DNA from: Caecitellus pseudoparvulus
Lineage: Eukaryota > Protista > Bigyra: Bicosoecida
Assembly (NCBI GenBank): GCA_965644315.1
Contig: CBFFRQ010000043.1
Span: forward strand, 1-64,000
Length of the DNA: 64,000 bases
Direction: 5' to 3'
A model generated the notes under the pieces. The model saw only the letters and a list, made by a program, of their open reading frames with translations, had not been told where the DNA came from and ran no database searches. Made by a program: the position numbers and the translations under genes. Below are positions 1-64,000 of the stretch, piece by piece; the stretch's first letter is position 1, and each line of letters opens with the position of its first letter.

Positions 1-1182
1 TAACCCTAACCCTAACCCTAACCCTAACCCTAACCCTAACCCTAACCCTAACCCTAACCCTAACCCTAACCCTAACCCTAACCCTAACCCTAACCCTAAC
101 CCTAACCCTAACCCTAACCCTAACCCTAACCCTAACCCTAACCCTAACCCTAACCCTAACCCTAACCCTAACCCTAACCCTAACCCTAACCCTAACCCTA
201 ACCCTAACCCTAACCCTAACCCTAACCCTAACCCTAACCCTAACCCTAACCCTAACCCTAACCCTAACCCTAACCCTAACCCTAACCCTAACCCTAACCC
301 TAACCCTAACCCTAACCCTAACCCTAACCCTAACCCTAACCCTAACCCTAACCCTAACCCTAACCCTAACCCTAACCCTAACCCTAACCCTAACCCTAAC
401 CCTAACCCTAACCCTAACCCTAACCCTAACCCTAACCCTAACCCTAACCCTAACCCTAACCCTAACCCTAACCCTAACCCTAACCCTAACCCTAACCCTA
501 ACCCTAACCCTAACCCTAACCCTAACCCTAACCCTAACCCTAACCCTAACCCTAACCCTAACCCTAACCCTAACCCTAACCCTAACCCTAACCCTAACCC
601 TAACCCTAACCCTAACCCTAACCCTAACCCTAACCCTAACCCTAACCCTAACCCTAACCCTAACCCTAACCCTAACCCTAACCCTAACCCTAACCCTAAC
701 CCTAACCCTAACCCTAACCCTAACCCTAACCCTAACCCTAACCCTAACCCTAACCCTAACCCTAACCCTAACCCTAACCCTAACCCTAACCCTAACCCTA
801 ACCCTAACCCTAACCCTAACCCTAACCCTAACCCTAACCCTAACCCTAACCCTAACCCTAACCCTAACCCTAACCCTAACCCTAACCCTAACCCTAACCC
901 TAACCCTAACCCTAACCCTAACCCTAACCCTAACCCTAACCCTAACCCTAACCCTAACCCTAACCCTAACCCTAACCCTAACCCTAACCCTAACCCTAAC
1001 CCTAACCCTAACCCTAACCCTAACCCTAACCCTAACCCTAACCCTAACCCTAACCCTAACCCTAACCCTAACCCTAACCCTAACCCTAACCCTAACCCTA
1101 ACCCTAACCCTAACCCTAACCCTAACCCTAACCCTAACCCTAACCCTAACCCTAACCCTAACCCTAACCCTAACCCTAACCC
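1..1182 (+). repeat. Telomeric repeat tract (TAACCC)197, C-rich strand; chromosome left end
   Basis: Uninterrupted TAACCC hexamers from base 1 to 1182 (reverse complement of TTAGGG). Confidence 0.99.
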
Positions 1183-1409
1183 AAACTTTCCAAATGTCAA
1201 GCTAATCACAAGTTGTGAAGTGCTAACATTGCCTAATCCAGGCGCTCGTGCACCCAAGTGTGGTGTTGCACAGTGCTTGCTGGTTGGGTGGTGCGCACCG
1301 GGGCGGGGTAGTGCGAATTCCGCACACCATCGCACCGTGGCTCCCAGTTTGCGCCCTCGGTCGGGGCATGCACCTGGGATCGACATCAAAAGCATCATTG
1401 ACAAGCATC

Positions 1410-3494
1410 ATGAACGCCCAAGTGGATCAAGTCCTGGGGGTCCTCTTCGTGGAGGGGTGCCTGAAGCGCAAGCAAGTGCTCGGCCCCAGAACAGGTGTCT
1501 TCACTGACATGCCACGTCGGGGTGCCGCACGCACCTTCGAGCTTGGAGGACCCCTGCCCAAGACTGATCATGATAGTTCATCTTCGGCACGGGACATGTG
1601 GCTCGAGGTCTATGGGGAAGCCGCCGAACGGCTGATCCCAGGGCTGAGTGCGGAATTCGGCAACGCCAATGCGGCCCTGCGCCAGGGACCCACCGGATCG
1701 CCAACCATCCTCGTCACGCTCGGAAGTGAGGGTGATTCACCAACAGTGGCACGTCAACTTCGCATTCTTGCTGCTCAAGAGGACGACTTCGCCATTCGAG
1801 TCGGCCAAGGTGGGTTCGTCGCCGTGGCCTACACCAACACCAAGCAGTTCGCATCGGCGAAGGCGAAAGTGAAGGTGAAGGCCCACCCCACCGCCATCCA
1901 AGTGGCCCACCAAGTGACCAAGGAAGCAACCGAAATCGCCTGCCAGTCAGGTGATGTTGCCAAGGTCATGTGCCTCGTTAGGTCCCACTTCGACCATGGC
2001 CCCGTGCCAGCCCAAGCCGTCCGTCCCAGTGTCAGACAATCCGTCCCCTCCGAGGGTGATGCACCTGTCGACACCAAGACACCATCGACCTGGACTGACA
2101 CTCAGCTCGACAAGGCACCGAAGAAGAAGAAGACCCGTCGAGGCAAGCGAGGAAAGGGCAAGTCAGCCGGACGATCCCTCACCTTCGAGGACGTCTTCAT
2201 CAAGAACGTCCGGCCACCTGCACCTCGACCAACCTCACCACCTGCCACCCAAGGCTCACCCAAAGATACCGTCACCACCCCTGTGGTGCATGCCATGTTG
2301 CCTTCATCAAGGGTGCAGCGGGGCGTCGACCGCAAGTGGCCGTCCCCCACCCCGTCGGGCGAGGCAAGCCCCGAGGTGCACCGGTATCGGCCGTCTGCAG
2401 CAGCAGCATGGGAGGTGATCACAAGGGTGGTGCCTCTTCATGACAGTGTGCGGACACCCGAGCACCTGGCCGAGTACCCCATCAAGCCTGGCCCTCTGGC
2501 CGACCTGCTGTCATCGACCCACGTGTACTCTAACGTGGGGGGGCGGGCCTGTGTCCAGGCCTGTCTCGAGACGGCAGCAGGGGAGAGGGTCTTCGAGGCT
2601 GGGGACCTCCTCCTACTCCAGCATGCAGCCACCATCAACGCTGCCCAGCTTGCCTTCAAGCACATGGTCAGGCAGCTGGAGGGGGTGGTCAGTGACTCGT
2701 CCAGCTCGGACATCATGGACGTCGGCCAGAAGCCACCCTCCCCCTTCCGCTCAGACGGGCAACGGGTGGCCGTCTTCCGCAACATGCTGCACCAGCACTC
2801 GCCGGATGACACCTTCCTGGCCCCAGGTACACCACCAGTCCTGCTTCCCGGCCTGCACCTGCTCATCGACCGCATCAACCAAGGGTACCGTGCCCCAGCC
2901 GGGCATGATGACCTTGGCCAGGCCGGCGTCGACCCCAGCCAGGTTGATGAAGAGGGTGACCAAGAGGGGCACCTCGACGGAGTGCTGTATGCCTTCGCAC
3001 TTCGAGAGGTGTGGACCGACAACACGGCCCATCTGCAGCTCATCCTCGTCGACCATGATCGAGGCAAGCTGGTGCTGTGGAACCCCGACATCCCTGACCT
3101 CCATGACGAGCTGCCCCTGCACAAGTGCATGACCCGGCTGGCAGCCGAAGGCATCAACGTCTTGTACCGGATCTGGACCACACCCGAGGCGGGCAGTCCA
3201 GCACCCTTCCGGGACAGGCTTCGAGGGGCACTCCAGTCTCTCCGAGATGACTTCCCCCCCCTGCCTCACAAGGCCACCGACGGCACCGTGCACCCCCAGA
3301 CCCTCATCGCTGGCAAGGGCACAAGGGTGGCCATGCCTCATGGGCGGATGACCCGACAGCAGGCCGCCACCCTGGAGGCTGAGGTCAAGGACCCCCTCAA
3401 GCGGCTGGTGCCTGAAGACGGCGAGGGTCGCCTGCCCAAGGTCAAGGATGTGCCCCACATCTCGATCGGGCAGATGGGTGGACGCCTGATGTAA
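1410..3494 (+). CDS. Family A protein (~694 aa): unknown N-terminal region, basic patch, putative Josephin/papain-like cysteine protease domain; no EN or RT
   Basis: The track ORF 1248-3494 starts at GTG; in-frame ATGs are at 1368 and 1410 (MNAQVD preferred). It contains KAPKKKKTRRGKRGKGK and the motifs SNVGGRACVQACLE and AHLQLILVD...LVLWNPD, which are shared with the B ORF. Confidence 0.8.
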   Translation: MNAQVDQVLGVLFVEGCLKRKQVLGPRTGVFTDMPRRGAARTFELGGPLPKTDHDSSSSARDMWLEVYGEAAERLIPGLSAEFGNANAALRQGPTGSPTILVTLGSEGDSPTVARQLRILAAQEDDFAIRVGQGGFVAVAYTNTKQFASAKAKVKVKAHPTAIQVAHQVTKEATEIACQSGDVAKVMCLVRSHFDHGPVPAQAVRPSVRQSVPSEGDAPVDTKTPSTWTDTQLDKAPKKKKTRRGKRGKGKSAGRSLTFEDVFIKNVRPPAPRPTSPPATQGSPKDTVTTPVVHAMLPSSRVQRGVDRKWPSPTPSGEASPEVHRYRPSAAAAWEVITRVVPLHDSVRTPEHLAEYPIKPGPLADLLSSTHVYSNVGGRACVQACLETAAGERVFEAGDLLLLQHAATINAAQLAFKHMVRQLEGVVSDSSSSDIMDVGQKPPSPFRSDGQRVAVFRNMLHQHSPDDTFLAPGTPPVLLPGLHLLIDRINQGYRAPAGHDDLGQAGVDPSQVDEEGDQEGHLDGVLYAFALREVWTDNTAHLQLILVDHDRGKLVLWNPDIPDLHDELPLHKCMTRLAAEGINVLYRIWTTPEAGSPAPFRDRLRGALQSLRDDFPPLPHKATDGTVHPQTLIAGKGTRVAMPHGRMTRQQAATLEAEVKDPLKRLVPEDGEGRLPKVKDVPHISIGQMGGRLM

Positions 3495-3908
3495 GTCACC
3501 TGTGGGGGCATACTCCCTGTGCCACACATGACTGAAGCTTTGTGTCGCGACCGACGCACATAGCTGACATCGGACATTGGAAAGTCCAACCCAACCTCAC
3601 CATCACCAACCCAACATCGATACCAACACATCAGGACTCGGCTCAGTGGAAGGGGAAGGCACTTGCAGCAAGATCTGTGAGGCCGCCCCCAAACCTGAGC
3701 CGAAGGGACAGCCGGGCTGGGTCGTGTGCTTGCATCTCAGCAACACCCAGTCCGTGTCGAGTCCATATCCTCCAGCCCACACCGCCACCCAAGCCAAGCA
3801 AGTCGGGTCTCCACCCCTGGACATCGGACCGAGACGGACGAGACTGGACTGGACGGACAAGACAAGAGTGGACCGAGACCTGGACCTACACCTCAAGACC
3901 ATCCCACC

Positions 3909-4114
3909 GGGGCGGGCGCTGAAGCGCCAAGACAGACGGCGACTTATACAACGGACACGAGTCTGTGCTAGTCGCAAAGCCGTGCAAGCGGTGCCGTCGT
4001 GGTGTCTGTGTCACTGCATTCTGTTGTGGCGCAGGTGGCACCACATGTCCAAGCCCAAGCTGTACCATGATGTAGCCTGCATGGAGGCAATCTGCAATGC
4101 ATTGAGTAGCTAAC
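3909..4114 (+). other. Conserved structured 3'-terminal RNA element of family A (also in A2 and A3)
   Basis: Serial stem-loops that align with the B 3' end, with compensatory changes. Confidence 0.75.
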
Positions 4115-7042
4115 TTTCCAAATGTCAAGCTAATCACAAGTTGTGAAGTGCTAACATTGCCTAATCCAGGCGCTCGTGCACCCAAGTGTGGTGTTGCACA
4201 GTGCTTGCTGGTTGGGTGGTGCGCACCGGGGCGGGGTAGTGCGAATTCCGCACACCATCGCACCGTGGCTCCCAGTTTGCGCCCTCGGTCGGGGCATGCA
4301 CCTGGGATCGACATCAAAAGCATCATTGACAAGCATCATGAACGCCCAAGTGGATCAAGTCCTGGGGGTCCTCTTCGTGGAGGGGTGCCTGAAGCGCAAG
4401 CAAGTGCTCGGCCCCAGAACAGGTGTCTTCACTGACATGCCACGTCGGGGTGCCGCACGCACCTTCGAGCTTGGAGGACCCCTGCCCAAGACTGATCATG
4501 ATAGTTCATCTTCGGCACGGGACATGTGGCTCGAGGTCTATGGGGAAGCCGCCGAACGGCTGATCCCAGGGCTGAGTGCGGAATTCGGCAACGCCAATGC
4601 GGCCCTGCGCCAGGGACCCACCGGATCGCCAACCATCCTCGTCACGCTCGGAAGTGAGGGTGATTCACCAACAGTGGCACGTCAACTTCGCATTCTTGCT
4701 GCTCAAGAGGACGACTTCGCCATTCGAGTCGGCCAAGGTGGGTTCGTCGCCGTGGCCTACACCAACACCAAGCAGTTCGCATCGGCGAAGGCGAAAGTGA
4801 AGGTGAAGGCCCACCCCACCGCCATCCAAGTGGCCCACCAAGTGACCAAGGAAGCAACCGAAATCGCCTGCCAGTCAGGTGATGTTGCCAAGGTCATGTG
4901 CCTCGTTAGGTCCCACTTCGACCATGGCCCCGTGCCAGCCCAAGCCGTCCGTCCCAGTGTCAGACAATCCGTCCCCTCCGAGGGTGATGCACCTGTCGAC
5001 ACCAAGACACCATCGACCTGGACTGACACTCAGCTCGACAAGGCACCGAAGAAGAAGAAGACCCGTCGAGGCAAGCGAGGAAAGGGCAAGTCAGCCGGAC
5101 GATCCCTCACCTTCGAGGACGTCTTCATCAAGAACGTCCGGCCACCTGCACCTCGACCAACCTCACCACCTGCCACCCAAGGCTCACCCAAAGATACCGT
5201 CACCACCCCTGTGGTGCATGCCATGTTGCCTTCATCAAGGGTGCAGCGGGGCGTCGACCGCAAGTGGCCGTCCCCCACCCCGTCGGGCGAGGCAAGCCCC
5301 GAGGTGCACCGGTATCGGCCGTCTGCAGCAGCAGCATGGGAGGTGATCACAAGGGTGGTGCCTCTTCATGACAGTGTGCGGACACCCGAGCACCTGGCCG
5401 AGTACCCCATCAAGCCTGGCCCTCTGGCCGACCTGCTGTCATCGACCCACGTGTACTCTAACGTGGGGGGGCGGGCCTGTGTCCAGGCCTGTCTCGAGAC
5501 GGCAGCAGGGGAGAGGGTCTTCGAGGCTGGGGACCTCCTCCTACTCCAGCATGCAGCCACCATCAACGCTGCCCAGCTTGCCTTCAAGCACATGGTCAGG
5601 CAGCTGGAGGGGGTGGTCAGTGACTCGTCCAGCTCGGACATCATGGACGTCGGCCAGAAGCCACCCTCCCCCTTCCGCTCAGACGGGCAACGGGTGGCCG
5701 TCTTCCGCAACATGCTGCACCAGCACTCGCCGGATGACACCTTCCTGGCCCCAGGTACACCACCAGTCCTGCTTCCCGGCCTGCACCTGCTCATCGACCG
5801 CATCAACCAAGGGTACCGTGCCCCAGCCGGGCATGATGACCTTGGCCAGGCCGGCGTCGACCCCAGCCAGGTTGATGAAGAGGGTGACCAAGAGGGGCAC
5901 CTCGACGGAGTGCTGTATGCCTTCGCACTTCGAGAGGTGTGGACCGACAACACGGCCCATCTGCAGCTCATCCTCGTCGACCATGATCGAGGCAAGCTGG
6001 TGCTGTGGAACCCCGACATCCCTGACCTCCATGACGAGCTGCCCCTGCACAAGTGCATGACCCGGCTGGCAGCCGAAGGCATCAACGTCTTGTACCGGAT
6101 CTGGACCACACCCGAGGCGGGCAGTCCAGCACCCTTCCGGGACAGGCTTCGAGGGGCACTCCAGTCTCTCCGAGATGACTTCCCCCCCCTGCCTCACAAG
6201 GCCACCGACGGCACCGTGCACCCCCAGACCCTCATCGCTGGCAAGGGCACAAGGGTGGCCATGCCTCATGGGCGGATGACCCGACAGCAGGCCGCCACCC
6301 TGGAGGCTGAGGTCAAGGACCCCCTCAAGCGGCTGGTGCCTGAAGACGGCGAGGGTCGCCTGCCCAAGGTCAAGGATGTGCCCCACATCTCGATCGGGCA
6401 GATGGGTGGACGCCTGATGTAAGTCACCTGTGGGGGCATACTCCCTGTGCCACACATGACTGAAGCTTTGTGTCGCGACCGACGCACATAGCTGACATCG
6501 GACATTGGAAAGTCCAACCCAACCTCACCATCACCAACCCAACATCGATACCAACACATCAGGACTCGGCTCAGTGGAAGGGGAAGGCACTTGCAGCAAG
6601 ATCTGTGAGGCCGCCCCCAAACCTGAGCCGAAGGGACAGCCGGGCTGGGTCGTGTGCTTGCATCTCAGCAACACCCAGTCCGTGTCGAGTCCATATCCTC
6701 CAGCCCACACCGCCACCCAAGCCAAGCAAGTCGGGTCTCCACCCCTGGACATCGGACCGAGACGGACGAGACTGGACTGGACGGACAAGACAAGAGTGGA
6801 CCGAGACCTGGACCTACACCTCAAGACCATCCCACCGGGGCGGGCGCTGAAGCGCCAAGACAGACGGCGACTTATACAACGGACACGAGTCTGTGCTAGT
6901 CGCAAAGCCGTGCAAGCGGTGCTGTCGTGGTGTCTGTGTCACTGCATTCTGTTGTGGCGCAGGTGGCACCACATGTCCAAGCCCAAGCTGTACCATGATG
7001 TAGCCTGCATGGAGGCAATCTGCAATGCATTGAGTAGCTAAC
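4112..7042 (+). mobile_element. Family A copy A2 (full length)
   Basis: Same 5' start (aactttccaaatg) as A1. The only internal difference noticed is C3995 vs T6923. Ends in CTAAC. Confidence 0.9.
4338..6422 (+). CDS. Family A protein, copy 2
   Basis: Translation identical to the A1 ORF (track ORF 4176-6422). Confidence 0.8.
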   Translation: MNAQVDQVLGVLFVEGCLKRKQVLGPRTGVFTDMPRRGAARTFELGGPLPKTDHDSSSSARDMWLEVYGEAAERLIPGLSAEFGNANAALRQGPTGSPTILVTLGSEGDSPTVARQLRILAAQEDDFAIRVGQGGFVAVAYTNTKQFASAKAKVKVKAHPTAIQVAHQVTKEATEIACQSGDVAKVMCLVRSHFDHGPVPAQAVRPSVRQSVPSEGDAPVDTKTPSTWTDTQLDKAPKKKKTRRGKRGKGKSAGRSLTFEDVFIKNVRPPAPRPTSPPATQGSPKDTVTTPVVHAMLPSSRVQRGVDRKWPSPTPSGEASPEVHRYRPSAAAAWEVITRVVPLHDSVRTPEHLAEYPIKPGPLADLLSSTHVYSNVGGRACVQACLETAAGERVFEAGDLLLLQHAATINAAQLAFKHMVRQLEGVVSDSSSSDIMDVGQKPPSPFRSDGQRVAVFRNMLHQHSPDDTFLAPGTPPVLLPGLHLLIDRINQGYRAPAGHDDLGQAGVDPSQVDEEGDQEGHLDGVLYAFALREVWTDNTAHLQLILVDHDRGKLVLWNPDIPDLHDELPLHKCMTRLAAEGINVLYRIWTTPEAGSPAPFRDRLRGALQSLRDDFPPLPHKATDGTVHPQTLIAGKGTRVAMPHGRMTRQQAATLEAEVKDPLKRLVPEDGEGRLPKVKDVPHISIGQMGGRLM

Positions 7043-7064
7043 CCCTAACCCTAACCCTAACCCT
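7038..7064 (+). repeat. Interstitial telomeric repeats (~4 units) between A2 and A3
   Basis: ctaacccctaaccctaaccctaaccct; the first unit has 4 Cs. Confidence 0.95.
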
Positions 7065-8192
7065 AGCCCCGAGGTGCACCGGTATCGGCCGTCTGCAGCA
7101 GCAGCATGGGAGGTGATCACAAGGGTGGTGCCTCTTCATGACAGTGTGCGGACACCCGAGCACCTGGCCGAGTACCCCATCAAGCCTGGCCCTCTGGCCG
7201 ACCTGCTGTCATCGACCCACGTGTACTCTAACGTGGGGGGGCGGGCCTGTGTCCAGGCCTGTCTCGAGACGGCAGCAGGGGAGAGGGTCTTCGAGGCTGG
7301 GGACCTCCTCCTACTCCAGCATGCAGCCACCATCAACGCTGCCCAGCTTGCCTTCAAGCACATGGTCAGGCAGCTGGAGGGGGTGGTCAGTGACTCGTCC
7401 AGCTCGGACATCATGGACGTCGGCCAGAAGCCACCCTCCCCCTTCCGCTCAGACGGGCAACGGGTGGCCGTCTTCCGCAACATGCTGCACCAGCACTCGC
7501 CGGATGACACCTTCCTGGCCCCAGGTACACCACCAGTCCTGCTTCCCGGCCTGCACCTGCTCATCGACCGCATCAACCAAGGGTACCGTGCCCCAGCCGG
7601 GCATGATGACCTTGGCCAGGCCGGCGTCGACCCCAGCCAGGTTGATGAAGAGGGTGACCAAGAGGGGCACCTCGACGGAGTGCTGTATGCCTTCGCACTT
7701 CGAGAGGTGTGGACCGACAACACGGCCCATCTGCAGCTCATCCTCGTCGACCATGATCGAGGCAAGCTGGTGCTGTGGAACCCCGACATCCCTGACCTCC
7801 ATGACGAGCTGCCCCTGCACAAGTGCATGACCCGGCTGGCAGCCGAAGGCATCAACGTCTTGTACCGGATCTGGACCACACCCGAGGCGGGCAGTCCAGC
7901 ACCCTTCCGGGACAGGCTTCGAGGGGCACTCCAGTCTCTCCGAGATGACTTCCCCCCCCTGCCTCACAAGGCCACCGACGGCACCGTGCACCCCCAGACC
8001 CTCATCGCTGGCAAGGGCACAAGGGTGGCCATGCCTCATGGGCGGATGACCCGACAGCAGGCCGCCACCCTGGAGGCTGAGGTCAAGGACCCCCTCAAGC
8101 GGCTGGTGCCTGAAGACGGCGAGGGTCGCCTGCCCAAGGTCAAGGATGTGCCCCACATCTCGATCGGGCAGATGGGTGGACGCCTGATGTAA
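7065..8192 (+). pseudogene. 5'-truncated family A ORF (protease-like half retained, no native start)
   Basis: The track ORF 7074-8192 starts at an internal GTG and equals the C-terminal 372 aa of the A ORF. Confidence 0.75.
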
Positions 8193-8812
8193 GTCACCTG
8201 TGGGGGCATACTCCCTGTGCCACACATGACTGAAGCTTTGTGTCGCGACCGACGCACATAGCTGACATCGGACATTGGAAAGTCCAACCCAACCTCACCA
8301 TCACCAACCCAACATCGATACCAACACATCAGGACTCGGCTCAGTGGAAGGGGAAGGCACTTGCAGCAAGATCTGTGAGGCCGCCCCCAAACCTGAGCCG
8401 AAGGGACAGCCGGGCTGGGTCGTGTGCTTGCATCTCAGCAACACCCAGTCCGTGTCGAGTCCATATCCTCCAGCCCACACCGCCACCCAAGCCAAGCAAG
8501 TCGGGTCTCCACCCCTGGACATCGGACCGAGACGGACGAGACTGGACTGGACGGACAAGACAAGAGTGGACCGAGACCTGGACCTACACCTCAAGACCAT
8601 CCCACCGGGGCGGGCGCTGAAGCGCCAAGACAGACGGCGACTTATACAACGGACACGAGTCTGTGCTAGTCGCAAAGCCGTGCAAGCGGTGCCGTCGTGG
8701 TGTCTGTGTCACTGCATTCTGTTGTGGCGCAGGTGGCACCACATGTCCAAGCCCAAGCTGTACCATGATGTAGCCTGCATGGAGGCAATCTGCAATGCAT
8801 TGAGTAGCTAAC
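7065..8812 (+). mobile_element. Family A copy A3, 5'-truncated
   Basis: Matches A1 from position 2367 (agccccgaggtg) to the CTAAC end and is capped by telomeric repeats at the truncation. Confidence 0.92.
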
Positions 8813-8817
8813 CTCAT

Positions 8818-11800
8818 GTGACCCCTACCGAAGTGCTGACACTTGAGGGCTGCCCCAGGAAGCCAGGGGTCCTCCCAAGAATCCCTCTTGCCGATGACAG
8901 TGCCCTTGCCCCACTTCTGGCGGGGGACCATGTCTTCAGCAATGTGGATGGGCAACACTGTGTACAGGCATGTGTGGAAACAGCTATAGGGGAAAAGCTT
9001 CTTACAACCGAGGACCTTGTGCTGCTGCAGCATGCAGCTGCGATCCAAAGTGCACAGCGAGCGTACGCATCTCTGCGCAGCATGAAGCAGGTTGCGGCTG
9101 GAGACTCATCTGACTCTGATGTACAAGCTATTCCGATGGCTAACACGACTGCTGAAGAGTCTCCAGAAGATGATCTTGAACTTTTCACCCGCCTCCTTCG
9201 ACGGTTCTCCCCTCCCGATGCATCCATTCAGACTGCCATGCCCCCAGTCCTTCTTCCAGGGCTGCACACACTATTGGAAGAACTGAACTATGACTACGTG
9301 CAACTCAACGGAGGCGGTCCCCAGATCAGAGGAGAGGTCGGTGTTAGCTCTGCAAGGACGAAAGGCGACCATGCTGAGCTCTTTCAGAATGTGCACTTTG
9401 CGTTTGCGTTGTCGGCGCCAGATGGATCAGAGATGGCTCACCTCATGTTGATCTTGGTAGACCCACAGCGGAATGAGCTTGTGCTATGGAACCCAGACGA
9501 ACCAACACAAAGCACATCCATCCCAATGGTCAACTGTATGGACCATCTGCACTCCCAAGGGATCGACACTGTCTACAGAGTTTCAGCAAAGAAGCATACG
9601 GGAGCCCCCACTTCTCTCCGGGACCGAGTGAGAAGAGCCCTCCTGAAGCTCAAAGAGCGATACCCACCCTTTCCGTTCGTGGATGCGGAGGGGATGGTCC
9701 ACATGAAGACCTACATCGCAAGCCGATCTACACGGATCACCATGCCAACTGGTCGCCCAACCCGAAAGCAAGCCGCATCAGAACAATACGTCAGAGAGCA
9801 TGATCCACTCCTGCAACTCATACCCAGTCCGTCTCCACCACTCAAGACAGACTGGACGCAGAGTCCACATACCCCAATCGGCCGTGCAGCCACGACCCAA
9901 GTCGCTCTTGTCTCATGGAACGTCGCTGGGGCAGGGGGGCAACACCTACATGAGCTGATCCTGTGCACAAAGTCAGTTATCAAGCGGTCAGCACGCCTGG
10001 TTATGTGTCTCACTGAGCCAGGTGGACGTGGAGTCCTGGACACTGAGGTGATGGGGCTTCAGTGTTTTCGTCCCAGCCCACCCGAACGACCTCCAGGCAG
10101 AAGCGAGGTAGCTATGCTTGTCGATAGCCGGCTGAATGCCTCCCTTCTCCCAGGACTAGGGCTTGATGGCCGCTGTTTGGTAGCCTGCTCCATCCCCTGC
10201 AAGCCCTTGCCTCTTGCTGTGATCGGAGCGTATGTCCCGAATTGGCATACAGCCCAAAGGAAGAAGGCGCTTGCAGACCCCGACACCAAACTCCCACACC
10301 GGCAGGAGATGTGGGAGCAGCTTACCCATGCTGTTCAATCACTACGCCACACCCACATGATAGCGCTCATGGGAGACTTGAACTGTCACCCTGGCGACTC
10401 TGGCATGAAGTGCTGGGACACAGAGGCGTGGGAAAACAGGACAGGAGTTCCCGATCCTACAGATGATGTTGGAGTACTCGATGCACTTTGCAGAGAAGGG
10501 GGGCTCCAGCCAGCGGGGAAGAGTGGGGACTCAACACAGGCGACGTTCAAGCGTGCCCTTGATCATGTACTCATCTGTCCAAGGCTGATGCACCACCTAA
10601 GACAGCCGTTAAAAGTGACAACCACATTCTCTCGCTCAGGCAAACGAAACCCAGCCAAGATGGAGCTGAGCGACCATCACCTTCTGTCAGTCATAGTTGC
10701 TGTCAAGCTGAAGGGGCAAGCAAGGAAACTTCGCTCAACCCATCGCCAAGCCACTGCCCCTCCTTGGTGGCCGTCTGCAACGCCAGAAGGATCAAACGCC
10801 CAACTCCACTTCAGAACTGCGGTCAAGCAGTCACTGGAGACTGCCCTGGCAGCGCCACTTGCAGACTCGTCGAAGCAGCTTACAGAGCTGGATGACATCA
10901 TTGGCCTTGCAGCTCGCGACACCCACTCGCACTGCAAGGTGTTGAGCACAGAACATCTCCAAGTACTCACGCATGTGCGATCACTCAGCTCACAAAAGAA
11001 GAAGCTGACCGCGAAGGTGTCCCGCCTCCGAAAGAAGCTCGATCGTACCCGGCGACATCACGCACTTCTGCGAGGCGCAACGGATGAGGTCCGGAAGAGG
11101 AAAGCACGCTCCTTGTGGGAACAGCAGCAGATGCTGAACGAAGACATTGACGCCACGCAGCGTCTGCGAAAACAAGCAATGAGAAAATGCTCGAGACTCG
11201 CAGCCAAGAAGCACCGATCTGCACTCCGCCAAGTGAAGCAAAGGCTCCGTGAGCTGATTCATGTTGATCCCTTTGCGGCGCATACACACATACGCCGTCT
11301 GTCTGGGCGGGGTCGGCGCACCTCCTCAACTCCACTGCAAGCGGTGTACAACACGGAAGGGTTCCTCGTTACGAGCCCCGACGAGGTCAAGGCCACCGTT
11401 CGTGAACAGATGGCCGACATCATTGGACCCAGACAGCAGCAGGTGATTCCCCTCGAGTTCGGACTATCCAGGTTCCTACCAACAAACTGCGCACACTTCG
11501 TGCCACCAGAAACGTGGCTTCCAGTGACAGACGTGGCTGTCTCTCATATCGACAAGCTAAGCCTTCATCGAAGTCCCGGACCAGGACATTACCAAGCCGA
11601 GCACCTGAAGTACTCACCGCTACCCGTGAAGCGAAAGTACGCGAGGGTTCTACTAGATGCCTTGCAGCAAGGCCAGCCACCAGCTACCTACCACAGTGGG
11701 GTTGGCACACTTCTCCCAAAGAAGACCAGCAAGCCAGGCCGAGTCTGCACGTATAGACTCATAGTGTGCCGTCCTCCGCAGGCGAAGCTTTTCTTCTCCC

Positions 11801-14340
11801 TGGTTGCGACCTGTGTCGAAAGCTGGATGAAGACTTGGATATCCAAAGAGCAGGCAGGCTTTACACGTACTCGAAACACCCATGAGCAAATCCTTGCACT
11901 GCAGGAGGCTGCGAATGAGTACGTAAGGGTCTCTGCTGGGCGGTCTGTTCTGATCCTGTTTGTCGATTTCAAGGGAGCATTTGACACAGTCAGTCACTCG
12001 GCCATCCTTGAGATCCTCACGGCTGCTCATCTTCCCCAACCCCTACTGGCCTGTGTCAAAGACTACATGACGCGAGCAAGCGTCGCCATACACACTGCAC
12101 ATGGTCTTTGCGATCCGATACCGGTCACGAACGGTGTTCCCCAGGGCGGCGCACTCTCTCCTCTCCTGTTCAAGATCGCTATTGACATTCTGTCTCAGCG
12201 GCTTCATGAGCTTCCCTACCAAGGCATTGTTGGAGCAGGAATCAGAACTCCCCATGGCCACATCACGCATACACTGTATGCTGATGACCTTGCATGTGTG
12301 GCCACTTCCCCTGCCGCGCTGCTCCGAATGTTCCAGGAAGTGAAAGCTCTTGGCGAGCGTGTGGGGCTTGCCATCAACCCAGGGAAATCAGGAGTCATGA
12401 TCGTCACAAGTGCCTCAGCCAGCCGTGGGGTTTCTGCAACAGAGCGGCGTAAGGGCCTGTGGAGATCAAAGTGGCTCAAGTCAGGCTCCATGTTGAAGGT
12501 GAAAGGCGTCCCTATCCAGCGGACAAGCACCTATACCTACCTTGGGGCACCACTGTCAGACAACACCAACCGCACCAGACTCCTTGCGATCAGACAGGCC
12601 AGCATCTCATGCTGTCAAGCGGGCTTCTCCTGTGGAGCCCTGCTGAGTAGTAGGTGGCTGGACGTCAACCTGAAGCACCGAATGAGCGCGGCCTCCATCA
12701 CAAGCGCAGCAGACTATATCCTTGCGACCCAAGTTCGGAACTCAGTCCTCCCCCTCCGAGATGTTGACCGGGGACTTGCCAAAGCACTAAGCAAATCCCA
12801 CCTTGGCATGCAGAGCTCGCTCATGCGCATGCACAATTTCTCCAAGCTGGCTGTCTGTGGGATTCTACCTGCACACATCCGAGCTACCAAGCACAGGGTC
12901 AACATCTTCAGGAGACTACTGAAAGGGATCAATCAAAGCACCCCAGCAGCAATCGCTCTCAAGTACACCCTCCCCGATGCCATCGAACGCCTGCCAACCG
13001 ATGTGGACATGCAGCTCGTCTTGAGGACCAATATTAGCCTGGACAAGCCTGCTCCAAATGGTGTGCCAGACTCTTGGGCTCTGCACGGCTTGCTCGACTT
13101 GTGGCTCTACGGAGCACTCCCAGACAGAGCGGATGTACTGTGTTACTGCACCCCAGCTGATGAAGAAGAAGTGAGCTTGGACTGTGGTCTCGATGTCTGC
13201 CGAGGCATGGATGCACTTCCGTTGAAGGTGGAGCTTCTTGGTCTTGCAGCCGCAGAGTCCAGCTCGTTCCTTTGTGCACCGGTCTTCGCAGCGTCCACAC
13301 CTTGGGCAACACGTCAGCGCATCATTGAGTCGTATCAGCACATCGCACCAACAGTGACCTGTCCAGAAGTTCAGTACTCTACCACAAGCGAGATTCCGCG
13401 AGCACGACGTCCAAAGCCCTACCACGTTGGACCTGGCGCACGGCTCTTCGTTTGGCTCCATCCCATCCCCTCGGCTGCGAGCCCACTCCTCTGGGCCTGC
13501 GAAGAAGAGCAGGAAAAGCGAGTAAAGGTTCACCTGTGGCAGACTTTGCAGGTGCTACACGGCGACGACTTCCCAACCTGCTTCAGAGAGTGCCCTCTCT
13601 GCCAGAGCCGCATGTGGCCTAGCCTTCACGAGCACATCTTGCTTTCCTGCACACACCCTCCACTGGCTGAGTCTAGAACAGCAGCTCTCAAAAGCACCCT
13701 TCAACTCGCACTTCAATCTGCGGAAGAAGCTTCACGCAAGCCCCGACCTTGTCGCGTTGCTGTCCCTCAACTTCTGGTTGCAGCTCTGCATCGCTGGGAA
13801 GCGGGCCTCTATCTCCGCACCCCGGAGCGGAAGGTCATGCTCCGCTTCCTTCTCTGTGGTCAATGGCCCTTCCGTTGGGGCACGGCGGCTGACCTGCAAC
13901 TTGTGTCGAAGGAGGAGGCATCCGTGCTCTCGAACCCACACCTGACCTTCCGCAACTCTGCCGGGCCACTCCTCCCTCCTTCCTGCTGGAAACAAATGGT
14001 GGCGAAGGCGGCCGACTTCTCATCAACTGCGTGGGACGAATGTGTGAAGCGTATGCTCAAACTCACCTCTCAAGAGTTTCTACCTGTGCAAAAGCATGCA
14101 CGGTATCTGTGGTGGGCGGCGCATGGGCGGGGAAGTACACTACCTGGGTCGTCAAGACCTCTCCCAAGTGCGGTAAGCAAACACACCGCCAGGGTCCGGG
14201 CGAGGCGGTTTGAGCGTACATACTTCCCCGTGCGCACGGAGCGGCGCGCTCCGCGCTCCTTCAGTGCGCAGTCCACGCTGTTTGATGTTGGTGTTTCCAG
14301 GCCCGACATACCATCCAGTCCGGGTTCTGACTTGGAGTAG
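8818..14340 (+). CDS. Non-LTR retrotransposon polyprotein: putative Cys protease (~8930-9890), APE endonuclease (~9900-10710), reverse transcriptase (~11560-12560), CCHC knuckle (~13590-13650)
   Basis: APE motifs SWNVAG, LTE, AYVP, GDLN, LDHV, SDH. RT motifs SPGP, YRLI, QAGF, DFKGAFD, GVPQGGALSPLLF, YADD (12277), GLAINPGKS, YLG. Knuckle CPLC...H...C. No stops or frameshifts; no ATG before the protease Cys. Confidence 0.96.
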   Translation: MTPTEVLTLEGCPRKPGVLPRIPLADDSALAPLLAGDHVFSNVDGQHCVQACVETAIGEKLLTTEDLVLLQHAAAIQSAQRAYASLRSMKQVAAGDSSDSDVQAIPMANTTAEESPEDDLELFTRLLRRFSPPDASIQTAMPPVLLPGLHTLLEELNYDYVQLNGGGPQIRGEVGVSSARTKGDHAELFQNVHFAFALSAPDGSEMAHLMLILVDPQRNELVLWNPDEPTQSTSIPMVNCMDHLHSQGIDTVYRVSAKKHTGAPTSLRDRVRRALLKLKERYPPFPFVDAEGMVHMKTYIASRSTRITMPTGRPTRKQAASEQYVREHDPLLQLIPSPSPPLKTDWTQSPHTPIGRAATTQVALVSWNVAGAGGQHLHELILCTKSVIKRSARLVMCLTEPGGRGVLDTEVMGLQCFRPSPPERPPGRSEVAMLVDSRLNASLLPGLGLDGRCLVACSIPCKPLPLAVIGAYVPNWHTAQRKKALADPDTKLPHRQEMWEQLTHAVQSLRHTHMIALMGDLNCHPGDSGMKCWDTEAWENRTGVPDPTDDVGVLDALCREGGLQPAGKSGDSTQATFKRALDHVLICPRLMHHLRQPLKVTTTFSRSGKRNPAKMELSDHHLLSVIVAVKLKGQARKLRSTHRQATAPPWWPSATPEGSNAQLHFRTAVKQSLETALAAPLADSSKQLTELDDIIGLAARDTHSHCKVLSTEHLQVLTHVRSLSSQKKKLTAKVSRLRKKLDRTRRHHALLRGATDEVRKRKARSLWEQQQMLNEDIDATQRLRKQAMRKCSRLAAKKHRSALRQVKQRLRELIHVDPFAAHTHIRRLSGRGRRTSSTPLQAVYNTEGFLVTSPDEVKATVREQMADIIGPRQQQVIPLEFGLSRFLPTNCAHFVPPETWLPVTDVAVSHIDKLSLHRSPGPGHYQAEHLKYSPLPVKRKYARVLLDALQQGQPPATYHSGVGTLLPKKTSKPGRVCTYRLIVCRPPQAKLFFSLVATCVESWMKTWISKEQAGFTRTRNTHEQILALQEAANEYVRVSAGRSVLILFVDFKGAFDTVSHSAILEILTAAHLPQPLLACVKDYMTRASVAIHTAHGLCDPIPVTNGVPQGGALSPLLFKIAIDILSQRLHELPYQGIVGAGIRTPHGHITHTLYADDLACVATSPAALLRMFQEVKALGERVGLAINPGKSGVMIVTSASASRGVSATERRKGLWRSKWLKSGSMLKVKGVPIQRTSTYTYLGAPLSDNTNRTRLLAIRQASISCCQAGFSCGALLSSRWLDVNLKHRMSAASITSAADYILATQVRNSVLPLRDVDRGLAKALSKSHLGMQSSLMRMHNFSKLAVCGILPAHIRATKHRVNIFRRLLKGINQSTPAAIALKYTLPDAIERLPTDVDMQLVLRTNISLDKPAPNGVPDSWALHGLLDLWLYGALPDRADVLCYCTPADEEEVSLDCGLDVCRGMDALPLKVELLGLAAAESSSFLCAPVFAASTPWATRQRIIESYQHIAPTVTCPEVQYSTTSEIPRARRPKPYHVGPGARLFVWLHPIPSAASPLLWACEEEQEKRVKVHLWQTLQVLHGDDFPTCFRECPLCQSRMWPSLHEHILLSCTHPPLAESRTAALKSTLQLALQSAEEASRKPRPCRVAVPQLLVAALHRWEAGLYLRTPERKVMLRFLLCGQWPFRWGTAADLQLVSKEEASVLSNPHLTFRNSAGPLLPPSCWKQMVAKAADFSSTAWDECVKRMLKLTSQEFLPVQKHARYLWWAAHGRGSTLPGSSRPLPSAVSKHTARVRARRFERTYFPVRTERRAPRSFSAQSTLFDVGVSRPDIPSSPGSDLE

Positions 14341-14998
14341 TCCGTGAGAATCCCCTGGTAAACGCTGGCGGATCTGTGGAAACAAGATGGAAAGGCGTGG
14401 TGAGAACCACGATGGAAACTGTGGGCTTGGAAATCTTGGCAACGCTGGCCAGGTGGCCGGCCTTCATCTTGGCTTCTTTCTGCGAAGAAGAGAGAAATAA
14501 GTCCAAGATTGACGCATGAGTACTTAGATGGAGGCCTTGGATCCATGAGAAGCCCTTTGTATCCTCCTGTGGCGGCGCGTGCGGAAGTAGCCGTGCCCCA
14601 CGCACGGGCGCAAGGCACGCCGCCACCTGGAAGAGGACTCACCAGGATCCAGCCCGTCCACAAGTACTTCATCGACCTACATGCGCAGAAAGGAGCGGAA
14701 AGAGTGTGGAACATGTCAGGAACAAGGTGTTCTTCAAGCGTTCGGCGGGGCAGGCAGCGCGTGGTGCTGCCAAGTGCACTGCCCCACCGTGAAACGCCCC
14801 CACCTGTCCCGGGCACTGAGGCCCATGTAGGGCCCACAGTGGGACGAAGTCCCGGGCCCGAGTCGGAAACCGGCCCGGGATAATGGGGGAAGTTGAATTG
14901 TGAACTGATGGAATGTCTGAGTGGGTTGCGCTGGCTGCGCACCCCCCCCACGAGACCGAGCTCTGGCCCCCTCGCGGGCATGTGGACCTTTCTACCAA

Positions 14999-15210
14999 GG
15001 GGCGGGCGTTGAAACGCCCTAGCGAAGCGGCGGCTTATACAACGGACTCACGTCTGTGCTGGCTGCAGATCCATTAACATGGTAGCCGCTGTGGTGTACA
15101 TCGTGGCGCATTCGTGCGCGACGGTGAGCAGGACACCACGTGTGATGCCCCAGCTGCACCGCGCCTGTGGCAAGCGTGGAAGCGAATTGCAATGCATTGA
15201 ACTGTCTAAC
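14999..15210 (+). other. Conserved structured 3'-terminal RNA element of family B (also in B2 and B3)
   Basis: ggggcgggcgttgaaacgccc, cttatacaacggac..gtctgtgct, gtggtgt..acaccac and tgcaatgcattga are shared with A. Confidence 0.75.
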
Positions 15211-15216
15211 CCTAAC
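15206..15216 (+). repeat. Interstitial telomeric remnant CTAACCCTAAC at the B1/B2 junction
   Basis: Directly seen between the B1 3' end and the truncated B2 start. Confidence 0.85.
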
Positions 15217-15693
15217 CTTCAAGTGTTCGGCGGGGCAGGCAGTGCGTGATGCTGCCAGGTGCACTGCCCCACTGCGAAACGCCCCCACTTGTCCCGGGCA
15301 CTGAGGCCCATGTAGGGCCCACAGTGGGACGAAGTCCCGGGCCCGAGTCGGAAACCGGCCCGGGATAATGGGGGAAGTTGAATTGTAAGCTGATGGAATG
15401 TCTGAGTGGGTGGCGCTGGCTGCGCACCCCCCCAAGAGACCGAGCTCTGGCCCCCTCGCGGGCATGTGGACCTTCTTTCGAAGGGGCGGGCGTTGAAACG
15501 CCCTAGCGAAGCGGCGGCTTATACAACGGACTCACGTCTGTGCTGGCTGCAGATCCATTAACATGGTAGCCGCTGTGGTGTACACCGGAGCGCACTCGTG
15601 TGCGACGGTGAGCAGGACACCACGTGTGATGCCCCAGCTGCACCGCGCCTGTGGCAAGCGTGGAAGCGAATTGCAATGCATTGACTGTCTAAC
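15217..15693 (+). mobile_element. Family B copy B2, 3' UTR-only fragment, slightly diverged variant
   Basis: Aligns to B1 14732-15210 with scattered substitutions and small indels; ends in CTAAC. Confidence 0.92.
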
Positions 15694-15695
15694 CG

Positions 15696-16951
15696 GCAAC
15701 TCTGCCGGGCCACTCCTCCCTCCTTCCTGCTGGAAACAAATGGTGGCGAAGGCGGCCGACTTCTCATCAACTGCGTGGGACGAATGTGTGAAGCGTATGC
15801 TCAAACTCACCTCTCAAGAGTTTCTACCTGTGCAAAAGCATGCACGGTATCTGTGGTGGGCGGCGCATGGGCGGGGAAGTACACTACCTGGGTCGTCAAG
15901 ACCTCTCCCAAGTGCGGTAAGCAAACACACCGCCAGGGTCCGGGCGAGGCGGTTTGAGCGTACATACTTCCCCGTGCGCACGGAGCGGCGCGCTCCGCGC
16001 TCCTTCAGTGCGCAGTCCACGCTGTTTGATGTTGGTGTTTCCAGGCCCGACATACCATCCAGTCCGGGTTCTGACTTGCAATAGTCCGTGAGAATCCCCT
16101 GGTAAACGCTGGCGGATCTGTGGAAACAAGATGGAAAGGCGTGGTGAGAACCACGATGGAAACTGTGGGCTTGGAAATCTTGGCAACGCTGGCCAGGTGG
16201 CCGGCCTTCATCTTGGCTTCTTTCTGCGAAGAAGAGAGAAATAAGTCCAAGATTGACGCATGAGTACTTAGATGGAGGCCTTGGATCCATGAGAAGCCCT
16301 TTGTATCCTCCTGTGGCGGCGCGTGCGGAAGTAGCCGTGCCCCACGCACGGGCGCAAGGCACGCCGCCACCTGGAAGAGGACTCACCAGGATCCAGCCCG
16401 TCCACAAGTACTTCATCGACCTACATGCGCAGAAAGGAGCGGAAAGAGTGTGGAACATGTCAGGAACAAGGTGTTCTTCAAGCGTTCGGCGGGGCAGGCA
16501 GCGCGTGGTGCTGCCAAGTGCACTGCCCCACCGTGAAACGCCCCCACCTGTCCCGGGCACTGAGGCCCATGTAGGGCCCACAGTGGGACGAAGTCCCGGG
16601 CCCGAGTCGGAAACCGGCCCGGGATAATGGGGGAAGTTGAATTGTGAACTGATGGAATGTCTGAGTGGGTTGCGCTGGCTGCGCACCCCCCCCACGAGAC
16701 CGAGCTCTGGCCCCCTCGCGGGCATGTGGACCTTTCTACCAAGGGGCGGGCGTTGAAACGCCCTAGCGAAGCGGCGGCTTATACAACGGACTCACGTCTG
16801 TGCTGGCTGCAGATCCATTAACATGGTAGCCGCTGTGGTGTACATCGTGGCGCATTCGTGCGCGACGGTGAGCAGGACACCACGTGTGATGCCCCAGCTG
16901 CACCGCGCCTGTGGCAAGCGTGGAAGCGAATTGCAATGCATTGAACTGTCT
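15696..16951 (+). mobile_element. Family B copy B3, 5'-truncated (ORF C-terminus plus 3' UTR), innermost element
   Basis: Near-identical to B1 13952-15207 (offset 1744). Ends at ...gaactgtct, fused directly to host coding sequence. Confidence 0.93.
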
Positions 16952-17925
16952 CCGCTCGTGAGAAGCACGCACGTGTGGCTCTGTCCTGCAGCAACTCGTG
17001 CTGCCGCGCGTCCCCCGCCCAAATTAACTTGACCTGCAGCAGCAGGGTGCTCGTTGTCACCAATGTGGTTGAAGTTGCTGTATCCGAGCCTGCCAGAGAA
17101 TGCTGTCCCCCAGCACATGACCCCACCGTTCGTTAACACAGCACACGTGTGGCTGTCTCCAGCGGAAACCTGTGCTGCAGCAAGACCTGCACCCAGGTTG
17201 ACAGCACCTGCAGCAGATGGGTGCTCATTGTCACCAATGTTGTTGGTGTTACCATACCCAAGCCGGCCGTTTGATCCAAACCCCCAGCACATAAGCAGCC
17301 CAGTTGTCAACACTGCGCACGTGTGGCTCTTGCCTGCAGACACTTGGGCAGCGGCTGCACCAGAGCCCAAATCAACGGTTCCCGCCGCAGCTGGATCCTC
17401 AGAGGCGCCAACGTTCTCCTTATTGCCGTACCCCAGCTGGCCGGCGATGGATGAGCCCCAGCACATGACACCTCCGTCATCCAGCACAGCACAAGTGTGG
17501 CTGCCTCCTGCCGAAACTTGGGCCACGACAACACCAGCCCCAAGGTTCACATTGCCTGCAGTTTCTGGTAGCTCGTTGTCTCCGATGGGGTTCAAGTTTC
17601 CGTATCCGAGCTGCCCGCTGTAGCCTCCGCCCCAGCATCGCACCTTGCCGTCCGTCACGGCGCAGGTATGCAAGCCGCCGGAAGATAGCTGAGTGTCTTC
17701 AACAGACGTGCTCGCCAAGCGGCGATGAAGGTTGACATCATTCAGCATCAAACTGAGTCCACGAAGTGCAACGTGAGCTTCGGCGCAGCCCAACGTTGCC
17801 AGGAAGGCAGCGGAGAGCACTGCGAAACGCCACCGGCACGCTGCGCCGGCTCCTGCCCGCTTTTGCAAGTGCGCAGCGCAAGACAGACAGGCGCTAGCGC
17901 ATTGGTTCGTAGCATGGGGACCCAT
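16952..17925 (-). pseudogene. Secreted RCC1/BLIP-II repeat protein, 3'-truncated by retroelement B3 (frame reads on to a stop at 16792)
   Basis: 58-aa repeats of the form VSAGxSHTCAVLxxGxVMCWG...GxLGYGN: four complete plus the start of a fifth. Hydrophobic leader FAVLSAAFLATLGCAEA. Start uncertain (17925 or 18051). Confidence 0.8.
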
Positions 17926-18894
17926 GGCAATGCCACGCGGCAATGAGGGATGCTGCGTGGGGCACAGCGCGTCCTGAAGGATCCGAGGCTGCACGTTCTG
18001 AAAGCGCTGTTGCCTGATTCGCGCCTGCGAGTGGTACAAGGAAAAGAGCATGATACACGGACCCTAGTAGTGGTACAAATGAGAATTCATGTGCAACACA
18101 GTGCATCGACAGCACTAGGCAAGCATTGTGGCGCGAGCAGCACGCGTTGACAGCTTCTGATGGGCGTTTCATGCGCCATCAAGAAGCGGAGGCGACTCCC
18201 GGACCCCCAAGCGCGAAAGCCCTTTGACATACTCACACAGCAGAACATTGGAGCTCAAGGTCTGTCCAGGTCAAAAATAGTATGCTGCAATGTGCCGATT
18301 GTGCCCAGTACCAAAATGAAGCGGCACGGCCCGCCTTGCTTGGCTGTGGCGGGCGTCACCACCCCGCTCGGTCTGCAGCGGCAACCTTCCGCACACCGTG
18401 ACACAAAATGGATCCTTCAACAGCCCCGCGTGGGCTACATGGCAGAAGTGGCTGGGGCGACATGCTGCGCGTGCGTCCCAGCAGCCGCCCGATGCAGCAC
18501 CTCAAGGAAGAGACACGATGCGCCCCACGCCGTGCTTCCCCCTCCATCATCATCCCGGGGCCAAAGAGTCCTTCCATTTGGACTACACTTCATAGCTGCC
18601 TCCAAAGCTGCCAAGGCCTGGACATCGAAGGGCCCAGCGACCTCTCAATGGCGCTGTAGCAGCCGCTGCATCCACACCCAGTTCAAGGCTGGCAGCATGG
18701 TACTCCCGGAAGTTCCAGACCTCAAAACGTGCCACAGGGGCCTCTATCAGTCTCGCGAGTTCTGCAGCTTGCTGTCTTCAACTGTTGATCACGTTCACCT
18801 GCATCATCCGGCCAAATCCTGCAACTGCTCTCTCCGATGCCTCAGCCACCCAGAACTGAACTCTGCAGCCAAGACCGACGACCACATGTAAACA

Positions 18895-20394
18895 TCACCG
18901 CCTGCAAGCTGACCTCAGAAGTAAACAATGGCGCCTCCCACTTCTCGTGCTTGTTCCGTACCATGCAGCGTCCTTCCCTGCCTGCAGGGCAGTGTCCCCC
19001 ACCAACGCTGCAGCTTCCCGTGGCATGGCCCGGCTGCCTGTGAGCCCCATCAACTCTCGCACCACGTGCGAGTGGCCATTCCTGCACGCCATGCGGAAGC
19101 CCACGTCAGGGCCGTCCCAGCTTCCCACGTGGACATCCACAGCTTTTTGTCCCGTGAGGGCCAACAGCTCGCGCACCACGTGCACGTGGCCACGCTCACA
19201 AGCACTCCGAAAGCCAACCTCTGGCCCAGTCCCATCTGCAACGTGAACATCAATCGCCCCCTCGCCAACCACGCCAAGTAACTCGCGCAGCACGGCCAAG
19301 TGGCCAAGGTAGCAAGCCCATCGGAAGCCATACTCGGGCCCAACTCTGTCTCCCGCGTGGATATCCACCGCACGCTCGGCTGGCAACGCCAACAGCAAAC
19401 GCACAACGTTTGCGTGGCCAAACCGGCAAGCGAGCCGAAAGGCAGACTCAGGCCCATCAGCATCCCCTGCATGTACATCCACGGCCAGCTCGCCAGAAAG
19501 GGCGAGCAAGTCTCGCACGACAGCCTCATGTCCTCCTGCACATGCAGACCGAAAGCCAGCTTCAGCCCCTTCCTCGTCACATGCGTGCACGTCTACCTGC
19601 CGATCACCAGTGAGAGCCAGCAGCACCCGAACTACAGCATCATGGCCGTGCTGACATGCCCTCCGAAAGCCAGCCTCTGGTCCCTCCCAATCTCCAGCGT
19701 GCACGTCCACAACGCGGTGGCCTGTCAGCGCCAGGAGCTCGCGCACCACACCAACATGGCCCCGTGCACACGCGTACCGAAAGGGGGCCTCAGGCCCATC
19801 TTCATCTCCCACATGCACATCAATCTCACGGTCCCCACCAAGCCGCAGCAACACACGCACAACATCCAAGTGGCCGTGCAAGCACGCGGCTCGGAAGGCA
19901 GCCTCCGGCCCAGCCGAGTCCCCAGCGCGCACGTCCACTACACGGTCGCTGCCGAGACGCAGCAGCTCAGAAACAACATCTAGGTGGCCCTCAGAACTGG
20001 CCGCTCGAAAGGAATACTCAGGCCCGTCTTCATCTCCGGCGTGCACATCCACGGTCCTTTCCCCGCTCAGAGCAAGCAGCTCCCGCACCGTCTCCACATG
20101 CCCATTCCAGCAAGCCAATCGAAAACCCGCCTCAGGGCCGTTCTCATCACCTGCATGGACATCCAGGCCTGCCTCTTCCTCCACGGCCAGCAGTGCTCGC
20201 AACAGGCCAACGTGCCCTGCTCCACATGCTCTCAGAAAGCCAGCGGTAATGTCGTCCCCTGTCAGAGCCCCAAGCACAGACTCTGCACTCGCCTTTGATC
20301 CGTGGAGCATGTCCATTAGTGTGGTTACGTCACCACCTGTGCAAGCAGCCCTCCACTCTCCCACGGCACCGGCATCTTCCGCCTCACTCGCCAT
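18895..20394 (-). CDS. Ankyrin-repeat protein (~11 repeats of 38 aa)
   Basis: Repeat DVHAGDxxGPExGFRxACxxGHxxVVRxLLALxGxRxV. The ATG at 20394 (MASEAE) was chosen within track ORF 18895-20457. Confidence 0.88.
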   Translation of the reverse strand: MASEAEDAGAVGEWRAACTGGDVTTLMDMLHGSKASAESVLGALTGDDITAGFLRACGAGHVGLLRALLAVEEEAGLDVHAGDENGPEAGFRLACWNGHVETVRELLALSGERTVDVHAGDEDGPEYSFRAASSEGHLDVVSELLRLGSDRVVDVRAGDSAGPEAAFRAACLHGHLDVVRVLLRLGGDREIDVHVGDEDGPEAPFRYACARGHVGVVRELLALTGHRVVDVHAGDWEGPEAGFRRACQHGHDAVVRVLLALTGDRQVDVHACDEEGAEAGFRSACAGGHEAVVRDLLALSGELAVDVHAGDADGPESAFRLACRFGHANVVRLLLALPAERAVDIHAGDRVGPEYGFRWACYLGHLAVLRELLGVVGEGAIDVHVADGTGPEVGFRSACERGHVHVVRELLALTGQKAVDVHVGSWDGPDVGFRMACRNGHSHVVRELMGLTGSRAMPREAAALVGDTALQAGKDAAWYGTSTRSGRRHCLLLRSACRR

Positions 20395-20904
20395 GGCGTT
20401 GCGGCGCAGATTCCGCACATGTGGCCTCGATGCACCTCCGCGCTGTGGAAGGAACAAGGCTCCAGCAGGCCGACCAGGGTCAAATTCTAAGTTTCACTTT
20501 CACATTCCAGTTTTGAACATGAACGGCACCTGGGCTTCCGCGTTTTCCTCACGCAGCGTACCTGCTCCAAGTGTCAGCCGAGGCAGTGGCGTCTGCTGCC
20601 CCTCGTGCCTTTCGCCTCGTGCTGCCTCCACAGCTTCTTCGAGCTGGACTGCTCACTCTCTTTTCAACCCAAACACCTTCATGGTCCTCTAGAGATCGCT
20701 CCACTTCCTAGCCTTCGCCGAGATCAGTTGCACGTCGCAAGACCATCAATGCAAGTTTCCGTTCGGCACCGGCGATGCTCCAAGGAGCCAGGAGAAGTTT
20801 GCAGCTAGTCGACTTATCGTGCACTACAATGTGCCTGCCACCAAGCCAGGCAAACTAGTGTGTGCATTTTGCAGCCCATGTCACCCCCTCTTTCCTTTCC
20901 TTTA

Positions 20905-23900
20905 TCAAGAGCGAGCAGTGGCAGGGCCGACGACCAAGGGCGACTTGGTGCGAGTGGCCAGGGTCTCCACACTCGAGTCCTCTGCTTCCTGGCGCAGGCC
21001 AGCTTCCCGCACCATGGCCACATCATGCGAGAGGGCGATTGCCTTCTCCACAGAAATGCAGCTGCCGAGCGCAATGCAGGCCGCTGCGCTCCTGCGTGGT
21101 CCAAACGTGCAGCACCAGAGGCCTGGGTGTGGGACGTGCTTCAAGTGTGAATGCGCCGGCGATTGCTGCAGGTACAGTTTCAGCCAGTCAAAGACCGCAG
21201 CGTGCCGCGTACGCAGGGTGGCGACGCCTGCGCCGAGCAGGAGGAGGAAGGTCATGGCCAAGAACAGTGTGTTGGCTAGGAAGATGGCGCCCTGCAGCAG
21301 GAACTCCGTCTTCTCCCCGACCAGAAGTTCGTCGCCCAGCGCCAGGCCTCCGAAGGCAGACACACAAATGGCGGTCAGTGCTGCGGTTTCCACAGCATTC
21401 ATCAGCGTGGCCTCGTACGGCAAGGATGCAACATGGACGACAAGAGAAGCTGACAGCACGAGGCAGATCAGCGCTGCTTGCAGCTCGGCATTGCGCACGG
21501 TGACAGCGACTGCAGCAAGGAGCACTTTCCGTGGCAGCACGACCAGCAACTCCCAGTACCAGAAGTTGGGCTCGTCTTCTTCTTTGCGGGGTGAGTCCTC
21601 AGAGTGCGCACGGGGAATTCTGAACCCTTCATACACCGCACCGTACACTGCCTTCACGCTGTGCTTGTAGACATGGTGCCTGTGGCGGCATACGAGACAG
21701 GCGCTGCCGAGCGGGATGCCGACGCCCCACACCAGCAAGCCAAAGTATGCTGCGAGCTGAGCGGTCTGGAACATGGAGTCCATGCTTCCGTGTGCGACAT
21801 CTGAACGGAGGAACAGGAAGCCCAGGATGCGGAAGTCGTACGTGTCCAGCATGCGCAGACATGCCTCGACTACAGGGAAGTGCACCAGCAAGAGCAGGAT
21901 GAAGGCTGCGCGATACGCTTGCTCAGCACACCTCGCCCGCTGCTTGAAGAGGTCCACAGTCTTTGCCAGCACAGCTTTCTCCTCAGAGCGCATGTTTGCA
22001 GGGTGGGCCGGCGGTGCGCTAGGCATCACAGCTGCTTCAACCTGCGCTGCCGCCTGGCTGCGGCTTGATCGCGGCTTGCGCATATCAATGACAACTGAGC
22101 CTTCCGACTCTTCATCAGCCTCGGCCAGATCGTCCAAGTCAGCCCACGCAGATGACCGTCTCGCTGCTGGAGATGGGTCGGTCGGGCCTGTGTCGTCTTG
22201 GAATGAGGTGGACCTTGGAACCAGCGCGGAAGGTCTGGATGTTGGAGACACCAGGGTCTTTGGCGCAGGGAAGGCAAACGTATCATCAACCAAAGCACGG
22301 TCTTTCTTGGGAGGAGTGGACACTGCAAGGGGCTGCGGAGCCACTACCCCAGACTCGGAAACGCCTTCCCCGCCAACTGAGCTACCACCCTTCTCCTCAG
22401 CGTACCTCTCAGCAGCAGCCTGCAGCACTGCGTGGTTTTGCCGCTGCAAGATGCTAGTCACACCCGCTACGATCAGCGGAATGCTCACTGCAGCAATAGG
22501 TATGCTGAGGGTGATGAAGAAGCGAGTGTACATGTCTGCACGCAAGGCGCACTGGGCAGGCACCGAGTTGGTGCTGACGCCGACCGACACTGAGGAGAGC
22601 CACGCCATGAGGCCATCCAACGCGCTTTCAGGAGGCAAGCGGGTACTCAACAGCACTGCATACATCTGGGCCCAACCGGTCATGACACGGAACACCCCAA
22701 TGAGCAGTCCCCTGCTCTGACCCTCCTTGCTTTCCCGATCACTCGTGCGCAGGGCCAAGTACACGAGGAGCCCCGTGAACAAAACCCATGAGCCGATGCT
22801 CTGCAGAAAGCCAAAACTGTCATCGGGGCACTTCACACAGAGCAACTGTGGGCTGGACCTTGCCCAGCCTTCAGCACACTCGCCACAGAGGATGCCCCTG
22901 TGCCCAGGCACACAGGAGATGCCACTCGAGTTTGCTACGGGCCTGCACGCATCTGGAGGCGTGCACTGAAGGATGCTCGCACCAGCGTAAAGAACCGCTT
23001 TCCCTGCGACTGCGGCCTGCAACTCAGCTGTCTCATTCACAAGTGCTTGCAGACGCCGTCTCGCGGGCGTGTCAGCGCTGGTTGTGTCACCCTGCAGCTC
23101 GGCACTGGCCACATCTTTCAGCTTGCTCCAGTACCTTTCCTGCAGCTTTGGGTGTGATGGCACCATGGACGCATCGGTCACACAGGTGTCACACCAGAAA
23201 CCCGGGCGAGGCCTGAACTGCCCAGCAGCGCAGCTGATGCCGTTCAAGGGGCACTGCAAGCACTTGGTCTGGGCCAGGTTGGCGAAGGTGCCGCCAGGGC
23301 ACTGCGTGCATGCAGCCTCTTGGTTTTCGACATTGGCACGGATTGTTCCAGGAGGGCAGCGTTCACAACGAAGCCCCAAAGTGTCATTGGTGCTCTGGCG
23401 GCGCTGCCAGCCAGTAGCACAAATGCAGTCCATCTGCGAGTCAGCTAGCACCTCGCTGTCGGTGCGGCACGATGGGCTGACTACCACAGCAGGCACAGCC
23501 ACTGCACCCCGTGACAGATACGGATATATGGCTTGTCCTGAGATAGAGGATGTGAGCAGCGTAGTTTGTGGCTGAGATGGTTGGACTTGCAGCACGGAAC
23601 GCCCTTCGTCCAGGGCGGCGAGCCCGACAGTCAGGTCGGCTTTGCCAGTCACTAGCTGGCGCACTTGCGGCAACTCAACGAGGGACTGTACTTCGCGACT
23701 TGCGGCATCTCGGGCTTCAAGCAGGAGCCCCACTTGCTGCCGCCCAGACACAATGATCGCGCTTCCAGGCGCTGTTGCATCCACCATGGACATGTTGCGT
23801 TGCCCGCTCAAAGCAGACTGAATGGCGACCATTTCGCGGTCAGCGCGTTTGGGCCACGAAAAGGCATCTGGCAGCATGAATCTACTCGTGTGCGAGAACG

Positions 23901-26900
23901 CCCCTCCACCGCGCACCTGCACCCGCACTGGGATAGCCCGGATTTCTTCGTACGCAGCCAGCGCAGCCACGTCAGTCGCACCTGACGCACCTTCTGCCAC
24001 AGATGCAGTGATGCGCACCAGGATTGTTGCCGCAAGCTCTCCGCTGCCGCACAAAAGTCCAAGTGGTGGCCGTGGTCCAAGACACAGCTCACCCCCATGC
24101 ACAACGCTGATTGGCACCACCAGTTGCCCAGTGGAAGCAGGCAGCAAGAGCTCATCCTTTGTCGTGGTTGTTTGTAGCCATGCGGCTGTGGACATGGTGC
24201 CCTGCGACGATACCACTTGAACGCGCAGATCAGCGAAGGATGCCAACGTTTGCAGGATAGCGATGCCGGAGGCTTCCTTGCTTGGCGCCACTGTCAGCGA
24301 CACCGTGCCAGGGACCACAGAAAGTAGCGTAGAGCGCATGGTCACGGGCAGCACATGATCAAGCTGCCCAGCTTGGGACTTGACATCGTATTCGTTCGTG
24401 CGCAAGCGCAGGGTGCTCGAAAACAGCCCGCTGACAGCTGCACCCGGAGACACCAGCCACACTGTGAGGAGCACGCGCTCACCCACGCCAAGAGACCCCT
24501 GCAGCACCCCTGACTCTTCGCGCAAGGATCCAACCGAAACGACGCCCAGCTCACTGGCAAGCGCGGAAGCAATGTCGGAGCCGGTGCCTCCAGCATGGCC
24601 ACATACACCTGCTGGGGTGCACACTGCGAGCCATGGTGCCAATGTAGCGTCCGCGTGGTCAAGTTTCCAGGTCAGGGTGCCAGACCCAACGTTTCGCAGA
24701 AGCAGCTGTTGAGTGCTGTTGCCCCCTGGGATGACATTGCGCTCCATGACACGAGGCCGCATGTCCGAGATCGGCGCGATGACCCGCAACGTGACCTGCA
24801 CGATGACAGGCAAAAGGTCGGCCACCCGAAGTCGCCCAGGTGCTCCACCGGCCGCTTCGTTTGAAGCCGTCGAGTTTGCCTGGAAGGTAACAGTGGCCCG
24901 GTGCAGGCCAGGAGGAAGGTTCGCAGACCTCATGGTCAAGACGACTCCTTGCTGGCCTTGGTTTGCGGGGGGTCGCGCCTTCCGGGCTGCAGACAGCGTC
25001 AGCCAGCCCTGTTGCTGGCCCCGAAAGGAAATCAGAGCGTCCCAGTGCACATGCTCGGCACTGGACACAATGACAGCTTGAGACTTTTCATCAGACTGGC
25101 CGTTCAGCTCAAAAGCGGCGGCCAATTCCACAGGGAAGGCGGTGAGGAACGGGAGGGGCTGGGGAGTGACGCTGGCGGTGGACGAGGGAGAGGCGCCGGG
25201 TGATTTCGTTGGCTGGGCGGACGCACTGCTGGATGCCGTCGGCGTTGGTGTCCTTCTGCTTGACGGGCGCACAAGAGGCGACCTGGAAGGGGCAATGGAA
25301 GGAAGCGGCACCGAGCTTTGAGCCAAGTCGACCACATTCACGGGCACGACTGCTGTCGCATTCAAGCCCACGACGCCGCGGACGTGAACCACAAGGACAA
25401 ATGCTCCGGAGTTCTCAGTCAACTCCAAGTACGCGATGGGGAGTCGTGGCAGCCCATCAACTGCGGCAGGCCCAAGCTGCAAGGAAAGGGAGACGACCAA
25501 GCGTGGAAATGTGGACGTAAAGGTTCGAGTCACCCTCCACCAGTCAGTCGAGGGCAGACAAGGACCCCAAGCTGCAAGCCTCGCATCGATGCAAGACACG
25601 CTCAAAACAGCAAGTGTCGCAGCAGATCCGACGTCTGCTGCGTCAGATAGCGACAAGGGAGCGCCAACACTGGTCCCTGTCTGGGCACCAACTAACAACA
25701 CCGCTGGATCGTGCAGTGCTGCAACAATGGTGCCCCCATCCAAGGCCACTTCCTGCTGCACAGTCGAGGACAGCCACTCGGGCGGCCTTGATGACGGAGT
25801 CGCGCTGCGAGTTGCTGTCACTGATGGCGTCACCGAGGGAGAATTGCTGGGGGTAGATGCTGCTGACGAAGAGGGCGTGAAGACGCCCAGTGTGGCGGTG
25901 GAACTCACACTTGGAGAGGCTGACGCAGTTGGTGTGAAGGTTTCTGAAGGGCTGGAGGTTGCTGTGTGGCTTGAACTTGTGGTTGGTGTTCCTGTCGAAG
26001 ACCCCGACTGAGAAGGGCTCGCGCTGCCTGACCCAGAGGCAGTGACAGTGGGGGTCACACTCCTGCTTGAAGTTGCCGAGGAGGTGATGGTAGAAGACGT
26101 TGTGCCACTGGGCGACCCGCTTGGGGTGGCAGTCGCTGAGGGAGTCCCGGTCGAAGTTCCACTCGTGGAGCCAGTTGGACTACTTGAAGCTGTCGACGAA
26201 ACTGATGCTGAGTTGCTGGGCGTGCCTGAAACTGTACCGGATGCGCTGGGTGTGCCAGACACAGTGCCCGACGCGCTGGGTGTGCCAGACACAGTGCCGG
26301 ACGCGCTGGGTGTGCCAGACACAGTGCCCGACGCACTGGGTGTGCCAGACACAGTGCCCGACGCACTGGGTGTGCCAGACACCGTACCGGATGCGCTGGG
26401 TGTACCAGACCCGGTGCTTGAAGGGGTCGACGACCCAGTTGCTGAGTTGCTAGGCGTTGGGCTTACAGTTCCACTTTGGCTCGGAGTTGGGCTTGAGGAA
26501 GGAGTGACAGTTGCAGAGCTGGTGGCACTTGGCGTCGGGGTGGCGGGAGGCACACCAAAGACGACTTGTGCTGACCCTGCACTTGCCCTGCCCATTGGAG
26601 AAGCGCTTGGGGCTCCGATGACGATGTCGCTGCCTGTCGTGCCGTCAATGTCAAACGACCCTGCGATGGACCGCCCAAAGCCTGATGCTGTTTGGCCGTA
26701 GACAACCATGCCTCTTGACGGATCACCCGAAATGGAACTCAGGGAAATGCTGCCGCTCGCAATGTCGCTCCTACCGTACACAATGTACACACGGTCTGCT
26801 GCAGTGCCAATTGCCAAGTCTGCGACGCGATCCCCACTGAAGTCGGCAAATGCTGCCACGGCAATGCCTGCATGCTCGACTGAGGTGCCCAGGATAGGCA

Positions 26901-29900
26901 CCCCCTGTCCAAGGCTGTCTGCCAGCACGCCTGCCCCGGAGAATGGTGGGGCATGCCCGAGTAGGATAAACGCAGCTCCATCGTCGAGGTTCGCATCCGG
27001 CATGCCCATGACGACATCGTCAAATCCATCATGGTTCACATCGGCAGCTCCACCAAGTACACTCCCGACACCGTGCACAGAGGATGTCCCTGACACGAAT
27101 ACCCCCACACTCGAGGAAAAGGCAGACATGTCCATAGCTGAAGCCCCAAACGTAAGGGTTGCTCCTGACAGCACAAAGACTCGTCCATGGGGACTGTGCC
27201 ACGGTGCGCCAACTGCCAGGTCTGCAAACCCGTCATCGTCAAAATCGCCAGCAGAGCCAACCGCAGTGCCTAGCTCACTTGCTATGGCCCCCTCCAACAG
27301 CAACGTGAAAGATGAGAGGGAGGCGACGGCGACGACAGATGACGAAGCAAGGTGGGGGCCACCCTTCAGAAGATAAACCACTCCAGAATCTGCGTTAGCG
27401 CTGACCGTCGCAGTGGGGGCGCCAACCAGGAAGTCTGCGTGCCCATCGCCATCCACGTCACCTAGCCCAGCGACGGATGCACCAAAGGAGTCGGAACTTG
27501 AGCCCGTCAGTGTAATGAAGGCACTGGAGTCAGGGGCAGTCGTGTTCACTGGCCCCGCAAAGCTGGCTTGCCCCCTTACGAGCAAGACCCCTCCATCTCC
27601 GCTGTTCAGCCCAGCATCGCCAATGAGCAAGTCATCGTGGGTGTCCCCATCACAACTCGCAACAGAAGACAGGGAGGCAGAAGCAAATCCAGCTGAGCCA
27701 GGTGGCGCCAAAACCGCCACCCCTCCGTCACCAAGACGGGTTGCACTGAAGGATCCTTGGAAGACGGCGCCTTCCTGGCCGAACACCACAACAACACTGT
27801 CCCCATCAACCACTGCGACATCTCCTCGACCATCGGAGTTGAAATCCCCCCCTGTTGAGACCGCTGCACCAGCTGCGGCGCCTGGAGCGCTGCCCACAAT
27901 GTCTACCTGAGTCACAGGAGCAGGTGCCGCCACTCCAGCTGGCTCCAAGCGGCATATGAAAGGAAGCAAGCTCAGGCACGAAGGAGCACCCATGCTTCCA
28001 GCTTCCATTCTCAACTCAGAAAAGGAACCCCCTGTCAGATACATGCAGCCTCCATGCTCAGCTGCAGGCCGGTTGGAAGAGCACGAGGAGAATCCACACA
28101 AGGGATCAAACAGGTTATCGTTGCCGGTAGGGGACACCAACGCGTTGCCAATGTGCGACACAAAGTAAGCTTTGCCATCTACCACAGGATCCGTTCGTGC
28201 GCGCACCCATAGTGGCTGCGAGTAGCCTTCGTTCTCCATCGTGCGCCGGAAGTACCCCACGTGCTCAGGGTGGTCGGGGGACGCCATCACGCCACCCAAC
28301 TCTGCACAATGCGCATCAGCGGATGCCCACGTCATGGGCTCGGAAACGAACCGCATGCACTCCCCACTGGGCGTCTTGGCCCATTCGGCTGGGCAAGAGA
28401 TGTTGAAGTTTGGCTGGCGGGCACAGATGTAACCTGGCCGGGTTTCCATGTAGCAGTCGCGATTTTCGAGCCCAAAGTCATTGGAGACGTAACCGGCACA
28501 AAATTGATACGCATTGGCGTAGGGGTAGCCTCCATCAGTCCAATCGTCAAAGTCAACGTGTCCGCTGGAGTTTCCCCACCGCCACATCGTAGACCCGATG
28601 GGTTCATCACCGAAGCGGTACGCCCCTACCCAGGAGTTCACGCCCCAGGTGCCGCTCAGCATGAACGGGCTGACAAGAAAGCGCTTGTGTGCGTCCGTTG
28701 GGAACGGTGCCAAGTAACCATGGCCTCCAGGCAGCTTCATGCACTCTTCCATGGCTTCGAAAGCGGTGATGCTGGGCGGCTCGTGTGCCGAGTAGCAGGA
28801 GCCGTTGAACGCCACCTCATCTGGTTCACAGGCCAGGTCCAATGCCGATGCCACGGGATCCAACATACAGACGCTTGGTCGCCCAGTTTGACACGTTCCC
28901 GAACCGTAGAACCTTGACCCAACATACACTGTCGAGAAATCAGCTTCATGGTACAGCCCCACACACGGCTCGCCAGAGTCCAACATGCACGTGCTGAAAC
29001 ACTCTGAGCGATGGGCCTCGCCTTCAGAGTGCAAGACTGTCGTTCGATCCGACTGGAACCAGGCGACTTCGCTCATGTCGGGTTCCAGCATCGCCCCCAC
29101 CCAGGCAATCTCCATGTTGGGGATGACAGACACCAGCGCCATGCGCTCTTGCATCCAAGCTCCACTTGCGAGGCGCCCCCCATCGCTCGCACACGCACTC
29201 TGGGCATCTAGCCACGAAAGTGGCGTGGGGTTATACCTCAAACACCGCTGCTGAGTCGCAGTCCAGGTCCAGCCGTGCGGGCAGAGTTCGTGCTCAATGG
29301 GGCGCTCACAAATGTAACCACCGGGCACATATGCTTCACAGCCAGCTTCGTGGTAGAACGTTGTCGCAAAGTTGAAGTACCCGCACATTTGATATGAGTC
29401 AGAGCTTGTGGACATGGAAAACGACATGAAGTCGGTGCCACCAGGGTAGGCAACTCCACTGTTCCACAGCCAGTCAGTCTGCAAGCCAGTTGCCTCTCTC
29501 CGTGACAGCCCGACAAAGTAGTTTCCACTGATGGGTTTGCCAGTCAGCCATGTTGACCTTGCTGTGGAGTGAATCGAAGCAAGTGTCCCGTTCCCCTCGG
29601 CACACTTGGCTTCCGCTGAGGCCCAAGTGAAGAACTGGTCCTGCTCCACCCAGAAGCATGCTCCATCAACTTCTTCCTCTGTGCCTGAACACGGCTTTGA
29701 AAACACTGGAGGAGGCGGTTCGTCGTCACCAGCAACGTCATCGTCGCTCTCAACAATGTCAGTTGGGTCGCGCACGACTGGATCCGCCATGCACAAGTAG
29801 CGGCGCAGGTCCGTGCAAAGGCCCCCACCAAACCTGCTCGTACCAAGCGACAGGTCGGTAGCCCCATGGATGAGAAGACCACACGTGTTCGGGTCAATAG

Positions 29901-32900
29901 TGCATGCAGACATGCACGGGAGCGGCACAGTCTCATAATTCGTGGACGCCTGCACGCTCCCACCACCTGGGAGATCCCAGAACATGGAATTAGCCCCGTC
30001 TGAGCTAGCAGACACCCAGTATTCGGTTTCGTCTGGTGGCAGCAACCCCTTCACTAAGGATGCGTCCGTTCTGGTGTACACCACAGCCAGCGTCCCGCCA
30101 TCCACAGCACCACAGGCAGCCGCGGCGCCTGCTGAGTTCTGCGTGCTTGTGCCTTCTGCCTTGTAGCAGCGCTTGCTTGGGCTCTGGCTCCAGCCTGCAG
30201 GGCACGCAGACTCTTGCTGTGGCAGGCGGATGCACACCTTCCCTGTCGCTTCCGTGCAGGGGCGAGACTCCAGACCAGTGGGGGAGAATTGAGCACAATC
30301 TGTGGAGCCTGGCGTCATGGGCTGTCCAGGAGCCCAAAGACCTTCCTCCACTGGCTCACCGAAACCCTCCCAAAGCCAGGGCGCCTTTCCAGGGAACGAG
30401 CCACTGCGGTACGCTCCGACCCAGAAGTTGCCAGGCAGCTCGAAGCGCACAAATGGCGTGCCCTCCACGAACTCAAGCATCCCTGCAGAGTTTAGAGGCA
30501 GCAAGTAGCCGTCGCCTGACGAGGCACCACTGTGACAAGCAGATGCGGCATCCTCCCAGGAAAGTGGTGCAGCGTTTACAGACAGGCAGATTCCATTGAC
30601 TGCGTACTCTGACCCCGTGCAGTGCTCCGCGGCACGGACTGCGGCCGGATCCCAGAGACACAGCGCCTGTCGCGTTTCAGAGCAATCCCCGATTCCGTTG
30701 TACATCGTGCCAACCTGAATGTTGTAGCCGCCTTCGTGAACGACAAAGCCGCAAGTGCCCCCGAAGGCACACATGCCCCCACACACAGGTGGCAGCAGCT
30801 CCGGGGCCTCCATGCTGGTCAGCGCACCGTCGGGGTCAATGACGGTCATGACGTTCGTCTGCATGTGCTCGAAGGCGCCAACATATATGGGCGTGTACGA
30901 AGGCGCGACCCGCGCCATGTGACTCATCGAAGGAAGAGAGTGGGGAGGAAACAAGCGCCCTCCCTCGCCACGGCATGCCAGCTCGGATGCTGTCCATGTG
31001 GCGGAGCCTGGAGTGAGCTTGATGCAAGAGCCCCCACCCTCCGGAATCAGTGTCCACCCTGATGGGCATTGCGGGACTTCAATGGGGCGTTCACACATGT
31101 ATGCTTTATGGGTCGTGCAGCCGCCATCCACGAGGCCATCAAGGCTGCGCGCGTACCAAGCACACAGGACATGCGGAGCAGGCTCTTCCCCCTCGGCTGC
31201 AGCAAACACATCAATCGGCATGTCAGGTTGGCCAACCCAGCGCCAGCCGTCCTTTGTAGCCCCTGCTTCATGGCGGTAAAGACCCACGTAGATATCCTCA
31301 GGCTTGCCGGCGTCAGGTGACACGACGCTGCTGAACCAGTCGATGCGGGCTTGGTTGTGCATGGACGCAAGGAAGCCAGAGTGGCTCTCTGCGCAGTTCG
31401 CCGATGCTTCTTCCCAGCTCAAGCTTGCAGCCTCGAAGATCATGCACGATCCATCCACCTCCACTTCATCGGGCTCCACACAAGGCGTATTGACGGTGGG
31501 CAAGGTGTCATCGATGACAGGTTCGTCAGTGCCGCCAGTGCCGTTTCCTGGCACAGGCGTGCACGTGCACTCAAGCTCATCATCACTACTGGAGCCTGTT
31601 GCAGGGCTCAGCACCGCGACATCAGGCGGCCGCATGCATAGGTACGCGAGGGAAGAGCTGCAGTCAAACATGTCAGGCGACCTGTCGTTCCCCAACCACA
31701 GCGAGGGCAGCGTTCCAGAGGACTGAGCCAGCCCACACGTGCCAGGCGTCTCCATCTCGCGCATGCAGTTCCCGAAGCAGCCCGGATCAAATACATCGCG
31801 ACTGGTACCAAGGTAGTGCTCCGTGTCATCTTCCGGGTCCAAGAAGTACATGTCGGCGGTGCCGTCCTGTGACTTGGCCCGCACCCAGTACGGCTGGCCG
31901 AAGGCCATGAGGGAGGTGATGAACTCCGCGTCCACTGCGCTTCGGAACACCGCGAGGGACCCAGCCTCACTTTCACATGCTGCCTCAGCAGAGGCCCAGT
32001 CGGTGGGGACGGCAGACTCTGCTTTGAAGCACTCGCCTCCCGGGCTGAGCGTCCACCCAGAGGGGCACGAAGGCACACGAGTCGTGTCAGCGACACACAC
32101 AAAGGGCCGACTCATGTCGCACGTGGCTGCACGTAACTTGTACGTAACATCATCAAAGTACGCACACGTGTACTGGGCTGCAAAGGTAGGCTCACCGGTG
32201 TCCCACTGGGCGGCCACGAGGGGAGACTCGCGGTGTGGTCCCAGCCACCGCCAGTCAGCAACAGCCGAGAAGGAGTCAGAGCTCAGCACGGCTGCAGACC
32301 ACGGTTGTGATACGTCGATGAAAGGCGATTTCAGCAGGTCCATCATGAAGGGGTCGTCAGCAGACAGGAGTCCGACAGTCGCTCCCGAGCGCGCTGCGCA
32401 GGAAGATGCAGCGCTCCGCATGTCAAGCCCAGCAGCAGACTCAACCCGGATGCAGTAGTCGCCCGCCACAAACTCCCCAACCCCGCACCTCGCCGCTTGG
32501 GCAGAGATGTCTGGGTCAGCTTGACACAGTGCGTCTCGCATGCTCCAGCAATTGCCTGTGCCAGACTGGCGTGAGCCGATGACAACCTCTTCAGACCCAG
32601 CGACCCGCCAGATGTACGCGCACTCGCCAGTGTTCTCACAGCCTCCAATATCATTGCACCAGTCGCCTGCAAAGTATGAGTGCTTTCCCGTCAGGGGCTG
32701 CAGTGACTTGTCGGGCAAGACAGCCTGCAGCTCTCCAGGACTGGAGCCTTCCAACGCCCCTACCCAAGCCAGCATGTCTGCGTGAGCAACGCTGCCCATG
32801 AAAATAACTTCAGGTAGGTTGTCTGGCGTCGCCAGCACACCACCAACATCCACGCAAGCCTGCATGCTATCTGTCCAGGAGAGGTCGGGGTTGTCCAGCA

Positions 32901-35900
32901 GGCGCAAGCACTTCCCTGTCGGCGAAGTCTTGTATCCATGCGGGCACTGCACCTCGGCAATAGGGCGCTCACAGAAGAAGCGCTTTATGGACGTGTCTGT
33001 GTACTCCATGGTCATGAGTTGGCCCGAGGAGAACGACCAGTACGCGACAAACCCGAACGCTGTTTCGCCTTGACCAGGTGCAAAGGCCGGCGATCCGCTC
33101 ACATAATCGCTGCCATCTGTCCACAGCCAGTCCGACAGCGAGGACGTAGAAACATGCCGGTACAGCCCCACGTGGTAGTCTTCGGAAGGGCTCTTTTCTG
33201 CAAGGAAATGTGATTCGCTCTCCAGCGTCCCAATCGATGCCAGGGTGCCATTGTACTCCTCTGCACAGTGCACGAGAGCTTGGCGCCAGTGGAGGGGCGT
33301 AGCAACTTCGGTCCAGCAGCTGTCCCCTACTTGAACTTCTGGACCAGAGCAGGGTCGATCTAGCGTTGGGAAACCGCGCGGACCGCCTCCCTCACCACCA
33401 CCCCCACTGTCGCCAGTGGGCGCAGTGCAATTGCAAGTACAGACACAGCCTTGCCCTCCACCTCCGCCACCTGACTCCTCTGGCTCGGGCTCTGTGGATG
33501 TCCTGTCTGGGTACCGCGCACACACACGCCACATGTCATTGTTCATGCTGTACACACCCTCGTCGGCGGTCACCTGCATGGGTGATCCACCCTGCAGGAG
33601 CCCCCTCGCGCCACCGGGGGAGTACGACTGGCAGTTCCCACACGGCACAGGGAAATAATACTCGTCAGCGATTGGAGTCAGGGTGCTCGCATCGGCAAGG
33701 CTGAGGAACCTCATGCCGGGGTCCGCCTCCCCCGTTCGGATGCCAGCCCAGGCATTGTCACCAAAGCCCAGCAAGGAGTCCAGGGTGCGCTCGTCCATGA
33801 ACGTGTACGGCGCAGCCAAGGCGCCCCCCTCAGCAATACATGCGTCAGCTGAAGCGGCATAGTTCTTCGTGTCAGTGAAGAGTTTGAAGCATGTGAGTGT
33901 AGCTGACATGGTCCAACCAGCAGGGCACGCGACCTCCTCGGCAGCAGTCCGCGAGCACATGGACGGCATCATGACGCCACTGTTGTCGCAGTCAGAAACC
34001 TCCAGCGCCAGCTGGGTCGTAGACCACCTTGCGCATTCCATGCCCGCAACGTGTGGGTTCCCGGGAGCCCATAACCCTGAGTCGACCACTGCTCCGTTCA
34101 TCCACTTCCAAGCAGCGTCAACAAGGTACGAATCGCCGTCATTCGTGAAGGCCCCAAGCCAGACATCGTTGCTGGAGCTGCCCAGGAAGAAGGGGCTCAG
34201 GGCAAAGGAGTACAGACCTGGTATATCCAGCACGGCCAGCGTGGACGGCTGGGGTGCCGTCCCCGAACAGGCCGTCGCCGCATCTACCCACTTGGAAGGG
34301 GCTACTGAGAGGCGCAGACAGGAACCATCGTGCTTGAGCTCTCCCTCTGACGCGTCGCAGGGCTCGTTTTCTGCGACACTGTGAGGGTCCCACTCGCACA
34401 CGTACGACAGTGAGTCACTGCACTGCCCCACAGCTGACCACTCGGACCCAAACTCTACCGGCATCAAGCTGGTGCTTTGGTGCAGCCACATGCACGTTGC
34501 GCCAGTCGAACACATCCCAGTGCAGGGAGCATCATACTCTGAACTCGAAATCGCCTGCAGCGTGCGATCAGGCTGCACCCACGATGGGGCCGCAGCATTC
34601 TCAGCGTCTTGCACTGCTCCCATCCACACGCGCTCGCCGAAAGTGAATAGGGACGCGAGGAAGAATGCCTGTGGCCGAGTTCGCGCATGCGCAAGGCGGC
34701 CACCGTCACTCAGACAAGTGCGATATCCCTCACCCCAAGACGCCAGACTCATAGAAGCTTTCACACAGCTGCCGTCTGGGGACAGGGACCAGCCAGCGGG
34801 ACAAGTCGGCAGCTCGATGGGGCGCTCGCAGACATAGTTTGAGCTGCTGCCGCATGGCGCTGCGCCAACTGCTGCCAGGGCTGTGATGTAGGTAGCACAA
34901 AAAGACTCAGCCACGGTGGACGTCTCCTCGGCCGAATCCATCGCCGCGTACTGCCCGCTGTACTGGCCAGCCCCAATCCACTGCCACAAGGAAGCATCCG
35001 CCGCAACAGTGTGTCGATACAGACCAACATGGGCATCGGTCGCAACAGGCAGCACTGAGTTCACGATGAAGTTCCTCCGCGCCTCAGTGTGCATGGTGGC
35101 GAGCTTTCCGTCCATGCGGGTCGCGCAGTCTGAGCTGGCGACATCCCACGACACCGACATGGACACAAACTCAAAGCAGTGCCCTTCAAACTCCAATTCA
35201 GGCCCAGTGCAGGGTGTCGTAGTCGTTGGCAGGGGCGCTGGAGTGAAGTCTGGCGGGGATTCACTTCCTCCCTCGCCCTCTCCTTCCCCACCTTCCTCTG
35301 GGCACACACACTCCCCACTCGGGTTGATGGACTGCGTAGACGTGGACGGAAGCGTCCCAGTTGATGAAGTCTCCAGCGGAATTGAAGCAGCGCCCAGATG
35401 GCACACGAAGGCGTGGACATCAGAGCAATCGCCTATGCCAGAGTCATGTGACCCCAGTCCTTGCACGGCGCCGCCAGGCGTTGCAAGCCACACACACGAG
35501 CCATCTGCTCCACGTGAGCACGATCCGACACAGCCAGGATCGAACCAGAGGTCATCACCGAGGGCCACATACGTGCCTTCGGGCTGCAGCCACGAAATAT
35601 CGCCCCCTTGCACCTTGGCGCCAACCCACACCTTCGTGGCTGACGGAAGGCCGCCAAGGAGGCCCATCACATCTGGGCGATGGAGTGGAGTGGCTAGGTG
35701 CCCACCTTGTGCCTCACAAGCCGCGCTGGCGTCTGTCCAGGAGAGGGGCAGCGCATTCACCTGTAAGCAGTCCCCGGACGGAGTCACGCTCCAGCCAGCT
35801 GGACAAGGGTGGGCACGTGCAGCTGCACCGCGGCAAATGCCGTGCTCTGGAGTCGTGTCGCAGTCCGTCTGGCGAATCAGACCATCGGAGCCCAGAGACG

Positions 35901-38900
35901 TGCACGCGTCGTCAATCTGGCTGGGCAGCATGGCTGGCTGAGCCGCAAGCCACCATGTGGGGTCCACCTCCACATCCGTGCCGAGCCAGCGCCACTTGTC
36001 ATCCCCTGCAAACTGCTGGTCCCGTGAACCACCGACGTGCACTGCCATCCTCCCGTCCACGAGAGCGCCTAAGCGAGCAGTCTGAGCAAAGTCAAGTTCA
36101 TCTGCGTCAAGAAGGGATGCCAGCCGCCCTCCATCCTCCGCGCAGTCGGCCGCAACAGTGTTCCACACGCCGGGTGTCTCAGTCACCCAGAAGCATGAGC
36201 CTCGAAAGTACACTGCGCCATCAGCACACCTCGCGTCCACGTCCGAATCTTGAACACAGATGCCCGGGCGAATGTCGTTGCACCCACCGATGTAACCTGT
36301 GGAGGTGTCTTCAGTGCCAAGGGAAAGGGTGCCGGAAAATTTTCGAAACCACAGACACGGCGAGCTAGATGGCAGCAAGCAGTTCGTACTGCCATCACAC
36401 GTCCCTTCAAACTCTTCAGGTGACTGCAACGGTTCGGGCTCATTGCCACTCTTCCACCACACGATGGAGGCGAGTGACGCGTCGAATTCCCCGCCCACCC
36501 AGTGCGCGGCACCATCTGCGAAGAAAGCCCCCATCATTTCGGCTTCGTAGGCTCCCAAAACGGGTGCCAGTCGGCCTCCTTGGGAGCGGCACGCATCCCA
36601 GGTGTCAAACCACGAGCCAGGGTCGGTGCTACCATAGCACTCTCCGTTTGGAGCTTGGACAAACCCAGGGCGGCACTGATTCACTGGTGATTCCAAGCGC
36701 CTCTCACAGACAAAGGGGAAGGAGGACGAACAGCTCATTGGGGCTAACTCTCCAGCTGCAGAGACCGAAGCACACCGCCCGCCGGCTGCAGCTGGACTCC
36801 CACCCTGCCATGCTGCATGCCCCGCTTCCACGCTTTCCCCGCTTGGCCAGTACCAGGCGTCCAGCGCATCAACATGGCGGTAGGCACCTACCATCGTCGT
36901 GCCAAACGTGTTCGCGATAAATGTGGCTTCCGAAGAGCTCTCAAGCGCCGCTAAGGAGCTGCCAGGGGACATGGCACACTCCTGGATGGCACCACTCCAC
37001 GTGTTGGATGATGAGCCCATCACGTAGCATGATCCTTCAAAGTACTCTTCTTCCTCAAAGCACAACGAAGCGAGTGGATCGGCGACGGGGATAGGAGTGC
37101 CTTCGTCGCCGGCACAGATATCGAACGTGCCCACTCGTGACGGGATACTGCGGGAAGCGCCGACGCTGCAAGTGGCCGTCATTTCCATCGGGGTGCCACC
37201 AGGGCTCGTGATGACAGCCTCTCCCGAAGCCTCCAGTGCGTCTGCCGCCCAGTTGGGCAGTGCGGGCGCAAAGACATCCATGCCGAGCACCAAGTTGGAC
37301 AACACCGGTGGACTTTGGCGGTTCAACCAAGCAAATCCTGGCGAGATGCTGTCAACTTGAAGTCCGCTCACTGCCTGCAGATCCAGCGCGGGAGGATACG
37401 ATACATGGGCCCGCATTCCGAGTAGACTTGCTGCCGTATTTCCTGTACCAAACCCAAACGCCACGTGTTCGTGCCCAAGCTGACCAGAGTTGTTGATGCC
37501 CATGCACGTCACAGTTCCGTCGTCAAGCACCATGCACGTGACCGACTGAGAAACAAGTGCAGACACTACGCCCACAGGTTGAAGAGATGTGGTGAAGAAA
37601 GCTGCCGAACTGCCCGACGTTGTGGTCCCGTCCATGCTTCCATCATGGACACCGAAGCAAGAAAGGCGGCCGTCCGAGCGGGAGCCACAGGTCGTCCGGA
37701 AGTTTGCACTCAGGTGTGTGAAGTACGCGCCAGCTTCACCGTCATTAGGCGCGCTTCGTGCTGGCTCTGCATCGGGGTGTTCGTGAGCGCCGGGCAGCCC
37801 GATATCCATCGCCTGTCCGTTGTTCACAGCCTTTCCCCAACATTGCACCGTCCCGGCTGCGAGGAGAGCACAGGTATGCTCCAAGGCTGTGACAACCTGC
37901 ACTGCGGGTCCATCCAGCTGCACGTCCCCTGCCACCCCCTGGTGTGGGTGTTCATTATCCCCGACAACGTCTGGTGCACTGAGCGCGTGTCCCAGTACTC
38001 CGAAAGAGTTCTCGCCCCAGCACCGCACGCCGCCGTCTGACAGCCACACACACGTATGATACATGGAGCTAGACACCCCAACGACTTTCCTCGTGTCAGC
38101 ACCTGGCAGCACCTGCACTTGGGTTGGGTTTGTGATGTCCCCTACCGGCTGCACACCGGAAGCCGCATGGCCGTAACCCCACACCCACAAGGACCCATCC
38201 TCCTGCACTGCAAATGATTGCCTGGAAACCGCAACGAATATGCTTCGGCCTGGTAGGTTCAGCGGAGTGTATGACATGGGCAGACGCCCATCTGTCGCTC
38301 CGCCAGGGGACACCCGCATCGCAGGCGAGCCCCCTAGCCCGGCGTGCCCGTCTGCCCCCCCCCAACAGATGACGTCGCCTTGGTCAACGACAGCACACTG
38401 CAGTGGCTCGGCGTTCCCGTTCGATGCATCTTCTGACAAACTGCGCCCCGACGTGCTCAGCATGCGAACGCGCCGGCCAATCTGAATGTGGCCGTACGCA
38501 TGGGGCGGGCGGCCGCTGCCATCGCTGCTGATGCCGCCATGTCCAAGCACGCCAATCGTGTCAATAGGCGCCCATGAGCCCTCATTTTTGCCCCAGCATG
38601 CAACCAAGCCTTCAGAGTCCAGAGCACAGGTGTGGAGTCCGTCCCCGCCCAACGCCACGATGGGTGCCCAAGGCATGTAGCCAGCCATTGCTTGGCCTCC
38701 TGCAACATACAGCTTCCAGGAGTGGCGCGAGCCAAACCAGTTGTCTGCAGCATGCCATTCGGCACGCACAGTGCACTTGGTCGTGTCAACAAGGTCTGAA
38801 GGGTGGCTGGGCAAGGATGCGACGCTGGGGGGGACTGTCACGGCGACCAAGCCTGATGACGACACTGAGGCCGCGCTCGTGCCAACAGGATTCACGTGGC

Positions 38901-41900
38901 CAAGACCCAGCTGGCCCTGACCGTTGTAACCCCAAGCGTAGATGCTGCCCATGTCTGTGACGGCAAAGCAGTGCTTCTCTCCGCACTCGATTGACCGCAC
39001 GACTTCGGACAGTGGGATCTCTGACGATGCAACGTGGGGGATGTTCGTGTGATACTCTCCGCTGGAGCCCTCTTGCCCGCACAGCCCGCGGTCGGGCGCC
39101 CCCGAGTCACAGTGGCCCCAGCACCGCACCTTACCAGACGCAGTCAAGGCACACCTAGCTGCAGCATTGCTTTCGATGGCAATAACCGAGGCACCAGCCG
39201 TCGTGGGTCCATGGTCACGGTCCCAGGCAGCGACGGGGCTACCGAGAGGCGTACCACTTCCAAGGCCCGTCTGGCCCTGAGTGTTGTCGCCCCAGCACCG
39301 AACGAGGCCCGCGGGATTCAGAAGGCAGCCGCCTCCCTCCGCCACCGTGAGGGACACAATGAAGTCCCGCGCTGGAGCAGGCACGTCTAGCGGACTAAAC
39401 ACTGGGCGCTCCAAGATGCCGTCGCCAAGGGTCGTGCCAGCAGGCGCCGTGGGATCCACCCCCAGCGCGCCACCGGTGTTCGCCCCCACACACACAGCAG
39501 TGCCGTCCGTCTTGATGGCACAAAAGCCTGCCAGTCCACCTGCAGTGCCATATCCTGTCAGCCCAATGACTGGGCCGCCAGTGTCGAGGGCCTCCGCCAT
39601 GCATGGTGGCGGAGTCTCCCCACCCCCGTACAAGGACACACCCTCCGTGGTGAGTCCCGCCGCAGCGGGTTCAGGGCCCCAGCACTGGACAGTCGCATCT
39701 TCCAACAAGGCGCACATGGTCTTGCTGTGATGATCTAGCAGCGACACCGCTGGCTTGCTCAGACAAACAAAGGGGGCAGCCGAAAGCGACTCAGACAGCG
39801 GATCGTACGTTGGAGGGGGGCCGTCTGAGGCCGCGAACGGCAGAACGCCGGGGCCCCAGCACTGCACCCTGCCGTCCACGTACAGGACGCACCCACCTCC
39901 TTCCTCGCCGACATTGTCAGATCCGCGCACCGACACAGTGGCTACCTGCCCAAACGTGGGTAGCATGCCACTGCTTGTTGGACCCTCACCTCCGCTGTCC
40001 CCAATTATTTCTGAGCCTGAAAGCGAACTGCCGTATCCCAAGCGTCCTCCTGCGTTGTTTCCCCAGCAGTACAGCTCAGATTCGATGGGGTACAAGAGAC
40101 AAGTGTGGGCTGAAGCTGCAAACAGCCGAGGCAGCGTGTTCAGGCGAGTGTTCGCGTCGTAGCAGAGAGGCATGGGGTCGGGTTGCAGAATCAGCGCAGT
40201 CTGGGAGTTCCAATCACACTCAAGCTCAGGCTGCCCTGCCAGGCTACCGCACACAGCGATGGATGTCAATGTGGCCTGGGCTCCACGGGACAAGAAGGGG
40301 AAGGCATCCGCATCCAAAGCTACGATGCCAGAGCCAGCCACGGTGTCGCCATCAAACTCGCCAGGGTGCATCACTGACGCTACATGCGGTGAACTTCCGA
40401 CATGCCCGTGCGTCTGGTGGGCGGCATTCACCCAGGTGCTGGGGAGCCCGTACTTTGCCGAAGCTGCAGGGACGGCCCACACGTCGGCATCGAACTGCAA
40501 CGGCTGGTGCCCGACGGGGGCAGTGGACAGTGGTGCTGGGAAGGCGATGTCCGCGTGCACTGCGAGATTCGAGGCAAATGGCAGCTCCGAATCGCTGTGG
40601 TGCTTGAACCCCGGTGGTGGCGAGTGCGACGTTGCGCCGTCTGCGCCTTGCCAGGCTCCTTGGATCAGAATCCACGCTTCTGCCTTGTATCGGGCAGAGG
40701 CAGGCCGTGAACCAGGTGGAAGGGCATCTTCCGCTGACCACTCCACCTGCACTTGCAGCGTTCCATGGGCTTGCACGAGGCTGACAGCATGCAGTCGCAC
40801 GATGACGTCGCCCCCTTCGCCTTGACCAATCTGTTTGTCGCCCATAGGCAGCCGAAGCACCTCTCGCTCGGGAACACCATCAGCTAGCTCCCCATCTGAA
40901 GTGGCCAGTGTCACCCACTCTATGCCGGCTTGGTAGGCATGCTTCGCGCCGGTGCCGCTCGCCTCTGGCAACGCTTCGCAGGCATCTTCAGAGAGGCAGA
41001 CGGCCCGCTTGCCCATGTACGTCACTGGGCTGAGAGGACACTGCTCTGTGTGCAGTGCGGGAGTCTGCAAGGGCAGCTCCCACTCCATTTCAGGCTTGAA
41101 GCCGACCTGGACCCAGCCTGGGAAGCCGCGCAGGCCAGAAGTGTCCACCTCAGGGTCGATGAGGAACCCATGCCACGGCCCCAGAGCCCCGCCTGACCCC
41201 AGCGACAGGAAGTCGTCGCCATCTGCGACGCCAGACAGCAGCTGCACTGGTGGCTTCACATCCAAGATGGGCCCAAACGTTCCGCTGGGCAGGGGGGGTT
41301 CCATGGTGGCAAGGTCTGGGCCTGGAGGCATGCCCCGCCCGTGCTCTGCTACCATGCCCACCCCACGGCAAGACACGATGCCATCGCTGAACGCCAAGCA
41401 CGTGCTGGACTGCCCGATGTGTACGTCAGTGATGCGGCGCGGTGCAGCAGAGTAAGGAGCCGTGCCTGAGGCACTCAGGAACGCGTGCTGTGCGTAGCGG
41501 GCAGGGTTTCGGCGCCACAAGCGGCCGCCAATTGTGCTGCCCCAGCACATCATGCGGTCCCCGTCGCCCAGGACGGCGCAAAAGACTCCATTGGGACCGC
41601 CGTACAAAGCGATGGTGCTGCCTGCCAGAGGCACGACTGGGCCCGGGCTGCCCGCGCTGGGCAGCGTGCCCAGCAGGTCCCCGCTTCCCCAACAGTGCAC
41701 GTCCCCACCCGCAGTCAGGGCGCATGCGGCATTCTCAGTCACAGCGACATGTACAGCGGGGTCAGTGGCAGGGGCTGGCAAGCCTGTATCCGCAGACGCG
41801 GCAGCCGTGCCGTCGTATGCCACGTACGTGGAGGGAGGCACGCCAGCCCGCGCAAGTCGGCCCATCTCCTGCCGACCCCAGCAAGACACGTCGCCGCTGT

Positions 41901-44796
41901 CTAGCGTGGCGCAGCCATAGTCAGACGCCAAGCTGATCTGCGCGACTCCCACGCCGACTGCCATTGGCGCGCCGTGCATGACGCCGGAGGACGTGCCCTG
42001 TGTGAACTGGGCATCATGCCCACCCCAACAGCTCAGCTCGGGGGGATCGCCTGAAATGGCGCAGCCGCCTGTGCTGGCCGCGGCAATGGACAGCACTTCA
42101 TCCCCTCCGAAGTTCAGAAGCCCCTGGGCGCTTGCCCCGAGGTTCGACATGGCAAACTCGGGTGCGCCCACGCCCAGCGCAGAGGAGAAATGGTTGCCCC
42201 AGCAGAACGCATGCCCGTCTTGCCGCACAGCACACTGCACGTCGGTGGGCGAGATGGATGTGGAGAGGCCGCGGATGGGGTGGCCTATGGGCAGGTACGG
42301 TGCATCAGCAGCCGGAAAGTCCAAACCCACATCCTGCGAGGAGCCCGTGCCCAGCTGCCCGGATGGGTTGCTGCCCCAGCACCGCACGAAGCCGCCCCCC
42401 GTCAGCAGGCAGTGCCGGTCAGCACCCCCGCCCAGTGCCACGACCGGGTCGAAGGCGGTGTACGCGGCCGTGAGGATGTCGTTCACGAGCCACGCCCGCT
42501 CTGTCGTGAGGGGCCACGGCACCATCTCGTCCCGCACGGCACAGTTCTTGCGCGTCACATCCTGAACGAGAGGCTCTTCGTCCACAACAATCGGCAGAGG
42601 GGGCTCATTCATCAGCTCAATGTTCTGGTCGGGCTTGTTGGAGCCGCTGTGCCCATTGCGGCCGTCCCCGCCATTGCCCCAGCACTGTGCCGTGCCAACG
42701 TCATCGGCCAGCACCGCGCAGCAGTGAATGCTGCCGCAGGTCAGCCCCGCCACAGGCTCGGGGAAGAACACGGGCCACATGACGTCGGCAGGCGTTTCAT
42801 CGTCGCCGATGGGGTCATCTTCTGCGGAATTCGACCAGTACCCACGCTGGCGGTCGTTGTTGGAGCCCCAGCACACGATCTCCCCGTGCCCCATCACCAC
42901 ACAGGAGTGGTCCCGCCCCACCGCCACACTTCGAGGTTCACCCAGTGGCAGGGGCACGGTGCCAAAGCTGTCCAGGTTCGCGGGGCGCCCGTTCAGAGTC
43001 GGGGCGCCGCCCAGGCGCGGCATGCCTGCAGGCTGGTCGCTCACCGTCGCCGCACTGGAGAAGCCCAGGCCAAGCTCGCCGTTGGAGTTGTCGCCCCAGC
43101 ACCGCACAGACCCATCAGCAGTGATGGCACAGCCGTGCTCAGCCAGGGACATGGTGACCACGGGGAACGGGCCCAGGTCAAGGTCGTTGTAGTCGCCAGC
43201 GAGCTGGGCCGGGGTGTTGCTGGCGGTGTACTGGCCAGACACAGCGTCCACTGCCGTGCCCCAGCACTTGACTGCCCCAGACGTGAACAGGGCGCACACG
43301 ACCCCCCGCGAGATGGAGGCGAAGATGCGCAGCACGGGGCGGTCCAGGGGGATCACGGGGGGGGGCGAGCCAGCGTCACACAGGGCCTGCACATCCACAG
43401 TACCTCCGTAACCCAGGCTACCCGCGGCGTTCTGCCCCCAGCACGCCATCTCGCCCGTTGCCAGCAGGGCGCAGTGTGTGTCCCTGCTGGGCGCAGCCTC
43501 CAGGGACACGATGCGCTGAGCGCCTGAATACTTGCTGACACACGCTGGGCGGCTTGCTGACAGGCCGTCGGCAATGGAGCCGCTGAACAGGGTCGTGTCA
43601 GGCACGCCCTGCTGCCGGTCGTTGTTGGCGCCCCAGCAGTACACTTCGGAATTGTCCAGCAACACGCAGGTGCTCACGCGGCCCACCGCAGCCTGCACAA
43701 TGGAGGCCCCCAGCACCGGGGACTCTGCTCCGGGCTGAGTGTTCACGGAGTTGTGTGACCCGGCGCAGGAGAAGCCGAGGCGCCCGTCGTCACAGCGGCC
43801 CCAGCAGTACAACCGCCCTCCGGACAGGGAGCAAGTGTGGTCCCCTGACGCAATGACTTTGGGCTGGGACCGCAGCTGCTCCGAGCGGTCCAAGCACACT
43901 GGCGCGACATCACGTGGGATGGTGACAGGCGTCTCTCTCCATGAGCACACCAAGTTCTCCTCGGCGTTGCGCCCGCAGGCGCCAGCCCGGGACACCTGTA
44001 TGGCTCGGCCCTCAGCTGTCCATGGAAACGCGTCGGCGTCCAGGGCCACCACCAGGCGAACACGCGTGTTCTCTCCAGGGGACAGGTGTGCATCGTGTCG
44101 CAGAACGCTGACGTAGGGCTTTGCGCCCGTGTGTCCGTGGGTTTCGTGCAGGGCGTTCACCCACACTTGCGGCAGGCCCAGCACGGGCGAGCCGACAGAA
44201 ACGCCCCACACGTCAGCGTCAACTCGGACACCGCCCTTCCCGGTACCGCCGGGAGCCCGCACTTTGAGACGCAGGGCAAGATTCACAGCATGGTCCAGTG
44301 GCCCTGCGATCTCCATTCCCGGGGGCAGGGCATCGGAAGCGGCTGTTCCCCATCGCGAGCCGCTGTCGGCATGGAGCAGCAACCACAGCTCGGCGGCATA
44401 TGCTCGATCGGCGCCCTCAGGGGGCGGCTCCGGCACCTGCACATCGTACAGGATGGTCCACTGCAGAAGGCCGTTCTTCTGCTTCAAGCGGGCTGTGCGC
44501 AGGCTGGCGGCAGCAAAGTGGCCGGGGCCGCCGCCGCCCAACGCAAGGGGTGCATCCCAAACAGCCCTGCCGCCCTTGAAGCACGGCGCCATGCGGTGCA
44601 GGTCGGTCAGATGCCGTCCAGCTGACGATGTGTTGCGGGAAGTGCCCCATGGCTCAGGCGGATCCTCCGTTGACGTGAAAGTCTGAGCAGTTTCTGTCGT
44701 CAGCTGCTCCCCGGGGGCTCCCCACCCTGCAACGTTCACCACCAGGCAGGCAAAGACACAAACAGCGAGGAAAGCGGTCCGCAGGCGTGGAACCAT
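20905..44796 (-). CDS. Giant (~7960 aa) multidomain cell-surface protein: signal peptide, RCC1-like propellers, 20 C-type lectin domains, FG-GAP propeller, Ser/Thr stalk, Ig-like region, Cys-rich repeats, multi-pass TM C-terminus
   Basis: Single 24-kb open frame. Signal peptide MVPRLRTAFLAVCVFACLVVNVAG at 44796. CWG..GxLG repeats; CPxGW...WxxA..C..GG.LA...WVG lectin motifs; GDFNSDG/GDVDGDG..D..VGAP motifs; several hydrophobic helices at the C-terminus. Confidence 0.92.
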   Translation of the reverse strand: MVPRLRTAFLAVCVFACLVVNVAGWGAPGEQLTTETAQTFTSTEDPPEPWGTSRNTSSAGRHLTDLHRMAPCFKGGRAVWDAPLALGGGGPGHFAAASLRTARLKQKNGLLQWTILYDVQVPEPPPEGADRAYAAELWLLLHADSGSRWGTAASDALPPGMEIAGPLDHAVNLALRLKVRAPGGTGKGGVRVDADVWGVSVGSPVLGLPQVWVNALHETHGHTGAKPYVSVLRHDAHLSPGENTRVRLVVALDADAFPWTAEGRAIQVSRAGACGRNAEENLVCSWRETPVTIPRDVAPVCLDRSEQLRSQPKVIASGDHTCSLSGGRLYCWGRCDDGRLGFSCAGSHNSVNTQPGAESPVLGASIVQAAVGRVSTCVLLDNSEVYCWGANNDRQQGVPDTTLFSGSIADGLSASRPACVSKYSGAQRIVSLEAAPSRDTHCALLATGEMACWGQNAAGSLGYGGTVDVQALCDAGSPPPVIPLDRPVLRIFASISRGVVCALFTSGAVKCWGTAVDAVSGQYTASNTPAQLAGDYNDLDLGPFPVVTMSLAEHGCAITADGSVRCWGDNSNGELGLGFSSAATVSDQPAGMPRLGGAPTLNGRPANLDSFGTVPLPLGEPRSVAVGRDHSCVVMGHGEIVCWGSNNDRQRGYWSNSAEDDPIGDDETPADVMWPVFFPEPVAGLTCGSIHCCAVLADDVGTAQCWGNGGDGRNGHSGSNKPDQNIELMNEPPLPIVVDEEPLVQDVTRKNCAVRDEMVPWPLTTERAWLVNDILTAAYTAFDPVVALGGGADRHCLLTGGGFVRCWGSNPSGQLGTGSSQDVGLDFPAADAPYLPIGHPIRGLSTSISPTDVQCAVRQDGHAFCWGNHFSSALGVGAPEFAMSNLGASAQGLLNFGGDEVLSIAAASTGGCAISGDPPELSCWGGHDAQFTQGTSSGVMHGAPMAVGVGVAQISLASDYGCATLDSGDVSCWGRQEMGRLARAGVPPSTYVAYDGTAAASADTGLPAPATDPAVHVAVTENAACALTAGGDVHCWGSGDLLGTLPSAGSPGPVVPLAGSTIALYGGPNGVFCAVLGDGDRMMCWGSTIGGRLWRRNPARYAQHAFLSASGTAPYSAAPRRITDVHIGQSSTCLAFSDGIVSCRGVGMVAEHGRGMPPGPDLATMEPPLPSGTFGPILDVKPPVQLLSGVADGDDFLSLGSGGALGPWHGFLIDPEVDTSGLRGFPGWVQVGFKPEMEWELPLQTPALHTEQCPLSPVTYMGKRAVCLSEDACEALPEASGTGAKHAYQAGIEWVTLATSDGELADGVPEREVLRLPMGDKQIGQGEGGDVIVRLHAVSLVQAHGTLQVQVEWSAEDALPPGSRPASARYKAEAWILIQGAWQGADGATSHSPPPGFKHHSDSELPFASNLAVHADIAFPAPLSTAPVGHQPLQFDADVWAVPAASAKYGLPSTWVNAAHQTHGHVGSSPHVASVMHPGEFDGDTVAGSGIVALDADAFPFLSRGAQATLTSIAVCGSLAGQPELECDWNSQTALILQPDPMPLCYDANTRLNTLPRLFAASAHTCLLYPIESELYCWGNNAGGRLGYGSSLSGSEIIGDSGGEGPTSSGMLPTFGQVATVSVRGSDNVGEEGGGCVLYVDGRVQCWGPGVLPFAASDGPPPTYDPLSESLSAAPFVCLSKPAVSLLDHHSKTMCALLEDATVQCWGPEPAAAGLTTEGVSLYGGGETPPPCMAEALDTGGPVIGLTGYGTAGGLAGFCAIKTDGTAVCVGANTGGALGVDPTAPAGTTLGDGILERPVFSPLDVPAPARDFIVSLTVAEGGGCLLNPAGLVRCWGDNTQGQTGLGSGTPLGSPVAAWDRDHGPTTAGASVIAIESNAAARCALTASGKVRCWGHCDSGAPDRGLCGQEGSSGEYHTNIPHVASSEIPLSEVVRSIECGEKHCFAVTDMGSIYAWGYNGQGQLGLGHVNPVGTSAASVSSSGLVAVTVPPSVASLPSHPSDLVDTTKCTVRAEWHAADNWFGSRHSWKLYVAGGQAMAGYMPWAPIVALGGDGLHTCALDSEGLVACWGKNEGSWAPIDTIGVLGHGGISSDGSGRPPHAYGHIQIGRRVRMLSTSGRSLSEDASNGNAEPLQCAVVDQGDVICWGGADGHAGLGGSPAMRVSPGGATDGRLPMSYTPLNLPGRSIFVAVSRQSFAVQEDGSLWVWGYGHAASGVQPVGDITNPTQVQVLPGADTRKVVGVSSSMYHTCVWLSDGGVRCWGENSFGVLGHALSAPDVVGDNEHPHQGVAGDVQLDGPAVQVVTALEHTCALLAAGTVQCWGKAVNNGQAMDIGLPGAHEHPDAEPARSAPNDGEAGAYFTHLSANFRTTCGSRSDGRLSCFGVHDGSMDGTTTSGSSAAFFTTSLQPVGVVSALVSQSVTCMVLDDGTVTCMGINNSGQLGHEHVAFGFGTGNTAASLLGMRAHVSYPPALDLQAVSGLQVDSISPGFAWLNRQSPPVLSNLVLGMDVFAPALPNWAADALEASGEAVITSPGGTPMEMTATCSVGASRSIPSRVGTFDICAGDEGTPIPVADPLASLCFEEEEYFEGSCYVMGSSSNTWSGAIQECAMSPGSSLAALESSSEATFIANTFGTTMVGAYRHVDALDAWYWPSGESVEAGHAAWQGGSPAAAGGRCASVSAAGELAPMSCSSSFPFVCERRLESPVNQCRPGFVQAPNGECYGSTDPGSWFDTWDACRSQGGRLAPVLGAYEAEMMGAFFADGAAHWVGGEFDASLASIVWWKSGNEPEPLQSPEEFEGTCDGSTNCLLPSSSPCLWFRKFSGTLSLGTEDTSTGYIGGCNDIRPGICVQDSDVDARCADGAVYFRGSCFWVTETPGVWNTVAADCAEDGGRLASLLDADELDFAQTARLGALVDGRMAVHVGGSRDQQFAGDDKWRWLGTDVEVDPTWWLAAQPAMLPSQIDDACTSLGSDGLIRQTDCDTTPEHGICRGAAARAHPCPAGWSVTPSGDCLQVNALPLSWTDASAACEAQGGHLATPLHRPDVMGLLGGLPSATKVWVGAKVQGGDISWLQPEGTYVALGDDLWFDPGCVGSCSRGADGSCVWLATPGGAVQGLGSHDSGIGDCSDVHAFVCHLGAASIPLETSSTGTLPSTSTQSINPSGECVCPEEGGEGEGEGGSESPPDFTPAPLPTTTTPCTGPELEFEGHCFEFVSMSVSWDVASSDCATRMDGKLATMHTEARRNFIVNSVLPVATDAHVGLYRHTVAADASLWQWIGAGQYSGQYAAMDSAEETSTVAESFCATYITALAAVGAAPCGSSSNYVCERPIELPTCPAGWSLSPDGSCVKASMSLASWGEGYRTCLSDGGRLAHARTRPQAFFLASLFTFGERVWMGAVQDAENAAAPSWVQPDRTLQAISSSEYDAPCTGMCSTGATCMWLHQSTSLMPVEFGSEWSAVGQCSDSLSYVCEWDPHSVAENEPCDASEGELKHDGSCLRLSVAPSKWVDAATACSGTAPQPSTLAVLDIPGLYSFALSPFFLGSSSNDVWLGAFTNDGDSYLVDAAWKWMNGAVVDSGLWAPGNPHVAGMECARWSTTQLALEVSDCDNSGVMMPSMCSRTAAEEVACPAGWTMSATLTCFKLFTDTKNYAASADACIAEGGALAAPYTFMDERTLDSLLGFGDNAWAGIRTGEADPGMRFLSLADASTLTPIADEYYFPVPCGNCQSYSPGGARGLLQGGSPMQVTADEGVYSMNNDMWRVCARYPDRTSTEPEPEESGGGGGGQGCVCTCNCTAPTGDSGGGGEGGGPRGFPTLDRPCSGPEVQVGDSCWTEVATPLHWRQALVHCAEEYNGTLASIGTLESESHFLAEKSPSEDYHVGLYRHVSTSSLSDWLWTDGSDYVSGSPAFAPGQGETAFGFVAYWSFSSGQLMTMEYTDTSIKRFFCERPIAEVQCPHGYKTSPTGKCLRLLDNPDLSWTDSMQACVDVGGVLATPDNLPEVIFMGSVAHADMLAWVGALEGSSPGELQAVLPDKSLQPLTGKHSYFAGDWCNDIGGCENTGECAYIWRVAGSEEVVIGSRQSGTGNCWSMRDALCQADPDISAQAARCGVGEFVAGDYCIRVESAAGLDMRSAASSCAARSGATVGLLSADDPFMMDLLKSPFIDVSQPWSAAVLSSDSFSAVADWRWLGPHRESPLVAAQWDTGEPTFAAQYTCAYFDDVTYKLRAATCDMSRPFVCVADTTRVPSCPSGWTLSPGGECFKAESAVPTDWASAEAACESEAGSLAVFRSAVDAEFITSLMAFGQPYWVRAKSQDGTADMYFLDPEDDTEHYLGTSRDVFDPGCFGNCMREMETPGTCGLAQSSGTLPSLWLGNDRSPDMFDCSSSLAYLCMRPPDVAVLSPATGSSSDDELECTCTPVPGNGTGGTDEPVIDDTLPTVNTPCVEPDEVEVDGSCMIFEAASLSWEEASANCAESHSGFLASMHNQARIDWFSSVVSPDAGKPEDIYVGLYRHEAGATKDGWRWVGQPDMPIDVFAAAEGEEPAPHVLCAWYARSLDGLVDGGCTTHKAYMCERPIEVPQCPSGWTLIPEGGGSCIKLTPGSATWTASELACRGEGGRLFPPHSLPSMSHMARVAPSYTPIYVGAFEHMQTNVMTVIDPDGALTSMEAPELLPPVCGGMCAFGGTCGFVVHEGGYNIQVGTMYNGIGDCSETRQALCLWDPAAVRAAEHCTGSEYAVNGICLSVNAAPLSWEDAASACHSGASSGDGYLLPLNSAGMLEFVEGTPFVRFELPGNFWVGAYRSGSFPGKAPWLWEGFGEPVEEGLWAPGQPMTPGSTDCAQFSPTGLESRPCTEATGKVCIRLPQQESACPAGWSQSPSKRCYKAEGTSTQNSAGAAAACGAVDGGTLAVVYTRTDASLVKGLLPPDETEYWVSASSDGANSMFWDLPGGGSVQASTNYETVPLPCMSACTIDPNTCGLLIHGATDLSLGTSRFGGGLCTDLRRYLCMADPVVRDPTDIVESDDDVAGDDEPPPPVFSKPCSGTEEEVDGACFWVEQDQFFTWASAEAKCAEGNGTLASIHSTARSTWLTGKPISGNYFVGLSRREATGLQTDWLWNSGVAYPGGTDFMSFSMSTSSDSYQMCGYFNFATTFYHEAGCEAYVPGGYICERPIEHELCPHGWTWTATQQRCLRYNPTPLSWLDAQSACASDGGRLASGAWMQERMALVSVIPNMEIAWVGAMLEPDMSEVAWFQSDRTTVLHSEGEAHRSECFSTCMLDSGEPCVGLYHEADFSTVYVGSRFYGSGTCQTGRPSVCMLDPVASALDLACEPDEVAFNGSCYSAHEPPSITAFEAMEECMKLPGGHGYLAPFPTDAHKRFLVSPFMLSGTWGVNSWVGAYRFGDEPIGSTMWRWGNSSGHVDFDDWTDGGYPYANAYQFCAGYVSNDFGLENRDCYMETRPGYICARQPNFNISCPAEWAKTPSGECMRFVSEPMTWASADAHCAELGGVMASPDHPEHVGYFRRTMENEGYSQPLWVRARTDPVVDGKAYFVSHIGNALVSPTGNDNLFDPLCGFSSCSSNRPAAEHGGCMYLTGGSFSELRMEAGSMGAPSCLSLLPFICRLEPAGVAAPAPVTQVDIVGSAPGAAAGAAVSTGGDFNSDGRGDVAVVDGDSVVVVFGQEGAVFQGSFSATRLGDGGVAVLAPPGSAGFASASLSSVASCDGDTHDDLLIGDAGLNSGDGGVLLVRGQASFAGPVNTTAPDSSAFITLTGSSSDSFGASVAGLGDVDGDGHADFLVGAPTATVSANADSGVVYLLKGGPHLASSSVVAVASLSSFTLLLEGAIASELGTAVGSAGDFDDDGFADLAVGAPWHSPHGRVFVLSGATLTFGASAMDMSAFSSSVGVFVSGTSSVHGVGSVLGGAADVNHDGFDDVVMGMPDANLDDGAAFILLGHAPPFSGAGVLADSLGQGVPILGTSVEHAGIAVAAFADFSGDRVADLAIGTAADRVYIVYGRSDIASGSISLSSISGDPSRGMVVYGQTASGFGRSIAGSFDIDGTTGSDIVIGAPSASPMGRASAGSAQVVFGVPPATPTPSATSSATVTPSSSPTPSQSGTVSPTPSNSATGSSTPSSTGSGTPSASGTVSGTPSASGTVSGTPSASGTVSGTPSASGTVSGTPSASGTVSGTPSASGTVSGTPSNSASVSSTASSSPTGSTSGTSTGTPSATATPSGSPSGTTSSTITSSATSSRSVTPTVTASGSGSASPSQSGSSTGTPTTSSSHTATSSPSETFTPTASASPSVSSTATLGVFTPSSSAASTPSNSPSVTPSVTATRSATPSSRPPEWLSSTVQQEVALDGGTIVAALHDPAVLLVGAQTGTSVGAPLSLSDAADVGSAATLAVLSVSCIDARLAAWGPCLPSTDWWRVTRTFTSTFPRLVVSLSLQLGPAAVDGLPRLPIAYLELTENSGAFVLVVHVRGVVGLNATAVVPVNVVDLAQSSVPLPSIAPSRSPLVRPSSRRTPTPTASSSASAQPTKSPGASPSSTASVTPQPLPFLTAFPVELAAAFELNGQSDEKSQAVIVSSAEHVHWDALISFRGQQQGWLTLSAARKARPPANQGQQGVVLTMRSANLPPGLHRATVTFQANSTASNEAAGGAPGRLRVADLLPVIVQVTLRVIAPISDMRPRVMERNVIPGGNSTQQLLLRNVGSGTLTWKLDHADATLAPWLAVCTPAGVCGHAGGTGSDIASALASELGVVSVGSLREESGVLQGSLGVGERVLLTVWLVSPGAAVSGLFSSTLRLRTNEYDVKSQAGQLDHVLPVTMRSTLLSVVPGTVSLTVAPSKEASGIAILQTLASFADLRVQVVSSQGTMSTAAWLQTTTTKDELLLPASTGQLVVPISVVHGGELCLGPRPPLGLLCGSGELAATILVRITASVAEGASGATDVAALAAYEEIRAIPVRVQVRGGGAFSHTSRFMLPDAFSWPKRADREMVAIQSALSGQRNMSMVDATAPGSAIIVSGRQQVGLLLEARDAASREVQSLVELPQVRQLVTGKADLTVGLAALDEGRSVLQVQPSQPQTTLLTSSISGQAIYPYLSRGAVAVPAVVVSPSCRTDSEVLADSQMDCICATGWQRRQSTNDTLGLRCERCPPGTIRANVENQEAACTQCPGGTFANLAQTKCLQCPLNGISCAAGQFRPRPGFWCDTCVTDASMVPSHPKLQERYWSKLKDVASAELQGDTTSADTPARRRLQALVNETAELQAAVAGKAVLYAGASILQCTPPDACRPVANSSGISCVPGHRGILCGECAEGWARSSPQLLCVKCPDDSFGFLQSIGSWVLFTGLLVYLALRTSDRESKEGQSRGLLIGVFRVMTGWAQMYAVLLSTRLPPESALDGLMAWLSSVSVGVSTNSVPAQCALRADMYTRFFITLSIPIAAVSIPLIVAGVTSILQRQNHAVLQAAAERYAEEKGGSSVGGEGVSESGVVAPQPLAVSTPPKKDRALVDDTFAFPAPKTLVSPTSRPSALVPRSTSFQDDTGPTDPSPAARRSSAWADLDDLAEADEESEGSVVIDMRKPRSSRSQAAAQVEAAVMPSAPPAHPANMRSEEKAVLAKTVDLFKQRARCAEQAYRAAFILLLLVHFPVVEACLRMLDTYDFRILGFLFLRSDVAHGSMDSMFQTAQLAAYFGLLVWGVGIPLGSACLVCRHRHHVYKHSVKAVYGAVYEGFRIPRAHSEDSPRKEEDEPNFWYWELLVVLPRKVLLAAVAVTVRNAELQAALICLVLSASLVVHVASLPYEATLMNAVETAALTAICVSAFGGLALGDELLVGEKTEFLLQGAIFLANTLFLAMTFLLLLGAGVATLRTRHAAVFDWLKLYLQQSPAHSHLKHVPHPGLWCCTFGPRRSAAACIALGSCISVEKAIALSHDVAMVREAGLRQEAEDSSVETLATRTKSPLVVGPATARS
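26215..26412 (-). repeat. 30-bp coding tandem repeat (SGTPSASGTV)x~6 in the mucin-like stalk
   Basis: Unit tgtgccagacacagtgcccgacgcgctggg repeated with synonymous variation. Confidence 0.9.
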
Positions 44797-45726
44797 GCAC
44801 TCCGCAGTATTCCGCCTGGGGTTTGTCTGCACAACCCCCCTCAGCTCTGACGCAGTCGGCGTCAAAGGTGCGGCGTGTGCGATGGTGTAGAAAGACGTTC
44901 TGCGGGCCCCCGTGGCGGAGAACTCCGACCCCTGCATGCGGAACGAGGGAGCTGCCCTTGGCACTTGGCCAACTGCCATATGTTCAGTGTGATCTTCTCA
45001 GCAGCTGCTCCCGTCTGTGACGGCCGCCGCCTCGGTGACGAGCCTCGCGCGTGGCGCCTGTCGTAGCAGACGCGTTGCTGGGCCGTCAACGGGGGGCGTT
45101 TGGCAGCAGCAGCAATGAACTTAGCGTAGTGAGGAGGCGCAAGGCAGTGTCAAAGACAAGACAAACACGCGTGCATGTGTACTTGCGTTTGTTTGGATTT
45201 TTCCGTCATCCTGCCCTACACTCGCGCAGCGCGACGACAACTCTGGAGACGCCCGCACTGCCAGGCTTGGGGACCGAGCCGACTCGTTTCGCAGGCTGGC
45301 GCTCTGCGTGACAAACGGAAGCGTCCGCAGTGAAGGAGAAACACAACAGAGCAGCAGGGCGTTGGAGGCTAGCCATCAAGGACTACCAGCCACCTCCAAC
45401 GCATACTGATACACATTCGTGAAGCCCAAGCAGCCAGGCGAGGCAAACTGTGCCGAGGCGACTCTGCGGAAATTGACAGCGACTGCGACTTGCCGCTGCG
45501 TGGAGGCGCGGCAACACAACCCAGCCGTGAAGAAAAACCAACCTAGAGTGTGAGGCCGGCACGGTCTCATGGGCAGCTCCACAAATTGGCCACGAGCCGA
45601 GTGCAGGTGGTGCATAGCAGTCTCCGCCCAGTGGCACGCGACCCAGCTCGATCAGAGCCCCGCCGGCTGCTGTGCCCCACAGCAGTAGACAAGGGCTGTA
45701 AGCCGCCACCTGGCGCAGACAGCAGC

Positions 45727-47619
45727 ATGGCTGCTGCGTCGGGCATGCTCCTGCCCGCACCCCAGCCCGCGCGCCGCTTTGTGGATTTGCCAGGCGGTGC
45801 GTGCAGTTTGCCGCCGGCGACTTGGCACGCCGCAGGAGCAGCCCACGCCCACCCTCTGCAGACGCCCACCTGGCGATCTTGTCCTTCCTGGATGTGCGGA
45901 GTGTGCTGCATGTTGCCGAGTGCAGTCTGAAGTGCACGCAGATCATCAACGAGTGCGTGGGGGCCCTGCCCAAGACAGTCGCTGCTGTGCCTTTCCGCAC
46001 CACGCCAAGCCAACAACTGCCCCGCCCCTGCGCCCCACAGCCCCCGCCTGTGGCATACACTGCACACCCTGCACTTTGCCACGCTGGGGAATCCCCAAGT
46101 GCTGCACCAGGTGCGCCGGTACGCTGACTGGATCCCCCCGCTGCCCGCCAGGCCGCCGTCGGCAGTGGTGCAAGGCGTGGCGCCGGAGCCTGCTCACCAC
46201 GCAGGAGCCACGCCGCTGCTGCTGCCGCCAGGGGGCGCAGCTGCCGGTGGCACCGCCCCCCCTGCTCCCCGGACCAGTGCCCTGACGCAGGCCGTCGCGT
46301 CCATGCGCGGCGTGGTGCTGGGGCAGTACTGGGAGCCGACCACTCTGCCCACCCACGCCAACCCCCGAGAAGCCTTCCGCCAGGCCATGCTGCAGCGCAG
46401 CGTGGAGGTCGACCGCAATGAGGCGGCGCAGAGTGCGCGGAGGGGTGTTGCCGTCTCCCTGCAGCGTGGGGCCTGCCTGCGTCTGGTGCTGGACGGTGTG
46501 AACGTGCTGTGTGCTCAAATGCTGCCCTTGCCGGCGGTGTTGGCGAGCGTGGTCATGCTGGCTGGGGAGCTGCAGGGGACGTGGGCGCTGGGGTGGTGGG
46601 CCGTCCTGTCCCCCCTGCTGGGCATCCTGGGCGTGCACATCGCCGCGTGGCTTCTGGCCGTGTTCGTGGAGGGCAGGACACTGTCCACTCTGGCTGACCC
46701 CACATCACCCTGGCACTTGCAAGGCCAAGCCAGCAGGTTCAGCCTGTGCGGGCAGCTGGCGCTGCAGTACCAACGGGTGGTGCACAGGGGCAAAGACAGG
46801 GATGTGCCGGGCATTCGAGACCGGCAGCGCATCGGGGGCGCCGTGGTCGCGGGGGCCATCCTGTTCTTGAGCTTGGGGGTGCTGCTGCCGGTGCTCAAGG
46901 CAGCGGGGGTGGCGGGCCTGACGTGGGCAGGCGCCTTCGTACCCATCTTCGTCCTCCTGGGCCTGCTCTGGCTGGCAGCTCCCTGGTTGCTGGACGCAGA
47001 CGACACAGAGGAGGCGGCAGCCGCCTCCACCTGCTGCTTCTGCTGCGTGTCTTTACCCACCATCTGCACGCTGGCCATGGTGGCGGCACGCTTCGACGGG
47101 AGCTCCCCGGACATCAGCGTGGCTGACATGATCATCCCCATAGCCATCGTGCTGGGCGTGCTGGTGTGCTTCGCGTGCATGATGACGGTGCTGCTGGCGC
47201 ACGAGGGCGAGCTGGGCGGCAACCCTGCCGGGCAACGGGTCTTCTCCTGCTTCTGCCTGTGCTTCTGCACTGTGGTGGGGGGGCTCACCAGCACGCTGGG
47301 GCTGTTGGCTGCCGTGGACGCGGGGAACCTGCCCGCCGTCGGTGTCCTGTACCCCGAAACACACACCTACAACGCATCGTCACTGCCGCCCGGCGTGAAC
47401 GCCACTGGCAACGCCACCACCGTGGACGTGACGACGTGGGAGGAAGGCGACGTGAGCTGGTGGCTGCTGCTGCTGCCCGCCATGGTCATGCTGGCGTACT
47501 TGTCCGTCCTGGCCTGCGCTGCCTCGTGCCTTGGTTGGCTGGTGCAGCGCATGAAGGTTCCGCGATTCTACCGCAGGCCCACGCACAGCCTGCCGCACGA
47601 GATGACGGAGCACGTGTGA
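45727..47619 (+). CDS. F-box domain plus multi-pass membrane (TMEM185-like) protein, 2 introns
   Basis: Splicing 45797-45861 and 45953-46040 gives FVDLPGDAHLAILSFLDVRSVLHVAECSLKCTQIINDPRLW (F-box), in frame with ORF 46099-47619. TM motifs WWAVLSPL, TWAGAFVP, SWWLLLLP. Confidence 0.78.
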
Positions 47620-47740
47620 GCGCGCACGGGGCAAAACCCAACACACTGCGCGACCAATACACAGCCCTGTTTGCACGCCCACCCTGTGCTCCACCGTGAA
47701 CACAGCCCCGCCCGCTGCTACCACCCCGCGCACGGCCACG

Positions 47741-48862
47741 ATGGCCTCCACGCCAGCTGAGCCTGGCGCCAGCCAGACCACACAGCACGCCGTGAGCGGC
47801 GAGGAAAGCGCGGCAGCGCCGGCGCCTGCGCCCGCGGCCTCCACGGGCCTCGTGACCACTGCAACAGTGCCTGAGGGGGAGCATGCCCTGCAAACTCCCT
47901 GGACCTTCTGGTGCGTGCAGGGGCGGCTGCGGCAGCGGCGTGCCTGAGGCACTGCAGCACACGTCGCCTGCCAACGCTGAACACCACCCACGCCGCCACC
48001 GACACACGCGCACTCCCTGGCCTGTTTTGCAGGTATGATAAGAAGTTGAAAAAGGACGAGTATGCTGCCATTCGGGCGGAGAACCCCAGCTTGTGCGTGC
48101 TGACAGGGCCCTGCAGTCTGCCGCCACTGCTGTGCTGGCGCTGCTGCTGAGCACGCGGCGCCGCCCACCGCCATGCGCAGCAAGTGGAAGGACAACTTGA
48201 AGCAGCTGGGCACTTTCAACACTGTGGAGTCCTTCTGGAGGCACTACGTGCACCTCAAGCGCCCCTCTGCCCTGGGCAACGACATGAACCTGTACTGCTT
48301 CCGAGCGGGCGAGGCGCCCATGTGGGAGAAGTACCCCTCTGGCGGCGTGTGGATCCTGAAGCTCAAGAAGGGCGCGGGCGTCGCCTCCAAGCTGTGGCAG
48401 GACCTCCTGCTGGGCGCCGTGGGGGAGGCGTTCGCGGAGCCCACCGTGGTGGGCGTCACCCTCGCCCTGCGCATGAACGAGGACCTGCTTGGCGTGTGGA
48501 ACTCCGACAACACCAACCCTGCCGTGCGCTTCGCCATCGGCGAGAAGCTCAAGTCCATCCTCGCCCTGCCCTCTGAGCGCACCCTCATCGAGTACAAGTT
48601 CCACGCCATGAGCGTCGCTGACAAGTCTTCCTACGTCAACGCTGACGCGTTCGTGTTCACCACCGGCGGCAGCGGCCGCAGCACTGGCGGCCGGGGGCGC
48701 AACGGCGGCGGCCGCAGTGGCGGGGGGCGCTCTCGCCGCAGCGGTGGCGGCTCAGGCGGTGGCCGCAAGGGGGGGTCAGGCGGGCGCAAGGGGGGTCAGG
48801 GTGGCGGCCGCTCTGCCGGTGCTGGCGGCCGTCGCCCCGCACCTGCCTCAACGGCGCAGTAA
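47741..48862 (+). CDS. EIF4E: Translation initiation factor eIF4E family protein with Gly/Arg-rich tail, 2 introns
   Basis: HALQTPWTFWY, GTFNTVESFW, PMWE...GGVW, LWQDLLLGAVGE. Introns 47911-48032 and 48093-48180. Confidence 0.92.
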
Positions 48863-49231
48863 GCGCGCCCCCTCATGGGGTTCAATGCTGCTGCACTCCT
48901 GGTCAATGTGGGCTGCCGCGCCTGCTGGGTGCCTGGGTGGCACTGTAACGTTGCGGCGCTCCGAGCAAGCCACGCTGCGCCGCGCAGCATCCCTCCGCGC
49001 CGCCCAGCTGGACACCGCTCAGACGGTCCACGGCACAATGCAAACCCCAACGCCCAGTGGAAGCCCCTGGCCTGTGCACAGCACTCAGGGGGTGTCTGTG
49101 CAGCCAGCCGCGTCGCCCACACATGCCTGCATGCTGCTTCTTCCACTGCGGAATCTGCCAGCACAGCTGCATGACCAGCGGGTGATGCCAGCATGGCGCA
49201 CGCGAGCCCTGTCGCAGCACACGCGGCGAGC

Positions 49232-51236
49232 ATGAAGCACTACCGCTTCTTCAATGGCGTGCAGGTTGCCGATGCTGCCCTGCGGGCTGCCGCCCTGGAG
49301 GCTGTGCTGGACCAGCTGGCTTCGCTGGAAGCAGCATCCCCGTCCCTGCGTGCCATGCAAGGCATGCACGAGGGAGACGTGGGTGCCACTGGAGAGGGTG
49401 GTGGCGAGCAGTCAGAGCCGACGTTGCTGGACCTGCTGCCCACCACTGTGCGGGTCATGGCGGAGTGGTGAGAGACGGCGTGCCGAGGAGTGCGGAAAAC
49501 GCCGAGATGCACACACCCACCACGCTGCTGCATGCCACCACAGCCCGTTCCCTGACGTCACCGCCTCGTTGCGAGCCTTCCTGGACCATGTCGAAGAAGA
49601 CCTGGGCATTCCCCTGCCGGCCATTCCCGCCCCCTCCGCCTTCGCGCCCCGCGCAGTGGTGCCACACCCGCACTCCAGCACCGGCGCAGTGGCGGAGCTG
49701 TTTGAGGCGTCCTTCGTGCGTTTCGGCCGCGTGTCCCACTTCATGCAGGTGCTGGGCATGCACCCGTCGTACCTGGAGCTCTTCTCCACCACCGTGCACC
49801 ACGTCATGTACGCGCCAGGCCCACTGCCTCGCACGTGGCGGGCGTACCTCGCAGCCATGGCTGGCGCCCAGGCCCGCTGCCCCTACATCGTGCGCAGGCA
49901 GCTGCAGGCGTTCGTGGCAGACGGCGGGGACAGTGCCTGGCTGGCTGGCCTGGCGTTCGTCCCCGCCAAACTCGCCAAGCTCGCCCGCCTGAACGCCCTG
50001 CTCATGCTGCGCCCGTGGGAGATCACTTCCACAGTGCTGGGGGAGCTGCTGCATGAGGGCTTCATGAGCGTGGGGGAGCTGGTGCACGCCATCGTCGTGC
50101 TGACGACGTACCACTCCATCGCCTCCCTCGTCTGGGGCATGGGCGTGCAGCCAGAGGTGGACTGGCACGTGCAGCAGAGCCTCGCGCCGCCCTCGGCGCC
50201 GCCCCCGCAGACCCCCACACCCCGCCCAGGCAAGCAGAGCAAGGCGCCCTCAGCTGACGTGGAGGCCAGCCCCCTGGACCCACCTGTGCAGTACCACACG
50301 CGCCTCATGGCCCTGCCAGGGTCCATTCTGGACGCCCAGGCGCACGGTGGAGCTGCGGAAGCGGGGCCCTCGGTGCCGGCGCCACAAAGCTCCCCGGCAG
50401 CGAAGTGCAGTGCCGAGGCAGTGCCTGGCACTCCCATGCCGGCCCTGGCCACTGGCCACGACGACTTGAAGGCGCGCCTGGTGTCTGCGGCGGAGGGGGG
50501 GGGCGCCGGCGAGGAGGAGGAGGAGGCGGCCGCCGCAGCCACCCCCACGACACCCCAGCGAGAGGGGGAGGGCAGCGGGTACACCTCCTTCGCCGCGCGT
50601 GCTGCCATGCGCAAGGCCACTGGTGCTGCAGATGCAGCGCAGACCGGCAGCGAGCCAGCACCGGCGCCAGAAGCCGCCCCTGCTCACCAGCCAGGCGGCG
50701 CCGGCACCCACGCCGCCATGCCCGCCGATGACGGCAGCTGGCGCAAGCGGCTGACGGAGGCCAAGGTCGCATACCGCGACTTCCACATTCGGGAGGGCGT
50801 GGCCCGCCTGCGGGACTTTTCCTGGCAGGAACACGGCTTCCCCATGCTCAGTCGGTTTTACCCCTCCGTCACGCCACTGCTGGACTCCCTCGCCCTGCAC
50901 ACCTTCACCCTCACATACAACACCCTGGGCCTGGACGAAGGCCTGGACACCACGCCCTACCGCACTGCCGTGTGGTACATGGTGCAGCGCCTTTTCGGCA
51001 TGACGAACGACGACTACAGCTACGCCAACGTGAACAAGTTCCTGGAAGTGCCCACGAAACGCTACATCAAGCGCGCCGTGACGCAGCCGTGGCTGCTGGA
51101 GCCCATGGATTTCCTGTCCATTGTGGGGGGCATGACGTACGCTGAGCGGTGCCACGTGGACCTGCTGGCGGTGGAGGCCAAAAAGCAGTGCGTCATGCTG
51201 TACGTGCTGCGTGCGCTGGGGGCGCACTTCACCTGA
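49232..51236 (+). CDS. SESN: Sestrin (PA26) family protein, 1 intron
   Basis: CPFPDV after splicing 49468-49543; GRVSHFMQVLGMHPSYL, GPLPRTWRAYLAAMA, ELVHAIVVL, DFSWQEHG, ERCHVDLLAVEAKKQ. Confidence 0.9.
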
Positions 51237-51359
51237 CCCACCACTACGCACACGAACCCACACCCCTGCATGTTGTTGCCCCTGCAATGCACTCTTTGTC
51301 TGCGTGTGTGTGCGAGCAGGAGAACCTGCGTGCAGGCCCCCGCCGTCGATTGTGCGGTG

Positions 51360-52527
51360 ATGGGCACGGCGCAGTCGGGCCCGGCGCACGCCGGCCAGCG
51401 CACAACGACAGCCCTCGTCGCGACTGCGGCAGTGACTGGGGCAGCAGCAGGTGCAGCCTTGGGGGCTGCCCTCATGGCCCACTGGCTGAAAGTCGGCGAG
51501 CGGCACCCACCCCTGCACTGCCCTGCTGCCAGCGCGAAGCGCATCATTCTCGTCAGGTGCGTGCGGCGTTGACGGGGCGCCGGCCCGCCAGCTCTGGACG
51601 AGCTGCCCTGCACCTGCCCAACAGGCACGGAGAGTCGGAGGGAAACGTGGACACCGCAGTGTACCAGAGCATCCCGGACTGGAAGGTGAGGCTGAAGGGC
51701 GTGTTGGTGCAGTGCGGAAACTGGTTCACCCCTCCCTCGTCTCTGCGCAGGTCCCCCTCACCACCCAGGGGCACCAGCAGGCGTGGGAAGCAGGGGTGAA
51801 GTTAAAGTCCATCATCGGGGACGACCCAGTCATTGCATTCGTGTCCCCCTACCGGCGCACACGGCAGACACTCCTGGGCATCATTGCCGGCATGGAGGGC
51901 GCTGAGGCTGGCTCAGACGTGCAGAACGCCGAGACGTACGACCCCTGTGCCACCCACCACGCGCCCGGGACTGACGGCCCGACAGCCTCTGAGCGGGCCA
52001 TGATGCCGCTGCCCCGCCCCGGCAGCACCAAGGGCTGCAACCTCGTCATGGTGCGGGAGGAGCCCCGCCTGCGCGAGCAGGACTTCGGCAACTTCCAGCG
52101 CTCCCGCCGGCACAGCACAGCGTCGGCTGAGCGGCGCGAGTACGGGAAGTTCTTCTTTCGCCTGCCCGAGGGCGAGTCAGGTGCAGACGTGTACGACCGC
52201 GTGACGTCCTTCTTCGACTCCCTGCACCGAGTGTTCCGGTACACTGACTTCCACCCCGACACCTCTGTCATCATCGTCACCCACGGCGTAACCTTGCGTT
52301 GTTTCCTCATGCGCTGGTTCCGCTGGAGCGTGCACACCTTTGAGAGCAGCGCCAACCCCGGCAACGCAGCCTTTGTGCAGATGAAACGCGTCGGCGAAAC
52401 GTACCGCCTCACGCACGCCAGCGCAGACATCATTGGGCTGACGGGAGATACAGCCGTGCAGCGCCGCATGTTGCCGGCCGAGACGCCCCTCGCCACCCCC
52501 GCTCTGTGCCTTGCAGAAGGCTCATGA
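51360..52527 (+). CDS. Histidine phosphatase / phosphoglycerate mutase-like protein, 2 introns
   Basis: RIILVRHGESEGN after splicing 51557-51624; second intron 51686-51750; SPYRRTRQT, EPRLREQDFGN, GESGADVYDRV, VTHG. Confidence 0.9.
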
Positions 52528-53169
52528 CCTGCCCTCGTCACCCGTGTCGGGGTCAGCTGACCCCTGCCTGGAACCCGCCACGGACCACACGCCTGCCGCC
52601 ACCAGCGCCGCGCCAACTGCAACGTAGGCGTAGGACAGCCCCAGCGTGCCTGCAGCGCTGCGCCCCTCGGAGCGCAGGGGCTGCCCGCCGTTCACTGCGA
52701 CAGCCTGATCGCCCACCAGCAGAGCGACGCGGCAGCCCACAGCGTGCGCCAGGGACAACGCCTCGCCTCGCCACTCTGCAGCCTCGACGCCAGGCGACGC
52801 GCCGGGCAGTAGTGAGGTGGCGTCCAGTGCTGGGAATGCACGCTTGGCCAGCGCCGGTGTCGGCGGCACGTCGCCTTGCGCCCCCACCACCCGCATGCCG
52901 TGCTGAGGGTGCGCTACAGCGACGAGCGCGGAGCCTTCTGTCCCTGCTGCTTGCTGCAGGAAGGCAGCCACCTCAGGCAGCGGGCACCGCCCAAAGAAAT
53001 CATCTTGCAACGTCACTCCGTTCACCGTCACATGCAGGTTGTACTTGTCGGGCGCAGACAACCATGGCAGAGCTGCAGCAGCTGGGTGATGCCCACGCGA
53101 AATGCGCAGCGTGGACACGCCAACTTGCGTGCACAGCGCACGCCGAGAAAGGCCGCGCACGGCCTGCAT
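52522..53169 (-). CDS. Hypothetical protein, possible mitochondrial presequence and C-terminal TM helix
   Basis: ATG-initiated 215-aa ORF filling the intergenic gap; N-terminus MQAVRGLSRRAL; hydrophobic LGLSYAYVAVGAALVAAGVWSV near the C-terminus. Confidence 0.5.
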   Translation of the reverse strand: MQAVRGLSRRALCTQVGVSTLRISRGHHPAAAALPWLSAPDKYNLHVTVNGVTLQDDFFGRCPLPEVAAFLQQAAGTEGSALVAVAHPQHGMRVVGAQGDVPPTPALAKRAFPALDATSLLPGASPGVEAAEWRGEALSLAHAVGCRVALLVGDQAVAVNGGQPLRSEGRSAAGTLGLSYAYVAVGAALVAAGVWSVAGSRQGSADPDTGDEGRS

Positions 53170-53369
53170 ACTTGCCTACGGTGAGCATACATGTCATGGT
53201 CAGTAGGGCACAGCGTGGAGGGGGGGGTGTGCGTAAATTGTAGGAGTGGCAGTATTGGAGCGCCGAGACCTGCTGCGGGTGGGGGCGATTTCCGCAGGTC
53301 CAATACACTGCCATAGCCACAAGTGCTTCCGAACGATGCATTTGGGACCGAGGCACGACATGCACCACT

Positions 53370-56300
53370 CTACACCAGTGCGTGCATGCTGTACAGCACC
53401 TTCTGCACGGCAGTGTACTCTCGGCCGGCTGGGCCTTCCAGTACGACGCCGCCAACGCCTGCACCCTTGCCGCGCAGCAGCCGGCGCAACTGCACGCCGC
53501 CCTCCGTAATGAGGGCGCCCGCTCGGAACGAGGACGGCACGCCGGCCTCCTTCAGGCGCTTGCGCACTTCTGCCAGGCGCAGAGGCTCCCGGCGCAGCAG
53601 CAGGGCGTCGTCTCGCGCCACAGCACTGCTGGCGCCAGCGACGCCCTCCTTCAGCAGCAGCGTGCTGCCCGGGTCACCGGCACCTGCAGGGGGCGCCTCC
53701 ACCTCCCCTGAGAAACGCAGGAGGGTGTAGGGGCCCACCCTGGCGCGCCCTGCCACAGGCAGCGCATCCTTCATCATCAGCAGCGCCCACGCCGTGCCGT
53801 CCAGCGACACGGCCTGGCCAGCGGACGGCACCACGACACGCTCGCAGCCAGGCAGACCTGTGCAGGCCTCTTGCAGCCAGGCACACGACTCGGGCGTGCC
53901 GCCCACCAGCACCAGCTGCCGGGGGCTGCACTCTTCCAGGAGGAACCGCGTGCTGACACCGTCTGGCCGCCCGTCCAGCGGGATGCACAGCACGGACGCG
54001 GCCAGGGGCACAGACAGCTCCTGCGTGACTGTCTTCATGCGCCCTGCGCCGTCCGCGGACAGCATAGCCAGGTCGGCACTGCCGCCTTCACGGGTGCCGG
54101 CCGCCGCAGCCCGCGCCAGCTCCGCCAGGTGCCGCTTGAGGGCCCCCATGACACCCTCCTCCGTGACTGGCCCAGAGGCCGGATGGGGCGCGCCGCCGGG
54201 CACGGGGGGGCCAGAAGCCCCGCCTCCCCCCTGCGCCTTGGCGGCCTTGCTGGCTGCCTCCAGGAACACCGTGTCTGGCAGGACCAGCCCGTAGTCGCTG
54301 ACGGCCAGGGCTGGCTGGTCAGGCAGGCCAAACACGCCCCACTGGGCTTTGGCGCGGGGCGTGACCACTGCGGCCCGCTGGGCAGTGCGCACAGAAGGCA
54401 GCACGGTGGAGGCCAGGGTCCCTGTCGTGGCGCTGGACAGGACAGACGCTGCGCTGCCAATAGGGCCTGAGGCTGCGGCACCGCCTAGAGGGGGGGGCGC
54501 CTTGCCCTCCTCCACCCCCCCCACCTCCGGTCCACTGGCAAACCATCCCGCGATGGGGGACGCCCGCTCCGGCGCAGAGGGCGAGGCGGGGCTGCTGCGT
54601 GAGCCAAACACCGCGCCCGGGGAGGAACGAGAACGCAGCGGCTGGGGGATGCCCACTGCCGACGTGTCCAGCTCCCCGCCCATGCCCACCATGGGCAGCT
54701 CAGTCAGGTCGTCGTCGTCCACCCAGGCAAAGGTGGGCCGGGGCAGGTCCACCTCCGCCTGGCGCAAGGCACCCAGGCCGCCAGCTGAGGGGGGCGACCC
54801 CTCCCCACCCTCGTCGCCGCCGCCCTCGGCAGTGGTCGCACGAGGCGACGTGGGTCCACCCTGCTCCCCCTGCGGCACCCGCGACTGCGCGCCGCCGCCC
54901 TCCAGATTCACGTCCCCCTCCACGTCCACCTCCTGCACGCCCTCCGCCTCGTCCTGGTCACCCTCCCCCGCCTCCTGGCGAGCCTGCCGCCCCTCCTGCC
55001 GCCGGTGCAGTGCCTCTTGCCGCTCGGCCGCCGCCACCTCCTCCTCCGTCATGGGCTGCCGCGCCGTCAGCTGCACGGAGATGGTGGCAGGCGTGGGCTG
55101 TGCCTGCAGGGTGGAGCCCAGGGTGCCAGCCGGCGCGCGCTGGGAGAAGATGATGCGGTTGGCCGGCGCAGCACACCACTCCAGCAGCAGCTGCTTGGCG
55201 AAGCCGGTGGTGAGGCTGGGGAAGGATGTCACCACTGCCATCGGGCGGGGCAGTGCTGACAGCTCTGCCCGGCTGTGCACGGTGCGCACGTGGGTGAAGG
55301 TGAAGGGCGTGGACCGTGTCGCGGCGAAGCGAGCGGAGATGTCCCCCCGCATCCACTCCAGCTGGTTCCGCGTGTGCCGCAGCGTCTCATCCCCCACCCG
55401 GCTGAGGAAGACGAGGGGGAAACGCCCCGTCCACTCCGTGTCCAGGCGCAGCAGCAGCTCCAGCACCCGGGACGACGAGTCGGCAGGCAGCAGCACGTTG
55501 CCCCCCGCCGCCAGCGTGTTGAATGCCGCCTCCTTGATCAGGCGCAGCGCGACGTCCGCCTCCACAGCCCGGCGCGTGGGCAGAGCCAGGGCTGAGGCAA
55601 CGGCCGTCTCGCCCAGACCAGCCGCCTCTGCCACCGCAGGGCTGGCCCAGTCCGCCGCTGACAGCACGTGCAGGGTGTCTGTGATGAGGGCAGTGGGCTG
55701 GCGCAGGAGGGGGGCCTGGCTGCCACGGGCGGCACCAGCCAAGTGCATCTCCTCCCGGTGGTTCAGCCCCACCGCGTACAGGACACGGTCTTCACCCCGC
55801 TTGATGAGCCATTGGGCCCCACCCAGAGTGCGCCCGGCAGGCGCAGCAACGAACTCCACAGGTGCTGACTGGGACACCTTGGCCAACTGCCAGAACCGCA
55901 GTTGGATGGTGGGGCCACCTGGGGAGGGGGGGCGAAAGTGGGGTGTGGTGTTGGGCCGGGCTGACGTGCAGTGTGCCCGCTGCACGCACCCTGCTCCACG
56001 AGGCGGAAGGCGGCGTCCACATCGGCCAGGGAGAAGGAAGTGAAGTGCGACGCGTCGTGCATGCTCATGAAGGCGTCGTACAGCGCCATGAGGCCCAGCT
56101 TGTGGGAGGGGGTCGTCAAGAGCAGCTTGGCGGGGCACTCCCACTGCGAGGGTGCGTTGTGCGTGCGAAATGCACCACCGAGCTCGCGCAGCGGCCAGGC
56201 AGGTTTGCGGACCAGCCAGGGCGAGGCGCGGCCGCACACGCACCTGCCCAAAGAGCACAGGCAGGGCGCCACAGTGGTCCAAGTCGGGGTGCGAAATGAG

Positions 56301-56578
56301 CACGACGTCGATCTTCTTGGCCCACCTGCGAGCAGTCAGAGGGGGGGGGCAGCGTGCCGCCTGAGCAGGCAGCGGAAATCGACTTCCCACACGCACGCTT
56401 TCAACGGCGCGATGAGCTGCATGTCGAAGGGCTCCCTCCACCCGCAGTCTAGCAGAATCGTCATGTTCTCCACCTCCAACACATAGCAGCAGGGGTCTTC
56501 CGACAGCACGCCGTACACAGGCGTGAGCTGCACGCTCTCGGGGCTGGCCTGGCCCAGCCCGAGCTGCTGCCCGGCCAT
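53370..56578 (-). CDS. CPSF2: Cleavage and polyadenylation specificity factor subunit 2 (CPSF100), about 3 introns in the 5' part
   Basis: CYVLEVENMTILLDCGW, IDVVLISHPDLDHCGALP, AGRTLGGAQW, GGNVLLPADSSSRVLELL, QLEWM, DGRPDG, LEGPAGREY. Segments lie in different frames separated by GT-AG introns. Confidence 0.9.
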
Positions 56579-56971
56579 GCTGGAGTCGCTTGCAGCCAGG
56601 GCGGCGCAGCGACAACGCAGGCAGGGTGCGCTGTAGGGGTGGCGCAGTGAATTGGGCTGGCTTTGTGTGATTTGCCTGGCGCGCCCAGTATGCAATGACG
56701 CACGTGCACAAGAATTGCACATGAAGATACTGACGGCAGTACAACGGCACGGCATAGGCTCTCCTGTAGGCTGACCGTACGACGCTCGCTATCTGGCTGG
56801 CAGTCAAGCTCAAACGGGCAAATCCCATGCACCACATCCACATGAGGCAACGGAGACCGACAGCATCAGCTCCATCGGGGGGAGTGCCTTCATTCATTCC
56901 TGACCGAGCAGCTTCGGCCGAGCCGAGCGCGCCCAAGCGCAACCTCCGCACCAGCGGCAGAGCCACTCACC

Positions 56972-58641
56972 ATGGCTGCCCGGGCAGTGTTTTCCCGCCT
57001 GTACAGGGCCCTGCCTGCTGTGCCCTGCCTCCTGGCCATGGGGCACTGTAGCCTGGCGTGCCATGTCTCCGCGGAGGGTGGCGCAGAGGTGGGTTGCGGT
57101 GCGCCCGACCTTCGTGCACTGCACCTGCGCACCACCACGCCGGCCGCCACACTGCGCAGGACAGCAGCACGTCGTGGAAGGACACGGTGACGGGCGGGTA
57201 TGAGAACCGCCTGCGGCGGCACGCAGCCCCGGAGAAGCTGTTCGAGTACTTCTCCACCGTGCACGACGGCGAGACGGGAGACAGCTTCATGACACCCGAT
57301 GACCTGCTCCGGGCGCTGTCGCCGTACAACCCAGCCCTGCCCTCTGCCGCGCAGCAGCTGGGCACGAACAACCCCATGCTGGATGGCAAGGCCCTGGCCG
57401 AGGGCGCCTCTGCCGCGGATCTCGCGGAGTACACGGGGCTGCTGCGCAAGGTGTTGGAGGGCGGCGCTGACGCGAAAGCAGCCGCCACTGCCGCCCTGGC
57501 TCTGCGCACAGACGGCAGGGTGTCCCCGTCAGACCACGTTACTACGTTGAGTCGGGAGGGCCTGTCTGCCGCAGAGGTGCAGGCAGCAGGCGCCAAGGTG
57601 TTGCCCGGCGTGAACTGGGTCTCGGGCAAGCAGGCGCCGGCACCCGGCTCGGCGGCCGCCACCTTCGCTGCCTTGGTGGACGAGGACGGCGACGGGCTCA
57701 TCTCCTTCGGGCAGTACATGCTGTTCATCACCGTGCTGTCCCTGCCCCGCAGCCACCTGGACCTGGCCTTCCGGCTCTTCGACAGCGACGACAGCGGCTC
57801 CCTGGACCAGGCCGAGTACACCAGCATGATGGGCGTGGTGCAGGGGCGCACGCCAGCGGGGCAGCAGGTACGGGACAAGGACCTCCTGGGGCGCAACTTG
57901 GGCCGCCTGAGCTCCGTCGGCCTGCCGCCACAGGCCAGTGGCGCGGGCACGCTGTCGGACCCGAAGCAGCTCAGCCTGGGCCAGTTCCGGGAGTTCGTGC
58001 AGGGCGTGCACCAGGCCCTGCACAAGGTGGAGTTCGAGCGGTACGGCGGCATGGACGGCGGCCTCACCCCTCGTGACTTCGCCCTGCTGGTCATTGGCAA
58101 CGCGCCGCCTGCCCTGCAGCGCACGCTGCGGGATCGCCTGGCCGCTGCCTCGGCCAGTCTGTCTCGGGATGAAACCATCTCCTTCGCGGAGCTGGAACGG
58201 TACTACATGCTGCTGGATGAGCTGCCTGCCTTGCAGGTGGCCATGTCCCTGTCCGGGCCGCTGGCTGCCGCGCGCGCCAGCACGAAGGAGGGCTTGGCTG
58301 CCTCCCCTGGCACGGCTGGGGACCGGGGCCTGACGCGGGATCAGTTCCGCCTCGTCACTGGCGTCGTGCTGAGTGAAGAGTCAGCTGAGCGTGAGGGCAG
58401 GGTGCCGGCGCCTGGCTCTGCCGCCCAGCATGCCCTGGGCAAGGGCGCCACGGAGGTGCTGTATGCGCTGTTTGACGCGGACGGCGACGGCTTGCTGAGC
58501 ATTGCGGAAGTCACCGAGGCCATGCACCAGCACCGCAGCAGGGGCCTGCAGTCAGACCGCTCAGGCCAGGCACTGCAAACTGGCATCGCGGGCTTCGTGC
58601 AGTGTGTCAAGGAGGCGTTCTCTGGGCGCGAGGAGCGGTGA
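56972..58641 (+). CDS. Mitochondrial calcium uptake protein (MICU1-like EF-hand protein), 1 intron
   Basis: Presequence-like exon 1; intron 57089-57159; YENRLR...PEKLFEYFS, FMTPDDLLRAL; EF-hands DEDGDGLISFGQY, DSDDSGSLDQAE, DADGDGLLSIAE. Confidence 0.85.
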
Positions 58642-58832
58642 GCGGGCCAGGCTTTGCTCGTCCCAGCGTCAATCGTGGCTCCCGTTTGGGGGAGGGGTGG
58701 GCTCGAGCCAGGGCAGTGCGGGACGCACACCCACCCAGCAACACAATACAAACTCGCACACTTCCCCCACTCCACCTTATTGCAGCTGTGCCTGCTGAGC
58801 AGGCTTGCTGGCTGGACCTGCGAGCGCCCGGC

Positions 58833-61214
58833 ATGCGTCGACGCACGACCAAGGCGCCCGGCAGGGCACGTGGGTCATTGGACAGTCCAGACGGAGATGA
58901 ATCCGATTCATCTGTGTCCGTATCGCCGTGGGAAGCAGGTGAAAGTGCCATGGATGCGTCTGACAGCGGCAGCGACGAGGAGACGGCGCCTGCGCCGCCT
59001 GCTGCGACAATTTCCGCGTCACGCCATTCGGAGCCAGCTCAGGCCGTGGAAGTGCAAGGGCGCAGCGCTCTGATGCATAGTGGTGTGGATACATGTGGGC
59101 GTTGGCTGCACGCGTGTCTGTGGACCAGCCAGTGTGCGCTGGTCAGCTTCGGCGTCCCTGCGCTGGCCCTCGGCAGCGTGGCGCTGGCTGTGGCTTGTCT
59201 GGCTGGGGACTCTGGCGTGCTGCCGCCCCCCGCCGACCTTCTCGGCAGCCTGGGCGCATCCCAGCCTCAATTCCCACCCACCACAATGGAACCACCCCTC
59301 TGGAGTGCGGTGGAGGAGGGACAGGCGTGGGGGTGGCGGTGGGTGGCGTTCCCCGCCGCAGCTGCCTGGGCGCTGTGGGTGGCAGGCCTGGCAACGCACG
59401 CCCTGGTGGCTGGACACGACACCGCGTGGCAGGCCCAGTCTGCCAGCTACACGCAGCCCCTGCCCCTGCCGCCGCCTGGGTGGGTGAACCCGTGGCAGGG
59501 GCAGCTGGCCTCCGTGATGGGGGTGCCCACCCGCCTGCTGCCTCGCAAGGCCGCCGCCGCCGTCGCCACGTCTTCCACCACCACCACGCTGGCGTCTGCA
59601 GAGCAATTGTTCCGCCACCAGACCACAGGGCTGCAGGATCTGCCTGTGGACGTGGCACATCGCCTGTGGCGTCACTTGAGTCGGCTGTCCCAGGGACCCT
59701 GGCTTCGTCGCGGGCGCTCCCTGCGACAGGACCTCCTGACCTGCTCCGTGGACGAGGACACTGCCAACGCCCTGCGCTGGCGCGGCATGGCGTGCTTGGC
59801 CCTGGCCTGCCCCCTCCTCTTCCTCCTCCTCCTCACTGTCAAGCTCGAAGCTGCCACCTGGCACGGGCTGTCTCCTGCCGCCGCCGCAGCCCTGGGCCCC
59901 GCCGCCGCCGCCTCCACTGCAGGCTGGGTGGCACCTGGCGGGCAGCCCTGCTCCAGCATCGTTGGCGGCACCGCCCTGTGCCAGGTGCTGCAGTGGCTGG
60001 GTCCGTTGAACAGCGGCTCCACCCTGCTTCCCCGCGCCCTAACGCAGGGCGCAGAGCCAGCCTTGGCGGCCCTCGCGACTCCCGGCGGGCCCACCCTCCC
60101 CTGGCTACGGTGGCCCTTTGTGGCGCTGCCCCTCATTGTCGCCGTGGGCGTCCTGTGGCTGCTGGCTGTGGAGTCGGTGCTGCAGTGCTGGCGGGGGATG
60201 TCTCCGCGTGCCCCAGGGCTGGCTTCCGCAGGGGACGCGGGGGCTGTTCTGGCTGCCGACGGCGTGACGCAGGTATACTGCCCGGGCGAGGGCAGTGCTG
60301 TGCGCGCCGTGGTGCCAGGCAGCGGGGAAGGTGAGGGGAAGGCGGGGGGGGGTAGTGGCGAGGGCGCTGCACTGCAGCGGTGGGGTGTGGCGGGGCTCCT
60401 GGCGCTGGCTGCAGTGGGCGTCCCCGCGACGGCTGCCCTCGTACTGGGCGCCCTGTGGCTGGACATGCAGGAGGCAGGGCTGCTGGTGGAAGCGGGGCGT
60501 GTCCTGACCCGCACTCGCGCCGGGCGAGCCGACGTTGCATTCTCCCCAACTGCTGCCCAAGACATGCAGGTGCTGCCGCTGGCGCTGCCCATCCTGTGTG
60601 GCGTGTGGGCGTGTGTCGTGGCGGCTGCGGGCAGCCTGTGGCTGAGCGCCGCGCCCTGGGGCGACGTGTCTGAAGAGGCCATGGCAGAGCTGACCACTTT
60701 GACAGAGGGGCTGACGGACGCTCAAGTGGCCGCCGTTGGGAGGCGGCAAGCGGTCGCCCCAGCCCCTCCACGAGTGCCCGCCAAAGTGGACGCTGTGCCT
60801 GTGCAGGATGCTTGGGCATGGGATGTGGGGGTGCGGGGGGTGTACTTGGATGGTTGGCGGTGGAAGGTGTTGAAGCTGGGTCTGCCGCCGCCGCTGCTGG
60901 GTGCTGCAGTCACGCTGCTGCTGGTGTGGGGGAGGGCAGAAGGCGTGCTGATGGCGGATCGACAACAAGCTGCCGCGGACAGCACAGCTGGGGAGGGCGA
61001 AGTCACGACGGTGGGCGTGTGGTGGCAGGTGTTCCTGCCGCTGCTGCTGGGCTGCGCCATCGCCCTGATGGCCTGTGGCCTGTCGGCGTGGGATACGTGG
61101 GAGCTGAACGGCATGTTCAAGACTGGGCGGGGCGTGTGGCGCCACGTCGCAGGCGCCGACCGCCTGGCGACGGAGGCCGCCGTCGTGCCCAAGCGCCCCC
61201 CCTTCAAACACTGA
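58833..61214 (+). CDS. Multi-pass membrane protein with TMEM185-like W-x-W-x-x-V-x-x-P motifs
   Basis: Long ORF with ATG at 58833; WGWRWVAFP, LRWPFVALPL, VWWQVFLPL; several hydrophobic helices. Confidence 0.62.
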   Translation: MRRRTTKAPGRARGSLDSPDGDESDSSVSVSPWEAGESAMDASDSGSDEETAPAPPAATISASRHSEPAQAVEVQGRSALMHSGVDTCGRWLHACLWTSQCALVSFGVPALALGSVALAVACLAGDSGVLPPPADLLGSLGASQPQFPPTTMEPPLWSAVEEGQAWGWRWVAFPAAAAWALWVAGLATHALVAGHDTAWQAQSASYTQPLPLPPPGWVNPWQGQLASVMGVPTRLLPRKAAAAVATSSTTTTLASAEQLFRHQTTGLQDLPVDVAHRLWRHLSRLSQGPWLRRGRSLRQDLLTCSVDEDTANALRWRGMACLALACPLLFLLLLTVKLEAATWHGLSPAAAAALGPAAAASTAGWVAPGGQPCSSIVGGTALCQVLQWLGPLNSGSTLLPRALTQGAEPALAALATPGGPTLPWLRWPFVALPLIVAVGVLWLLAVESVLQCWRGMSPRAPGLASAGDAGAVLAADGVTQVYCPGEGSAVRAVVPGSGEGEGKAGGGSGEGAALQRWGVAGLLALAAVGVPATAALVLGALWLDMQEAGLLVEAGRVLTRTRAGRADVAFSPTAAQDMQVLPLALPILCGVWACVVAAAGSLWLSAAPWGDVSEEAMAELTTLTEGLTDAQVAAVGRRQAVAPAPPRVPAKVDAVPVQDAWAWDVGVRGVYLDGWRWKVLKLGLPPPLLGAAVTLLLVWGRAEGVLMADRQQAAADSTAGEGEVTTVGVWWQVFLPLLLGCAIALMACGLSAWDTWELNGMFKTGRGVWRHVAGADRLATEAAVVPKRPPFKH

Positions 61215-63141
61215 CCGGCTGCGACGGACGCCTGCCACGACTGGCCCTGCTGGCGCTGCGCAAGGGGTTCTCTGTCGTCAGTGACGGCGTGGTGCCCAGC
61301 GCAGTGAGTTCGAGCTCCCCGCGGTCCTCGTCCTGCTGGGGCTTGAAGGACATGAGGGAGGCGCGGCGGCGCTTGGGCTGGACGGGGGGCACGGGCGCCG
61401 ACAGCCTGCCCTCCCAGGCCTCCCTGGACACGTCCTTGCCTGCCGCCGCGAACGTGTCGGGGCGCACCAGCAGGGCCGCCACGCCGCCCACCACCAGCAC
61501 TGCCCAGCCCGCTGCCAAGAGAATGTAGGAGACACGCCGGCCGCCTGGCGTGTCTGCCAGCGCCGAGCCTGGCGCCTCCCCTGCCGTGCGGATGATGGCG
61601 CCCCACAGCCCCATGAGCGCCGACACTGCGCGCAGGGCGTTGAGGGCGGGCACGGAGCAGGGCAGGGTGACCAGGGTGGCGGCGGCGTAGGCGCCCAGGA
61701 CGACGCTCATGATGCCGTACTGCAGCACGGGCGTGGCTTCCAGGAGGACGAAGGCCACCACCATGCAGCCTTTGGCGACGCGTTCCCAGCCGAGGAAGAA
61801 CGGCAGCGTGCGCACCTCTGTCTTGCCGGTGTCGCCTCGGTAAATGGAGACAAAGACAGAGGTGCAGGAGTAAAAGACGAGGGCTTCGGCACACGCGACG
61901 TGCCGCGCGAGGTCTGTGGTTGTGAACAGCTGGGACATGAGGGACGACGTGACCGTCACGAAGAGGCTGCCAGAGAGGAACTGGAAGAGCACTGGGCCCA
62001 TGGGGTGGCCCGCGTCCCAGTCCAGTGCGATGTACAGCCCACAGCAGTACACGTACACCACCACCACCGCCATGGGCAGCCAGAACTGCGCATCGGGCGG
62101 CACGACGCGGTCCCCCAACACGACCAGGGTGCCCAGGCCGTCTGTGACGCCGCGGCCGCCTTGCAAGGCTCCTCGCAGGCCGGCAACCCACGGGGTCGTG
62201 CCGCTTACCACCAGCCCAGCGAACTGCAGCACTTCGAAAACGTACGTGCTCATGACGATCCAGTTGCGCCAGTCATGCCAGTCCACTGTGGGCGCCTGGG
62301 CGGCCTGCTTCGGCCCGGGCCCCGCGCCGGGCTGCACGGCAAGAGCAGTGTGGCCGCCCTGGCCTGTCTGGCGGCACAGGCTGGGCCGCTGCCACACGTA
62401 CTTCATCGTGGCCAGCTGCACGAGGAGGATGAGGGCCACCCACACGTACATGAGGGGCGGGTGGGACTGCACAGCTGGCAGGGTCGCCCCTGCGCCCAGC
62501 CACATGCCGGGGAAGGTGCACAGCAGCTGCGAGGGAAGGAAGTGAGTGCCTCGGGCTAGCAGGAGCGGGCCTGCGTGGCAGCTCGCACGCACCAGGAAGC
62601 ACCCCAGGCCTGCCGCCCACATGCGCCCTGTGACGTGTTGTTGCCTGTGGGCATGCGGGGGGGGCGTGCAGGTGCGCTCTGGCGCCTGCGGCATCTGCAG
62701 GGCTGGCCCGCCAGCGCGGCTGCCTGTGACGTCACGGTGGCACCACGCACCACTCCGCCGGGTCGATGGAGGTCTTTGTGAGCGTGGACGCGCTGAGCAA
62801 GGACAGAAGGAACGTGACGTATATCAACGCAAACAGCCACGCCGTAGTGAGCAGGATCTGTGCGGCACAAGCGCCACACTGTGGGGTACTGAGTGGGAGT
62901 AATTTCCGCATGCGGCAAGGGCGCGCACCAGTGCTTGCAGGGGCCACTGCCACCACTGCATGGGGGCCACCGGCTCCTCCTGCTTCTCTTCCAAGCCGCC
63001 CTCCAAGGAGGTCCTCTGACTTCCCAACGCCTGGGCACGGGCAGCTCGGGAGCGCGCCGCATCTTCAGCGTGCTTGCCGGACGAAGCGCCGCTTGTGCAG
63101 TTGTCGCCTGCGCCGGGAGCAGGCACGCCGAGGTCCCCCAT
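61204..63141 (-). CDS. Multi-pass membrane protein of unknown function (intron-containing 5' part; start uncertain)
   Basis: Many TM segments in ORF 61204-62694. An upstream hydrophobic exon (ILLTTAWLFALIYVTFLLSLL) is flanked by GTGCG..CAG splice signals. Confidence 0.55.
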
Positions 63142-63421
63142 GGAAATGCAAAGCGATTGTCATGGCTTTCATTGCATGCTGTGGTTCTGCCTGGCGTTGG
63201 AATTTACAAGAACCCGACGCTCGGCGGGGAAGCAGGCCGTGGAAAACTTGCACGCACGTCGGGGGGTCGCCTGCAGCTCTGGCGGGGCCTGCACACCGCC
63301 TGAACACTTTCGTCAACCCGAACACGACTCAGCAGCACCCCGTTCTGCTTCCCGCATGCCAGACTTTGACGTGCACTGTGCGCTTGCTACCGTTGAGGAG
63401 AGGTAACGCCAGCGAAACGCC

Positions 63422-64000
63422 ATGGCAGCCACCACAGACAAGCCCGACGCCGCTGACTCCCATGTGGACGTCAGCCTGATGAAGCTGCCCAATGTGCACG
63501 CTGTAGACAAGGAGGTGCCCACAGGGGAGGAGGGCGAGACGGAGATCTACAGCCAGTGCGTGCCGAAACCGCGTCAGCAGCGCGCAGTTGCTCCACCCGT
63601 TCGGCGTCAGCACACTCGCACCCCTACCACCTCGCCGCAGCCGCGCCAAGCTGTACCGCATGCACGAGGGCGAGTGGAAGGAGCGCTGCACGGGGAACCT
63701 GCGCCTGCTGAAGGACAACACGACTGGCCGAGTGCGCATGGTCATGCGTGAAGGCGGCATGGAAAGCTTGCTGCGTGCCAACCACCTCGTGCCCCCTGAT
63801 GCCAAGCTGGTGCGTGGCTGTGCAGTGCTTGTGCCAGCTCTGGCATGCTGTGCCAGTGCATTGCATGCTTCTGTGCTTCGTTGGTGGCGGCCAGCGCTGC
63901 GGGAGCACCGCTGGGCATGTTTTCCCCATCGCTCCCTGCGCAGGAGTTCCCGGTGGGCGTTGAAAACATGGTGTACTACACCGCCGTGGACAACTCCGAC
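63422..64000 (+). CDS. RANBP1: Ran-binding protein 1 family (RanBD), partial, runs off the window
   Basis: TGEEGETEIYSHRAKLYRM..EWKERCTGNLRLLK...VRMVMRE...LRANH; introns 63556-63640 and 63810-63943. Confidence 0.85.

Follow-up and report, generated by a model that had tools for sequence, protein, structure and literature searches.

The end of a chromosome of the GC-rich marine protist Caecitellus pseudoparvulus (the window: 64,000 nucleotides of contig CBFFRQ010000043.1, positions 1 to 64,000) carries an array of telomere-specific retrotransposons of two families, A and B. The array probably arose through the activity of several related, telomere-specific LINEs whose endonuclease and reverse transcriptase (RT) are borrowed by the very abundant, RT-less A elements, with telomerase acting in alternation. 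As part of the same explanation, A would be a long-lived non-autonomous member of this set, which has retained the 5' leader, the front third of the ORF and a shared 3' module.

Organization and genomic setting of the terminal array

The components of the array were delimited with TRF, self-BLAST and reading of the junctions, and the adjoining gene by comparison with five paralogous subtelomeres:

1–1182, no strand: terminal telomere tract (TAACCC)197 (TRF: 197.7 copies of TAACCC, 1–1186)
1183–4114, + strand: A1, RT-less, full length, 2.93 kb
4112–7043, + strand: A2, full length, 100% identical to A1
7044–7065, no strand: ~3.5 telomere repeats (22 bp) between A2 and A3, the first with four Cs
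7066–8813, + strand: A3, 5'-truncated A, last 1748 bp
8814–15211, + strand: B1, family B, 5'-truncated
15212–15217, no strand: single CTAACC repeat between B1 and B2
15218–15695, + strand: B2, terminal 478-bp piece of a variant of B (95% identity)
15696–16951, + strand: B3, terminal 1256 bp of B
16952–18051, - strand: RCC1-repeat gene, 3' part missing

The + strand is the C-rich strand at this chromosome end, and all six elements lie on it with their 5' ends toward the tip. A1 and A2, the only full-length elements in the window, are joined directly via a shared AAC (unit of 2928 bp); no intact autonomous copy is present in the window. The 484-bp "tandem repeat" called by TRF corresponds to the B1 tail plus B2. 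The 3' ends are intact in all six elements, and A-runs were found at none, either in the window or at the sampled ends. These termini consist of CAATGCATTGA followed by 4–6 nt and CTAAC(C), with the exception of B3, which ends in ...CTGTCT. Beyond B3 lies subtelomeric DNA without elements. An earlier note on this DNA had described six head-to-tail elements with intact 3' ends and no poly(A), capped by 197 TAACCC repeats, and this description proved accurate; the 0–4 repeats that it placed at the junctions are indeed few or none, the measured range being 0 to 3.5.

The signature of the 3' end occurs 128 times in the genome, versus 0 occurrences for the reversed control. For 98 of the 100 listed signatures, a contig end is no more than 30 kb away and the 5' end points outward; both exceptions are internal copies of G, the most divergent family. 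Every A or B match that was scored is terminal, and the contig starts that were examined consist of TAACCC repeats. Mapping thus confirmed the earlier suggestion of end restriction and constant orientation: the A and B elements are telomere-specific retrotransposons. At all of the 33 sampled 3' junctions, the element's end, CTAAC(C)(CT), begins the telomere register, and between 0 and many repeats follow it in phase. Most internal repeat tracts are shorter than 60 bp, versus ~1–2 kb for terminal tracts, and the telomerase-made cap distal to the arrays measures 0.8–2.2 kb. A TERT gene, whose presence the earlier note had raised as a question, was identified as a TERT-like 1389-aa open frame (Telomerase_RBD, 79 bits).

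Autonomous families and their RT-less partner

The genome contains at least six related autonomous families (B, C, D, E, F and G) in addition to A. A full-length autonomous element measures 7.6–7.8 kb and has one ORF of ~2200 aa, and at least 12 autonomous copies retain open frames of more than 2000 aa. Compared with a copy on contig C153, which is ~1.2 kb longer at its 5' end, B1 lacks the first ~1.2 kb, comprising the 5' UTR, the start codon and the N region. The C153 copy encodes one 2204-aa protein with, in order, the N region, a papain-like peptidase fold (X domain), an AP endonuclease, an RT and a CCHC knuckle. The following parts are present in B1:

8818–14340, + strand: 1840-aa frame, open from the edge of the truncation onward
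8827–9882, + strand: X domain
9910–10686, + strand: AP endonuclease (WNV, LTEPGG, AYVP, GDLN, LDH, SDH)
11725–12546, + strand: RT (YADD at 12277–12288)
13579–13650, + strand: CCHC knuckle

The endonuclease is recognized by Pfam Exo_endo_phos with 25 bits in B1 (cut-off 24.5) and 33 bits in P0001, a long ORF, and four families share its N, E, Y, D-N, D-H and S-D-H motifs without any change. It is the best conserved domain (64–78% identity between families versus 38–46% for the N-terminal parts). The RT matches RVT_1 (E 2e-30) and, in the PDB, R2Bm (9e-18) and human L1 ORF2p (9e-15). With all catalytic motifs of both enzymes present, 3' ends constant, 5' truncation variable and LTRs absent, the elements are assigned to the APE-type non-LTR (LINE) retrotransposons, as the earlier note had proposed for the EN-RT element. 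The best outside matches of the RT are 24–28% identical and unnamed, and the nearest outside RTs (24–27% identity) are those of marine LINEs ending in (TC)n; no described relative of these elements was found in papers or protein databases, in line with the statement of the note that it recognized no such pair. Two points call for correction: B1 is not a full-length element, and, as a 5'-truncated copy, it is an unlikely source of the RT that the note has mobilise both families; at least six families are candidates for the RT that moves A.

Element A shows the following organization, given here for A1:

1183–1409, + strand: 5' UTR
1410–3494, + strand: ORF, 694 aa plus stop (N region, aa 1–336; X domain, aa 337–688)
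2418–3473, + strand: X domain, predicted papain-like cysteine-peptidase fold
2550–2552, + strand: invariant Cys381, at a helix start
3030–3032, + strand: invariant His541, in a strand
3078–3089, + strand: WNPD
3892–4114, + strand: shared structured 3' module (palindrome CAATGCATTG at 4095–4104, then AGTAGCTAAC)

The A protein contains neither endonuclease nor RT, and ends where the endonuclease begins in the long ORF. It also aligns with P0001 (42% identity over aa 34–690), and its identity to the genome's autonomous families is 38–48% in every case. By this homology, it is the first third of the autonomous single-ORF architecture, and its interpretation as a separate gag was rejected. Its N region has a basic stretch (KKKKTRRGKRGKGK, at 2121–2162) and a fold that was not recognized. 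Among 116 genomic matches of the A X domain, none of the autonomous copies, F family included, exceeds 48% identity. At least 47 full-length A copies are present, none of them farther than ~15 kb from a contig end; they are mutually ~100% identical and form exact A-A tandems with 2928-bp spacing at several ends. The G7 run of A1 at 2537–2543 is G6 in ~40% of the genomic A copies, which places a frameshift ahead of the candidate catalytic Cys; such copies may be genuinely inactive, or the difference may stem from homopolymer errors.

The X domain has no Pfam match. Its model (pTM 0.75) is predicted to be closest to papain-like peptidases of the Josephin/UfSP/C39 type: the top Foldseek match is Josephin (E 0.0096), the top rows of VIA-align are nearly all clan-CA peptidases, although with Z values of at most 7.5 (grey zone), and ESM features point to C58/YopQ/C39 at 0.84, which we take as a lead only. 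In the numbering of the domain, Cys45 (helix 45–54), His205 (strand 203–212) and D212, N222 and D224, invariant in five families with 38–46% identity, provide candidate catalytic residues in the order Cys...His...Asp/Asn of the predicted fold.

The proteins are maintained by selection. Between A and a 97% identical metagenome copy, 40 changes are synonymous and 20 non-synonymous (dN/dS 0.165, p 3e-11), with a dN/dS of 0.08 for the X domain alone, while D and its own 97% copy gave 0.128 overall and 0.05 for both APE and RT. These ratios show purifying selection on all domains, the ORF of A included.

A is linked to the autonomous families by its termini. The first ~100 nt of A1, a common 5' leader, are more than 90% identical to families C and D. 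The 3' module of ~220 nt, with its invariant CAATGCATTG palindrome and CTAACC end in the telomere register, is common to at least six families. It folds into 58 pairs, with 88% of cells paired versus 30–44% when the partners are slid; compensatory changes occur in 24 pairs versus 5–9 in the slid controls, and 0 of 500 shuffles match the observed value. The earlier view of an RT-less, protein-coding partner is upheld, and this partner shares cis-acting termini with the RT-bearing families, but the system comprises at least six related families plus A rather than one pair.

Comparison with known telomeric retroelements

Several features recall HeT-A/TART/TAHRE of Drosophila (Jockey clade): head-to-tail arrays at chromosome ends with 3' ends centromere-ward and variable 5' truncation, an abundant RT-less coding element leaning on RT-bearing relatives (HeT-A/TART), attachment to broken non-telomeric ends, and regulatory or recognition sequences shared in untranslated regions. 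In contrast to HeT-A/TART, the host is a protist with a TERT gene and 1–2 kb TTAGGG caps; the elements have no poly(A), a 3' end in the telomere register, a single ORF, no gag and a strongly conserved endonuclease; and the partner consists of the N-terminal region and the peptidase-like domain. A telomere of this type, maintained without telomerase, is ruled out by the TERT-like gene and the 1.18 kb of TAACCC.

TRAS1 and SART1 of Bombyx (R1 clade) are likewise APE LINEs with a fixed orientation that occupy the telomere repeats of a host possessing telomerase, and, as in TRAS, the sense strand is the C-strand. They have two ORFs and poly(A), and lie within long tracts, whereas here there is a single ORF and many junctions lack repeats; an RT-less coding partner has not been described for TRAS/SART. 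Membership of this class, defined by a gag-like ORF1 and poly(A), is contradicted by the single 2204-aa ORF and the lack of 3' A-runs. For SART1, pairing of the RNA 3' end with telomeric repeats is presented as probably important (PMC7265360).

It is known that the MoTeRs are CRE-like elements with a restriction-like endonuclease, and that the MoTeR2 protein is unrelated. MoTeR1/MoTeR2 of Magnaporthe and the FoTeRs of Fusarium combine an RT element with a shorter RT-less one with shared termini, head-to-tail in the TTAGGG telomeres of a telomerase-positive microbe (PMC7367193, PMC12857005). Here, unlike in MoTeR, the partner protein corresponds by homology to the first third of the long ORF, and the CRE-like class is ruled out by an endonuclease that is N-terminal and APE-type, with only a CCHC knuckle at the C-terminus. 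Giardia GilM/GilT, Chlorella Zepp and anole Tx1-1_ACar are LINEs located in or targeted to telomeric regions beside telomerase repeats (PMC10088271). No sequence relationship with them was detected, and neither a peptidase-like domain at the N-terminus nor an RT-less coding partner under selection is reported for any of them.

Other non-LTR polyproteins also start with a cysteine peptidase domain, but these have a restriction-like endonuclease and a Ulp1-type peptidase (His-Asp-Cys), in contrast to the Cys...His...Asp/Asn order and APE backbone found here. In stringent LINE/SINE pairs, e.g. eel UnaL2/UnaSINE1, a shared structured 3' tail is recognized by the RT. Here, the partner is protein-coding and under selection, and the 3' module occurs in at least six LINE families.

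Proposed growth of the chromosome end

We propose that A takes its endonuclease and RT from the autonomous families by trans-mobilisation. Transcripts without poly(A) would end in CUAAC(C)(CU), in the register of the telomeric C-strand; this terminus would pair with the 3' end of the G-strand, and the RT would copy the RNA, lengthening the G-strand, so that newer copies would come to lie distal to older ones with their 5' ends outward. The orientation of the elements is consistent with the extension of the G-strand by first-strand cDNA envisaged in the earlier note. Truncation at the 5' end might result from incomplete copying or later end erosion, and telomerase would add TTAGGG before, between and after element additions. 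The usual primer could be a nick made within the repeats by the endonuclease, for which the very strong conservation of that domain speaks, or a natural eroded end, which at least the B3/gene and A3/B1 junctions would require. With the endonuclease the most conserved domain (dN/dS 0.05), a TRAS/SART-like route through nicks in the repeats is no less probable than end priming in the manner of HeT-A. Since the element's own end is telomere-like, the register of the junctions is uninformative about the cut site.

At the junction of B3 with the RCC1-repeat gene, five paralogous subtelomeres, 96–98% identical, run distally past the break; they read "...GACCTCT|CCGCTCG", in place of which the window shows "...AACTGTCT|CCGCTCG", with the sequence of B. 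The joint is direct, with a 3-nt TCT microhomology; the B3 end, ...GAACTGTCT, lacks AACC, and the distal part of the chromosome is absent. As B3 abuts a broken gene that is continuous in the paralogues, the comparison shows one clear case, in this window, of addition onto a broken non-telomeric end.

A different reading is that the elements behave purely as TRAS/SART do, nicking the TTAGGG strand within the tract as parasites without any role in end repair, the repeat-less junctions reflecting later repeat loss. This reading is favoured by the AP endonuclease, the most conserved domain, with invariant catalytic residues and a dN/dS of 0.05, as well as by telomere repeats on both sides of many copies, the distal telomerase-made cap and the (TC)n-ending relatives, which follow the style of repeat-targeting LINEs. 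We nevertheless consider it unlikely as the sole mode: B3 sits on a broken gene without repeat or AACC, with the distal chromosome gone; apart from the CTAACC(CT) that belongs to the element, no repeat is present at the A3/B1 joint (a 4-nt AACC microhomology), at the B2/B3 joint or at many joints elsewhere in the genome's ends; and random nicks in the tract would not be expected to leave internal tracts so much shorter than the terminal ones.

It is very unlikely that the arrays are relics in which retrotransposition has ceased and whose identical copies reached many ends through break-induced replication, unequal exchange or gene conversion between subtelomeres. Subtelomeres have clearly been exchanged between ends, as indicated by flanking non-element DNA 96–98% identical at six ends, and, given the near-identity of the A copies and their tandems, recombination between ends and retrotransposition look alike within the genome. 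The truncation points and junction sequences nevertheless differ from end to end, the long frames of the autonomous copies are open, purifying selection acts on all domains between 3%-diverged copies, and constant 3' with variable 5' ends are what target-primed reverse transcription predicts. Long-read misjoining of repeats is extremely improbable: none of the listed short contigs bridges the array repeats or the B3/gene junction (those reaching the latter from the right carry paralogue-type sequence), so that the element order is that of the assembly, and homopolymers differing by 1 nt from copy to copy hint at a degree of consensus error, but the same grammar, with specific, interpretable junctions, recurs at dozens of contig ends and in two independently assembled metagenome scaffolds (D with CCCTAA repeats on both sides; A preceded by them).

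Beyond the proposed alternation of LINE and telomerase additions, we tentatively raise the possibility, doubtful at present, that the elements form a second system of end maintenance or healing beside telomerase, in which CUAACC, in the manner of a telomerase template, aligns on a short or broken G-strand end, the RT adds kilobases, telomerase re-caps the end and the peptidase-bearing protein of A brings the particles to chromosome ends. If this were true, the organism would exemplify an extant intermediate stage linking telomerase telomeres to those of the Drosophila type.

The stack of elements and its chromosome end

The window starts with TAACCC repeats (x197.7), followed by three copies of the RT-less, protein-coding element A (A1-A3) and three of the RT-bearing family B (B1-B3). 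Self-BLAST and the reading of junctions bore out the head-to-tail stack of six elements described in the earlier note, except for the extent of B1.

Elements and joints in the window
1183-4114, + (C-rich strand): A1
4112-7043, +: A2
between A2 and A3: telomere repeat, 22 bp
7066-8813, +: A3, 1748 bp from the 3' end of A
8814-15211, +: B1
between B1 and B2: single CTAACC repeat
15218-15695, +: B2, 478 bp from the 3' end of a 95% variant of B
15696-16951, +: B3, 1256 bp from the 3' end of B

A1 and A2 represent an identical 2928-bp unit, with AAC common to both at their joint. Since all six elements lie on the C-rich strand, their 5' ends point toward the tip. None of the six carries a poly(A) tail, and the DNA beyond B3 is non-element. 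A 484-bp "tandem repeat" at 14732-15694, considered as a satellite, was rejected, as it consists of the tail of B1 followed by B2. The B copy on contig C153 of the same genome extends approximately 1.2 kb further 5' and contains an ATG-initiated ORF of 2204 aa (L002:411-7025); B1 is therefore 5'-truncated, and lacks the leader, the start codon and about 365 codons.

Both the order of the elements at the window end and the junction of B3 with the adjacent gene rest on the genome assembly, and they are supported by the same grammar at dozens of ends and on two independent metagenome scaffolds. The short, assembled Logan contigs of public runs, from several marine samples, contain B together with its flank in three DNA studies and also in one metatranscriptome that could include DNA; these contigs stop at repeats, and at 16949 they show paralogue-type sequence. 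One metatranscriptome contig (run X15) links position 14376, in B, with 16386 through 35 letters of other sequence; this is probably the variant B tail of another strain, and gives no evidence of splicing.

The first non-element DNA (16952-20457) carries an RCC1-repeat gene and then an ankyrin-repeat gene. It contains internal repeats of about 330 bp that are found at many other places. Six chromosome ends (the window and contigs C114, C28, C107, C163 and C187) carry this DNA with 96-98% identity, which indicates that subtelomeres have been exchanged between ends. At 20905-44979 (- strand), 4 kb from the array, a single ORF runs for 8024 aa without interruption. It encodes RCC1-like propellers, FG-GAP repeats and several C-type lectin domains, and looks like the gene of a giant secreted or surface protein; a short tandem repeat within it (26215-26417) has a 30-bp offset and 86-88% identity.

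Survey of the genome (30.6 Mb, 215 contigs) revealed at least 47 full-length copies of A with ~100% identity, three copies of B together with relatives that are 75-80% identical, nine or more copies of family C (7.76 kb) and the further families D (that of protein P0001), E, F and G. In at least 12 copies the frame stays open for over 2000 aa. The elements form a system of several families and not the single pair of the earlier note. Copies of family C are 99.9% identical (L045 = G000:C135:3500-13499; L015-L023); in several of them 1-nt indels split the ORF, and those on contigs C34, C99 and C105 are open.

All scored matches of A and B were located close to the extremities of contigs, with those at the start on the + strand and those at the end on the - strand, i.e. 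the genome-wide mapping suggested in the earlier note placed them terminally and in constant orientation; the contig starts checked consist of TAACCC repeats. The signature CAATGCATTGA-N3-8-CTAAC, which does not depend on the family, occurs 128 times (vs 0 for the reversed control); 98 of the 100 listed places are no more than 30 kb away from a contig end and have their 5' end outward. Family G, the most divergent one, accounts for both internal signatures (G000:C18:155164 and G000:C30:253725; L059, L060). One of these remnants has ~620 nt at 88% identity and no telomere repeats; in the other, CTAACCCTAA comes after a tail of 60 nt. Both could stem from old insertions or mark places where chromosomes formerly ended. 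The most distal element is A at no fewer than 17 ends, where it lies directly beneath 0.8-2.2 kb of telomere repeat. A TERT-like gene, which the earlier note had also proposed to seek, is present in the genome.

Very short A tails (26-27 nt) occur within telomere repeats at C187:2785-2811, C190:3105-3131 and C140:2154-2179, on the distal side of full-length A copies, and a tail of 9 nt was found on a metagenome contig (L064:14-24); these look like aborted copying or template jumps. The 5' side of a 346-bp B tail (L011 = G000:C198:19208-22553) is interrupted by AT-rich DNA (GC 0.20-0.29 vs 0.6-0.7 for the genome) that extends for at least 20 kb, possibly a large mobile or viral insert within the telomeric element; contig C194 starts with a related terminal sequence (L046).

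Coding capacity, selection and shared termini

The full-length long ORF comprises an N region (~340 aa), a conserved domain X (~350 aa), an AP endonuclease with its full set of catalytic motifs, an RT with the motif YADD, and a CCHC knuckle. The APE domain alone gave no meaningful match among PDB sequences, and the RT scored about equally against R2Bm and L1 ORF2p, which points to no one clade. The 694-aa A protein aligns from end to end with residues 1-665 of the long ORF (42% identity to P0001; the five-family alignment agrees on the correspondence). A therefore represents the N-terminal third of the long-ORF architecture, and not a gag-type partner. Its protein ends exactly at the start of the endonuclease, and a 3' UTR of 620 nt follows. 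Recent derivation of A by deletion from B, C, D or F was rejected, with only 38-48% identity to every family; as no autonomous copy in the genome exceeds 48% identity to the X domain of A, this element is an old, separate lineage. The N region of A (aa 1-336) has no match in Pfam and no usable one in the ESM Atlas features search, and its AlphaFold model has a mean pLDDT of 41.

X likewise has no Pfam match, and its profile found a single 48-aa fragment among 1.84 billion representative proteins. With an AlphaFold model based on five family sequences (pTM 0.75), Foldseek returned Josephin deubiquitinases as best hits (E 0.0096) besides other papain-like enzymes; an independent all-against-all structure alignment returned almost only clan-CA peptidases (Josephin with Z 7.5, staphopain, C39, UfSP, calpain), and protein-language-model features C58, YopQ and C39 peptidases at 0.84. 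Each of these scores is weak on its own. X also has an invariant Cys at a helix start, an invariant His in a strand and then invariant Asp/Asn residues, i.e. the papain arrangement. X is predicted to be, probably, a cysteine peptidase or deubiquitinase. Shortly before the codon of the putative catalytic Cys, the G run at 2537-2543 is G6 instead of G7 in ~40% of genomic A copies (~21 of ~55), and the resulting frameshift splits the ORF; this may be a real slippage polymorphism (dead copies) or an error of the consensus within a homopolymer.

On one metagenome contig, an A copy stands after telomere repeats and before a C-like element; it is 97.0% identical to A of the window and has the same 694-codon ORF. 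The two differ by 40 synonymous and 20 non-synonymous changes (dN/dS 0.165, p 3e-11), with values of 0.08 for X and 0.30 for the N region. For family D, comparison with a 97% identical copy from a different metagenome scaffold gave 0.128 overall (endonuclease 0.05, RT 0.05, X 0.13, N region 0.14). The A protein, and likewise the endonuclease, are therefore kept by selection.

The last ~220 nt are common to all families, though their proteins differ by more than half. In the structure of 58 pairs predicted for this 3' module, which was derived from the same six sequences used to test it, 88% of cells are paired (30-44% with partners slid) and 24 pairs show compensatory changes (5-9 in slid controls), values reached in none of 500 shuffles. 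The module is followed by an invariant 10-nt palindrome (CAATGCATTG), a spacer of 4-9 nt and CTAACC. At the other end, A, C and D are over 90% identical across the initial ~100 nt of their 5' leaders. From such conserved termini around diverged coding sequence we infer that A is mobilised in trans; the termini would be the expected product of RNA recognition by a shared RT and of a shared promoter. The predicted element RNA would be non-polyadenylated, starting at AACUUUCC and ending with CUAACC(CU).

Junctions and route of addition

In a survey of ~60 smaller loci, all 33 sampled 3' junctions end with CTAAC(C)(CT) in telomere register, followed by 0 to 643 bp of repeats (mostly less than 60 bp). 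B3 ends with ...AACTGTCT and abuts ...CCGCTCG inside the RCC1-repeat gene, which lies on the opposite strand. Five paralogous subtelomeres (96-98% identical) continue distally at this point (...GACCTCT|CCGCTCG), which places the chromosome break inside the gene; B was then attached there via a 3-nt TCT overlap, without a telomere repeat. A 4-nt overlap (AACC) is found at the joint of A3 with truncated B1, and the overlap at the remaining junctions is 0-1 nt.

The endonuclease is the most constrained domain, and the closest RTs from outside this system (24-27% identity) are those of marine LINEs ending in (TC)n, which is the style of repeat-targeting LINEs. For these reasons, nick-primed insertion into telomere repeats is probably the routine pathway. 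The B3/gene and A3/B1 junctions require priming from non-telomeric 3' ends, and priming on short or broken ends is concluded to occur as well.

Comparison with known telomeric retroelements

A 2023 overview (PMC10088271) and the report on FoTeRs (PMC12857005) record telomere-specific retrotransposons in insects, Giardia, Chlorella, a lizard, rotifers and two fungi, and the overview contains no telomeric LINE from stramenopiles or related marine flagellates. Our literature search, directed at stramenopiles, Cafeteria and other protists, found none in stramenopiles or in marine flagellates related to them, and among 5.8 billion proteins no homologue of more than 28% identity was found beyond two metagenome proteins. 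For the family, which the earlier note had not recognised, the papers and protein databases searched gave no described relative.

Array polarity, the RT-less coding partner, shared untranslated modules and the healing of a broken end resemble HeT-A/TART; however, telomerase, whose absence defines that system, is present here. Coexistence with telomerase and an APE are shared with TRAS/SART, which differ in having two ORFs and poly(A). As in MoTeR1/2, a long and a short element are paired and have termini in common, but the endonuclease type differs and the partner protein is homologous to the long ORF. NeSL and Utopia elements also have cysteine-protease N-termini, of Ulp1 type and on a different backbone (PMC4640811), whereas X is not Ulp1-type and the element backbone is another.

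These elements therefore unite features otherwise found separately: an abundant RT-less coding partner that relies, as HeT-A does, on relatives with an RT, coexistence with telomerase as in TRAS, a 3' end in telomere register instead of poly(A), and a predicted N-terminal papain-like domain. Since nearly all chromosome ends of this small genome carry intact copies, a long-standing question becomes directly testable: in what way retroelements and telomerase share chromosome ends or compete for them, and by what path a Drosophila-type telomere could evolve.
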